The notes below the pieces were generated by a model. It did no database searches and was not told the DNA's origin. It saw nothing but the letters and a program-made list of their open reading frames with translations. DNA of 62,873 nt, the filler included, from Octopus bimaculoides (lineage: Eukaryota), in assembly GCF_001194135.2 (NCBI RefSeq). It is 6 parts of 6 records of this genome, joined end to end, with 100 filler letters (N's around TTAATTAATTAA, not from the genome) between each part and the next. Parts side by side here need not be neighbours in the genome. Positions count along the whole stretch, not along the records: positions 1 to 23,915 come from NC_069005.1; 5 more parts are not named here. One strand, given 5' to 3'. The translations under genes and the position numbers were made by a program. Shown here one piece after another: positions 1 to 62,873 of this stretch (positions are counted from its first letter, which is position 1; each line of letters starts with the position of its first letter).

Positions 1-257
1 ATATCATCGGGCAGTATATTACTGGTTGCAGCATGGAGCTAGTCAGAATGATCGTCTGCTTTCGCGCCTACCATTCGAGCAATAACTGCTGACTCTTCAA
101 ACGTCTTTTTCAGGTGCATCCTTATGTAGAGTTAGTTAGGCGGCGTCTGTATGATTTGGTAGAACATCCTGTTATATCCTTCAGTGGCTGTCAATGCAAT
201 TTTTTTTTTCAGTCTAGCTTCGTGATGCCCTTACCCCACCCGCAGTCAGTTCCAAGC

Positions 258-295
<38 letters not shown>

Positions 296-1263
296 CATTC
301 TTTGTCAGAGAGCTGCATAGATAGCCGAGCAACTAACTCGGAAGTTGTTTCCACTACCATTCTCTTCTCAGAACACCTCCGAGGCTATAAAACTTTCATA
401 CACAAAGAATGCAAGTCCTTTCGTGACAACGTACAAGTGCATGGGTGGAGGAACCGACACGTCTCCAATTCTTTGAGACGATTCAGTATCTGTTCTTAAA
501 TTACAAATTCCTCCCATTTTTCTGAATTGCTCTTTGTGTCTGCGTTAACTGATCGGTAATTTCACTCTTTATCTTGACTTCGACATTCCTTCTCAAGTGT
601 CTGCCTCGAGTTACCTTTTCAAGGGAGGTAACTTCAACATTAGTCTTTTTTTTTAAACTCCCTTATATATTCTATCGTTTAACATCGGTTTTCCAAGCGG
701 GCATAGGTTGGACTGTTTGACAAAAAAGCTTGCAAAGTTAGAAACCACACTATCTTTCATAGTCTGTTTTAGCATGGTTTTCACTGCTCGATGCCCTTTC
801 TAATGCCAACCATTTTACACACCTTGCTTTTAGATCTACTACAGTTAAAACCCTTTACATTAACTAATATAGTGCCAATGAATTGCAAACTCCTAACATT
901 AAATGGTGTTGATACAAATTAGATGCCGTAAATATTAAACGCGCAGATCGCATCTGAAGCATTAAACTTCACATATGATGGCAGTCTGCTCTCAAGCAAA
1001 GCTAGACCACTTCAAGCACAAATATAGCTTTAGTTCCTTAAGTGAGAACAGATACGACATTTGAGCCCAGATACTCTTTAAAAATTTCTAAGATATTGCA
1101 AACGCATCTCGGTTCATAACCTGTTTCGGTTTCTGTTGGGTTTTTTTTTTCTCTTCATTTTAGTGTTTTGATATCTCTTTACACCTCCAGATGATTTACA
1201 CATTTTTTGACAAAAAAAAAAAGCATTTTGTATAAAATGATGGTATTAGGAGTTGATGCAATG

Positions 1264-1960
1264 TTATCGTAAACGATAATTTTCCCAGGGTACCCCTACA
1301 GAAATTTTCTTCTGATTAGCTCTTTTACCAAGCAGATAACATGGCAAGTTGAATTCTTTACTTGTGGCTGTCTTTGCTTCTTTTTCCACATCTTGTCTTG
1401 CCAATTGGTCGGAAGCTGGCAGTCTGCTTTGTGTCCTTTCAATTTCATGCAGATAAAGCTGTTCTTCACTTTGTGTAAAACTATCAGAATCAATTTCATT
1501 TTGTCTGGGAAAACACCTGATCAACAAAATGAATACTTGTCTGTCCGTTTGTCTGGCGAGTCTTAGCAAAAATTACATTGGGAATTACTAATCTGCCATG
1601 GACTGACCCATACACATGGACATTACCATTTTCCATTTGGAACTGGTTGGAAGCTGGCTGTCTTTTGTATTCATTCGATCTCCTGCTGTTAAAGCTGTTT
1701 TTCATGTTGGGTAAAGCCATCAGAATCAGTTTCATTTTCTGAGAAAGCAGCTGATCAACAAAATGAATACAATTTAGAAATTATAAAAAATAAACGAATT
1801 TACTCAATGACAGCTTACCTGTTTTTATCTGGCAATCATTAGCAAAAATTACAAATCTGTCATGGACTGACCCATTATACTATACACATACATATGGACA
1901 TTACTGTTTTCCATTTTGAATTGGTCACAAGCTGACGGCCTTTGTTCTGCTCATACTTCA
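1264..1960 (-). pseudogene. Degenerate tandem triplication of an exon-intron-like unit (about 234-264 bp period)
   Basis: CTGATCAACAAAATGAATAC recurs at 1517 and 1751 and GACTGACCCAT at 1601 and 1865. On the minus strand a 68-nt GT-AG intron-like segment (1818 to 1751) starts CAG|GTAAGC. The last copy has an open frame EIDSDSFTQSEEQLYLHEIERTQSRL...VPWENYRLR*. Confidence 0.3.
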
Positions 1961-2492
1961 AGGCATAAATTTGCAGGAGTCTCTGCTCGTACAGCAAATT
2001 ACCCATACAATGGGGCACTCGCACTGTGAGTACTCGGGAAAGAAAACCTTCTGGGATGGGGAGCACAGGTGTGGCTGTGTGCTAAGAAATTCGCTTCCCA
2101 ACTACATGCTTCTGGATGATGGACCAGTTAAATAATCAACCACAGGAGATGATGTCTACACTTAGTTTCTTTCAATTTTTGAATAGTCATTCCATAGTTT
2201 TCGATGTCATCGACAGTTGATAGAGGAAATATTGTCATGTGGCTCTATCATAAACTTTCTTCGTAACCTTTGTCTGAGAATGTAGTTGCTGTCTCTATTT
2301 TGGGCAAGACAAAGGTATATTATTCTCTCTGAAGCCTATTCTTAGACATATATTCAGGTATGGTATTGCTACATATTGAAAGTGAAATGTTGCAACGAAT
2401 AGTAACCTTTTCTCGTTTGGCTAGCAAAAGTAACTTTGGGATGTTCCTGGTCCACTGTAAGGTATAAAATCCCTTTTAATGATTTTCAACGA

Positions 2493-2712
2493 GGCAGTGA
2501 CCTGGCAGGATCGTTAGCATGCTGAGTAAAATGCTTACTGGCATTTCATCCCGCTTCACGTTCTGAATTCAAATGCTGTGAGGGTTGACTTTTCTTTTCA
2601 TCCTTTCGGTGGGTGGGGGTGATAAAATAAGTACTAGTTAAATACTGGGTTGAGATAATAGACTTAGCCCCTCCCCCAGAATTGTTTGGACTTTGTGCCA
2701 AAATTTGAAATG
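2493..2712 (+). mobile_element. tRNA-derived SINE, family A (GGCGAGCTGGCAGAA...GTTCAAATTCCGCCGAGGTCGAC type), degenerate
   Basis: Similar to the copy at 19805-20037; B-box-like TTCTGAATTCAAAT. Confidence 0.75.
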
Positions 2713-2744
2713 ATGACCACCAATATTGGAGATATCTTGGTATG

Positions 2745-4640
2745 ATCTAGATGAGCTTTCTTTGTAAAGAGACTGCATCTACAGAGTTCTTAGATTTGTA
2801 CAACTCCAAAGATGCATGTTGAATCCTACAACTATTCATTGATGCTACAAAACATTGTTTTATTGATAGATGCTGACATTTGAATTTTTGTATTGTGTGT
2901 TGATAAAAGGCCCTGGACCAAAATTTTCCATTGAAAATGTTTTTGATAAAAATAGTCTGGAGCAATATAAAGAATTTACCCAATGAATCTTGGAGAACCT
3001 GGATGACTAGTCGGCTGTGAAATACTTTGACTAGAAAGGCTGACAATATTCAGTTTGGGTGTGCTCCATGTAGCTTTCAGCCAGGATTTGATTTTCAATC
3101 TGATCCTGTGTGCAATTCACTGGAACCTCTAGGAGTGCAAGTAGATGCAGACCATCTGACTCTAACACTATACCATTCACCATCAGCTCTTGTGAAATTT
3201 GAACACCTTTTAATATTTTCATAACTTCTGTGGATAGGTTCTGTACTAAGACCAGTACTGTGAGTTTCTGGTCATCTTTTTACAGGATTGACTCTTTTGA
3301 CCTTATCTTTAACCATACTATCTTTTAGAAACGGTATTAGTGATGTTTCCCTACCACTTCCAGAATGAGGTGCAGGCCTATCAACTACCTCGGTTTTTGT
3401 TTGCTTAAGTTGAAGTACCATGTTTAGCCTGGTCATAGAAATTTCGTCTTTTTACCTATGTAACCATGGCAATTTTAACCATCTCCTTCACTACTGCAGC
3501 CCAAATTAATGTTAGTTATTGCTCATAATTTCAAGGGCTTCAGGTTCACTAGTAATGTTAACTCTTTCTCAATTCCCATATATTGGAGGGTCTGTCTCAT
3601 TGGGGTTCATTAACATTTTTGAACAGAGCTTTTGGCTTTGCATTATCAGATAATGAAGATTTACTACTACTGAACTGATCTAAAAAGCTTCTACAGCGAA
3701 GTGTATTGTTTTTTTGTTAAAATTGTAATTTGTATTAGAAGAAACATCTGATTTAGACACATCAATGACTTGTGATATGTTCAGATTCGTCACTATCTCC
3801 CAGAGCAACCATGGCAGTTTCTGAATTTTTTAACTGTATCGATGTTTGTCAACTTTACTTCTTGCAGTTCTATTACCAGAATTGCTCTGATTCGAACTTA
3901 GACGATCTTTGTTTCTTGTTAACATCGGGCAAGGTCCATTTCTCCTCTCTTTTGAATTGTAGCTTTCTTTTTGAGGCTTCCTGTCCTGGAGGCATTATAG
4001 ATTCAGGAGGTAATGAAAGCATGTTTTCTTGTACTAGCTTCTTTCCTTGGACATCTCAAAGGTGGTTTGGCTCCCAAAGGAGATGATCCACTTGAGTTTG
4101 ACTGTGATTTAAGTTCAGATTCTGCCACTAATATCACATGTATTTGATTCTGGTGAAATATCTTTTAAATTTTCTATCTTCCATTTGATGTGCCTCTGGT
4201 AATGATTTTTACTATTATTTAAATAAAACCTTGGATCTTCTAAAAAATTTTCCAACATTATTCATTTTGCTAGATTCTTTTCCTAATGTAGAAGTCCTAT
4301 TCTAAGTGAGTAAATTCGACTATTACGAGTCATTTGGCCAACACCAAACAGTCAATTTTTTTTTTTTTTCTGGCCAATTCTCCTTTAGCTTCTTGGTCAC
4401 CTTCAATAGTGTATGCTTCACTGAGTTTCTCTTCTATTGCTTCAAGATTTATAGATTCAGGAGAACTATCTGTATAGGTTTTATGTCATTTCACAATATT
4501 TGTTTCATTCAAATTTTTCTAACCATAGTAACAATCTTGTTCTGTAGATGGGTCAATTTTCCAGATGCTGCAGAAGCTCTGCTACCAGGAATGGGGCAAT
4601 AATCTGAAGATGGTGAGACAGGATTAACATTGGAAATATA
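2745..4640 (-). pseudogene. Decayed long coding-like segment (S/E/K/N-rich) with frameshifts and stops
   Basis: Manual minus-strand translation gives protein-like stretches (TDSSPESINLEAIEEKLSEAYTIEGDQEAKGELARKK; QTKTEVVDRPAPHSGSGRETSLIPFLKDSMVKDKVKRVNPVK) broken by stops. No homologue recognised. Confidence 0.35.
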
Positions 4641-5399
4641 TATATATATGCAAAAACATTTTAGTCAGTTTATGCAAATGATTATAGGACACGTAAGTTA
4701 TACTATCTTAGCAGTGTAAGAAACCACTTTTGAGTTACTTCCGATAATCTTATTCTAGCGGGACCCATGAATATTTCACAGAATTAATGCTACACTTATT
4801 GGGTTATTTCTGAAAACGTTTATCAAAAACAAATAAACAAAAGAAAAAACCTGAAAGAATAACTTGTGTTTGTATCGGAAGACAGTCTCTCATCTGCTAT
4901 TCTTTGACATACAACACTAAGGGTTAAGGTAAAAATGTAAAGCAATATATAAGGACAGAAATTTTTACTAATATAAACACAGGAGCACAACTCCCCCCCC
5001 CCCTTCTCTACACTGAATGTGTTGGGATTTGGGGGTGAAGCTGCTACTTAGGTTGGTTCAGGCATTCCCATAACCCAGGACTGTCTATAAGTGTTGTATC
5101 ACAGGTTTGAATGGCATACCTTAGAATCAATGTGCCTTTGCTCAACTACTCCTGACTACTCAACTACCAAGCTACCCCTATTTGTTGTCACCATCCACTA
5201 TTTATTCGTAGTGGACCAGCCCACTTCTCTCCTGGGGGTGTCCACACAACAATAAGCATTCTCAGTGTTAGTCTAGTCACAGATCTTGTCACATGTTCTG
5301 GAAGGTTCAATTTCTTCACTTTGACTTATAGTCTCGCTTATAGTTTCATTCATTTGGATGTCCCAACTAGTTTATCATTCCTCTCCAACCCCCATATCC

Positions 5400-7050
5400 T
5401 CACTGTTTCAGGACTGATGTGGTATTGCTGGGATGGACACCCTGAGTTTTGAATCTTGATTCTAGGCACATATGTTTAAAGTATCTCCATGATGTTATGA
5501 GCGATGGGGTGCTCTGGAAACAGTTCATGGGGCCAACTGTAGTCCACTGTTGCTGCAGCTGATGTCATGACTATTGTCCACTGCCTTTTTTTTCTTTCTT
5601 TCTTTTCCGCATTTCTAGTTCCTCAAGCAGAAAGCCCTCTGGTGGGTTTTTACTTTCACATGTATAGCAACCATGCTTTCTATCTTGTACCATTAGTCTA
5701 TCTGCTTTTAATTTCTGCATCCACAATGGGCTGCAACTCTAGGATAACTTTGGTCTGTGGGTATCATGTTAATGTAGACCTCTATATATTTTCATTATTG
5801 TTATATTAACAGCCGACCCTTAGTGTGATGCAAATTAACTGACGACTTGCAAGTGAATGTTCTTGACTATTGTACAGGTATTTTCTCTCTGCATATATTG
5901 CAATAACAGCCTGGTGGCCAGGTGTGAAGTAGATTGACTCTTCATCAGTTTTAAAACCTAGCACCAACTTCCATACATCCCACTGGGTAGATGGAACTAA
6001 GACTGTGCCACACACTGGTCAAGGTTTCTTCCAGTTCTTACTTGTCTGAGAATACTGACTTGCTCAAAATAAAGACGGCAATGGAGGTGTTATTCTCCTC
6101 CAATCCTGTACTTAGACATGTCATCAGGCACGATACTGGAAGTGAGACATGGCACAAGTGATGTTGGTTATGATGTTGAAATTTTTCTGTAATAATGTCC
6201 TTCCTTCCATTTTTTTCTATGCCTTGACCCTGTCGTCATTGGAGCATTGGTTGATGACATTGTGGTGTGCATACGAGTAGATGTAATCGCCTTACCTCGG
6301 TTTTCCTTTCCTCGACTGCGAGTCCGTCTTGCGGTATCCGATCCTCGAAGCTTGCCCCGACCCAAGGTACACCAGGTATAGCAGCTGCTTCTCCCAAACC
6401 TTCCCAAACCTAGACCGTCGCTTAACACGTCTTGTCCTGACCGCAGCCCCGTTCGAAAAGGGCACGAACGCCGATCGAGGCTCCCTTTGCGCTCTTTCCC
6501 CTTCTGGTCGACTCGCCCTTCCGGTCAGCCTCCCCACACACTGACGTCATACCACAGACATCACAGCCAGATTTCCTCTTATCTCGTTCTTCTGTCAGTC
6601 AGCCAGCCAAATTGAAGCTTGTCCACTCTTTTAATCCAGGCAGTGACTGATTCGGTATGGATTCTGGTCTGGTTGTCATCTTCGTGAATGTATCACCATT
6701 AAGTTAGTTTGGCACCCATTCCTCTCTAAGCTGTTATCCATAACTCTACAGGTTTTAAATCCTGCTTCAGGTTGGTATAGAGAACTTATTTGGTGGAGGT
6801 TTAATCAATATCTTCACACCAAATACTTCACAAGACTATAAGTTAAAAACAGACATCCATACGCAGAAAGTGGGGTCAGGAACTTACCGGTTTTCAACAG
6901 GCGAATGAGGGATTTCTCTTAGTGTTACAGAGCTCCCCTCCTCCTTGTTCTCTCTTTCCTCATCGGTTTCTGGTGGTGGGTCTATTAATTTGGGCATCTC
7001 ACTTAATCTGTGGATGCCCTCTGGTCTTCTATCTCTAGGTTGACAATAGT
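5400..7050 (-). mobile_element. Possible highly degraded LTR-retrotransposon gag-pol remnant
   Basis: Minus-strand fragments resemble a Gag zinc-knuckle remnant (KKWKEGHYYRK, about 6190) and an RT N-terminus (LQPIVDAEIK...AW, about 5690-5740), in the expected order. Many stops. Confidence 0.3.
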
Positions 7051-7247
7051 TTCTCTTCTATACGTGCATAGCTCTTGCGTAGATTCCTTCAACATACATG
7101 GTAGGATTTATCTCCTTTCATAAATGTGGTAAATTTTGTATTTCCGTTTATTATTGTATTATGAATTCAGATTTGATTTCCCAATTGAAGAATAAATTGA
7201 ATTTAAAATAAAATTCTATACAACATATTTTGCTTTTTCCCTTCAAT

Positions 7248-7275
7248 CTGGACAATGCCGGGTGCCTCTGCTAGT
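7248..7275 (+). mobile_element. Helitron-like 3' terminus
   Basis: CTGGACAATGCCGGGTGCCTCTGCTAG|T resembles the hairpin + CTAG end at 36985-37012. Confidence 0.45.
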
Positions 7276-7584
7276 CGAATTATGAAAGCCAATTGAAGCC
7301 GAGTTCCCTCGAGACATCTGCACACTTTATTGTAGAAATGTAATCATATCATTTGTCACTGGTTTGTCAACGACTATCCGTCGTACTGTTTATGACATCG
7401 TTCGTGCGTTTGTACTGGCTTTAGGGTTCGGGTTTTAGAGTTAGGGTTATGATTAACTCATAATCATAACTCTAAAACCTTAACCCTAAACCCTTACTAG
7501 GGAATATTGATATAATTAAACAGGGAATAACACTCTTGACACCGGCAAAAATTATTGTTTACAAAAACGGCAGTAACTGTATTC

Positions 7585-7942
7585 AGCTGAATAGACGTCA
7601 GTGATTGGTTGAAATTACAGAAATACAACTTTAACATGAAATAACTTGCGATGTACAATTTTTTGTTAAGAAGGCTAAGAGAAAAAGTTGTTTTATATGA
7701 CGCATTCTACTAGTATCCCAAGTTTGAAAGTGTTTCGTTAAGAAAACAGGATCTTTTTTAAAACGGAGGCCACATTTTTCATTAACGAAACACTTTGAAA
7801 GTTGGAACACTGGTAGAATGTCATATAAAACATCTTTTTCTGTTAGTCTTCTTAAAAAAAAAAAAAGAAATCCATAAATTATTCCATGTTAAAGTTGTCG
7901 TATTTCTGTAATTTCAACCAATCACTGACGTCCATTCAGCCG
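7585..7942. mobile_element. Fold-back (palindromic) MITE-like element
   Basis: Imperfect inverted arms of about 160 bp (7585-7742 vs 7780-7942), e.g. GACGTCAGTGATTGGTTGAAATTACAGAAATAC vs GTATTTCTGTAATTTCAACCAATCACTGACGTC. A third arm copy lies at 8115-8228. Confidence 0.65.
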
Positions 7943-7987
7943 ATATACATTAAGTGCCGACTACATAAACAAACTATTCTGAAACAA

Positions 7988-8015
7988 TTAACCCTAACCC
8001 TAGGGTTAGGGTTAA
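7988..8015. repeat. Perfect 28-bp palindrome of telomeric hexamers
   Basis: TTAACCCTAACCCT|AGGGTTAGGGTTAA; further degenerate TTAGGG/CCCTAA units in inverted arrangement at 7421-7495. Confidence 0.9.
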
Positions 8016-9315
8016 AGCAAATTTAAAATGCAAAAAGCAAATAAAACGAAGGTATGGAGATTAAATACGCTTTATATCGCTTAATCAGTCCAAGGAGTAA
8101 ATGTAAACTGAATACTTGTCAGTGATTGGTTGAAATTATCGAAATAAGACAATTTTTTACATGAAATAAATTCGAATACAAAAATATTTTTCTGTTCTAT
8201 AACACAAAATGGATAAGTATACGAAGTCNNNNNNNNNNNNNNNNNNNNNNNNNNNNNNNNNNNNNNNNNNNNNNNNNNNNNNNNNNNNNNNNNNNNNNNN
8301 NNNNNNNNNNNNNNNNNNNNNNNNNNNNNNNNNNNNNNNNNNNNNNNNNNNNNNNNNNNNNNNNNNNNNNNNNNNNNNNNNNNNNNNNNNNNNNNNNNNN
8401 NNNNNNNNNNNNNNNNNNNNNNNNNNNNNNNNNNNNNNNNNNNNNNNNNNNNNNNNNNNNNNNNNNNNNNNNNNNNNNNNNNNNNNNNNNNNNNNNNNNN
8501 NNNNNNNNNNNNNNNNNNNNNNNNNNNNNNNNNNNNNNNNNNNNNNNNNNNNNNNNNNNNNNNNATATCCGAGTTTTTTTTCTTTTTAGTGAAAATCGTG
8601 CGGGTGAAAAAATCAAATACCCAAATTATGAGATAATATAGTCATCAAAGCACCGTTTGTCAGAAAAAAAAGACGAGATAGTCATGACTGGAACGCGTTT
8701 GATCATTGATCTTCAACAGGAGTCATCAAATAAAAAGAAACGCTTCTTTTTCCAAATTATAAACAAATCCTCCACTTCCTTCCCCCCTTTTCCAGCTCCT
8801 CAGAGAATCTGTTCTGCAGCAAATTAAGTAACTAAGCAACGTTATAGTAAACAACTCTTAAAAAAAAAAAAAAAAAACCATATTCTTATAACAAGTTTTT
8901 TTCATTCTCTTTCCCAAAGAATAAAAAAAAATGTATTAATTGTTCATTTTTAATTTTAACTTAATTTATTTTTATATTATCAGTTTCTTCCTTGTAAGCA
9001 TTAAAATCGATGTAGACAGTCTGTGAGATAAATGTTACACTAGGTTGACTTAGACAAAACCCCACGACCAGAAAAAGAATGACTTGTTCATCTAATGTCA
9101 TGCCGGAGTTCGTCTTTCTTTTTCTCTTTCTCATTCTTTTTGTCTCTTTCCTTTCTGAGATTCTTTCTACTTTTCTCCAAACACAGACATAACGACATTT
9201 TACGTGCATGCAAACATCTTTTTCGAGAAGCACAAACTAGAAGGCTGGTCTAAGTGCCCATCTTTCGTAATACACAGAAAGCAACCTATTTATTCTTATA
9301 TGATAACAGTTAGCC

Positions 9316-9387
9316 ATGCCGCTTTGTTGTAAGTCTTGCTGTCGTAAGGACGTCGCGGGCAAAGATGGTAAAAAAGGGAAGAAGACT
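9316..9387 (+). CDS. Candidate first coding exon, MPLCCKSCCRKDVAGKDGKKGKKT, possibly of the PhnD-like gene
   Basis: GCC-ATG context; 24 open codons ending at a phase-0 donor ACT|GTAAGA; the acceptor at 20501 is also phase 0. Confidence 0.5.
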
Positions 9388-9515
9388 GTAAGATTTCAAC
9401 TATTTATTTCTCCATTTTTCTACACTCCATCATAAATACAATCAGTCTCTCATCACTTGAGAAATGTGTGTGTGTGTGTGTGTGTGTGCGTGCGTATGTT
9501 ATGCATGTGTATAGT

Positions 9516-9889
9516 CAGGGCCGGATTTATGCATGAACCATGACTCGCGGTCCCCAAGTTTGGTTGCCAGGGTATGGGACAGGAGCTTTTAACAGAGGTT
9601 CTAAAGCTCTGAGTTAAAACTTAAGAATTACAATTCCTTTGTTTACTTTTTCTTATTTAATCCATACGTTCTTTTAAAAGTATTGACCCTTTTCATTTTC
9701 TGGCCTTGTTCTATTTAAAAGGCCATTATATTGAACCGAGTTTCTCTGAATCTACCGTGGCCCTTTCAAGTTTCGGGACCTTAGCTTTAATGGGGCCATC
9801 TTTATCTTGGATTTTGAATTAGCAAAATCCGGGGTACCCGCAAAACCTATTAGTCCAGAGTCCTTCCTCTAGGTCTAAACCCAGCCCTG
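9516..9889. mobile_element. hAT-like MITE
   Basis: TIRs CAGGGCCGGATTTA (9516-9529) and TAAACCCAGCCCTG (9876-9889); 8-bp flanks TGTATAGT / TGTATCTC are a degenerate TSD. Confidence 0.55.
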
Positions 9890-10039
9890 TGTATCTCGAT
9901 GAGTCTTTTTATTTGCTAACTCTGCAAGAAGGGCCAACACACTTTGCCTTCGTAATCCCTCCAAGACTGCTAAGATCGATACTGTTAATGTTCCTCTGGC
10001 TTTTCTAAATTAACTGTGGGGTGTTGATTTAGAGGAGGT

Positions 10040-10460
10040 ATTTTAAGAAGGAATTGGACATAGCGATTAATGCAGGAGTAGTCGAGGTTGGAACAAGCAA
10101 GTGTGATGAGAAGAGGAAAGTTGAATCAGAAAAGCTTGAGATGAGACAGCATGAGCGTAACCAGATCAAGTACCTTCATGTGCTGAAGAGCAGAGCCAGT
10201 CGTGTGATGCCGTTCTAGCTATAATAAAGATGTGCTTTCGCCCGGAAAGATCTTCAGTGGCAGTGAGGGTGAGGGTGTACATTAGGCGCGATTGTAAGCG
10301 ATCTGGTTGTATTCTGCTTATGTTTAGGAGTCGAGGATGGGGCGAGAAGATATCGTCTTGAGAGGGGTAATGGCTGTGCTTCTTTGCTTCTGTACGAGAT
10401 AAAACTGGCATATTCCACTCCACCCCCATTGAGAAGGGATGATCTCGATGGTTTGACATG
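10040..10460 (-). mobile_element. Degraded CR1/L2-like LINE RT C-terminal fragment
   Basis: Frameshifted minus-strand stretch CSNLDYSC resembles the RxxLDYCS motif that follows the RT core in CR1/L2 LINEs. Confidence 0.3.
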
Positions 10461-10526
10461 TGGTAACGTAGCTTCAGAATGGATGATGTATGTTCAGTGA
10501 ACGTGAACGAAGAAGGGTAGGGTATA

Positions 10527-10758
10527 CGGGGGGGGGTGCTGAAAAGTTCCTGCCTTTAAGTGTATCACGAATGGCCTGGATGCCTAGTTAAGAAGCCCAA
10601 TCTTCCAAGTTCTTTTACAGGGCTTAGAGAAACCGCAACACCGCTGCCATAAGTGTGAATCTGAGAGGGGAATATGTTCAATAAATTCATAATTCACTGA
10701 TCCACCTGTATTTTTTTTTTTTTTACCCAAAAGCCAGGAACTTTTCAGCACCCTCTCG
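10527..10758. mobile_element. Tc1/mariner-type MITE
   Basis: TA followed by TIR CGGGGGGGGGTGCTGAAAAGTTCCTG; right TIR AAGCCAGGAACTTTTCAGCACCCTCTCG. Confidence 0.75.
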
Positions 10759-11166
10759 AGTGTGTATGTTATTGGACAAAAACAAATACTTGTTACAACT
10801 TTGTGTGTAATTTAATATATATATATATATATCTACTCCCACTATATATATTTCTTGCCTCTCGCACAAACATTATCATGTACAGACTCAAACACACTTG
10901 TGTAACATAACCTAATAACTTCCAAAGTACAAGTAACATGGTTTTGTATTATCTTACTCTGGTGCCCTCCTCTGGCTTTCAACAGAAGAAAAAAAACACC
11001 ACTTTTCTCAGTTGTCAACAAACATACACCCCCCCCCCTCTNNNNNNNNNNNNNNNNNNNNNNNNNNNNNNNNNNNACTTATACGATAAATAGGACTGAA
11101 TATTTGTGAAACATACCATACATTTTGCATTTGAGTTCCCCCGAGATGAACATACACACGTACACA

Positions 11167-11203
<37 letters not shown>

Positions 11204-11735
11204 GTATACAACACAAGCACGCATACGCCTTTAAAAGAAGTATGTTTATATATGTAATACTGTGTGTTTGTGAAGGGTGTGTCACAATCAACCAATCAGA
11301 TATCAATATCTTATATAGCTATATATATATACACATATTCAGTTAACCCCTATGGATTGAAAGACAAAAATCGACCCAGCAGGATTCGAACTCGGATTGC
11401 TTGTGTGTATGTTAATTAGTCTTATATATGCATGTATTTGTGTATGCGTGTATATTTTATATCTTTGTAGAGTTGTATGTGTACGTATATATATATTTAT
11501 ATATATATATATACACATACACATTGCCTGTTTGTATGTATGTATATGTGTGTGAATCCATATACACATTTACGCTTATCTACGTACACACAAACTTTAA
11601 CCTCTACCAACCGACGTTACATGTTCAACACTTAATTGGGGTGACGTATTCTATCGCATGTCAAACTAGTTTTGTGTCAACGCACTAAACAGATTATATA
11701 ATATATATAGCAGGACATATACATACCATTTCCTT

Positions 11736-11779
<44 letters not shown>

Positions 11780-14284
11780 GGTAGGACAAATGCCTTATTT
11801 TGATTAATCTTTTAATACGAAGTAGTCAAGTAATTTTCGATCAACCAACGTTACGTGTGTGTGTTTGTGTGTGTCTGTGAGTGAGGCCTTGTAACACACA
11901 CACAAACTTGTCGAATCTGTACGGAAACAACGATCTCCTTTTCAAAACATAAGGAACTACATAAAAACGACAGTAAAATTTACCAAACCAAAACTACATA
12001 CTGGGATTCACGGAAGTCTACAAAACTTTTTAAGTATGTTTTATTGTATTTTAAAAATATACTATAAAGTTGCAATTAAATCGGTCCACAGTTTTCCTCA
12101 GATTGTAAAGTATTTACACTATATGCGTGGAATACCCGATTGTCTAGAAAAAAATTCTATGATTTTTTTTTTTATTAAATATACCATAAAATGGTAATTA
12201 ACTCAGTTTAATTAACATTAGCAATCACTTAGGTTAAATGATGATTTATTTGTTAATTGTGAGAAAAATCTGGCAGGTCGTTTTTATGTGGTCACTTGCA
12301 TTTTGAACTAGAGGTCGTTGTTTACGACTACATATATGTGTGTATTTGTTAACAGTTCATTATTCAAAGTTTAGTTTGAATGAGCTACGGCTCAGCGAAC
12401 GTGGTAGTCAATGTCAATAAATTTATATAAATTTTTAGATATTTGCTTTTACACGTGTTATGAGATGTTTTAATTATACATGAAAACTTTGGAACAAGAT
12501 ACTCGTTTTCACCTTTAACTTATATAATTTTGACGATGCTCGAAATAGCCAACGAGGGAGCCTCTACGGAGTTTAATTGCTCGTCTGCCGTATCATCTTA
12601 GAAATAAAGAATGGAATGATACATTGTAACCTTAATCTCAGTGTTTCCCAATCTATTTTCCCCCAGGCTCCGCTATAACTTTCCAGAAAAATGTATACCT
12701 CACCGATGGTTGGGAAAAATAAATTATTTCTAATATTTCATAATTATACATTTTCCTCTAGAATAGCGCTGTATTGTGCAGCAAACAATCTTCACGCAGT
12801 CTGTTTGGTTGGCGGGATTGGCTGGGCTGAGTAAAGGTGAAGTATGTTTGCCGTAAAAAGATTTTCACAATTCCAGGCCACGGCGGTGGGGCGTGTGCCC
12901 CACTTTGGAAACCACACACAGGTCTACATGATGCTGTATCTGAATAGGGGACGGATGATCACGGGCTACTTGAACGCCCTTTTACCACAGGTCTACTTTA
13001 TCAAGGGAGACTTGGGACAGACAGGAGCAAAGCTCTCTAGACAACACTGAATGATAGAGTAGCTATGTGTGATAGCTACGTTTCTATACATATTGGCTTG
13101 AAAAAGAGCCCCCCCCCCCGCCAGGTTTGGGAAGATTTGTAAATTCACATCTGCGAGATCTCATCTTAATTGTCCCCATCTGGTGGAGAGCCATGTGGGC
13201 TTCATCTCATAACCTTTTGTGTATTACTTATAATACACAGGACTTTTCCTTGGCGTCCAATCGTCATATATAACACATTTCTAAGGCGGTGTCCCAGCAT
13301 AGCTACAGCCTAATTAATGACTGGAATAAGTGAATGATAAAACAATTTCTAAAATTAGAATTGATAATATCCTATCATTTTTTGTTTGTTTTTTGGAATA
13401 TTGCTATTAATTATAAAAAATGATTAAATGTTATCGAAACCGATTTTCCTTCTATCTTTCAAATTAGCAAGCATTAACCTTCAGCTAGTCCTATGTAATA
13501 ACATGTGGTGATACACAGAACACATTTCCCTGCTATCCATGCATTTATATATGAAACACATTCCGAATTTTTCCTTAGCCACCCACCATAGTCACTCAGG
13601 ACTTACGAAAGGAAAGCTTTATACGATTAATGAACGATAAAACAAGAGCTTAATTAAAAATCTGAAAAGAAGCATGGATATTTAAAGCCAACTTAATGAA
13701 AATGCTTTTGGGCAGGCAACGGGGTTAATGTAGATCTTCGCTGCTTAACATTTTGACATTTGTCCTGGCTAAGTCCTTCTCTCACCTCTCCCGAAATATC
13801 TTCTAGTCATTTCTTCTCCATTTCAATGACACGATGTAGTTTATAGTTGCGCAATGTAGTTTTAATTTCTAGGTGTTCCTAAAATAACAGATGTTCACGG
13901 TTCGGAATGTCTTTAATCACATGTTTGCACAACCAAAATTCGTTTAGACCTAAACTACAATTCCTTTTTCCTTTTATATTTATATATATTTATATTTTTT
14001 TCCTTCCAACGTGTCCCAGTTCAAGTGACTTCCCTAACAAATACCAACCTAACATTAACACTTCTTTCTTTGTCTCTTCCTTCCTTTTCCACTTTCTTCT
14101 TTACTCTCTTTCTCTCTCCTTTGTGTCTCTTTCTCTTCCCTTTATCTCTCTCCCTTCTTTTCCGTTCTTTCTTTCTCTCTCACCCCCACACACTATATAT
14201 ATCTCTCTCTCTGTGCTATTTAACCCTAGGTCATCTGATTCACACCAAACCTGACCACTTCGTCTCTTTCAGACATCGTGTACC

Positions 14285-14316
<32 letters not shown>

Positions 14317-14806
14317 NNNNNNNNNNGTGTGTGTGTGTGTGTGTGTGTGTTCTTAATAAACACCAACATAAAACGAAACAAGGCTACTATGTTTAGCAAA
14401 TCGATCTGGTTCCCCGGCTCCACTTGGTGGTGATCTTATTCGCTGTGACTCACCCGACATTCTATCTTTTTGTTGGATGACTGGTGATTTTACTCCAAAC
14501 AAGCTTTCTTGTCAGTTTGCCATAAGGAAGAGCGATCGAACCTGTTGAATACATATACACTCCAGGTTGTATTGATATTACTAACAATAATGACGATAGT
14601 AAACCTAAGATTAGCCACCCAAACTTATTATTATTATTATTATTGCTGTTGTTGTTATTGTAATTATTTGTCTTCTTTTCATATGCTTTATAATGTCTGT
14701 TTACGAGCTAAGTAAGTATTTCAATCTACGGAAATAGCAGTCAAATCTCTCTCTCTCAACAAATCATACACCATTGCTTTAATGTAGGTCTAAAAAAAAA
14801 AGCCTT

Positions 14807-14899
14807 ATGTCTGGAAAAAAAAAAAAGGAGGCGGGGGAATGTCTGCAATATTCGTTCGATCGTAGGTCTGTTTCGTTCGTCAGAACTTTACCCCTGAAG
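14807..14899 (+). other. Possible alternative 5' exon (coding or UTR) upstream of the PhnD-like gene
   Basis: Ends at donor AAG|GTAAAC; the ATG at 14807 is open for 31 codons to a phase-0 junction. Confidence 0.2.
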
Positions 14900-15761
14900 G
14901 TAAACAATTATTTTGCGTGTGTGCGCACGCACGTGTTTAACAGACGTGAGAATGAAGATTTGCTTGTTTCCAGTAACCATGCTGTATAGACATTCATTAG
15001 AATTTATATACATAAAAAGCACGTTTAAAAACATCATGGCATCACATAAATCCAACATTAGCACACTCCGTTGGTTATATTCTATTTTGCAAACATACCG
15101 AAAAGTTCCCTGGCAATTGAAAACGCCCCAAACAACCAACGAAGCCATTAAGTTATGTTGGCAATTCAAAGAGATTGTATTGTTGCCAATGATTGATTGT
15201 TTTTGTCAAGATCTAAACCTGATTTCTGATCAAATTTAGTTACAGGCTTGAGAGAATGTGTTTAGTGTTTATCATTATCGATCGATCAAAAACTTGGCGG
15301 GCCGCACTTCCCCCGGGTTCTTAAACACCAGACTGGTGCTGTTGTTGGCAATTTGCCCGTGATGAAGCTAGTTCCCTTAAGAAAAACTGATCTATTGTTG
15401 ATATTTTAACCTCGGGTCTGTTCTGATCGAGACAGATCCATGGCAAAAAAGCATTCCACATACCACTGACCAGCTCTTTTTTATTTCTTGTTTTATTATT
15501 TTTAATGTAAAGTATGTCTACGGTCTAACATTACTCAATGTGACTTTCTGTTTTAAGAATGTGTGTGTGTGTGTGTGTTTCGCGAGTATGTGGCTGATAT
15601 TTCTAGCAAACCTAGCGGCCACATACACGTTAGATCGGTGATCGGTTTATGATGGTCATAATAATCTTTAGCTTCGATTGAGCCGGCCTGTAATCAATAG
15701 CATTCCAGCTGTGACCATCCGTTATTTTTGCTTTTATTGTTTTTATTTTATATTTATTTAG

Positions 15762-16990
15762 TTGTGGCTTAGTGGTAAGAAGCTTGCTTCCCAACCNNNN
15801 NNNNNNNNNNNNNNNNNNNNNNNNNNNNNNNNNNNNNNNNNNNNNNNNNNNNNNNNNNNNNNNNNNNNNNNNNNNNNNNNNNNNNNNNNNNNNNNNNNNN
15901 NNNNNNNNNNNNNNNNNNNNNNNNNNNNNNNNNNNNNNNNNNNNNNNNNNNNNNNNNNNNNNNNNNNNNNNNNNNNNNNNNNNNNNNNNNNNNNNNNNNN
16001 NNNNNNNNNNNNNNNNNNNNNNNNNNNNNNNNNNNNNNNNNNNNNNNNNNNNNNNNNNNNNNNNNNNNNNNNNNNNNNNNNNNNNNNNNNNNNNNNNNNN
16101 NNNNNNNNNNNNNNNNNNNNNNNNNNNNNNNNNNNNNNNNNNNNNNNNNNNNNNNNNNNNNNNNNNNNNNNNNNNNNNNNNNNNNNNNNNNNNNNNNNNN
16201 NNNNNNNNNNNNNNNNNNNNNNNNNNNNNNNNNNNNNNNNNNNNNNNNNNNNNNNNNNNNNNNNNNNNNNNNNNNNNNNNNNNNNNNNNNNNNNNNNNNN
16301 NNNNNNNNNNNNNNNNNNNNNNNNNNNNNNNNNNNNNNNNNNNNNNNNNNNNNNNNNNNNNNNNNNNNNNNNNNNNNNNNNNNNNNNNNNNNNNNNNNNN
16401 NNNNNNNNNNNNNNNNNNNNNNNNNNNNNNNNNNNNNNNNNNNNNNNNNNNNNNNNNNNNNNNNNNNNNNNNNNNNNNNNNNNNNNNNNNNNNNNNNNNN
16501 NNNNNNNNNNNNNNNNNNNNNNNNNNNNNNNNNNNNNNNNNNNNNNNNNNNNNNNNNNNNNNNNNNNNNNNNNNNNNNNNNNNNNNNNNNNNNNNNNNNN
16601 NNNNNNNNNNNNNNNNNNNNNNNNNNNNNNNNNNNNNNNNNNNNNNNNNNNNNNNNNNNNNNNNNNNNNNNNNNNNNNNNNNNNNNTGATCAGAAGCGGT
16701 CCTTCCAAGACCGTCTCATCTTTTCCGTGTGTGTGTAAAACAACTTGCTGTTCCCTATCTCCGTCTTTTGTTTTTTGTAAATTTGATCTACGTGTGTGTG
16801 TGTGTGTGTGAGAGCAGGGGTGTCTATGTGGTTTAGAAGCTTGTGGTTCCGAGTTCAATCGCACTGCATGGAATCTTAGGTGTCTCCTAGTATAGCCCCG
16901 AGTTGACCAAAGGCTTTGGAGTGGATTTGATTGGAAACTGAAAGAAGTCGTTCATGTGTGTGTGCGTGTTGCTGTCTCCTCACTTTGACA
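15762..16990 (+). mobile_element. tRNA-derived SINE family B pieces on either side of an assembly gap
   Basis: Head GTGGCTTAGTGGTAAGAAGCTTGCTTCCCAACC before the gap; a degenerate copy at 16811-16990 matches 22771-23143. Confidence 0.7.
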
Positions 16991-17232
16991 TTGCGTGATA
17001 GTTGTAAACGAGTGTCACCACTATGCAAGCGGTCTCCTTTGTTTCCATGGAAATATGTCTGTCTGGTCATGCATATATATTACCTTGCTTGAAAACGGGT
17101 GAGTGTTGGCAACAGGAAAGGCATCCAGCCATGGAACATTCACCACAAATTCTCTGACCCAGGTGAACATGGAGACGTGGCTGTAAAAACAATATGTGTG
17201 TGTGTGTGTGTGTGAGTTTAAATGTAGTTTGT

Positions 17233-17410
17233 ATATGTATGTATACATTATCATCTAACGTCCTTTTTTCCATGCTGGCATGGGTTGGACACTTTGACAA
17301 AAACAGATGAACCAGAAGACTCTGCCATGTGTTATGTCTGCTTTGACATGGTTTCTACAGTTGGATGCTCTTCCTAACACTGACCACTTAAGTGTGCTGG
17401 GTGCTTTTTT
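17233..17410 (-). mobile_element. RTE-tail-related repeat (family D)
   Basis: CATCATCTAACGTCC...CATGCTGGCATGGGTTGGAC is the reverse of the (GAT)n-tailed family at 61490-61972. Confidence 0.7.
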
Positions 17411-17432
17411 CACATCACACACACACATATAT

Positions 17433-19625
17433 ATCATCTTTTAATGCCTGTCTTCTATGCTGGCATGGGTTGGACAATTCAACAAGATTCTACACATAAG
17501 TTGAAAGACTCTGTTGTGCTTTAATATCTACTTTGGTATAGTTTCTACAGCCGGATGCCCTTCCTTACACCAACCACTTTGCAGAGTATACTGGGTGCCT
17601 TTTTTGGGATACCAACACTAGTGAAGTTGCTATGTGGCTCATGAAACTAAGATCTCCGCAACCGAGCGGGAAACAGATTTATGCTAGGTTGTTTGGTTAT
17701 GAAAGAACAGGAAAGAACATTTCTTACTGTTGAGAGACATATGTTTCTTTGTATAATAGGAATAGGTTGGAGTAATCAGAGCGGAAGCCAGAAACAGAAA
17801 TAAAAACNNNNNNNNNNGGATACCAACACTAGTGAAGTTGCTATGTGGCTCATGAAACTAAGATCTCCGCAACCGAGCGGGAAACAGATTTATGCTAGGT
17901 TGTTTGGTTATGAAAGAACAGGAAAGAACATTTCTTACTGTTGAGAGACATATGTTTCTTTGTATAATAGGAATAGGTTGGAGTAATCAGAGCGGAAGCC
18001 AGAAACAGAAATAAAAACGGGGGGGGGGGTGACAAAATGTCAATGTGAGCTGTCAAGGTACATGAAGGGGACGAGACAAGAGAAATGGATGAAAAGGAGT
18101 TGCAGAACTGTGTGGGGTTTTCTAAAAAAATTTGTATAAAAAACAAATTTTTTTTCACCTTTTCTTATCTTTGCTTTTAACTACTTTTAATTTCTTCATT
18201 TACTGTATTTCATTCACTCTCCTCCTTCTCAACCTCTCCTATTAATGGTGTTACCCTGTTGACTATAGTGTGAGAAATGGTTAAAGATGGTTCAGGGATT
18301 GAAGTGAATATAATAAATGATAAACAAGATGACTGTAGAGATTGGGTAAGGGGGAGAGGTAACTAAGAATGGTGAACAAGGGTGGAGAAGTAACTGATGA
18401 TAAATATGTCATAGAAGGGTGATCAATGTAAAATGTGAGTGGAGTGGCGAGGAACAATGTTAAGAATGAGATATGGATGTCAAGGGAAGTGGTTTCAGAT
18501 AGTGGGAGAGATAACTGGCAGCAGAGTAAAAGATGATGAAATGTGTAATTCCAATCTTATTTAATTACAGCCAGCTGTAGAATAATGCAGTAGTTAGGTA
18601 GGCAAGTGATGGAGAGATGAGGAAGTTGTGATGAAGGCATGATGAGTAAATTGGGCAAAAAGCCCAGTTGTGTATTTACATATTTCCAGAATTTCAGTTT
18701 TACTGAGATGGATGGGTCTTTCCAAGCATTACATAACATTAATCAGTATTTGTCTACTCTTTTAAGAGGCACAGTCTTGAGATCAGCCTTCGATACATCA
18801 TCAATACCTTCTTAGGTCTTCCTCTATCACAAGTGCCATTAATATTAAACAATCAGCAACTTCTTTATACGTCTGTTCTCATCCAGATGTACCACATGTC
18901 CATACCAGCGCAGTTTTCTCTCTTACACACTACATATTCTTATCCAACAGAACATCATAGCTTCATTTCTTCTTACTTTTCACTAGTTCTCAGCATTCAA
19001 AACCCACATCTTACTAGCATGTAGCATTGCCATTCACACAAGCATTATACGATTTTTGTCTTCCACACTGAAAGAGAAATGTTTGTTTTCTTTCACCAAC
19101 AAAGGTTGTAGCTCTCTGAACTTCCTCCTGCCTGTTCTTACTCTGGCAACTATACATTCAGAAACTTCACCTCCACTGCTAATTAGGTCATCTAGATAGC
19201 AGAAGCTGTCTATTACAACTTCAAGGCATCCTCTTTGGCATTAGAGAAAATCTATTTCCCCATACACATTTAGTGTTTATTGCTCCTGCACATTTACCAC
19301 GTACAAATTCTATCTTCTCAGTTAAGTTACCTGTGATACCACCATATGGAATTTCTACCTACCCTATTTTTTTTTAACAAACGAGGCAAAGCCATTTTTC
19401 CGATGAAAGCAGAGATATGTTTGTTTTCCTGGTTACTAAAATTTTGGTTTTTACTAAATTAACTTTGAAGTCCTTTGATTTCAGATTTTGCTGCCACATC
19501 TGGAATTTCTTATCTAATTCTCCTACAGATTCAGCTGTAAGAATAAGACCCTAACCATAGAGGAGTTGCCATGGGCAACCAGACTTAAACTCCTTTGTTA
19601 TGGTCTGGAAGACTATGTTGAATAG
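17433..19625 (-). mobile_element. 5'-truncated, degraded RTE-clade LINE (RT C-terminal half, 3' UTR and tail)
   Basis: Minus-strand LFNIVFQTITKEFKSGCPWQLLYG*GLILTAESVGELDKKFQMWQQNLKSKDFKVNLVKTKIL matches the RTE YADD region; downstream LRWYGHVVH...RGRPKK. Confidence 0.85.
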
Positions 19626-19804
19626 GAGGGTAACTAAAAACTGAATCCCGATTAGCTCCTACTTTATCACTATACTTGCTGTTAACCCTTACCTTACTGG
19701 CAGCACCTCTGTACATGGTTTTTGGGATCTCGCACGCCATTTATTTGTCTATTCTTAGCTCCCTCAGGGACCATCAGTTAACAAAGCGAAGAAGCGAAGA
19801 ACAA

Positions 19805-20037
19805 GGCGGCGAGCTGGCAGAAACGTTAGCATGTCAGGCGAAATGCTTAGCGATATTTCATCTGCTGCTACGTTCTAAGTTCAAATTCTGCCGAGGTCGA
19901 CTTTGCCTTTCATCCTTTCGGGGTCGATAAATTAAGTACCAGTTCTGCACTGGGGTCGATGTAATTGACTTAGTCCCTTTGTCTGTCCTTGTTTGTCCCC
20001 TCTATGTTTAGCCCCTTGTGGGCAATAAAGAAATAGG
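19805..20037 (+). mobile_element. tRNA-derived SINE family A, near full length
   Basis: GGCGGCGAGCTGGCAGAAACGTTAGC head, GTTCAAATTC B-box-like motif, tail ...TAAAGAAATAGG. Confidence 0.9.
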
Positions 20038-20501
20038 AAACTGAAAGAATCCTGTCATGTATGTATGGATAGACAGATGGATGCATGCATTTTTGTTCAC
20101 CCTTGTCTAGACATCATGTGATTATTCTAATTGAGCATCATCATCATAATACAAGTAAGGGTGTTCATTTCCATTCTTCTCTGAAAACCATGCCTAGCTT
20201 TGGGGAAAATATTAGCCTTGCTTGGAAACAGGAAGGGCTCCTGGCCATAGGAAAGCTGCCTCAATGAATATCTCTGACCCATGCAAACATACATCCACAA
20301 ACATGTCTGACCATGGGGGCAATATTAGCCTAGCTTGGAAACAGGTGAGGGTTGGTAAGAGGAAGGCTGTCTGACCATAGAAAATTTGCCTCATCAAATT
20401 CTGTCTGACACATGGAAAATTGGACGTTCAAGAATGATGGGGTATGTATTATATCTATTGGTATAATGTTTTTTCTTTATTTTTTATTTTTTCCCCCCCA
20501 G

Positions 20502-20697
20502 TATAAGATGAGTTCTAATATTGAGAGGCTGAACATCGTCACTTATCTTGTTCCTGATGTAGCAGTAGAGACATTTCAGGTTTTTACCGAATACCTTGAA
20601 GATGTGCTTCACATTCGCTGCAACTTGATCTATGAATCCCGATGGCAGTATCCGACGAAGCAAAGGGACCTGTTTGCTGCAGAAGATGTTGATATGG
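20502..20697 (+). CDS. Exon of PhnD/phosphonate-binding (class II substrate-binding fold)-like protein: YKMSSNIERLNIVTYLVPDVAVETFQVFTEYLEDVLHIRCNLIYESRWQYPTKQRDLFAAEDVDM
   Basis: Long polypyrimidine tract + CCCAG| acceptor at 20501; ATG at 20508; donor G|GTTAGT (phase 1). The peptide resembles the N-terminus of bacterial PhnD/SsuA/transferrin-family SBPs (LRxxTYLAP...YLxxxLG...DVGF). Confidence 0.88.
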
Positions 20698-20922
20698 GTT
20701 AGTAATAGTAATAGCTTTTTATCTCTTGATTTGAATGGTTGTCATTGTTGTTCATGTCTTGCCACTGATTAGCTTTCTTCGTTTAACCCTTCAGCGTCCA
20801 GATTTCTCTCTCGAATGTGGTGCTTCTTTATTCACATTCATATGAATTAGTCATGCCTTACATTGTAGCTTTGAGATTTTGATGATGTGATTGTTTATTT
20901 TTAGAATATTATTGCAGAGTAA

Positions 20923-21030
20923 GTGAGGCGCAATGGCCCAGTGGTTAGGGCAGCAGACTCGCAGTCAGAGGATCGCGGTTTCGATTCCCAGACTGGGCGT
21001 TGTGAGTGTTTATTGAGCAAAAAAACACCT
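20923..21030 (+). mobile_element. SINE family C 5' head (truncated) in intron
   Basis: GTGAGGCGCAATGGCCCAGTGGTTAGGGC...GGTTTCGATTCCCAG, with A- and B-box. Confidence 0.85.
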
Positions 21031-21175
21031 GGTTAAGTGACAACCACATTTAGAGCTCTCTATGTTCTGGACCTCTGAGCCTCTCAGACACTTGAAGGCT
21101 AAGACGGCGACCAAACTCTCATAAACCAACCCTTCAGTATTATTTTACTTGTTTTATTGTTTGGTTTCTCACCAG

Positions 21176-21320
21176 GCTTCATTAGTGCTCCGGGATTTCT
21201 CGAAATGCTAGAGAGACCAAACTCGATTGAGCTGTGTCCTGTCGCTCCTGTCTTTTCTCACCCTCTTGGAAGAGGCCGACCTGTGATTTTCTCTGACGTT
21301 GTAGTACGAAGTGAGTCTGG
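21176..21320 (+). CDS. PhnD-like exon: (G)FISAPGFLEMLERPNSIELCPVAPVFSHPLGRGRPVIFSDVVVRSES(G)
   Basis: Acceptor TTTCTCACCAG| (phase 1, restores DVDMG-F); donor GG|GTATGT (phase 2); GRPVIFSDVVVR matches the family GRPxYFSDVIVR pattern. Confidence 0.9.
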
Positions 21321-21794
21321 GTATGTATTCATTCATTCTCTTTACACTCTGCCCTCACCCCTATCTGTCCTTCTCCTTCCATGGCCAGGTCTCTTTTTTA
21401 ACACAGCATCTTCCTATTTGTTGTGTTCCCTTATCATTTTGATTGCAAGGCTCAGCACCTCGGGATCAGCCTTCCCCATTTTTGCCTGTCTTCCTTCCTT
21501 GGTCTTTCTTCTGCCACATTTTCCTTCCATTTGGATTTCCTGGCACTCCCTTTCTCCTATTCCATCGTCCATGCATATTAAATGCTTGAAACCAACACAG
21601 TTGTCTCCCTTGCAGTCTTCTACCTGATTCCTCCTATCTGAGTCATATCGCACGCACGCACGCACGCTCGCTTGCTCCTTTCAGTTTCTATTTACCATAC
21701 CTGCTCACAAAGATTTGTTCAGCCCAAGGTGTCACGTAGTAGGACTGCGACCATATGGTTGGGAAACATGCTTGTTTAGCATAGCCATACCTGC

Positions 21795-22210
21795 ACAGAA
21801 ATTGTTAGCATACTGGGCGTAATGCTTATCTTTATGTCCGGTCTGCACATTCTGAGTTCAAATTCCACCGAGGTCAACTTTGCCTTTCATCCTTTCATCA
21901 TCATCATCATCGGTAAAATAAGTACCAGTTGAGTACTGGCATTGATGTAACCAACTCACTCCCTCCCCCTGAAATTGCTGGCCTTGTGCCAAAACTTGAA
22001 ACCAATATTTTAATTAATTACTAAGTCGGTGATCTGGTAGAATCGTTAGCACTCTGGGCAAAATGCTTAGCACTATTTCCTCTCTCTTTACATTCTGAGT
22101 TCAAATTCCACCGAGGTCAAGTTTGTCATTCATCCTCTCAAGGTCAAGCACTGAGATCGATGTAACTGACTTACCCCTTCCTTGAGATTGGTGGCCTTCT
22201 GCCAAAGCAC
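21795..22210 (+). mobile_element. Two degenerate family A SINE copies in intron
   Basis: GTTAGCA...TTCTGAGTTCAAATTCCACCGAGGTCAA occurs twice (about 21795-22010 and 22025-22210). Confidence 0.8.
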
Positions 22211-22487
22211 AAGGGTCAAGCTGTTTGGGGTCTTTGGGTTGGCAGCAGCAGCAGCGGCAACAAATCTTCATCTGTTGGTTCAAGTAACTCTCCAGCTGTT
22301 GGTCGTGGTCATTGTGACACATTTTCACGTGGTGGTGGTGTTGATGGTGTATGCTATGATGTTGGTCATAGTCGCCATGATGCATTCATTGTTAGAAGCT
22401 TTCTTTGTTTCCCTTTTCTTTCATTTTCTACTTTTTCTTTTTCCATCTTCCAAATGTTCTCAGTTTTATTTGCTTTTCTTCATCTAG

Positions 22488-22624
22488 CAAGGAGTTTGAG
22501 CACCTGAAGGGACACAAGTTTGCTTACTCTCACTCAGATTCGACGACTGGCTACTATATTATGCTCTCTGAGTTGAAGAACCACAACACAGACTCTAGCT
22601 TTTTTGCTGACTCGATCCAATCTG
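22488..22624 (+). CDS. PhnD-like exon: KEFEHLKGHKFAYSHSDSTTGYYIMLSELKNHNTDSSFFADSIQS(G)
   Basis: Acceptor CTTTTCTTCATCTAG| (phase 2); donor TCTG|GTAATT (phase 1); matches the family pattern F.DL.G..FAY....S.SGY.....L.......FF......G and contains an STTG anion-binding motif. Confidence 0.9.
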
Positions 22625-22770
22625 GTAATTTTCTATCTTTGATTTGACATAATGATTCTTTCAAACTTACTCGCCAACCCTTTTCTGCCCTTCTCTCCCT
22701 ATTCTTTCTTTTATGATCACTTTTTATCTTGAGGATAAATTTTTCAATAGCAAATGCACAATTTGTAACA

Positions 22771-23143
22771 GGCGCAGGAGTGGCTGTGTGGTAAGAAGCT
22801 TGCTTACCAACCACATGCTTCCGGGTTCAGTCCCACTGCGTGGCATCTTGGGCAAGTGTCTTCTACTATAGCCTTGGGCCAACCAAAGCTTTGTGAGTAG
22901 ATTTGGTAGACAGAAACTGAAAGAAGCCCGTCGTATATATGTATGTGTCTGTGTTTGTCTCCCCCAACATCGCTTGACAACCGATGCTGGTGTGTTTACG
23001 TCCCCGTAACTTAGCGCTTCGGCTAAAGAGACTGATAGAATAAGTACTAGGCTTACAAAGAGTAAGTCCTGGGGTCGATTAGCTCGACTAAAAGGCGGTG
23101 CTCCAGCATGGCCACAGTCAAATGACTGAAACAAGTAAAAAGA
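22771..23143 (+). mobile_element. tRNA-derived SINE family B, full length
   Basis: GGCGCAGGAGTGGCTGTGTGGTAAG head, GGTTCAGTCCC B-box-like motif, central TA/TG microsatellite, tail ...GACTGAAACAAGTAAAAAG; many copies in the window. Confidence 0.92.
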
Positions 23144-23671
23144 AAGTCCAAACCATGATTATGATAGAGGTAAAAAAAAAAAGTGATAAAATATTAATTG
23201 ACAAGTCCCTTGACCCCTTGGTTGATTATAATGTCGTTATAAATATAAAATAAATGATGTCCTTGTATCATTTGTTTGTGTTTACACAGGTCACTAGTTT
23301 GGGGCAGTAAAATAATTTCTAGTTCCATGACCTCTTTGTATGGGGGAGCTAGGTTCATTGTCTGTTGCTAGAGAGAGAGTGAGAAAGGATGACATTTGTA
23401 CAAACAAACAGAGGGCATAAGCAGTGTGTTGTCCCTCTCATTTCCACTCCCTCGAATGACCAATCCTTTTGCTGGGTTAAGTAAAGTTTGGCAACTAAAG
23501 TAGGTCAACTTAAAACAAAAGATTGACCTTTCTGTGACCAGAGACGCTCTCAGAGGTCAACTCAGCCTCATTAATCTCCAAGTGCAGAAAGGAAAAAAAC
23601 AATATTTATCTGACAATTAACAAAAATGTGGGTTCAGTTTTGAATCCTTAACTGCTGTAGGTGGTCTTTAA

Positions 23672-23706
<35 letters not shown>

Positions 23707-23734
23707 CATACATACATATATATGTGCAAGTACA

Positions 23735-23768
<34 letters not shown>

Positions 23769-23915
23769 CATATATATACATATATATATATATATATGTA
23801 ACTGATGCTGGTGTGTTTATGTCCCTGTAACTTAGCAGTTCGGCAAAAAGAGACCGATAGAATAAGTACTAGGCTTACAAAGAATAAGTCCTGGGGGCGA
23901 TTTGCTCGACTAAAG

Positions 23916-24015
23916 NNNNNNNNNNNNNNNNNNNNNNNNNNNNNNNNNNNNNNNNNNNNTTAATTAATTAANNNNNNNNNNNNNNNNNNNNNNNNNNNNN
24001 NNNNNNNNNNNNNNN
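23916..24015. other. Assembly gap filler N44-TTAATTAATTAA-N44 (also near 26020, 40369, 50984, 60794)
   Basis: An identical 12-mer with stops in all six frames is centred in 100-bp N blocks. Confidence 0.95.
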
Positions 24016-24765
24016 TATATATATATATATTGTAGATAGATAGAGAGAAAGAGAAAGAGATAGAGAAAGAGAGAGAGAGAAAGAGATAGATATACATATT
24101 TATATATATAAGATTCATGTGATATTATATCATATAATCAATGCGCGCGCACAGACAGACGACACACATTGAACTGAAATGGTTCGTAGCTTATCTTATC
24201 CAATGGTGCTCTTCGCCTGGACAAAGCACAAAACAAACCTTTTCATTTCCAGCACGATTCCATCTTCTACTCTCACCAAGACACACAGACACACACACGG
24301 ACACACACACACACACACACACGGACACACACACAAACACACACAAATTTCTGGACAGTCTCATGCACGCATACGTACATACATACGCACGCACTCACTC
24401 ACTCACACATGCACATACACATTTAATTAGCAACCGACATAGCAATAAATTAAATAAACAGTGATTGTTATGAAACGCTGAATTAATTAATCGGCAACTG
24501 ACATTTATTTTGGAAGCTGACACCATCAAGATTGATTAAGCCATAAGGATGAAGAATCGATCTATTTAGAGATTTATGTTTAAATACGAAAAATAACTCA
24601 CTTTCCCTTTTTCGTTATGTTTCTTTTCATGTCTGCTTTACAACAAAGATTAGATCGAAATGACGGCTGACACCTCATCTCTCAAAGAATTCTCTACTTT
24701 ATTGGAGAAAAGAGATATTTATTTCTTTCAATATTGTCATCATAAATGGGCCTTACTATGTAATT

Positions 24766-25155
24766 TTGTTGTTGTTGGCACTCCGTCGCTTACGACGTCG
24801 AGGGTTCCAGTTGATCCGACCAACGGAACAGCCTGCTCGTGAAATTAACGTGCAAGTGGCTGAGCACTCCACAGACACGTGTACCGATGACGTAGTTCTC
24901 GGGGGATATTCAGCGTGACACAGTGTGACAAGGCTGACCCTTTGAATTACAGGCACAACAGAAACAGGAAGTAAGAGTGAGAGAAAGTTGTGGTGAAAGA
25001 GTACAGCATGGTTTGCCACCATCCCCTGCCGGAGCCTCGTGGAGCTTTAGGTGTTTTCGCTCAATAAACACTCACAACGCCCAGTCTGGGAATCGAAACC
25101 GCGATCCTATGACCGCGAGTCCGCTGCCCTAACCACTGGGCCATTGCGCCTCCAC
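24766..25155 (-). mobile_element. tRNA-derived SINE family C, full length
   Basis: Reverse copy of 31989-32373; (CAA)n tail; flanks ACTATGTAATT / ACTATATAATT form an 11-bp TSD with 1 mismatch. Confidence 0.92.
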
Positions 25156-25513
25156 ACTATATAATTAAGGACTGAAAAAAAAAACAGTGAATTGGATACA
25201 TACGTTCTGCTTCTTGAACCCACCAGCATTCAGGTTATTTGGTCAAATATAATGCTTATTTATTCCCATTGTTTTGAAGTAAATACGTCACGAAATTTCG
25301 TCTGCCGCTTTATCGATTGTGTCAATCTATCATTTCTTTCATTTAATTCGAATTTTGTCCGACTTGTTTTGTGCTACCCATCAGGTATCTGCAAAAGTTG
25401 GTGATGATAGCAAAGCAACCCACCTTGTTGATATAGAAGGGTGGGCAGCAAAGTCTACTTTCGTGGGATTCGGGATTAAAGCATAAAGGGCAAAAGCGGA
25501 GTTAAGCAATATT

Positions 25514-25516
<3 letters not shown>

Positions 25517-25586
<70 letters not shown>

Positions 25587-25800
25587 ATATATGTATGTAT
25601 GTATATACATACATATATATACATACATACATATATTCATTTATTTATTTATAGGTATGTGTAGTTATACGTATGTATGTTTGTACGCATGAAACCTTAT
25701 ATGTATGTGTGTGTGTGTGAATTGCTGTGTGTGTGTGTGTGCGTGTGTGTGTGTGTGTGCGTGTGAGTGTGTGTGTGTGTTTGTGTGTGTGTGAGTGTGT
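25517..25800. repeat. Compound (TA)n/(TG)n/(TATG)n microsatellites (representative of dozens in the window)
   Basis: Direct reading of the sequence. Confidence 0.95.
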
Positions 25801-28645
25801 GCATGTTTGTGGGAATGAATGTGTGCTTAGTACATATATCTTTATATTGCTGTATCCGCAAATAAATTAAATGCACATATAATAAATGGCAGTCCAATAG
25901 GTAGGAAGGTTTACTAAGGTTGTAAAATCGATTGACTCATGCTTTATAGTTATGTGCGTGAATATATATATATATNNNNNNNNNNNNNNNNNNNNNNNNN
26001 NNNNNNNNNNNNNNNNNNNTTAATTAATTAANNNNNNNNNNNNNNNNNNNNNNNNNNNNNNNNNNNNNNNNNNNNTATATATATGTATGTATGTATATAT
26101 AATACACACTGACACACACGCATACATATGTGACTGTCAGTCAGCAGACAGGCCGCCTTGACGGTTGGACAGATGGGTATACTGACGAACGAAACATCAG
26201 CTCACCAGCAGACATGAGGCTAGATGCATAGACAGAGACGGGGGAGTTACAGAAGAAGTTTTTTTTATGATGACCTATGTCACAAAAAGGGAAAAGGAAA
26301 AGAAAAACAATTCCTGACTGACAAAAAAGCTGAGGAAACAATAGATAACGGTGCATGTCAGTCTTCAAACTTTTTGTTGTTTACAACACGTGGTGTAGTG
26401 TTAATAATCTCAACAAAAACACTACATATATATATATATATCAATCGGTGCCCTTACGCCCGCGTACCACTCTGGATTCATCATTGTTTTATTTTGGAGC
26501 TTTTGTCCCTGTAAACTCGTTATTCGAGCAGATCTCTAGCTAAGTAATATCTGTTGAACATCTTAAAGAGACCAAACGTACAGTAAAAGGATGATCAGAT
26601 ACGAAAATTTAACGAGGAAATCAATCACTTAGTACCCAGATGTGCTTCAGTCAACATCGATCACCTGATCTTCCTTTTTAATTCGAGTTAGATATTGACG
26701 CATCATTCGTACAAGTAAGTTGTATTAAATAGTAATAATAATTCTTATAATTACACGATTTATCACTTTAATTTGTCAGTCTGTATATTCTGAATTCAAA
26801 TGCATTGGATGTAGGTGTATGTTTCCTCTCGCTTTTTTATTAGATTTTTAAAATATTTAAATTAGATTTAAATTCAGAAGGTTATTTGTAATGGTTATTG
26901 CTTGAGTAGGTAAATAACGAAATATAAATATCCGTGAAACTGAATACCACGGGACCTTCACCTTAATTACTTCGTTTATAATGATAACCCTTTGTCCTAC
27001 ATCTGTTCACACGTGCTTGCGAGCTTTCTCTGGTTTCTTACTGGTTTTACGCCATAATTAGCTGAAAGAAAATAATCCGATTTTAATGTTCACACTAACG
27101 TATCCGGCTAACACACTTTCTCTCTATTTCTCTTTTTCTTTCTTTCTCTCTTTCAGCTTACTTCCAAATTAATATATCTATATATTTATATATACATGTA
27201 TATGAATTTTTTGTTTACAAATAAATGATCGAGAATAACCAGATGTTAGTAGAGGTCCTTAGCTCTTTTTTGATAAATGTTTATGGGTTCAAAACTCTGA
27301 GCATATTAGTTATCTCCTCTATGTCATAAGTGTACTTAGTTCCCCAAGCATCTGGACAAGCAACACAATATTGAGATATTTTATTCAGGGGAAGCAACCC
27401 GTGCACTGTCGTCTACAAATTTTACTCTCTTTTTCTCTCTCTCTCTAGTTTCGATTCACTCAGAGATGCAAACAAGGATGTTGGGGTACACGGATACGAC
27501 GATCTCGTGCTATTCAGCTCACGGTGAGAGATGGCTTATAGTGTCTCGTCCCGCCTTCTCAGCCGTAACCTCTTGGACATTAGCGTACCCTCGGTTCCTA
27601 ATAACTATTCACGAAGCTGGATTTAATTTGTCTTGCCCAAATCTCAGATATGTTACATACTCTACGACATAACACCAAATTATTAACACACGTTTCACTG
27701 GGGGGAAAGAAGCTCTTTTAAGTGTTTCCTTTGTTTGATAGTGGAGGGCTAAACTACGAGAAGAAATACATAATTCCTCATTTAAAAAAATAAAAGATAG
27801 AAGGTAAAAAAAAAAAACAGGATAGTTACAGACTTTGATCATGCGTCTGCTTGACCGCAATTGATTTGGGATAGTTGTGAGAAACAGCAGTTCATGTAAT
27901 AATCAATAACAAGTTTTACGTGAACTGTCAGTTACTACGATACACAACTTGAGAGTCAACTTGGCCTTTATACCATCTAAGATAGATAAAATAAGTATCA
28001 AGCATGTACTGCAGTAACCAAACATTTCTTACTCATTCTTGTCACCTTATGTTATAGTAAAATATTGATGGGTTTAACCCATAAAGCGCTGGGATTCGCA
28101 CTTACATAGTACGGCCTGCTGAGCACGTTTTTTTTTTTTTTTGAAAATGAGACTACCATGCACACATGAAAAACAAAAAATAGTTAAAATATCTTCTTAG
28201 TATATAATGGTGGCAAGTTTTACATCATCTGGAAAGTCATTAGTTGAACAATTAGTCCTCTTGCATTCTGGCGGGTATCGGAGCGTTTCAGTGACATGAG
28301 AGCCCCAGCAAACGCCCATAAATTAAATGCATCTATCCGAGTCACGATCGTGGCCTGTCGACCTGATGGCCATGATCGTGGCCCGTCGCGCTTTACATGT
28401 TAGTCAATTATTGACAGGTACTTCGGATTATTACACTAGCCAACCAAATTATTACACTAGCATGAAATAAGTATTACCGAGTACTCTTTCAATGGGTGTC
28501 CAAACACCCACATACTTAAGATTAAGTATAAGAACTATAATTCTTTAAATAAATCAAAAGCCTATCTTTGCTAGGATCTCTCAGATAAATTGATCAGTAC
28601 TATAGTCATTTCCAAACTTGGAAGAACAATTTTTACCTTTCTCTT

Positions 28646-29557
28646 ATCTTATTTTATCAATCTCTTTTGCCGAACCGCTAGGTTATGGGGACGTAAATGC
28701 ACCGAAATCGGTTGTCAAGCGATAGTGGGGGGACAGATGCAAACACACACACATATGTGTGAGTGTGGAGGTGCAATGGTCCAGTGGTTAGGATAGCAGA
28801 CTCGCGGTCATAGGATTGCGGTTTCGATTCCCAGACCTGGTGCTGTGGGTGTTTGTTGAGCAAAAACACTTAAAGCTCCACAAGGCTCCAGCAGGGGCTG
28901 GTGGCAAACGTTGCTGTACTTTTTCACCACAACTTTCTCTCTCACTCTTTCTTCCTGTTTCTGTTGTACCTGTATTTCAAAGGGCCAGCCTTGTCACACT
29001 CTGTGTCACACTGAATCTTCCGAGAACTACTTTAAGGGTACATGTGTCTGTGGAGTGCTCAGCCACTTGCACGTTAATTTCACAAACATGCTGTTCTGTT
29101 GATTGGATCAACTGGAACCCTCGTCGTCGTAACCGATGGAGTGCCAAAGACATTTGAGCGAGGTCGTTGCCAGTGCCGCTGGACTGGCTCCTGTGCAGGT
29201 GGCACGTAAAATACACCATTTCGAGCGTAGCCGTTGCCAGTACCGCCTAACTGGCCTTCGTGCCGGTGGCACGTAAAAGCACCCGCTACACTCTCGGAGT
29301 GGTTGGCATTAGGAAGGGCATCCAGCTGTAGAATTGTTCAACCCATGCTAGCACAGAAAGCAGACGTTAAACGATGATGATGATGATATATATACAATGG
29401 GCTTCTTTCAGTTTCCGTCTACCAAATCCACTCACAGGGCTTTGGTTGGCCCAAGGTTATAGTAGAAGACACTTGCCCAAGGTGCCATGCAGTGGGACTG
29501 AACCCGGAATCATGTGGTTGTGAACCAAACTTCTTACCACACAGCCACTCTGGCACC
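28646..29557. mobile_element. Nested cluster: family B SINE (-) split by a family C SINE (+, 28765-29147) and a family D element (+, 29148-29387)
   Basis: Family B 3' half at 28646-28760 and 5' half at 29387-29557, both on the minus strand, flank the two inserts at the central microsatellite. Confidence 0.8.
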
Positions 29558-30652
29558 TTATTTTAACATTTTTTTTTATACTATTCTTAATAATATTTAA
29601 TTATAAAAACATGATACAATTTTTTTAAAACACCAAATGGCCGTGCGGTTCCAGTAGAGTTATATGGGAATCAAAGGAGTCCATAGGCCAAAAATAGTTG
29701 AGAACCACTGGTAAGAGTGGATATTCCAAGTCAACATTTTTTTGGTCTCTTTTTCAAATTGGCTAAAACTGAAAATTAAGAAGAAGAATTTGAACTGGAC
29801 ATTTAAAAGTAAATTGAAATTCAGTTTAAAAAATGTTTATATTTAAAAAAAAAAATTATTTATGAATTCAAATTTAAATTTCAGTTTTTTTTAATGAAAT
29901 TCCAATATGAACTTGAATTTCAAAATTTTTTTCTACAATTTTTTTTTTTTCTAATTTGCATAATTCCACCTGAGCATTTTCAATTTATAAAAATATTTCC
30001 GTTTTATCGTCTGAATTTTTAACTAACTACAGTAAATAAATGAAAAGTAAAAAAAAAAAATACTTTTAATCGAAATTCACATCTTTAAATACTATAAAAT
30101 ATTTATCTGACTATCCTTGAAATGATTTTATATCACGTGGCTATTAATATCTTCATATCTTAATATCAATATTTTTAACAGATGTCATATAATGGAAACA
30201 TAACAAGAAAATAAGTCTTTATCTTCTTTCTTCACATGCTTTAAGAAATTATTGTTTCTTATATTTAATTGTTTATGTTATGATTGTATTTACTTCATGT
30301 ACCCAGACTTTGTGGACACCCTGTACAAAACAATGATTGACTTATGTTTACACTTTCATTAGCCTAATTTCAAATCTGTATCATGGTGCTTAGCATTCTG
30401 CTTATCTGGAAACCTCTTCAATATCAATGCATATAGACACACATAGCTCAGAGATCAGAGAGTCTTTCTAGGTTGCACAACTCTGGTACTATGGACATGT
30501 GATTAGAATGTCTTAGGAAAGAATCATCAGACAGATTCTTCAAGCCAAGTCTATGAGCAGGAGACCTAGGGACAAGTTCTATATTTAAGAGATGAGGAAT
30601 TATTTACATTATTTACATTTGATGGATATTTGTCCTCATCTTGTTTGTTGTT

Positions 30653-30698
30653 AACACAACGTTTCGGCTGATATACCCTCCAGCCTTCGTCAGATGTC
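30653..30698 (-). ncRNA. Minimal type I hammerhead ribozyme-like motif (second copy)
   Basis: Reverse copy of 30942-30987 with GACAT in stem I (G-U wobble). Confidence 0.5.
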
Positions 30699-30941
30699 TT
30701 GGGGAAATTTTGAACCTGGGTTCTCATTCCTAACGATGTTACTATTATTATATTATTATTATTATTACTATTATTAATCAGGTCGCTGCCGTGAATCGAA
30801 CTCGGAATCTTTGGGTTAGTAGCCCGCGCTCTTAACCACTACGATTCACGGCAGCGACCTGATTAATAATAGTAATAATAATAATAATATAATAATAGTA
30901 ACATCGTTAGGAATGAGAACCCAGGTTCAAAATTTCCCCAA

Positions 30942-30987
30942 GACACCTGACGAAGGCTGGAGGGTATATCAGCCGAAACGTTGTGTT
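30942..30987 (+). ncRNA. Minimal type I hammerhead ribozyme-like motif (Penelope type)
   Basis: GACAC-CTGACGA-A-GGCTG-GAGGGTATAT-CAGCC-GAAA-CG-TT-GTGTT: stem I GACAC/GTGTT, core CUGANGA and GAAA, 5-bp stem II, palindromic ACGU stem III; putative cleavage triplet GUU. Confidence 0.55.
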
Positions 30988-31988
30988 AACAACAAACAAG
31001 ATGAGGACAAATATCCGTCAAATGTAAATAATGTAAATAATGTACCTAGGGACAAACCAACAATGAGTTGGTAGGATGATATCCATTATCTCAGTTGGTG
31101 TTGTTTAAGAATCCAGCTGGAATGTTTAATGACAGTTGCTTCTGATAGGACCCTAAGAAGTTGCCTGAGGACTCTAACTCCATGACTCTCCTAGAAATGA
31201 TGAGTAAAGAAGATGAATAGATGGATGCACTAATGTAGTTAGGAGTGGGGGGTAAGGACAGTCCACCCCAGGTGGAACTTTTAAAGGGGCACCACTTTTG
31301 GGTCTGCTATAGGCAATATGTGTTTTTTGTGGGGTCTAGGGGTGGAAAACGGAAGGGCCACCCTGGGCAGCACTCACTCTAGCTATTCTAGTGGACGGAC
31401 GGAGACATATGTGAATGGTTCACTGAAACCACTGTTTAAACTGGTAAAAATCTGGAATTGGGAAAAAAAATTAAAGATCAGTGTTAGATATAATCAGATC
31501 ATAGAATGAAATTTAAAGTGTTTCATAAGATCTTTTGCATCGAGGACTGAGTAATTTGATGTTTTAAAAACTTTACCCTTTGTCATAGAGTAACAAAGAA
31601 ACAAAATGGTTTTGAGCTTAATCCTGAAGACAGATCGTAAAATGACTGAATGATTTCATGTTTGAATAATTGGGGCCTCAGGAATACATTTCTATGATGT
31701 TGCCTTTGCATTGTACTCTTATACTCTTAAGCAAGGTGCATTTCTCTGAAAACAAATGACTTCTTCAATCTTATGTCAAGAAGTTTGCCTGAAACATTTC
31801 CGACTCCAAACAAACCACTTTAAAGAAACATATTGCAGTCATTTTTGGATGCAGTGCCAGAGAAAGATTCTAGTGAATATATCATGTAAACCAATTATGA
31901 GCCATTTCCCTTCCCTTACGAAACTTATACACTTGAGAAAGGAATGATGTTACAATGTTAATTTCTATTTATTATAATTCAGTTTTGT

Positions 31989-32373
31989 GTGGAGGCGCAA
32001 TGGCCCAATGGTTAGGGCAGCGGACTCGCAGTCATAGGATCGCGGTTTTGATTCCCAGACCGGGTGTTGTGAGTGTTTATAGAGCGAAAATACCTAAAGC
32101 TCCACGAGGCTCCGGCAGGGGATGGTAGCAAACCCTGCTGTACTCTTTCACCACAACTTTCTCTCACTCTTACTTCCTGTTTCTGTTGTGCCTGTAATTC
32201 AAAGGGTCAGCCTTGTCACACTGCGTCACGCTGAATATCCCCGAGAACTACGTTAAGGGTACACGTGGCTGTGGAGTGCTCAGCCACTTCCACGTTGATT
32301 TCACGAGCAGGCTGTTCCGTTGATCGGATCAACTGGAACCCTCGACGTTGTAAGCGATGGAGTGCCAACTAAC
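31989..32373 (+). mobile_element. tRNA-derived SINE family C, full length with TSD
   Basis: A-box TGGCCCAATGG, B-box-like GGTTTTGATTCC; 16-bp direct repeat TAATTCAGTTTTGTGT at 31975-31990 and 32374-32389. Confidence 0.93.
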
Positions 32374-32984
32374 TAATTCAGTTTTGTGTCTTTGCAAGAA
32401 ATCATGTTTTTACAAGAACTGCAGCATTAAAGCTGCTTCTGTCCATTTGAGCCTGTGACACACTTTTCATCTGTGGTTGCTAGCATTTCACTTCAGTTCA
32501 ATTGCTAATATTTTTTCACATCCTAAGCAATTGAAAATGTATCATGTCCTTGTCATGTCCTATAGTTTTAAGACTATGTTTATATTTATAACCATCAGTG
32601 GACCCAGCTAGTATAGAGATAACATTCTAGAAACTTTGCTACAGTCAAAGTTCAATTATTCATATTTTTAGTACCAAATGTCCTCCAGACCAACTTTACA
32701 TTCAGCACTAGTAATATTACTATCATGATTAATGTCATTATTGTTTAGCCCCAAGTCAACCCTGATTGAGCAAACCTATAATCAAATAAATTTAAGCTCT
32801 GATCGTCTCATTCAGATTTTGCTTAAAGTACTTCTAATCCAAAGCTACATTATCTTGAATATGTATGACTCATCTTTTTAAAGAGTATTATCAGGGATGT
32901 TCAGCTATTGTTTCTAGTAGGTCGTATGACCACTCAGAGGGCTTGTTCTTTGGTATGTTGCCAAAGTACAAATATTACTATCTC

Positions 32985-33350
32985 ATCATCATCATCGTTT
33001 CACATCCGTTTTCCATGCTGGCATGGGTTGGACGGTTCAACTGTGGTCTGGGAAGCCAGGAGGCTGCACCAGGCCCCTGTTTCTACTGCTAGATGCCCTT
33101 CCTAATGCCAACCACTCCGAGAGTGTAGTAGGTGCGTTTTACATGGTACCAGCACCGGGGCCAGAGGAGCTGGCATCAACCATGATCAGATGGTGGCTTT
33201 TTACATGCCACCGGCAAGGAAGCCAGTCAAAGCGAAACTGGCATCGGCCACATTCAGATGGTACTTTTTACATGCTACCAGCATGGGGCTCACAACTACA
33301 ATTTCCATTTGATTTGATTTTGATATTGCTGATGTTGATATACTTGACTC
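32985..33350 (-). mobile_element. RTE-tail-related family D element
   Basis: (ATC)n tail then GATGCCCTTCCTAATGCCAACCACTCCGAGAGTGTAGT. Confidence 0.8.
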
Positions 33351-33752
33351 AATAGGTCTCCACAAGCATAGCATGTCACCCTATGATCCAAGGAACTTTA
33401 ACTATAGTTAATACCTAACTGGACTCACACATATCTTTTTTTTCTCATAAGGATAAATATGAATCTCCTAGATCCTATTTTGCTTTTTCCTTTCTCAAGT
33501 CCTTTGTAACAAAATTTTGTTTATATTTCTTGCACTGAAGAGTACAGTGATATATAATTAATTTAATTTAATTTAATTTAATTAATTCAATTCAACCATG
33601 AATTTGCATGATTTTTTATATCTGTACGTAACGATCGTCTGCATGAATTAAAATTCTCTTATATATTTTAACACCTTCTCTTCTCCATTTTTATTAAAAT
33701 TATTGAGTTTTATGGGTTTTCTTTCCATAAATTCACAATACATCATATACAA

Positions 33753-33817
<65 letters not shown>

Positions 33818-34242
33818 ATAAGTAAGCAAAGTTCCTTCTTGAGTTATATAGACTCATAGCGCCGGTTTCCCAATTTGCATGGCATATAGATCCCTCACCT
33901 GGATGGGACACCAGTCCATCACAGATTACTCATTTTTGCCAGCTGAGTTGAAATGAAGTAGTGCGAAATGAAATGTTTTGCTCAAGAACACAACACATTG
34001 CCTGGTTCAGGAACTGAAACCACAGTCTTACATTCATGAATCCAACACCCTCACCACTAAGCCACATGCCTCCACACGCACGCACACACGTTCCTATATT
34101 CAATGTTGGGTTTTTCTCACTATGATTAGTTTAATAAACGAATAGATTCTCATACATGTTTGGAATATTTTTGTCTACCATTTACACAATAATGATCCCT
34201 TAGTAGCTGAACCAATGCGTTTCTCTATGAGTACTTAATGCC

Positions 34243-34711
34243 TTAACCCTTTCCTTACCAGCCCAGCTGAAACGGCTCTGACTCTGAATACAAATGTCTT
34301 GTCTTCATAAGTTTTGAATTAAAATCTTCCACCAAACCTTAGTCACAATTTATGTTCCTAACACTAGCTGAATGATAACAAAGTTATTTTACTAAATTAT
34401 TTGTTATATTTAAAATAATTGAAAGAAACACAGAACATCTCAACAGAAATATGGTAACAAAAGGGTTAACAAATGATTAATTTAACCCTTTTGTTACCAA
34501 CCCGGCTGAAACCACCTCTGGCTCTGTAGTACAAATGTCTTGTTTTCAAAAGTTCTGAATTAAAATCTTCCACCAAACCTTAGTCACAATTTATGTTCCT
34601 AACACTAGCTTAATGATAACTAAGTAATTTTACTAAATTCTTTGTTGTATTTAAAATTAATTGAAAGAAACACAGAGCATCTCAAAATAAATACAGTAAC
34701 GAAAGGGTTAA
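34243..34711 (+). mobile_element. Tandem dimer of a TTAA-flanked piggyBac-like MITE (about 228-bp units)
   Basis: Units TTAA-CCCTTT...AAAGGG-TTAA at 34243-34469 and 34482-34711, separated by CAAATGATTAAT. Confidence 0.8.
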
Positions 34712-35154
34712 TAATGAACTTATCGTATATGGAACTCAGTGTACTACAGCTCATCTGAAAAAAATTGCCAAAAGTGCATGAACAGTACATAGGATAATGC
34801 ACAGGAAGTGAACAGTTAATGAGTTGTTTAAGAAAAAAAGATGGGGACATCAGGTGTACTGTTGGTGAATTTCAGGAAGCATGGAAGTTTTGAAGGATGT
34901 AGTATCCTGACAGCTAACAATTGAAGCGGTTAGTTTATTCCATGCTTCAGTAATTCTAAGTGTGAATAACTAATGTTCATTACTGCATTTAGCATAATGA
35001 ATAAAATAAATACAACCAATTTTTGTAGGAAGGAGTATAGTGAAATGAATAGATGTCAATATTTTATTGACTACAGCAAAGTTTGAACTCAGAATCTAGA
35101 GAGATGAAGTTAAATACTGTATGTTGCTTATAATCTTTTTCTGCTGAAACTGCA

Positions 35155-35690
35155 ATCTTTTCTACTCTAGGCACAAGGCCTGAAATTTTTTGGGAGGAGG
35201 CCAGTCGATTAGATCGACCCCGTACGCAACTGGTACTTAATTTATCGACCTCGAAAGGATGAAAGGCAAAGTCAACCTCGGCGGAATTTGAACTCAGAAT
35301 GTAAAGACAGACAAAATACTGCTAAGCATTTTGCCTGGTGTGCTAACATTTCTGCCAGCTCGCCGCCTTCTGCAATTTAATATTATAATAAACTGCTTGT
35401 TAACCACAACCACAGTAACAATTACAACATCAACAATAATAAGAAAAGATTGAAAACATAGATAAGTAAATAAGCCCTTTCTGCTGTGGGCCTACAATAT
35501 TTTAGGGGAAGGGGTTAGTCATTTACATCAACCCCAACACTCAACTAATACTTATTCCATTGACCCCTGAAAGGATAAAAGATGATGTTGATCATGGCAG
35601 AATTTGAACTCAGAACATAGTGATGGACAATCATTTTTATATCTAATCATTCTATCTGATGTGCTAATGATTCTGCCAGCTTGCTGGCTT
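35155..35690 (-). mobile_element. Two family A SINE copies
   Basis: GTCAACCTCGGCGGAATTTGAACTCAGAA...CTGCCAGCTCGCCGCC at 35155-35372; degenerate copy at about 35485-35690. Confidence 0.8.
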
Positions 35691-35726
35691 AGTTAAATAA
35701 AACCAAATATATACCAACCCTGTATA

Positions 35727-37012
35727 TCTATCTATATATATAAAAATGAGAATGTGTGTCTGTCTGTCTGTCTGTCTGTGTGAATCCCTAAAACTCGAGA
35801 ACTACGCAACCAATTTCATTCAAATTTTACACATGCCTTACTTAGGGTTCCAGTTGTGTTTTAGTCAAAAAAAATTATTAACTTCTTGCAGAGTTCGAGC
35901 ACACAGCAACATAATATCTCCTCCACTATTTAAGTATTACATGTCAAAAGTGAAACAAAAACACTCATGTCAAATACTTTCACTTTAAAAATGAAACTAT
36001 TCCACTAACTGAAACAATCACATTTCGATACTGTAGTGACAGATACNNNNNNNNNNNNNNNNNNNNNNNNNNNNNNNNNNNNNNNNNNNNNNNNNNNNNN
36101 NNNNNNNNNNNNNNNNNNNNNNNNNNNNNNNNNNNNNNNNNNNNNNNNNNNNNNNNNNNNNNNNNNNNNNNNNNNNNNNNNNNNNNNNNNNNNNNNNNNN
36201 NNNNNNNNNNNNNNNNNNNNNNNNNNNNNNNNNNNNNNNNNNNNNNNNNNNNNNNNNNNNNNNNNNNNNNNNNNNNNNNNNNNNNNNNNNNNNNNNNNNN
36301 NNNNNNNNNNNNNNNNNNNNNNNNNNNNNNNNNNNNNNNNNNNNNNNNNNNNNNNNNNNNNNNNNNNNNNNNNNNNNNNNNNNNNNNNNNNNNNNNNNNN
36401 NNNNNNNNNNNNNNNNNNNNNNNNNNNNNNNNNNNNNNNNNNNNNNNNNNNNNNNNNNNNNNNNNNNNNNNNNNNNNNNNNNNNNNNNNNNNNNNNNNNN
36501 NNNNNNNNNNNNNNNNNNNNNNNNNNNNNNNNNNNNNNNNNNNNNNNNNNNNNNNNNNNNNNNNNNNNNNNNNNNNNNNNNNNNNNNNNNNNNNNNNNNN
36601 NNNNNNNNNNNNNNNNNNNNNNNNNNNNNNNNNNNNNNNNNNNNNNNNNNNNNNNNNNNNNNNNNNNNNNNNNNNNNNNNNNNNNNNNNNNNNNNNNNNN
36701 NNNNNNNNNNNNNNNNNNNNNNNNNNNNNNNNNNNAAAAAACCTATTTGTATATGCTCCACAAGGGAAAACAAGGAACATAGTTTACAATGAGGTGTTAT
36801 AATCACAACAGCAAGAAAGTATGTACATGATCACGTTCTTTTACGAAACTTCATTGACTTTCATATATTTATATTGATATACATATATATACGTGTGTTT
36901 GGGTGCGTGTGTGTATATACATCTCTATATATAAAGATGATGCATAGTCTAGACGGCGTTTTTAGATTTCATTATTCTCTTTAACCCGGGCAACGCCGGG
37001 TATTTCTGCTAG
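35727..37012 (+). mobile_element. Non-autonomous Helitron-like element(s), partly in a gap
   Basis: 5' A|TCTATCTATATATATAAAAATGAG followed by (CTGT)n; 3' hairpin CCCGG-GCAACG-CCGGG then CTAG|T at 37009-37013. Confidence 0.65.
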
Positions 37013-37308
37013 TAGATTATAAAGAATAAAGTGAAGTGTAATTTTGATGGTACTGTCGATGAAAATAGCCAGTGCACTTGTAGTGCTAAGTAACATCCTG
37101 GTTTCTGTTCATGTATGTGCTTATGTACATGTGATGCATTTAATTTTGCTTAATCATACCAAGAGGTTGTTGAAAAAATGGGATGGAGAGGAAGTTATAA
37201 AAATTTGAGAAGCACTACTGTAAGTGGTTACTAAACCAGCTGAAAAGAGGAACTAGCAGCCAAGTTCTCGAATCACAACACTATTATCTGCAGAGGCAGA
37301 AGGACGTA

Positions 37309-37677
37309 TTAACCCTTTTCTTACCATATTTGTTCTGAGATTTGGTGGAAGATTTTAATTCAGAACTTTTGGAAACAAGACATTTGAACTACAGAACCAG
37401 AGGCAGTTTCAGCCAGGTTGGTATCAAGATGGTGAAATTAATCATTTGTTAACCCTTTTCTTACCATATTTCTCTTGAGATGCTTTGTGTTTCTTTCAAT
37501 TATTTTAAATATAACAAAGAATTTAGTAAAATAACTTAGTTAGCATTCAGCTAATGTTAGGAACATAAATTGTGACTAAAGTTTGGTGGAAGATTTTAAT
37601 TCAAAACTTATTAAAACAAGGCATTTGTACTCCAGAGCCAGAGCTGGTTTCAGCTGGGTTGGCATCAAAAGGGTTAA
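37309..37677 (-). mobile_element. Inverted copy of the piggyBac-like MITE dimer (one unit internally deleted)
   Basis: Same units and the same 12-nt spacer (ATTAATCATTTG on +) as 34243-34711. Confidence 0.78.
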
Positions 37678-37984
37678 ACAAAATAAATCAACATGTACAG
37701 TGTCCAATAGATTTTCAGAAACTGTCACAAGTGGAACACTTGTGATCATAGGTCTTCTCAATCAAGGCTGACTCGGGGCTAAACAACAACTTAAATTTTA
37801 TTTACAAAGACTGAATTACAATTTAATTACAAGGAAACAAAGACAAAAGAAAAAAAGGGGACATTAAGCAGCAGATGGGGGAAGGAAGTACACCCCAGAA
37901 CAAATGGCGTGTTCAGCCATGCCTTGTGAACATGACTGCGATTGAGAATGACCGGTGACACTTGCTGTGGCAGTCACCCCACTT

Positions 37985-38370
37985 CATCATCATCATCATC
38001 ATCATCATCATTTAACGTCCGCTTTCCATGCTAGAATGGGTTGGACGATTTGACTGAGGACTGGTGAACCAGATGGCTGCACCAGCCTCCAATCTGAATT
38101 GGCAGAGTTTCTACAGCTGGATGACCTTCCTAACGCCAACCATTCCGAGAGTGTAGTTGGTGCTTTTATGTGCTACCCGCACAAAGGCCAGTCAGGCGGT
38201 ACTGGCAACGGCCACGCTCAAAATGGTGTCTTTTACGTGCCACCTGAACGGGAGCCAGTCCAGCGGCACTGGCAACGATCTCGCTCGAATGTCCTTACAC
38301 GTGCCACCGGCACAAGTGCCAGGGCACCGGTGCTATCACGCTTTCACTTGCCTCAAAATGTCTTCGCAAG
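37985..38370 (-). mobile_element. RTE-tail-related family D element
   Basis: (ATC)n tail, TTTAACGTCCGCTTTCCATGCTAG..., internal GTGCCACC repeats. Confidence 0.85.
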
Positions 38371-38777
38371 CTGAATTTCTGTTTCCAATGAAGGAGACGA
38401 CGTTGGCATGGGTGCCATCCGTCGAATTAGTTCGATTTCACTTACCTCGACAGGTCTTCGCAAGCGGAGTTTAGTGTCCAATGTAGGAAGGTACGCATCC
38501 TGGCAGAGGCCTTGGATTTGGGAGTTAAAATATTGTTTCTAATGTAGATATAAGGCCAGCAATTTAAGAAGGAAAAAAGTCAGTCGATTACATCACCCCA
38601 CCACCAGTTCTTGGTTGGTATTTTTGTTTACCAATCTATCTAATCCTTCGGTACCTTTAGCAGAGCCTTTTCTGATGCCAGGTCTCTGGTGTGATCAGTC
38701 TTGGACACTCTGAGAAAAGGGCTTGACCATTGACTTTCCTCTTTTGATGAAATTAATTTTAAAATGCCGCACGGGCA

Positions 38778-39192
38778 CAGAGGTGACTGTGTGGTAAAGA
38801 AGTTTGCTTCACAACCACGATTTCCCATGTTCAGTCTCATTGCATTGCACCTTAGGCAAGTGTCTCCTACTATAGTTTCAAGTTCGTGATTGGATTTGGT
38901 AGACGGAAACTAAAAGAAGCTTGTATATATGTATATATATTCTATGCATGTGTGTCTTTGTGTGTCTGCGTTTGTCCCCCACCACTACTTGACAATTGGT
39001 GTTGGTACATTTATGTCCCTGTAACTTGGCAGGTGTTGGTACATTTATGTCCCTGTAACTTGGCAGTTCTGCAATAGACATCAATGGAATAAATATCAGG
39101 CTTTAAAAATAAAAATTGACTGGGATCAATTCATTCGATTAAAATTCCTCAAGGCAGTGCCCCAACATGGCCACCGCCTAATGACTGAAACA
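38778..39192 (+). mobile_element. Family B SINE with a perfect internal 34-bp tandem duplication
   Basis: GTGTTGGTACATTTATGTCCCTGTAACTTGGCAG at 38999-39032 and 39033-39066. Confidence 0.85.
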
Positions 39193-39419
39193 TCCTAAGT
39201 TATCTCATCCAAACCCTAATTACTCTGATCCCTTTTTCTTGTTCATGTTTCCTTTGCAAGCAACAATTTGCAGAATTCCTTGTCTTCTGTTGTATAATGT
39301 GGTTTTCACTTTGATAGGTTGACTTGGTGATGCTTCCACTACCCATCCATCCGTCACCCTACCCACCACCATCAAAATAACATTGTTGAAATCGTAGTCA
39401 CGGCAGATACTGGTGTCAC

Positions 39420-39617
39420 GTAATGGCACCCATGCTGTTGGCACGTAAAAGCACCTATTGCCTTCTCAGAGTGGTTGGCATTAGGAAAGACATCCAGCCA
39501 TAGAAACCAAATCACATTAGAGTTTGGTGCAGCCCATCAGCTTACCAGTCATGGTCAAACCGTACAACCCATGCCAGCATGGACAACGATGATGATGATG
39601 ATGACGACGATGATGAT
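39420..39617 (+). mobile_element. Family D 3' fragment
   Basis: GGCACGTAAAAGCACC...AACCCATGCCAGCATGG...(GAT)n. Confidence 0.8.
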
Positions 39618-39949
39618 TGTAGCACAACCATTAACCGAATGAAGAAAAAAATCCCTCTATTTCAACTCCTTTTCCTACTAGGCAATTACGATTCTACTTT
39701 ATTCAGTTATATATTAATTAACTATGAAAAATAGTTTTACAGATTCACAAAGTTACGAAACAACTTTTTTTTTTCTTTTTAAATTATAAAAATAAATAAA
39801 TAAATTTACAGTCTGCCAACATTCGAAAGAAGCATTGGAGACAACTCGTATAAAGAACATTGCAAGGGACATGACTCTTACAGATATTTTATTTTTCCTT
39901 CGAATTTTATATGTATTAATCTGTCTTTCAATATGTAACTTAGCTATTG

Positions 39950-40140
39950 GCTCTCCGTCGGTTACGACGACGAGTTGATTCCATGTTGTTTCGATTAATG
40001 GAACAGCCTGTTCGTGAAATTAGCCTTCAAGTGACTGAGCACTCCACAGACAAGCGTAAGTCTCAGAGATTCAACGTCACGTAGAACGTAATAAGGCTGG
40101 CCGTTTGAATTACAGGTACAACTCATTATTACCAGCTCAG
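39950..40140 (-). mobile_element. Family C SINE 3' fragment
   Basis: CTCCGTCGGTTACGACGACGAG...GGAACAGCCTGTTCGTGAAATT. Confidence 0.75.
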
Positions 40141-40195
40141 TAGACTGAATTAACTAAAAATAAAGTGACTTGCTGAAGAACTATATATACATATA

Positions 40196-40273
<78 letters not shown>

Positions 40274-40424
40274 TAGGGCAGGGAATTGTCAATTAATTAA
40301 TAAATTATATATATATATATATATNNNNNNNNNNNNNNNNNNNNNNNNNNNNNNNNNNNNNNNNNNNNTTAATTAATTAANNNNNNNNNNNNNNNNNNNN
40401 NNNNNNNNNNNNNNNNNNNNNNNN

Positions 40425-40456
<32 letters not shown>

Positions 40457-41345
40457 AATAATAAATGAGTATTTGCATATATACGTACAGGTATGTGCAT
40501 ACCTACGTCTACCTGTATATATAGGTGCATATCTGGGTACAGGATATTGCAAACAAAACGTAGACAAGAAAATAACAATAACCAGAGTACAGAAAACACA
40601 CAAGCCACATAGAGAACATTTTCCTTCATCAGCTAGCCCCATTTTAACACCGGCGTTTCGACATATATGTACATACGTACATACATATGTATATATACAT
40701 GCATATATGGGTACAGGACGTCAGAAAAAAGTGAACAAAATGAGAAACGAGAACATTAGAAATGAAAGCATGAAAAACGAAATTTTTTTCGAACAATGAA
40801 AGAAACAAATAGAGAAACGAGTCAGGCAACAGAAAGAACATTCCATTTATCATTTGTCCCCTGTTTCATCGACTCCGCGTTTCGAAGGTAGGGACAAGAC
40901 GCAACTTCGTTTAAACAGTCCTTCAAGCAATGCAAATCAAATCAAATTTGGGATTTTTTGTGGAGGGTTAAAGTGGACAGTGAGAACAAAACAGAAAAAA
41001 ACAAACGCTGAGGGCTGTTAAGCCATGATGAGGTGGAGCGGTGAATGGTACATATATANNNNNNNNNNNNNNNNNNNNNNNNNNNNNNNNNNNNNNNNNN
41101 NNNNNNNNNNNNNNNNNNNNNNNNNNNNNNNNNNNNNNNNNNNNNNNNNNNNNNNNNNNNNNNNNNNNNNNNNNNNNNNNNNNNNNNNNNNNNNNNNNNN
41201 NNNNNNNNNNNNNNNNNNNNNNNNNNNNNNNNNNNNNNNNNNNNNNNNNNNNNNNNNNNNNNNNNNNNNNNNNNNNNNNNNNNNNNNNNNNNNNNNNNNN
41301 NNNNNNNNNNNNNNNNNNNNNNNNNNNNNNNNNNNNNATATATAT

Positions 41346-41392
<47 letters not shown>

Positions 41393-41414
41393 CATACATA
41401 CATACATACATACA

Positions 41415-41467
<53 letters not shown>

Positions 41468-41699
41468 GTATACACGCCAGAATTAGAAAAAAACTTAATG
41501 CTTATTTGATTACAGAAAAACCAGTTACAGTTGAGCCATTATTGACTATTGGAACGTTTAAATGATTTTCTATATACTTATGGGAACGTTTCAATGAAAT
41601 ATTTCTAGTGCAGTTTAATAATTCTGATAATGAAGTAATTATATAAATACAACATTCTCTAGATAAATTTGCCAATATTTTATGATGGTGTGCAACTGA

Positions 41700-41847
41700 T
41701 AATGCTCTAGCAGTAGCAGCAGCAGCAGAACTCTACTGCTGCAACTGGCACTGTTGTTGGCGTTAATATCGTTTTTTATCGCCGTCGTCATCATCATCAT
41801 CACCATCATCACCACCACAACAACCACCACCACAACCACCACCATCG

Positions 41848-41886
<39 letters not shown>

Positions 41887-42123
41887 TCGCCGATGTTGTC
41901 ATTATCATTGCGGACGTGGGCGTGGTCATCAAAGACGTGATCCACTTCCGCTTCCTCCTCCACGTTATTATCGCCATTTTTTATAATCATTATCATCATC
42001 AGCACTAACCATTCGTTTAGAAGAAATGGTAGGTTACTGAGAATATGGAAAGGCATCCAGTGCAGCAGTGGTCTATACCATCTCTACAAAAGGAACGAAT
42101 AAAAATGATAATGTTGCCTCAGT

Positions 42124-42195
<72 letters not shown>

Positions 42196-42631
42196 GGATG
42201 GTGATGACGAGGATTGTGATGACGAGGATTGTGATGATGTTGATGATGATGATGACGATGGTGATGATGAGGAATGTGATGATGTTGATGATGTTGATGA
42301 TGATAATGATGATGATGGTGATGATGATTATGATGACGGTGATGATGATGATGATGATGATAAATAATAATGGGGACGATGATAATGATAATGATGGTGA
42401 TAATGATGATGGTGATCATGATGATGATGACGGTGATGATGATGATATTGCTGGCGATGGTGATGAAGGTGATGAGGAGAATGATGATGATAATGATGAT
42501 GATGGTGATAATGATGATGATGACGGTGATATAGTAATGATGGTTACCTTAATGATGGTGATGATGATAACGACTATGATGAAGACGAAAATGACGACGA
42601 CAACGACGAAGCTAAATATGATGTGGTGATG

Positions 42632-42663
<32 letters not shown>

Positions 42664-42677
42664 GGTGATGATGATGG

Positions 42678-42711
<34 letters not shown>

Positions 42712-42775
42712 AATGACGATGGTGATGGTGATGATAATGATGTTGATGATGGTGATGTTGATGATGGTGATGATA

Positions 42776-42846
<71 letters not shown>

Positions 42847-43481
42847 GATTATGATCATGATGGTTGTAGTGGTGGTGATAACGATAACGACGACTGTGAT
42901 GAGGAGGAAGACTGACAGCAACAACAACAACAACAACAAAAACAACAACAACAACAACAACAATAACGACGACAACGATGATGATGATGATGATGATAAT
43001 GATAATGATAATGATAATGGCATGTTGGCTACGAGGAGAAAGAACAGAATTGGGGGGGTTCGGTGCTGGGGATAAAAGAGCAAGCATTTATGTATTTCAT
43101 GGCGATGATGATGATGATGATGATGATGCTGAATAATTCGAACACTGCAAATAACTACGATTATCATGTTCCTAATAATGATGTCAGAATCAAGAAATTG
43201 ATGACGACGACGACAACGATGATGATGCTGATGATAATGATGATGGAAATTATAATGGTTATTCTGATTACGTCAAGAAGGATTCATTAACTTGTGTGTG
43301 TGTGTGTGTGTGTTTATATTGATCCATTCTACAGATCTGAAACCAGAAACTTTTCGAGGAGGACAAGTGAGCCTCGGCCATTTTACTTCTCGAACAACGG
43401 TTCATATCTATTAAACACACAAAGACGCACAGCATTGACTATAATTACGCTCACAAGGAAAACAACGACAAAGGCACCACC

Positions 43482-43539
<58 letters not shown>

Positions 43540-43699
43540 ATAAAAATAATAATGATGATGATGATGATGGTGATCATCATCATCATCATGATCATGATGA
43601 TGGTGATGATGACAATAATGATACTGATTATGATGACGACGACGACGACGATATATGACGATAGTGACGATGATGCTGATGATGGTGATGATGATGCTG

Positions 43700-43731
<32 letters not shown>

Positions 43732-43840
43732 ATGATGATGATGATGGTGGTGATGGTGATGATAATGATGGTGATGATAATGATGATGATNNNNNNNNNN
43801 GATGATGGTGGTGATGGTGATGATAATGATGGTGATGATA

Positions 43841-43891
<51 letters not shown>

Positions 43892-45065
43892 GTGATGGTA
43901 ATAATGATAAAGCATTCTCTTGTTGGCCACGACTCTGGGGAGAGCAGAAAGGGTGGAAACGTTGATATTTATACAGCAACACTTACCGTCCCAACTGCAA
44001 TAAAAAAAAAAATAAAGAAAGATGTAACAAATGCGACAACGACAAAAGAGAAACCTCCAAGGAGGAAATATAAATAGAGGAAGAGAAAAGCAGATCTGAT
44101 AATCACGGGTGGAACGTCGGCAGTGGCAGCGCTAGGATGGAACCAACCAAATGTCAGCAACAACAACAACACCAACCGCTAACAACGTTAACAGCAGCAG
44201 CAGCAGCAGCGACAACGACAACAAGAGTAACATCAGCAGCAGTAACAACTACAACAGCAGCAACAACAACAGCTACAAGACAGACAGCAACTGCAACAAC
44301 AGCAGCAATGACAGTACAGACAACAGCAAAAGCAGCAACAGCGGCAGAAGAAGTAGAACAGCAGCAGCACCACCGCCGCCAGCAGCAGCACCACCAGTAT
44401 CACCACCAGTAGCACCAGCAGCAGCAGCACCTCCCCCCACCACCACCACCAGGACCACCATAACCATCAGCACCACCACCACCGCCATTACCACCACCAC
44501 CTTCACTCAACAACAACAACAACAATAACAGCAGCAGCACCACCTCCACCACCACCAACAACAACAACAACATCACCGCCACCACCACCACCACTACCAT
44601 CACCATCTTCACTCAACAACAACAGCAACAGCAACAACAGCACCAAGACTAGCACCACTACCTCCACTCAACAGAAACAACAACACCAGCAACATGAACA
44701 ATAAAGGAAAACAGTGTTTAGAGTGTGTGATTTCTCCTTCTGACATCAAATTACAAAGAAAGCAGACGAAGAGACAGAAATCTCAAGAATTACTTAGAAA
44801 ACCGGAAAAGAAATACCTCAAAACATATTGTTNNNNNNNNNNNNNNNNNNNNNNNNNNNNNNNNNNNNNNNNNNNNNNNNNNNNNNNNNNNNNNNNNNNN
44901 NNNNNNNNNNNNNNNNNNNNNNNNNNNNNNNNNNNNNNNNNNNNNNNNNNNNNNNNNNNNNNNNNNNNNNNNNNNNNNNNNNNNNNNNNNNNNNNNNNNN
45001 NNNNNNNNNNNNNNNNNNNNNNNNNNNNNNNNNNNNNNNNNNNNNNNNNNNNNNNNNNNNNNNNN

Positions 45066-45097
<32 letters not shown>

Positions 45098-45470
45098 AAA
45101 ATTCACCAAAAAAACAACAAAAGACGAAGATAGGTGGTGTTGAAAACAAACAGATGTATTAGTATAATGCTCGGGAATTGAAAACGTTTTTAATGTTTCG
45201 AGTCCTATTTTAGTGGTACGAGGCAAGTCCAGTTACTTCGACCCCCACACCCCCATCACTGGAATATTACATTATTTCATCGATTTTGAAAGGATTGAAT
45301 GTAAAGTTAAACTCAGCAGGATTTGAACTCAGAACATAAAGAACTAAAAGAAATATGGCAGAGCAGTTTTCGTGACATTTATAACAATTCTACCATAATG
45401 ATGATGACGACGACAACAACGATGATGGATGATGATGATGATGATGACGACGATGACGGCTGTGATGATA

Positions 45471-45511
<41 letters not shown>

Positions 45512-45530
45512 AATGATGATGATGATTATA
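41700..45530. repeat. About 3.8-kb domain of interleaved trinucleotide repeats: (ATC)n, (GAT)n, (CAA)n, (CTA)n, (CAG/CAC)n
   Basis: Direct reading; it gives spurious polyM/D/H/I/T/Q ORFs in all frames. Confidence 0.95.
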
Positions 45531-46304
45531 AAACTAAAAAAAAACAACACAATGAGAATAAGAAAGAAAAAAAAACGCAAAACAACTTGATGATGCTCTT
45601 AAGCTTTAAGAATATGGTAATAGAGAATATTATCCATAATGATGGAATCTACGCTGCAGTGGTTTAAGAAAATGGAAGAATACTGAGGTTATATTAGCCA
45701 AAAAAAAAAAAATAATAATAATCATAAATAAACGCACTCACGCACAAACATAAAAATCCCAAACGCACACTCATAATCACATACATGAATTCATATCTAC
45801 ACGCCTACACAGACATACACAAAATGGCCGACAACCCAAGAAATAATGCTTCGTACTACAAAAATTTCTTTGGTACAATGTTCTTGGAACGGAAAGAATA
45901 GCAACATCGATCTTTAGGTTGTTGTTTTTAGTTCGTTGTTTTCAATCTGTAGATGGTTATATTGTCATATTTATTTTATCGCTTAAAGAAAATTGATGTC
46001 CATTGCTTAGATTTTTCAAACGGTGAGTATTAAATTAGTTTTCTCAATGACACATGTCATAGAGAAAGCTACAAACGTCGACAGTTGAACAAATGTACGA
46101 GCACACAGACATACGTTATGTTTTATGATAAAGCATTTTATATATTTTTTTTATGTGGTTCAACACATACATACATGCATACATACATGCGCATATATAA
46201 GCATAGACGGATGGTTAGGAAATTCGTTTTGTATTCATATGATCCCAAGTTCGATCCGATTTTCAGGCATCTTGGGCAATGGCTTTTACCATAATTTAAA
46301 GGCG

Positions 46305-46432
46305 CTGGCGTGGCACTGTGGCAAGAAGTTTGCCTCACTACAATACGTTTCTGGGTACAGTGTCCCACCGCATGTCACCTTGCACAAGTATCTTCGACTA
46401 TAGCCACGAGCCGACCAAAGTTCACTTTATGT

Positions 46433-46474
<42 letters not shown>

Positions 46475-46622
46475 ATGTGTGTGTGTGTGTATGTCTGTGT
46501 GTGAATATATGTGCACATGTATGTAAGTGTATGTGAGAATTTGTGTTTGTGTGTGTCCACCACTGCCATATGACAACCGATGTTAGTATGTTTACGTCCC
46601 CGTAACTTAACGGTTCAGCAAA
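46305..46622 (+). mobile_element. Family B SINE, degenerate, with expanded (TG)n
   Basis: GGCGTGGCACTGTGGCAAGAAGTTTGC head; TGACAACCGATG...CCCCGTAACTTAACGGTTC. Confidence 0.8.
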
Positions 46623-46662
46623 ATTAACACAGCTTTGGATTTTATCTCATTATATATATATG

Positions 46663-46707
<45 letters not shown>

Positions 46708-47327
46708 ATAAATGTAAAAATAAAAGCAAGACACAAAGGATTCTGTGGTACACGTGTTTCAAGCTTTATAGTTGTTGCATCATTATTGGTATATAATTGA
46801 TAGTATAAAGCTATCTTCAGCCGCAAATTTATTCTTTCCCAAGAATTATATCACAAAGAAGAAGTTAAAAGAGGTGGAAACATGGGAGATATGTAACAAG
46901 GCTGCTATTTTTAAGAAACACCAGCTTTGCTAAAGATATGTATGAAAACACTCCCAAGCCACTTACATTAACACTCATATTTTTCACAGGTATGATTGAA
47001 AAAAAAAAACCAAGTGAAAGAAATATCGCGTCTTACCTCTGCAAAATTGGGAGAAGGAATGTCAGTTAAATTGATATCATTATTTCGAATTTAGCGTCAA
47101 AGCTTGCTTGATTCTCCTCAGCCAAGTCTGCTTGTAACAAACTCTTATATATCACTTCAACCAATGCCTATTAATATATCTATTAATTTTGCCTATACGG
47201 TTTTAGTTTGTGGCCACTAACATTAATATCTTTCATGAGATATTAAATATTGAAACACGCACACACACATCCATGCATCCATCCACCCATACATACATAC
47301 GTATGTGTATACATATATTTACACACA

Positions 47328-47366
<39 letters not shown>

Positions 47367-48079
47367 ACACACACACANNNNNNNNNNNNNNNNNNNNNNN
47401 NNNNNNNNNNNNNNNNNNNNNNNNNNNNNNNNNNNNNNNNNNNNNNNNNNNNNNNNNNNNNNNNNNNNNNNNNNNNNNNNNNNNNNNNNNNNNNNNNNNN
47501 NNNNNNNNNNNNNNNNNNNNNNNNNNNNNNNNNNNNNNNNNNNNNNNNNNNNNNNNNNNNNNNNNNNNNNNNNNNNNNNNNNNNNNNNNNNNNNNNNNNN
47601 NNNNNNNNNNNNNNNNNNNNNNNNNNNNNNNNNNNNNNNNNNNNNNNNNNNNNNNNNNNNNNNNNNNNNNNNNNNNNNNNNNNNNNNNNNNNNNNNNNNN
47701 NNNNNNNNNNNNNNNNNNNNNNNNNNNNNNNNNNNNNNNNNNNNNNNNNNNNNNNNNNNNNNNNNNNNNNNNNNNNNNNNNNNNNNNNNNNNNNNNNNNN
47801 NNNNNNNNNNNNNNNNNNNNNNNNNNNNNNNNNNNNNNNNNNNNNNNNNNNNNNNNNNNNNNNNNNNNNNNNNNNNNNNNNNNNNNNNNNNNNNNNNNNN
47901 NNNNNNNNNNNNNNNNNNNNNNNNNNNNNNNNNNNNNNNNNNNNNNNNNNNNNNNNNNNNNNNNNNNNNNNNNNNNNNNNNNNNNNNNNNNNNNNNNNNN
48001 NNNNNNNNNNNNNNNNNNNNNNNNNNNNNNNNNNNNNNNNNNNNNNNNNNNNNNNNNNNNNNNNNNNNNNNNNNNNNNN

Positions 48080-48445
48080 TCCTTACAGCGAGGATGACAT
48101 ACGAAAGGCTGGAGCATTTTGAATGGGAAACGATTCCCCACTCACTATATTCGCCGGACGTTACCCTGTCTGATTTTCATTTTTTCCACAGTTTTCAAAA
48201 TCATTTGGACGGAAAAAATATGAATTCTGTAGACGCGGTCAGAAAAGTACTGGAGGAGTATTTTTCATCACGGACTCGTGAAGTTTGGAAAAGAAGGCTT
48301 GCAAGTCTGCCAGATAGATAGATAGATAGAAGAGCTTTGTAGAAAATGGAGAGTATATTTTTGATTTAAAAAGAACTTTGTCTATCTTAATTTTGAAAAA
48401 TAAAAGAAGTATAAAATAAAACACATCATTTATGGGATGGCCCAA
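48080..48445 (+). mobile_element. Mariner transposase 3' fragment with right TIR
   Basis: FEWETIPHSLYSPDVTLSDFHFFHSFQNHLDGKNMNSVDAVRKVLEEYFSSRTREVWKRRLASLPDR matches the mariner YSPDLAPSD motif and C-terminus; TIR TTTATGGGATGGCCCAA then TA. Confidence 0.92.
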
Positions 48446-49229
48446 TAAAAATAAATATAGATGGATGAATAAAAAATTATGAATGAGTTTACATCGGATA
48501 TTTTCGTTCACACGATTCTTTTAACTGATGGGGTTTTTTTTAAATATTAAAACTGTATAAACAACTTATATAATCTGTATTATTAAAGTGCTAATGTATT
48601 AACCCTTGAAAACGTTTACTATATTATAGATTATATTTAAATATAACTACGTGGTAGAATCAGGAAAAAAACGGTTAAACACCGTCATGAATATTCTATA
48701 AATATTTCATAAAAATTTTTACATAAACATTTTAGAAAATCATTCTATATAAGTTGTCATAAAATATCTCGCATATAATAATGTTCAAATTCACCAAAAT
48801 AATATTTTCATACTTCCTTTCAATATTCCTATTTTTATACATTATTAATATTAATTCTATTACATGCATCTACTTTTGCATTTTATAGACCATAATTTGT
48901 TACAGATTTTTCTGTATACATCGTTAGTGTATACTTTATATTTCATTGTTGTATATTTTCCATTATATATATATTTCTCTATATGTTTTATACATTTTAT
49001 TTTTTACTTCTTTCAGTCATTAGACTGCAGCCATATTGGGGCAACGCCTTGAAGAATTTTAATCGAACGAATCGATTTCAGTATTTATTTTCTCTAAAGC
49101 TTCGTACTTATTCTATCGGACTATTTAACCGAGCTGCTAAGTTAAACGTATCAACATGAGCACACGCACACTCGCATGCACACACACACACACACAGACA
49201 GACAGACAGACAGAGAGACAGACAGACAG

Positions 49230-49261
<32 letters not shown>

Positions 49262-49267
49262 GTATAT

Positions 49268-49437
49268 TATACGACAGGCTTCTTTTAGTTTCTATCTACC
49301 AAATCCACTCACAAAACTTTGGTCGGCCTGAGGCTTTAGTAGAAGACACTTGCCCAAGGTGTCACGCAGTGGGACTGGAACCGCCCGGAAGCATGCGGTT
49401 GACAAGAAATCTACTTACCACACAGGCACTCCTGCGT
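49268..49437 (-). mobile_element. Family B SINE 5' half
   Basis: GGCTTCTTTTAGTTTCTATCTACCAAATCCAC...CTTACCACACAGGCACTCCTGCG. Confidence 0.85.
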
Positions 49438-49467
49438 CTATATATATACACGCACACGCATACATAT

Positions 49468-49502
<35 letters not shown>

Positions 49503-49550
49503 TATATATATATATATATATATCTTCTCTCTTTGTTTCTTTCTGTGATT

Positions 49551-49700
49551 CTTTCTGTGGAAGAGCGTTGGCTCGAAACGTTAAGGCCTTTTTTCATTTG
49601 ACGAGCGCTAAATTAATACATCTATTTGTTATCTACACCACCTGCCTTCATCTTTTTGTTTTTGTTTTTTGTGAATTCTCTCCTATACATATATATAAAC
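49551..49700 (+). mobile_element. Penelope-like terminal-repeat fragment with variant hammerhead-like core (related copies at 45085-45200 and 53560-53700, both minus)
   Basis: CTTT-CTGTGGA-A-GAGC-GTTG-GCTC-GAAA-CG-TT-AAGG; the downstream ...TAATACATCT.TTTGTT...CACCACCT.CTTC.TCTTTT is shared with 45085-45200. Confidence 0.55.
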
Positions 49701-50349
49701 ACCTAGGCCCAATGTGATAACATATGGGAGATATCCAATGTTTAAACAGTCTACAGGTTTCACTAAGAAATTAATGAAGATGTTACAAGAAGTTTTCATT
49801 ACATGTTAGTAGGAGGAAAGATGGAGCTCATCGACTCGCTTAAGAGTGTGACCTTCTCTGGTAAAGTGCTTTGCTGAGTGTTTTTCGTGCAGTGATGAAA
49901 GGACCTAAAATGGCTGAAAGTACCTTGCATTTATTTTGCAGATGCGGCATTCAAGTTCATATAGTGATGTGATACAACTGGGAGCTAGCACAGTATTTGC
50001 ACTTTGATTATATACTTTCATCTGACTTCGCTTTACAGATCAGCAGAAATATTCCCTACCACACAGATTTCGTGTATGCACATACATACATGAATGTATG
50101 AATTCGCACAAAGAGAAGTGTACATAGGAGTAGACATACAGAGTGATAGGTAAACAATTAAACATACAATACACAGTGACGCATGTGCACACACAGAAAC
50201 ATATAATATATATATATATATATATANNNNNNNNNNNNNNNNNNNNNNNNNNNNNNNNNNNNNNNNNNNNNNNNNNNNNNNNNNNNNNNNNNNNNNNNNN
50301 NNNNNNTATGTGTGTGTGTGTGTGTGTGCGTGCATATATACACATATAA

Positions 50350-50745
50350 GCGCAGGAATGGCTGTGTGGTAAGTAGCTTGCTTACTAACCACATGGTTTC
50401 GGGTTCAGTCTCACTGCGTGGCACCTTGGGCAACTGTTTACTATAGCCTCGGGCCGACCAAAGCCTTGTGAGTGGATTTGGTAGACGGAAACTAAAAGAA
50501 TCCCGACGTATATATGTATGTGTATATGTGTGTGTGTGTTTATGTGTCTGTGTTTTTGCGCCCCCAACATCGCTTGAGAACCGATGCTGTTGTGTTTACG
50601 TCCCCGTAACTTAACGGTTCGGCGAAAAAAACGATGGAATAAGTACTGGGCTTACAGACAATAAGTCCTGGTGTCAATTTTCTTGATTAAAGGTGGTGCT
50701 CCAGCATGGCTGCGGTCAAATGACTGAAACAAGTTAAAGAGTAAA
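50350..50745 (+). mobile_element. Family B SINE, full length
   Basis: GCGCAGGAATGGCTGTGTGGTAAG head to GACTGAAACAAGTTAAAGAG tail. Confidence 0.9.
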
Positions 50746-50774
50746 ATAGTATACATACATACATACATACATAC

Positions 50775-50815
<41 letters not shown>

Positions 50816-50890
50816 CAGAAAGCTAGAAAGCTAATTAGATAGATAGATAGATAGATATAGATGTATATATTTATCTTATCTTTCTATTTG

Positions 50891-50939
<49 letters not shown>

Positions 50940-51764
50940 NNNNNNNNNNNNNNNNNNNNNNNNNNNNNNNNNNNNNNNNNNNNTTAATTAATTAANNNNN
51001 NNNNNNNNNNNNNNNNNNNNNNNNNNNNNNNNNNNNNNNTATATATATATATATATATATATATGTTCTATATTATATAGGAAAATGACAACAACTCACC
51101 ACACAGCCACGCTGTGGATGACATCTGGAAATCTTTCAGAAAAGTCGTGAGACTCTCGCCACATCTCAGACATAGGAAAGAGATTGCGAGGCGTAAGATG
51201 ATTAAAAGTATCTTTTTGCTCTGTTTGGCTGTCGTCTTGTACGAGGTACTGAATACTTTAGAAGTCTTTAAAAACATCTTTCGTTGACGCATTGTGTTCT
51301 AAACAATAATATGTATACACACTTTAACTTTCCTTTGGGTTTTCTACATAACATTTTAAAATTAAAATGTTCTCTCCTTCTCCATATAAATTCTGGTAAT
51401 TACCAGCTTTCGCCGGTAGTGACATTGAGTGTTTACGTGATTTATGTGAAATTTGTTTTCTGCTTCTTCTTCTAATTGATTTGAAAATATATTAGGAAGG
51501 ATGGAAAGTTTGTCGTTCTTGAGTAGTCTCTTGAGGAAACAATTGTTGCAACGATTAAGTGATGTGGTACTGAGAAATGTGTGATGAAAAAGTTGATTTA
51601 TCAAATTTCATATATCAGAAAGAAATCCTATCATTCTGAAATCTGAGTCTCTTCGTGTTGCAAATGTAGATTGGACAGTATATAACTAAGATGCAATAAT
51701 AAGCAGTAATGAAATTATCCAGAGGTGCATGGATTGAAATTTCTTAGTAAATGCTCTTAAGTTG

Positions 51765-52170
51765 AGAAGCTTGCTTCCCAATCACATGGTTCCGCGTTCA
51801 GTTCCACTGCGTGGTACCTTGGTCAAATGTCTTCTACTATAGCCTCCAGCCGACCCAAGCCTTGTGAGTAGATTTCGTGAACGGAAACTGAAAGAAGCCC
51901 GTGTATATATATATTTATGCGGGTTTTTGTGTCTGTGTTTGCCCCACCCCACCCCACCCATCATCGCNNNNNNNNNNNNNNNNNNNNNNNNNNNNNNNNN
52001 NNNNTGACAGCCGATGTTGGTGTGTTTGTGTCCCCGACACTTAGCATTTCGACAAAAGAGACCGATAGAATAAGTAGTACGTTTACAAAGAATAATACAG
52101 GGATCGATTTCTTCAACTAAAGGCTGTGCTCCAGCATGGGAGCAGTCAAAATGATTGAAACGTGTAAAAG
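51765..52170 (+). mobile_element. Family B SINE
   Basis: AAGCTTGCTTCCCAATCACATGGTTCC...GATTGAAACGTGTAAAAG. Confidence 0.85.
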
Positions 52171-53559
52171 TGTAAAAGAGTGTTTTAAACGATAGTTGGC
52201 GAGAGTTAACGTTCCATAATTATTGGACATCTGTAATGTACATTTCGCCCGACAAAAGATTACGGTTTCTACTCCAGTTGTCTTGAGAAGTGTCGGGATG
52301 GGGTTAGAAAGTATGCGTATGTCCCGGAGAAAAGCATTTCTTAACACTGGGTCGTTAAGATGGATGCTCTCAAACAAAAAATAAAATTACAGAATATGAT
52401 TACTGATAGCTTATTGATTTATGTAGCAATAAAGGCAGAAAATTAAGAACTGAATGGCTGTAAATGCTCGTTCATCTAGAATAAATAGAAATACCTCGCT
52501 GACGTTTACGTAAGAGATATAAGTAAGAAGAATGAGTTCTCTTTACTAATAATCTATGTAAACTTTCGACGAAATGTTAGCCAGCAGAGATGCATTAACA
52601 ATTTATTATAAGAACTTTACTCCAAACAAATAGGGTAGGATATATATATAGCTTGCGTGTTAATTGTAGGTGTTTAGCTCCGGGTCAGCCTTAACCAAGC
52701 AAACATACGATTAAAATTCTTCCGTCTCGACCTTGCCGCCTTTTGTCATATATCTAAGAGTATATTATCTAAGTGTCTTCATTATTATAAGTTAGTGGTT
52801 GTGATTAAGGTAGATTTGAGCAGCATTTCTAGCACTTAGATATTCCTTTGTTGGCTTTGTGCTTAGTACGAATGGTGGGGGAAATTTTGATTGGTCGTAA
52901 TGGACATTTAGGAAAATAATATTGCGCGTTCTCATCTCTGTTAATATAAATATAAAACAAAAGCCAAATGAACTAAGCAAAATATAATATAATATTCACT
53001 TTAAATAAGACGCAAATTGCTTTTCACGTAACAGTCTTCAATCTTTAAGACATTTGAACCAGATACTTATTTATAGGGCAAAAAGTGTTGATCAGAAGCT
53101 TATCCATGAACATGTATGTACAACAATATATCGAATTATATTACTATCGGAATTTATACTTCTAAACAATGTGTTGTGTATATTATATTGCATTACTTTT
53201 TATAACATAACAAGAGAAGTTATGATGGCATGAGGTCTCACAAATCAAATCAGATTGGTCAGAAATCGTTTTCTAATAACATACTTGTAATAAATTTCGC
53301 AAGGTTACTATTGTTGCTCTCTAACGCAATGTTAACTCCCAGATATGATCACTCCATCTTAGTTTAAAATACATAATATCTATGGCTATATCGTCTAATG
53401 TATCGTTTTCCATTTTAAAACATTGGGCTGTTATAATATATATATGTAAAAGAGGAATCTAGGTAAACAGATACCTCCCTCTTATAGCCACTCTAGCCAC
53501 TCTTTACTCCGTGGACGTGGTCCCTGAAAAAGTGTAATTTCATTTGACCGCCGTTGACT

Positions 53560-53700
53560 ATATATATATATGGTGCAAAACTTATAAATAACACGAAGAC
53601 GAAGTAAAGAAACAAACAGTGTATAACGTCTATGTTCAGGAAAAACTGATGGAAAAGCCTTTTATGTTTCGAGCATGAGCTCATCTACAGAAAGAATACC
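53560..53700 (-). mobile_element. Penelope-like fragment with variant hammerhead-like core
   Basis: Minus strand TCTTT-CTGTAGA-T-GAGC-TCAT-GCTC-GAAA-CA-TA-AAAGG. Confidence 0.5.
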
Positions 53701-54274
53701 TGAGGAGAGAGAAAAATGAACAAATGTTTCTCAATTATATATATAGTGTTTACTAAAATATATATAGTTTATTAAAAATATCTATATATATATTACGATG
53801 ACTGTTCTCCTTCTAAAACAATAGAACATGATTTTAAATAAGATTAAAAACTCGATGCACTCTCAGCATAATAATATTAATATCGCAGTATGAAATCTGT
53901 TACGCAAAGACAAATAACTCGGAGTCAAAACTGGTAGTTTTGTTAGTTGTGGTAGACGTTAATGGTGATAATGGGAAATGAAGAGATACTGAGAGAAAGG
54001 GATAGAGAAAGTTATACACACATTCTATTGAGAAAATTTTTTCTCCGTGACATAATTCCACAGCGAGTGTGTTAATCCCGCAGAAACGTGTTAAGAATAA
54101 TATAGATATTATTGTTAACCCTCGCTCCTTCATGTGCTTATGCCGAATATATATTTTCGTGTGTTTGTGTGTGAGTTTGTGCATGTTTATCAATTATTTT
54201 AATTTTAATTTGCTGTCAAATGTTTTAATGAATTCGTTCCTTAATTAAGATCGTATCGAAGCCTTTGCTGTACG

Positions 54275-54491
54275 CACTAATCTCTCAACTATCGCGGGTG
54301 TTACGTCCCCGCGATAGGTGAAAATCCGCGAAGTAGAAAAAGTGCTATACTCTTTATTATTTTTTAATTTGTATATATTTATTTCATTATAAATGCAAAA
54401 CAGCACCACGGAAGAATCGACGTAAGCTTAAATAATAAACCGCGATAGGCGAATCGCGGTAAGTAAACCGCGATATGACGAGGGATTACTG
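54275..54491. mobile_element. Tigger/pogo-like MITE
   Basis: Right TIR CCGCGATATGACGAGGGATTACTG followed by TA; degenerate left TIR CACTAATCTCTCAACTATCGCGG. Confidence 0.65.
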
Positions 54492-54949
54492 TATGTACAT
54501 TTATCTTCCATTTGGGGCGGGGGTGCATAAAGATAAAATAAGATAAGATAAAATAAAATAAAAATAGAAGAATATTGTCTTGAAATACGTTACATCTTAA
54601 GGCTAAACATTCACCCTGTCAAGAAATACACACTTCAGAAAAAGTAGAATTTGGGTTTCATGTTTCTCTACAAAGTTCTAATAAACGTAAAAATTCCACT
54701 GATATTGGAAGTTTATTGAAAGTTTGTAGTTTATAAATATCTGGAGTTATCAGTTCGTCATATATTTTACGTGACTAATAACGTCTTGTAATGTTGCTTT
54801 CTAACTTTGACACAAGACCACTTCTTTTATGTGGGAACTGTAATGTATTTAATTAATCCTGTACTTAGTTGGCTCCTATCCTGTAAACCAGGAAGGATGG
54901 TATACAAAATAACCATGAGAAAAATTGGTTTCAAATGTTTGCACAAGTC

Positions 54950-55142
54950 CAGCAATTTTGGGGGATTGGGTAAGTCGATTACATCGATCCCAGTGTTCAA
55001 TTAGTACTTATTTTTATCGACCCTGACAGGATGAAAGGTAAAGTCGACTTAGGCGAAATTTGAACTCAGAACATAAAGAGAGACGAAAAGCCGCTAAGCA
55101 TATTGCCCAGCATACTAACGATTCTGTCAGCTCGCCGCCTTA
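54950..55142 (-). mobile_element. Family A SINE
   Basis: GTCGACTTAGGCGAAATTTGAACTCAGAA...CTGTCAGCTCGCCGCC. Confidence 0.85.
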
Positions 55143-55911
55143 ATCGTAAGAAATATTTGAACTAAATAGCATTTAGAGCAAAAATTTTAAGGGAAAAGTT
55201 GAAGTCGGCAGGATTTGAACCTAAAACATAAAGGTACCTAGTGTAACTAAAATAATGGCAAAGAGTTAATCTGGTATAACTCGCTTTGCGCCTTTATGTC
55301 TCTATAACACTTACTTTCAATACTTACAAAACTCCAGTAAAATAGAAGTGTATTAATATTCCAGAGTTTGAAGCATGACGTGAATATAATAATAGATATA
55401 TAATAGGTTTCTGTCTACTTTACTTCCATTTAAAAATGAAATTATAGCTATTTCTTAATCTTTCTGTTATAAATTTTTACAAGATAGTGAGGGTCTTGAT
55501 TTCGGTTATTCATTTTCAATAAACTCTAGATAAGTAATTTTTCAATGATAAGCAATTTTTCAGCTTGAGGCTATTATAAATATAGTAAGTTTGAAGAACC
55601 GGAAAATTGCAGTTTCTTATTTTACAGTTACTTTCTTCTGAAGCAAAATATCGCCAGAGTAACGGACTGACTATACAGGGTGGTAAAATAGCTGTGTTCA
55701 ATAACAAGTGATGGTAGTTTGTTTTTTTTTTCAGACAGAATATAGACACAGAAATGAAATTATATATTTAAATTACGTTTATGTCATACATATCCAATAA
55801 TCCCTGCCTAATAAAAGTGAAACAAAGAAACATCTACAATTTTCCGGAAACCAACTACATCATACATCATCTCACTTCTTTGTTCAGATAATAGGTACAT
55901 ACTTGTTAAAA

Positions 55912-55986
55912 TAGCAGCAACACCAATTAGCAGCAACACCAATTAGCAGCAACACCAATTAGCAGCAACACCAATTAGCAGCAACA
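55912..55986. repeat. 16-bp minisatellite (TAGCAGCAACACCAAT) x4.7
   Basis: Four perfect units plus a partial unit, no spacers. Confidence 0.95.
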
Positions 55987-55992
55987 TGATAC

Positions 55993-56085
55993 TTGGCTGC
56001 AAGTGCTCATAGATATGTACAAGTCACGTTTGTTCTCATTGTGGCCACCAATAAAATCTACAGCATTCCGAAACTGGCCTTCTAG
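55993..56085 (-). CDS. Candidate internal exon LEGQFRNAVDFIGGHNENKRDLYISMSTCSQ (unknown protein)
   Basis: Acceptor TTATTTGTTTATCCAG|, 93 nt open, phase 0-0, donor CAA|GTATCA. Confidence 0.45.
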
Positions 56086-56673
56086 CTGGATAAACAAATA
56101 ACACAATCATATTGTCATACTATGCCTTATGTGATGTTCGAACGTCAACCTATTTTCAAATACGCAATCAAGACTGCAGAGGGTCATATAGAACATGAAG
56201 AAACACAGATATATCCGAACGGATGATGTTTTGATCAGCCTGTTAATAGGTCATGGGTTCAAGTCTGCTATGTTCGTTACGGTGCGCATCTGAATAGGGC
56301 ACGTAGGCATATAACTATGCGCATTTCTCACTTCAGAAGAATATTTGTTACAATGTATGGGAATTATTTTCTTGGTTTTTACCTAATTGTTTAAAGCAAA
56401 ATCGAGGCACTTAACTAAATCTTTCTCGAAGAAAATATGCCAGTGCATCAGTATATGGAGCCTTATTCCATGCCGTGATTGATTTAATGTTAAACTAAGA
56501 AATGGTTACAGTTGCCATAATCAATACTGCGATGCCTTAATCAATATTGCCATGGGTAATCAGCTTGTATTATGTAACTAATAATACTCCGTAACTGTAG
56601 TGAATACTCTTAACTCTAAGCCATTCCATTACACCTCGCTATGACTGGGTATTAGGAGGCTGGAACAACTTAC

Positions 56674-56786
56674 CTTGTAGGCATCGTCAGTGCAAAGTCG
56701 ACATTTCGTTAACTGATGATGTTGGCTCCAATTTGACGGTGACGAAAGATTGATATCGACGATGGTTATTTGACAGTGGAACTTAG
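56674..56786 (-). CDS. Candidate internal exon KFHCQITIVDINLSSPSNWSQHHQLTKCRLCTDDAYK (unknown protein)
   Basis: Acceptor GGTTTTGTAG|; perfect donor AAG|GTAAGT; only one open frame, and its phase-0 end fits the 55993-56085 exon. Confidence 0.4.
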
Positions 56787-57714
56787 CTACAAAACCAATA
56801 GTGCTTCTTCAACTAAGAGGTTGAGACACTCACTAATACATTCAATATGTATTGCATAGTGTTCAAAGATATTTTTCTTGTATGTGTGTGTGTGTGTGTG
56901 CGCGTGTGTGTGCGTGTGTGTATGTGCGTGTGAGTGTGTGTGTCTGTGTGTGTCTGTGTGTGTCTGTGTGTGTCTGTGTGTGTGTGTGTGTGTATGTGTG
57001 TGTGAGCTATCTTCAGACAACAATATATAATATAAAGGAATGTACAAAACAACTAATTAAGCAATATGACTTTTACACTTTCTTGCAATTACCACACGGT
57101 TCAATCGGGTTATGTGTCAGATACTTCTAGGCTTGAAAACATTTGATAACAGCAATTATAATTACTTGATTTAATTATAGTCATTTTCATTATTTGACCA
57201 AATTAGATATTATGTAGACCAATTTACATTAACTCTAACCGTGAGAATTTCGAACACTGAGCAATAAGATGTAAACTTTTATAAATTGTGAAGCATCTCA
57301 TAAATTTCTACATCATGCTACAATGATTTGATCATGGAGCATAAACAAGTCATAAGGAATCAATTTCATGTACTTTTGGAGATTATTCAAAAGCCTTATG
57401 ACATTCTAAATTCTAATGCAAACATGTTCTAACCTGAGAAAGATGTTATTTTAAAACTAGTCTTAAAATGATTACCAAGTATGATAACGTAATTTATCTT
57501 TAAGTATCGACCAACCTAAGATCTCTCAGTCTATGAGGTTTACAAAAGAACTTAACAACAGAAACATTTAGCTCCTCTTTATTTGTATCTTTTTCCATTA
57601 TTTGATTATATTATTGTTGTTGGCACTCCGTCACTTACGACGTCGAGGGTTCCAGTTGATCCGATCAACGGAACAGCCTCACTATATATATATATATATA
57701 TATNNNNNNNNNNA

Positions 57715-58648
57715 AAGGGAAGTCATCCTTCCCATCTTGATCTGCGATACGTACGGACTCGAGTTTCTGAGTATTTACCCGTCCTCAGCGTATGACAATC
57801 GCCGAGCTTCGATGCGAAAAATGTCCCTATGCAAATACATATATCTTTTTCCAGTGAAATTATTCACTGATCTTGAAAAAGTGAAAACAAGCAATGTTAA
57901 ATCTCTGAACGAGGTATTAACAGTAACTGCACGACAAGTAAATCAGCGTAAAAAGCTTGTGCATTCTCGCAGATTATAGCCTCCGTCACAGTATCTCCTG
58001 CGAGCTGCTTCTCCGTCAATCACACCATCAGCAGCTTCTCCATATTTTTATGGATAGATGTCCGCCTTTTAGAAATTATTTTGACGCCCTTGACTGGCGT
58101 TATAGCCTTTATCAACTCCTGCTTCAGTATGGTGCATATTGTAGAAGTGCTACGCTCGTACTGCTTCGTCATGTCGACTACACGCACACCTTGGCCATGT
58201 TTTTTGATAATTTCTTTCTTTAATTCAATGCATGTCATCCGCTCGTTCTTCTCACTGCTGTCCTTTGCACTCACTTTCTTCGGTACCATGGTTGAAAAAA
58301 CGAAGTTTTGCAATATAACCGCAAGTAAAATTGTGAGTGCAACACTGGTGCTTCTGTAGCCTGCAACGACTAAGTAAGCATTTTAACACCCGTCTAGCTA
58401 ACGATCCACTAGCGATCATCGTACTTGCTAACGTGCATATCTGTCTAGCTATCGAGTGAGACACGGGATGCTGGGTGGATGTTACGACGTTCACTGTGGC
58501 GTTCGCTATGCCAACTAGCGGTGGGATATCTGAAGCTGGCTCGTAACCCGAATCTTAGCTCGCAACTCAAAGCAAAAGATCGGCTGAGAGACGGCTCGTA
58601 TCTCGAAAAACTCGTTAATTGGGACACTCGTATTTCAAGGTACCACTG
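57715..58648 (-). mobile_element. Tigger/pogo DNA transposon remnant (transposase N-terminal HTH, CENP-B-like)
   Basis: MVPKKVSAKDSSEKNERMTCIELKKEIIKKHGQGVRVVDMTKQYERSTSTICTILKQ... from ATG 58289, stop at 58020; TIR CAGTGGTACCTTGAAATACGAG with TA at 58649-58650. Confidence 0.88.
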
Positions 58649-60699
58649 TATATTGGAAACATATATGTAATATATTTAAGCCAGACGCTAGATAAGTAAA
58701 ATGCTTATACTAAAAGTAAATGTGACTCCTAGATAGTAATATATTACTATCATTTTGACAGCTGAAGCTCCTCTCAGATTGGAGCAATTCTATTTCAGCT
58801 AATTCCCAGCTGACCACTATTCTAGCTAATTCCGTAAATGGAAATTGTATATTTTTGCTCAAGATATATACAATGCAGTGCAAATACAGCTGTCCGAACA
58901 TCATATTAATATGTAAGTGAACTGAAATAATGTATGATCATAAAATTGTTGCAAGAACGCAAGTAGACATATTAATAAATAAGATTTGTATTTTCCTCTA
59001 TGTTTAGAATTCAAACTAGTATGTATCTAAGGAAGATAGCACTATGTCTTATATTAAGAACATTCACAAGAGCGTGAGTCAAATGCCGCTTTAATAAGCA
59101 TATGAGATTTGTGGAGGTTTTCATATCATATCATATGCGTGAGTGCGTGCTTGTGTGTGTATCCGTATGTGCGTTTGTGTATGTGTATAAATGTGCCTGT
59201 GTACCTGTGTGCCTCTGTGTGTGTGCGTGCGCGCGCGCGTGTGTTGGGCCTAAATTGATCACATATTTGCACATCTATGCACAAACCTGGGCAAAGTTTC
59301 TTTTTTTTTTTGGTAGGAGACCGGTAGTTGCTATTGTATATCATCTCCAAGCTACTGATTTTATCCTAGGAAAATATTGCTGCCTCATATCCAATGCATC
59401 TTGACACGAGTTTCGCCGTCGCAAGCGCTATAGACAGAATACAAAGAAACGGGAGAGCTATTGCAAAGCATTTTCTCCAACACATTGGCAATTCAACCAA
59501 TACCCCCGTCATGAGCTGATACATTTTTATTGACCCCGAAAAATTGAAAGGTAAAGTTAGCCTCGATAGTATTTGAATTCAAAGTCGGAATACTGCCAAC
59601 CATTCTATCCAACACTTTACAGGAATGATTCCTAACCCGATCTCTAATAGCTTTTTGGACGTACTATGATCTCACAAGGCGACAGGTGTCAGGTGACAGG
59701 TGTCAGGTGACAGGCGACAGGTGTTAGGTGACAGGCACAGGAAGTGTCTAAGAGGCTCTATACATCTATTTTGGATGTATAGAGGAACAGTGATTTTTTG
59801 TTGCAATTAAAATAATAAAAAACCCACATACAAAATCTTAATATTTTTTATTACTAAGTCCAAAACAAGGTGCGAAACTCCTTAGTTTATAGGACTATGA
59901 AGGAGAAATTAAGACGAAAGGAATGAATTTACTTTAGGCTTGAAAGAATTCGGGTCGTAAGAATGGGGATAACAAGAAAATGAGAAAAAGTTTCAAAGTC
60001 TGGCAGTTCGAGAAAAAAAAAATGCTACGAGCGTCGAACGACTTCTTAATTCTTGAAAGTACAACAGAATTTGAATGAAAATGCTGAGTTTCGAGTCAGG
60101 TGAGAGAGCACAAAGTGATCTGGAACTAACGGAGCATGTTCATCGGTGCGATTCCTATAGTAATAACGATAGAAATGACTAAGATTAAAATTTTTACTTT
60201 TTAATTATTGAATAGATTTTTGAAATAATTTTTCGTTGAAAAATTAGTTTATATATTCGTGTGAACTTAAAATTAGTCAAATACTGATGTACGTATGTGT
60301 TTATTCTGTTTACACAAGAAAGCTTATAATACTATATGTAAAATTTAAATGTTGTTACCTGTTCTATATTTTTCTATTCATGCAGACTAATAATATAAAC
60401 CCAAATAGAATTTCTTAAGATATGTTCCCTCTGTTATGATTTCCATAAAAATTTTACATGGAAGAAAAGGAAAAAGCAGTCCACGCAAATATCTAAAAGG
60501 AGGCAGAGATTAGGTGGGATAGCTTATGAAAATATACCGCAAAAATTTGTTTCGTAAAAGGAATAAAAAATGGCTTTCTTGTTTGTAAAACACGATTTGA
60601 TGAAAGGGAGCGCTAAGAAAACATTACTCTAACGCCGCTTTAATTAATATTTCATACATTAATCAAGTAAGTATAGACACGGATTACAGCATGTAGTAG

Positions 60700-60749
<50 letters not shown>

Positions 60750-60849
60750 NNNNNNNNNNNNNNNNNNNNNNNNNNNNNNNNNNNNNNNNNNNNTTAATTA
60801 ATTAANNNNNNNNNNNNNNNNNNNNNNNNNNNNNNNNNNNNNNNNNNNN

Positions 60850-60882
<33 letters not shown>

Positions 60883-61489
60883 AAGGCCCTTTTGCAAAAT
60901 GTGGTTCTTGGAAACATCTGCTCTTGACTGTGAAGACTGATTCTTGGAAGTGCTATGTATTGTAACTCACATTACAGTGACTCACCCCCACCCCATCTTT
61001 GGTTTCTACTCAACCCCCACCTTTGGTTTCAGTCTCTTTCTTTCTCTCTTTCTCCATCACTGACAACTGTATCATCCTTACTACCCCCTCTGCTTGCACC
61101 CCATGTCCCCTTACTTCTGCATTCCTCTATCTCCCTCAATTCATGGCTCCTTGCTCATCCCTCCTTCCAACCCTACCCATCCTGTTAGTCTGCTTCCCCA
61201 TCTCCTCTTTTTCCTCCCCATACAGACTTGGAAACTGTTTCATCAATTCCCCTTGTGCCTTGTAGTGGAGGGGGGTTACCCTAGGCACCTCATCCCCATT
61301 ATCTATCTCTTACAGTCTCTTACCGTTCATTTTCTTTTTTTGGCCCCCTTTCCCCTACTACTAGCTGTGAGTATCTATGCAGATCCTCCACAAGAATCTG
61401 CCTTTCTGCCTGCTTCTTGTAGTTCAGTCCCCTCGTTCATGGGCATAAACCTAATCCCCCTCCTCTCCATTATTTGGGGCAAGTGAAAT

Positions 61490-61972
61490 CGAAATCGTAA
61501 TTGAACCATATTCAATGACTGGCACCTGTGCCAGTGGAGCACTAACAGCACCGTCCAAATGTGATCATTGCTATAGCAGCTGTCTGGCTTCCGTGCTATT
61601 GGTACATAAATAGCACCATTTGTGTGTGATTGTTACCAGCGTTGCCTTACTGGCACTTGTGGCACATTAGAAAATCATTCAAGCAAGGTCCTTGCCAGTG
61701 CTGCTGGACTGGCTCCTGTGCAGGTGGCACGTAAAAAACACCATTTTGAGCGTGGCCATTGCCAGTACCGCCTGACTGGCCCTCATGCCAGTGGCACATA
61801 AAAGCACCCACTACACTCTCGGAGTGGTTGGCGTTAGGAAGGGCATCCAGCTGTAGAAACTCTGCCAGATCAGATTGGAGCCTGGTGCAGCCATCCGGTT
61901 TGCCAGTCCTCAGTGAAATCGTCCAACCCATGCTAGCATGGAAAGCGGGCGTTAAATGATGATGATGATGAT
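61490..61972 (+). mobile_element. RTE-tail-related family D element, preceded by a pyrimidine-rich RTE 3'UTR-like tract (about 60950-61480)
   Basis: GGCACGTAAAAAACACC...GGAGTGGTTGGCGTTAGGAAGGGCATCCAGCTGTAGAAAC...(GAT)n. Confidence 0.88.
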
Positions 61973-61989
61973 ATATATCTATATCTATA

Positions 61990-62873
61990 TCTATACTATA
62001 TATAAAATAGAGATGTGTGTGTAATCGCTTATCACGTGAAAACGGCTTCACTGTTTACTTCCATACTTGTGATGCAGGAATAATTTGACCTCGGATAAAT
62101 CTTAGGCTCTTCATTTGATTTTTTTTATTAAGATAGATAATATTGCTTTATATTTAAGATNNNNNNNNNNTCTTAGGCTCTTCATTTGATTTTTTTTATT
62201 AAGATAGATAATATTGCTTTATATTTAAGATTCACTTCTTTAAAAATGTTCCTCAATGTCAACTTCCGGTAGCCATAATTTTTTCTTCACTTTAATTTCA
62301 ATCGTTACTGTTCGCACTAAAAGTTTACTCACATTTACTGATGTAAGTAATTTCATCATTTACTAACAGAAGTACGGTTTTGTGTTGCTGTTTCGTTCAC
62401 TGAGTGACAAATTTCGATTCAACATCACTTTAACTTCAATTGTTACTGTTCTCAATAAAAGTTTACGTTTTCAATCACTAACAAGTTCACATTTACTGAT
62501 GTAAGTAATTTCATCATTTATTAACAGAAGTACGGTTTCGTGTTTCCCTGTTGCTGAGGTTTTTTTTTTTTTCTGGTTCCTTCGATACAGGCTGTTTGGT
62601 TCACTGAGTGACAAATTTCGATTCAACATCACTTTCACTTCAATCGTTACTGTTCTCAATAAAAGTTTACATTTTCAATCGCTAACAAGTTCACATTTAC
62701 TGATGTCAGTAACTTCATCATTTACTAACAGAAGTACGCTTTTGTGTTTTCCTGTTGCTGAGGTTTTCTTTTTTTCTGGTACCTTCGATACTGGCTGTTT
62801 GGTTCACTGAGTGACAAATTTCGATTCAACATCACTTTCACTTCAATCGTTACTGTTCTCAATAAAAGTTTAC
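61990..62873 (+). mobile_element. Helitron-like 5' end followed by an about 204-bp tandem array running off the window
   Basis: A|TCTATACTATATATAAAATAGAGATGTGTGTGT; GTTCACTGAGTGACAAATTTCGATTCAACATCACTTT at 62395, 62599 and 62802. Confidence 0.6.

What the first reader, a model, noticed from the sequence alone, without database searches (positions are those of the whole stretch)
20502..22624. Intron-containing animal gene encoding a bacterial-type PhnD/phosphonate substrate-binding protein
Seen in sequence: three exons with canonical GT-AG sites and matching phases (1, 2, 1) join into ...LNIVTYLVPDVAVETFQVFTEYLEDVLHIRCNLIYESRW...DVDMGFISAPGF...VAPVFSHPLGRGRPVIFSDVVVRSESGKEFEHLKGHKFAYSHSDSTTGYYIMLSELK...FFADSIQSG. 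Established: this motif order (TYLxP, DxGF, YFSDVIV, DLxGxxxAY, STSG, FF...G) characterises the PhnD/PtxB-like Phosphonate-bd family, normally ABC-importer periplasmic components. The STSG loop binds the phosphonate/phosphite oxygens and is STTG here. No ABC permease is nearby, and animals lack such importers. Inference: a domesticated, probably horizontally acquired binding protein serving as a stand-alone sensor or carrier. Molluscs are rich in aminoethylphosphonate lipids, so a phosphonate or phosphate ligand is plausible. I recall uncharacterised invertebrate homologues, so the gain may be old, but I know of no described function.
Basis: partly seen in the sequence, partly recalled or inferred. 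Interest (0 to 1): 0.9.

Follow-up and report, generated by a model that had tools for sequence, protein, structure and literature searches.

The report
Octopus cytosolic PhnD-like binding-protein gene
The three exons are real and belong to an already annotated but unstudied octopus gene for a bacterial-type "phosphonate-binding" fold protein that has no export signal. The gene family has been inherited with its introns since before protostomes and deuterostomes split, so it is an old animal family of unknown ligand, not a recent bacterial import.

Summary
Observation confirmed. Window 20502-20697, 21176-21320 and 22488-22624 (+) are GT-AG-bounded exons with end phases 1, 2, 1. Joined, they give an open 159-codon frame that is 100% identical to Octopus bimaculoides LOC106874892 ("uncharacterized protein"). 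The product passes Pfam Phosphonate-bd (PF12974). An AlphaFold model (pLDDT 90.5) matches AioX, ArrX, PtxB and PhnD.

- The protein belongs to a distinct leaderless clade that fails NCBI's cut-offs for ABC-transporter binding proteins and for PhnD.
- Homologues occur in molluscs, a brachiopod, an annelid, arthropods, a tardigrade and echinoderms. Four introns sit at identical positions and phases in the five phyla whose gene structure I resolved; the ostracod has lost one.
- Any bacterial origin therefore predates Bilateria, and the donor is unresolved.
- The residues PhnD uses for the amine of 2-aminoethylphosphonate are not conserved. Octopods changed 4 of 10 pocket positions.

Most likely it is a cytosolic Venus-flytrap binder of a small anionic metabolite. 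One new lead: about a fifth of the bacterial relatives examined lie next to EgtB or SenA (ergothioneine/selenoneine synthases). The ligand is unknown, and I found no literature on the animal members.

The parts
9316..9387 (+). Alternative first coding exon of isoform X1 (72 nt, ATG at 9316, donor GTAAGA, ends in phase 0). It encodes MPLCCKSCCRKDVAGKDGKKGKKT, a Cys-rich plus polybasic N-terminus.
   Evidence: tblastn of XP_014778289.1 (P0003) and exact splice reconstruction to 20502. O. sinensis has the equivalent exon, MPLCKSCCRQDVAGKECKNGKKKT. A role as an S-acylation membrane anchor is my inference from composition only.
9388..20501 (+). Intron of about 11.1 kb between the X1 first exon and the first common exon. 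It contains four assembly gaps (runs of N) and interspersed repeats.
20502..20697 (+). First common coding exon (196 nt). The ATG at 20508 starts isoform X3 (MSSNIERL...). It encodes strand 1 (NIVTYLVP), helix 1 and the ESRW and DVDMG segments, and ends in phase 1.
   Evidence: The intron after this exon falls at the same alignment column and phase in Lingula, Owenia, Asterias and Darwinula.
21176..21320 (+). Second common coding exon (145 nt, ends in phase 2). It encodes GFISAPGF...RPVIFSDVVVRSES. It holds the pocket positions equivalent to AioX Cys106 (Ser here) and Tyr131 (Ile here).
22488..22624 (+). Third common coding exon (137 nt, ends in phase 1). It encodes KEFEHLKGHKFAYSHSDSTTGYY...FFADSIQS and holds the S-T-T-G anion loop. 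It is 9 nt shorter than the 146-nt exon of O. sinensis, Lingula, Owenia and Asterias.
22625..23915 (+). Start of the next intron (5,876 nt in the chromosome). The next exon (GSHFNSLQ...KTLP) lies about 4.6 kb beyond the end of the piece, at the position that would be window 28501-28688.

Best explanation
The finding is the central part of Octopus bimaculoides gene LOC106874892. It encodes a two-lobed 'Venus-flytrap' protein of about 300 residues from the Phosphonate-bd (PF12974) superfamily. The protein has no signal peptide and so stays in the cytosol. It belongs to a leaderless clade found in Actinomycetota, Planctomycetota, Acidobacteriota and Chloroflexota and, as a single monophyletic branch, in bilaterian invertebrates, where it has been inherited vertically with its introns. 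My proposed mechanism is inferred, not shown. A small, probably anionic metabolite binds in the cleft between the lobes. It is held by the Ser155-x-Thr157-Gly loop, His185 and Asp203, which are the positions that hold phosphonate, phosphite, arsenate or phosphate oxygens in PhnD, PtxB, ArrX and AioX. Lobe closure then lets the protein act as a stand-alone cytosolic sensor, buffer or carrier, not as a transporter subunit. In Octopus, isoform X1 adds a Cys-rich, polybasic N-terminus that would tether the protein to the inner face of membranes by S-acylation. The octopod lineage replaced four of ten pocket residues (Cys to Ser, Tyr to Ile, Asn to Arg, Tyr to Ser/Asn/Asp), so its ligand preference has probably shifted from that of other animals. 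The annotated 244-245-residue products are almost certainly truncated models: the last exon, about 60 residues ending in -YY, is missing from the assembly.
For: Gene identity and exons. Fold: Pfam 89.5 bits against a gathering score of 27 for the full O. bimaculoides product. AlphaFold2 with 114 homologues gave pLDDT 90.5 and pTM 0.82. Foldseek top hits were AioX, ArrX, PtxB and PhnD, E 6e-15 to 1e-12, TM 0.62-0.72. Profile against PDB sequences: ArrX 3.7e-35, AioX 3e-26, PhnD 7e-18. Leaderless: none of the three isoform N-termini has a hydrophobic segment, and the same holds for 104 of 105 assessable top hits. Old and vertical: homologues named from 20 animal genera. The animal clade is monophyletic in 87 of 100 NJ bootstraps, and its internal grouping roughly follows taxonomy. 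Intron columns and phases (1, 2, 1, 1) are identical and internal exon sizes (148/146/180 nt) near-identical in Octopus, Lingula, Owenia and Asterias, with one intron lost in Darwinula. Pocket conservation: Ser, Ser/Thr, His and Asp are kept in 22-25 of 25 animal sequences and 85-89 of 89 bacterial sequences, mapped through the published AioX/PhnD pocket (PMC5908839). Purifying selection: dN/dS 0.37 between O. bimaculoides and O. sinensis. Expression of the family: a 1,085-bp run assembly (SRR5253657) carries an uninterrupted 283-codon ORF of the closest non-octopod cephalopod-clade homologue, so it is spliced mRNA. The oyster homologue cluster has 145 member sequences from run assemblies. Truncated model: the O. 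bimaculoides CDS ends 'LPCK*' by reading into an intact GTAAGT donor at the position where O. sinensis splices to a sixth coding exon. Four N-gaps lie in the 10 kb downstream.
Against: No ligand, localisation or expression data exist for the octopus protein itself. Cytosolic location rests on the absence of a leader and was not checked with a dedicated predictor. S-acylation is inferred from composition only. Leaderless proteins with this fold are often enzymes (Thi5, MqnA, cyclohexadienyl dehydratase; my own knowledge), so 'binder' is not established. Two classic pocket tyrosines are not tyrosine in Octopus (Trp71, Ile126), and dN/dS of 0.37 indicates rather relaxed constraint. Family ligands range from oxyanions to sterols (BstB, PMC10942540) and tetrathionate or thiosulfate sensor domains. 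Fold membership therefore does not fix the chemistry. I could not inspect model coordinates to check pocket geometry.
Confidence: 0.6

Rival explanations
1. One reading: a horizontally acquired periplasmic PhnD/PtxB-type protein, domesticated in molluscs as a sensor or carrier for phosphonates such as 2-aminoethylphosphonate, or for phosphate.
For: PF12974 membership. The S-x-S/T-G loop, His and Asp that contact phosph(on)ate oxygens are kept. AioX itself can hold phosphate in this pocket. In Rubrobacteraceae the leaderless relative is the fourth gene of a phnD-phnC-phnE-like operon.
Against: The protein scores below the PhnD equivalog cut-off (45.4 vs 261 bits) and the TIGR01098 cut-off (67.8 vs 112 bits). 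PhnD's amine ligands Glu177 and Asp205 align to Arg205 and Ser233. PhnD Tyr93 aligns to Ile126. The family is not mollusc-specific: it occurs in insects, a spider, mites, crustaceans, a tardigrade and echinoderms. The closest bacterial relatives are already leaderless. Shared introns place the gene before Bilateria.
Confidence: 0.15
2. The protein is an accessory factor or SBP-fold enzyme of histidine-derived thiol/selenol metabolism (ergothioneine, ovothiol, selenoneine) or of selenium/sulfur handling. It would have been inherited from a bacterial module in which the leaderless PhnD-like gene is partnered with EgtB or SenA.
For: An EgtB- or SenA-type gene lies within 2.5 kb in 17 of 85 bacterial loci, and in 14 of 60 loci with full flanks. 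In Planctomycetota, one Actinomycetota MAG and two unclassified MAGs, the PhnD-like gene is followed directly, on the same strand, by EgtB (TIGR03440, 549-565 bits vs a cut-off of 360). In Rubrobacteraceae it sits beside SenA (520 vs 420 bits) and SenB (417 vs 300 bits), and follows a putative oxyanion ABC importer. Kayrouz et al. noted a 'putative selenate transporter' next to many sen clusters. In the bacterial members the pocket Cys, His and Asp are almost invariant: 86, 89 and 89 of 89. In AioX the equivalent Cys bonds arsenite.
Against: About three quarters of bacterial loci show no such neighbour, and other contexts are unrelated. Only 5 of 25 animal sequences keep the Cys, and Octopus has Ser. 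No OvoA/EgtB-like gene lies next to the animal genes examined. Arthropods, which have this protein, are reported to lack OvoA (my own knowledge, not checked here). The tree does not place animals next to the EgtB-linked bacteria specifically.
Confidence: 0.2
3. In O. bimaculoides the gene is decaying: the protein is truncated after 'KTLP' and is no longer functional.
For: The annotated products end 60 residues early. Four pocket positions have changed and there is a 9-nt deletion in exon 22488-22624. dN/dS of 0.37 is on the relaxed side.
Against: All five coding exons present are open. The donor after 'KTLP' is an intact GTAAGT, and four N-gaps lie downstream where O. sinensis has its last exon. 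dN/dS is well below 1. The same pocket changes are shared with O. sinensis and Argonauta, so they are old and have been maintained.
Confidence: 0.04
4. Bacterial contamination or mis-assembly in the octopus genome.
For: The family is overwhelmingly bacterial.
Against: The exons have GT-AG introns carrying octopus interspersed repeats. The locus lies on a 35-Mb chromosome scaffold. An orthologous locus exists in O. sinensis. Intron positions are shared with four other phyla.
Confidence: 0.01

Closest known systems
ArrX (Chrysiogenes arsenatis) and AioX (Rhizobium/Pseudorhizobium sp. NT-26): periplasmic arsenate/arsenite-sensing binding proteins of the Phosphonate-bd family
   Same: These are the best solved relatives by profile (3.7e-35 and 3e-26) and by fold (E about 1e-14). 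They share the two-lobe fold and the pocket Ser-x-Ser, His and Asp. Most bacterial members and some animal members of this clade also share the AioX Cys106 position. They act as sensors, not as transporter subunits.
   Different: ArrX and AioX are exported and signal through a membrane histidine kinase (PMC5908839). The octopus protein has no leader and no such partner. It has Ser for the Cys and Ile for Tyr131. Identity is only about 20%.
PhnD / PtxB / HtxB: ABC-importer binding proteins for phosphonates, phosphite and hypophosphite
   Same: Same Pfam family and fold (TM 0.62-0.72 to 3qk6, 5jvb and 5o2j). The anion loop, His and Asp are at equivalent positions.
   Different: The octopus protein falls below NCBIfam cut-offs. 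It has no signal peptide or lipobox and no permease or ATPase nearby. PhnD's Glu177 and Asp205 amine site and Tyr93 are not conserved.
Leaderless PhnD-like proteins of Rubrobacteraceae, Acidimicrobiales, Planctomycetota, Thermoanaerobaculia and Chloroflexota (named only 'PhnD/SsuA/transferrin family substrate-binding protein')
   Same: These are the closest homologues overall, at 35-40% identity, E down to 1e-37, with full-length alignment and no leader.
   Different: The bacterial members keep Cys/Tyr/Gln at pocket positions where animals have mostly Ser/Tyr/Tyr. They lack the animal C-terminal -YY. Some sit next to EgtB/SenA or an ABC importer. None is characterised.
Invertebrate orthologues, e.g. 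O. sinensis LOC115224559, Crassostrea virginica 'putative ABC transporter phosphonate/phosphite binding protein PhnD2', Lingula LOC106181064, Asterias LOC117289930, Bombyx LOC101746353
   Same: Same gene family, with the same intron positions in the five phyla examined, the same leaderless architecture and, in full-length models, the C-terminal -YY.
   Different: Only the two Octopus species show the Cys-rich first exon. Octopods differ at four pocket positions from the Lingula/Owenia/Asterias pattern W-C-Y-S-L-S-H-D-N-Y.
BstB (sterol-binding) and the TtrS/ThsS sensor domains (tetrathionate/thiosulfate): other Phosphonate-bd members with non-phosphorus ligands
   Same: Same Pfam family. BstB (7t1m) is a Foldseek hit at 2.7e-9.
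   Different: They are much more distant. They are listed only to show that family membership does not determine the ligand.

Membership tests
Pfam PF12974 Phosphonate-bd | Score at or above the curated gathering threshold (27 bits) | tested here: met
   41.3 bits for the window-encoded part. 89.5 bits for the full O. bimaculoides product and 100.4 bits for O. sinensis.
Class II periplasmic-binding-protein fold (Venus flytrap) | Two alpha/beta lobes joined by a hinge, superposable on solved members | tested here: met
   AlphaFold2 gave pLDDT 90.5 and pTM 0.82. Foldseek against PDB gave AioX, ArrX, PtxB and PhnD as top hits with probability 1.00 and TM 0.62-0.72.
NCBIfam TIGR01098 (phosphate/phosphite/phosphonate ABC transporter substrate-binding protein subfamily) | Score at or above the curated cut-off of 112.05 bits | tested here: not met
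   67.8 bits (P0001) and 77.0 bits (O. sinensis). Other animal and leaderless bacterial members score 74-91 bits. By contrast, the lipoprotein PhnD in the Rubrobacteraceae operon scores 216.8 bits.
PhnD (NCBIfam TIGR03431 equivalog) | Score at or above the curated cut-off of 261.1 bits | tested here: not met
   45.4 bits (P0001) and 68.5 bits (O. sinensis).
PhnD (E. coli type) | 2-AEP pocket: Tyr47, Tyr93, Ser127, Thr128, Ser129, His157 for the phosphonate; Glu177 and Asp205 for the amine (as listed in PMC5908839) | tested here: not met
   The octopus equivalents are Trp71, Ile126, Ser155, Thr156, Thr157, His185, Arg205 and Ser233. The anion loop and His are kept. One Tyr and both acidic amine ligands are lost. 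The mapping is through sequence alignment to AioX, not through coordinates.
ABC-importer substrate-binding protein (functional class) | N-terminal signal peptide or lipobox for export | tested here: not met
   The maximum 11-residue Kyte-Doolittle hydropathy before strand 1 is 0.2-0.55 in all three isoforms and in O. sinensis, against 2.4-3.6 in exported relatives. This is a heuristic, not SignalP.
ABC-importer substrate-binding protein (functional class) | Cognate permease and ATPase genes encoded alongside | tested here: not met
   The window has no other long ORF. The 52-kb chromosomal locus has only one other called gene, with no Pfam hit. In some Rubrobacteraceae relatives this feature is met.
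AioX/ArrX/ArxX arsenic-oxyanion sensor subfamily | Pocket Tyr88, Cys106, Tyr131, Ser161, Ser163, His192, Asp210, with periplasmic location and a histidine-kinase partner | tested here: not met
   Octopus has W, S, I, S, T, H, D at these positions, no leader and no two-component genes nearby. Many bacterial members of the clade do carry C, Y, S, S, H, D.
Bilaterian leaderless PhnD-like family (defined here) | Four introns at conserved columns with phases 1, 2, 1, 1; no leader; C-terminal -YY | tested here: met
   The introns are met and so is the absence of a leader. The -YY could not be seen in O. bimaculoides because the last exon is missing from the assembly. It is present in O. sinensis and in nearly all full-length animal models.

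The most novel reading that the evidence does not exclude
The animal proteins are cytosolic components of histidine-derived thiol/selenol chemistry (ovothiol, ergothioneine or selenoneine handling) or of selenium/sulfur oxyanion handling. They would descend from a bacterial two-gene module in which a leaderless PhnD-like protein works with the non-haem-iron sulfoxide/selenoxide synthases EgtB and SenA. That would give a first function both to an orphan bilaterian gene family and to an unnoticed partner in ergothioneine/selenoneine gene clusters.
Probability: 0.12. Interest if true: 0.85.

Novelty: new variant of a known kind. Interest (0 to 1): 0.55.

Why it matters
Stand-alone bacterial-type solute-binding proteins are not part of the usual picture of animal cell biology. 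Here a whole family of them is leaderless and conserved with its introns across Lophotrochozoa, Ecdysozoa and echinoderms. It carries only names such as "uncharacterized protein" or misleading "ABC transporter" labels in databases, and I found no literature on it. Finding its ligand would add a cytosolic small-molecule sensor or carrier (or enzyme) to invertebrate metabolism. It would also correct the transporter annotations and provide a dated example of an ancient bacterial-type gene fixed in animals. The EgtB/SenA neighbourhood in bacteria gives a concrete hypothesis that is cheap to test. For this window specifically, the result also flags a truncated RefSeq model and an unnoticed Cys-rich alternative first exon.

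Tried and rejected
- Single-sequence structure prediction failed (pLDDT 31). I repeated it with a 114-sequence alignment.
- The word-indexed homology search with the window fragment found only the protein itself. The exhaustive HMMER search was needed.
- PDB sequence search with the fragment alone gave only marginal hits (E about 0.02). The family profile gave clear ones.
- Looking up P0001 for genomic context failed because only the longest isoform is indexed. P0003 worked.
- The first alignment offered to the genome scan was too diverse. A tighter one worked.
- I looked for the missing last exon of O. bimaculoides with the O. sinensis C-terminus in the 10 kb downstream and found nothing. Four assembly gaps lie there.
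- I looked for a conserved operon partner across all bacterial loci. Apart from EgtB/SenA and the Rubrobacteraceae ABC genes, the other recurrent neighbours are confined to Rubrobacteraceae and related Actinomycetota, so they look like lineage-specific synteny. Judged from their sequences, these are ArgS, Rho, RlmH and a metallo-beta-lactamase-fold protein; a metallophosphoesterase was confirmed by Pfam.
- ORFs flanking the Planctomycetota gene pairs looked largely spurious (Arg/Pro-rich), so I did not pursue them.
- ARAGORN and Rfam found nothing in the window.
- Literature searches for PF12974 in eukaryotes, the LOC identifiers, 'PhnD2' and egtB-neighbourhood binding proteins found nothing on the animal family.
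- Contamination and pseudogene readings were considered and rejected (see rivals).
Full report
**1.

Reading window 20000-23915 and splicing the three stretches gives exons at 20502-20697, 21176-21320 and 22488-22624 on the + strand. Each is preceded by AG and followed by GT. The exons are 196, 145 and 137 nt long, and cumulative end phases are 1, 2, 1.

The window part alone passes Pfam Phosphonate-bd (PF12974) at E=1.6e-10 and 41.3 bits, against a gathering score of 27. It covers profile positions 4-133 of 242, the N-terminal half of the domain.

**2. What the gene is**

The peptide is 100% identical to Octopus bimaculoides LOC106874892, annotated as 'uncharacterized protein' with isoforms X1 to X3. 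The window maps without mismatch to chromosome CM046625.1:28,738,975-28,762,889 and lies wholly inside this 32-kb gene.

Exact splice reconstruction shows how the isoforms begin and where the gene continues:
- Isoform X2 starts 3.6 kb upstream of the window.
- Isoform X3 starts at the ATG at 20508.
- The next coding exon lies about 4.6 kb beyond the end of the piece.

The O. sinensis orthologue (306 aa) has one more exon, which encodes the last 60 residues and ends in -PTYY. The O. bimaculoides models instead end 'LPCK*' by reading into an intact GTAAGT donor. Four N-gaps lie in the 10 kb downstream. I therefore read the 244-245-residue products as truncated models, not as a truncated protein.

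dN/dS between the two Octopus species over 242 codons is 0.37. That indicates purifying but fairly relaxed selection.

**3. Fold and nearest relatives**

- A single-sequence prediction failed. With 114 homologues AlphaFold2 gave pLDDT 90.5 and pTM 0.82.
- Foldseek against the PDB returned only Phosphonate-bd family structures at the top: AioX, ArrX, PtxB and PhnD, with E from 6e-15 to 1e-12 and TM 0.62-0.72.
- A family profile against PDB sequences ranks ArrX (3.7e-35) and AioX (3e-26) well above PhnD (7e-18) and PtxB (9e-17).
- NCBIfam cut-offs are not reached. TIGR01098 scores 67.8 against 112 bits, and the PhnD equivalog scores 45.4 against 261 bits. This holds for all animal and leaderless bacterial members tested.

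The protein is therefore a member of the superfamily, but not of PhnD or of the curated transporter binding-protein subfamily.

**4. A leaderless clade**

An exhaustive HMMER search found 1,111 representatives at E<=1e-3. Of the 149 best hits other than the query, 105 could be assessed, and 104 of those begin directly at strand 1 with no hydrophobic leader. All three octopus isoforms do the same. Exported relatives show a clear leader.

So the loss of export is not an animal 'domestication'. The nearest bacterial relatives are already cytoplasmic. They come from Rubrobacteraceae, Acidimicrobiales, Planctomycetota, Thermoanaerobaculia and Chloroflexota.

**5. Age and inheritance**

Named homologues come from many invertebrate groups:
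- Cephalopods: Octopus, Argonauta, Acanthosepion.
- Gastropods: Candidula, Bradybaena.
- A chiton (Liolophura) and an oyster (Crassostrea).
- A brachiopod (Lingula) and an annelid (Owenia).
- Insects: Timema, Bombyx.
- Crustaceans: Darwinula, Artemia, Macrobrachium.
- A spider (Araneus) and mites (Oppia, Medioppia).
- A tardigrade (Paramacrobiotus).
- Echinoderms: Asterias, Holothuria.

All are uncharacterised or carry automatic transporter names. No vertebrate, nematode, cnidarian or sponge protein was among the named hits. The tools list only the best hits, however, so absence is not shown.

In neighbour-joining trees the 25 animal sequences form one clade in 87 of 100 bootstraps. Cephalopods group in 91 of 100, and the internal order roughly follows taxonomy. 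When the GTDB loci are added, animals are sister to the whole leaderless high-GC bacterial clade, so no donor lineage can be named.

The decisive evidence is gene structure. Exact gene models give introns at the same four alignment columns with phases 1, 2, 1, 1 in Octopus, Lingula, Owenia and Asterias. Internal exon sizes are 148/146/180 nt in all four, apart from 145 nt for the first of these in both Octopus species and 137 nt for the second in O. bimaculoides. Darwinula has lost one intron. The intron-bearing gene therefore existed before protostomes and deuterostomes split.

A bacterial origin remains the economical reading, because the family is overwhelmingly bacterial and the animals form a single branch. 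It is ancient, though, and the tree alone does not prove the direction of transfer.

**6. The pocket**

I used the published AioX/PhnD pocket (PMC5908839) and checked the numbering against the HMMER alignment. The ten pocket positions compare as follows.

| AioX position | Octopus residue | Leaderless bacteria (of 89) |
|---|---|---|
| Tyr88 | Trp71 | variable |
| Cys106 | Ser92 | Cys 86 |
| Tyr131 | Ile126 | Tyr 82 |
| Ser161 | Ser155 | Ser 88 |
| Asn162 | Thr156 | Leu 56 |
| Ser163 | Thr157 | Ser 85 |
| His192 | His185 | His 89 |
| Asp210 | Asp203 | Asp 89 |
| Tyr212 | Arg205 | Asn 56 |
| Pro240 | Ser233 | Gln 74 |

Slowly evolving animals (Lingula, Owenia, Asterias) read W-C-Y-S-L-S-H-D-N-Y across these positions. 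Octopods share four derived changes: Cys to Ser, Tyr to Ile, Asn to Arg, and Tyr to Ser/Asn/Asp.

The oxyanion-holding core (S-x-S/T-G, His, Asp) is thus the best conserved part of the protein. This supports ligand binding, or catalysis, in the cleft. PhnD's amine site (Glu177, Asp205) is not conserved, so there is no specific support for 2-aminoethylphosphonate.

Family members are also known to bind arsenate, arsenite, phosphite and hypophosphite. A solved entry is described as GpxB in complex with G1P. BstB binds sterols. Phosphonate-bd domains are also discussed in papers on the tetrathionate and thiosulfate sensor kinases. The fold does not fix the ligand.

**7. Bacterial gene neighbourhoods**

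I clustered ORFs from 80 GTDB loci and added five loci fetched earlier. Two recurrent contexts emerged:
- (a) In Rubrobacteraceae the gene order is lipoprotein PhnD, ABC ATPase, permease, then the leaderless PhnD-like gene. The lipoprotein scores 217 bits on TIGR01098 and also 174 bits on the 'putative selenate SBP' model, below that model's cut-off. These operons often sit next to SenA (520 bits against a cut-off of 420) and SenB (417 against 300).
- (b) In Planctomycetota, one Actinomycetota MAG and two unclassified MAGs, the leaderless gene is followed directly on the same strand by EgtB (549-565 bits against a cut-off of 360).

An EgtB- or SenA-type gene lies within 2.5 kb in 17 of 85 loci, and in 14 of the 60 loci with full flanks. 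The selenoneine discovery paper mentions a putative selenate transporter near many sen clusters, but not this leaderless gene.

This is a real but partial association. Most loci lack it, and other contexts are unrelated. I treat it as a hypothesis about the chemistry, not as a result for the octopus protein.

**8. Mechanism and novelty**

Most likely (about 0.6) the product is a cytosolic Venus-flytrap binder of a small, probably anionic metabolite, acting as a stand-alone sensor, buffer or carrier. In isoform X1 it may be tethered to membranes through the Cys-rich, polybasic N-terminus. That tethering is inferred from composition and from conservation of the exon in O. sinensis.

Shown here: gene structure, fold, lack of a leader, ancient vertical inheritance, pocket conservation and purifying selection. 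Inferred: ligand class, binder versus enzyme, S-acylation, and the direction of transfer.

The gene is already in RefSeq and UniProt with its Pfam domain, so its existence is not new. New here are:
- its placement in a leaderless clade distinct from PhnD;
- the bilaterian-wide conserved intron structure;
- the octopod pocket shift;
- the extra first exon;
- the truncated gene model;
- the EgtB/SenA link.

Literature searches found nothing on the animal family.

Noticed in passing
window 9316-9387 (+): Alternative first coding exon of isoform X1. It encodes MPLCCKSCCRKDVAGKDGKKGKKT: five Cys in the first nine residues, followed by a Lys-rich stretch. It is conserved in O. sinensis. It looks like an S-acylation and polybasic membrane anchor. 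No equivalent was seen in Argonauta, the decapodiform-like transcript or other phyla.
   Followed up: partly
L008 42143-42330 and downstream (beyond the window; would be window 28501-28688): The RefSeq O. bimaculoides models end 'LPCK*' by reading through an intact GTAAGT donor. O. sinensis splices here to a sixth coding exon of about 60 residues ending in -PTYY. That exon was not found within 10 kb downstream in O. bimaculoides, where four N-gaps lie. The model is probably truncated.
   Followed up: partly
window 22488-22624: This exon is 137 nt in O. bimaculoides but 146 nt in O. sinensis, Lingula, Owenia and Asterias. There is an in-frame 9-nt deletion in the loop after strand RPVIFSDVVVR (SG-KEFEHL against GGDYNEFERL).
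   Followed up: partly
window 17607-17807 and 17818-18018: An exact 201-bp direct duplicate lies on either side of a 10-N gap. Tandem Repeats Finder also reports it as a 211-bp period with 2 copies. It is most likely a gap-closing or assembly artefact and not a real tandem repeat.
   Followed up: no
window 2488-2609, 19800-19921, 21796-21897, 22023-22140; also 22979-23092 and 23800-23914; 1403-1536 and 1641-1770: Interspersed short repeats of 100-135 bp at 78-90% identity. Two copies lie inside the 1.2-kb intron between the second and third common exons. Some stretches look tRNA-like by eye, but ARAGORN and Rfam report nothing. They are presumably octopus SINE-type elements.
   Followed up: partly
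window 8229-8564, 11042-11076, 14317-14326, 15797-16686, 17808-17817: Five runs of N (assembly gaps) lie inside the 11-kb first intron. The long 'ORFs' listed across them are artefacts of N translated as X.
   Followed up: yes
animal homologues (P0004, P0005, P0010, P0014, P0018, P0019, P0168, P0176, P0182, P0195 and others): Almost all full-length animal proteins end in -YY (Asterias ends in -NY). No bacterial relative does. This animal-specific C-terminal motif has no function known to me.
   Followed up: no
L046, L047, L049, L053, L057, L059, L069, L079, L089 (about 6000-8200 in most); L013, L014, L016, L017, L018, L022, L041: In several bacterial phyla the leaderless PhnD-like gene is directly followed by EgtB. 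In Rubrobacteraceae it ends a lipoprotein-PhnD/ATPase/permease operon lying beside SenA and SenB. I did not find this gene pairing described in the papers I could search.
   Followed up: partly
L002 8001-10415, L004 981-3395, L005 8001-10400: A low-GC bacterial subgroup has a signal-peptide-bearing version. It is followed by a small lipoprotein (74-90 aa) and a conserved protein of 368-415 aa with no Pfam hit. An ankyrin-like repeat protein nearby in L005 hints at a host-associated bacterium.
   Followed up: partly
L006 5267-5626 (Lingula anatina): A second, partial copy matching residues 1-80 of the Lingula protein at 66% identity lies just upstream of the gene. It is a possible tandem duplicate or pseudo-exon.
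   Followed up: no
L010 14284-14702 (Asterias rubens): The gene downstream of the starfish homologue carries RAG1_imp_bd (weak), zf-C3HC4 and DUF1280 hits, so it is a RAG1-like gene.
   Followed up: no
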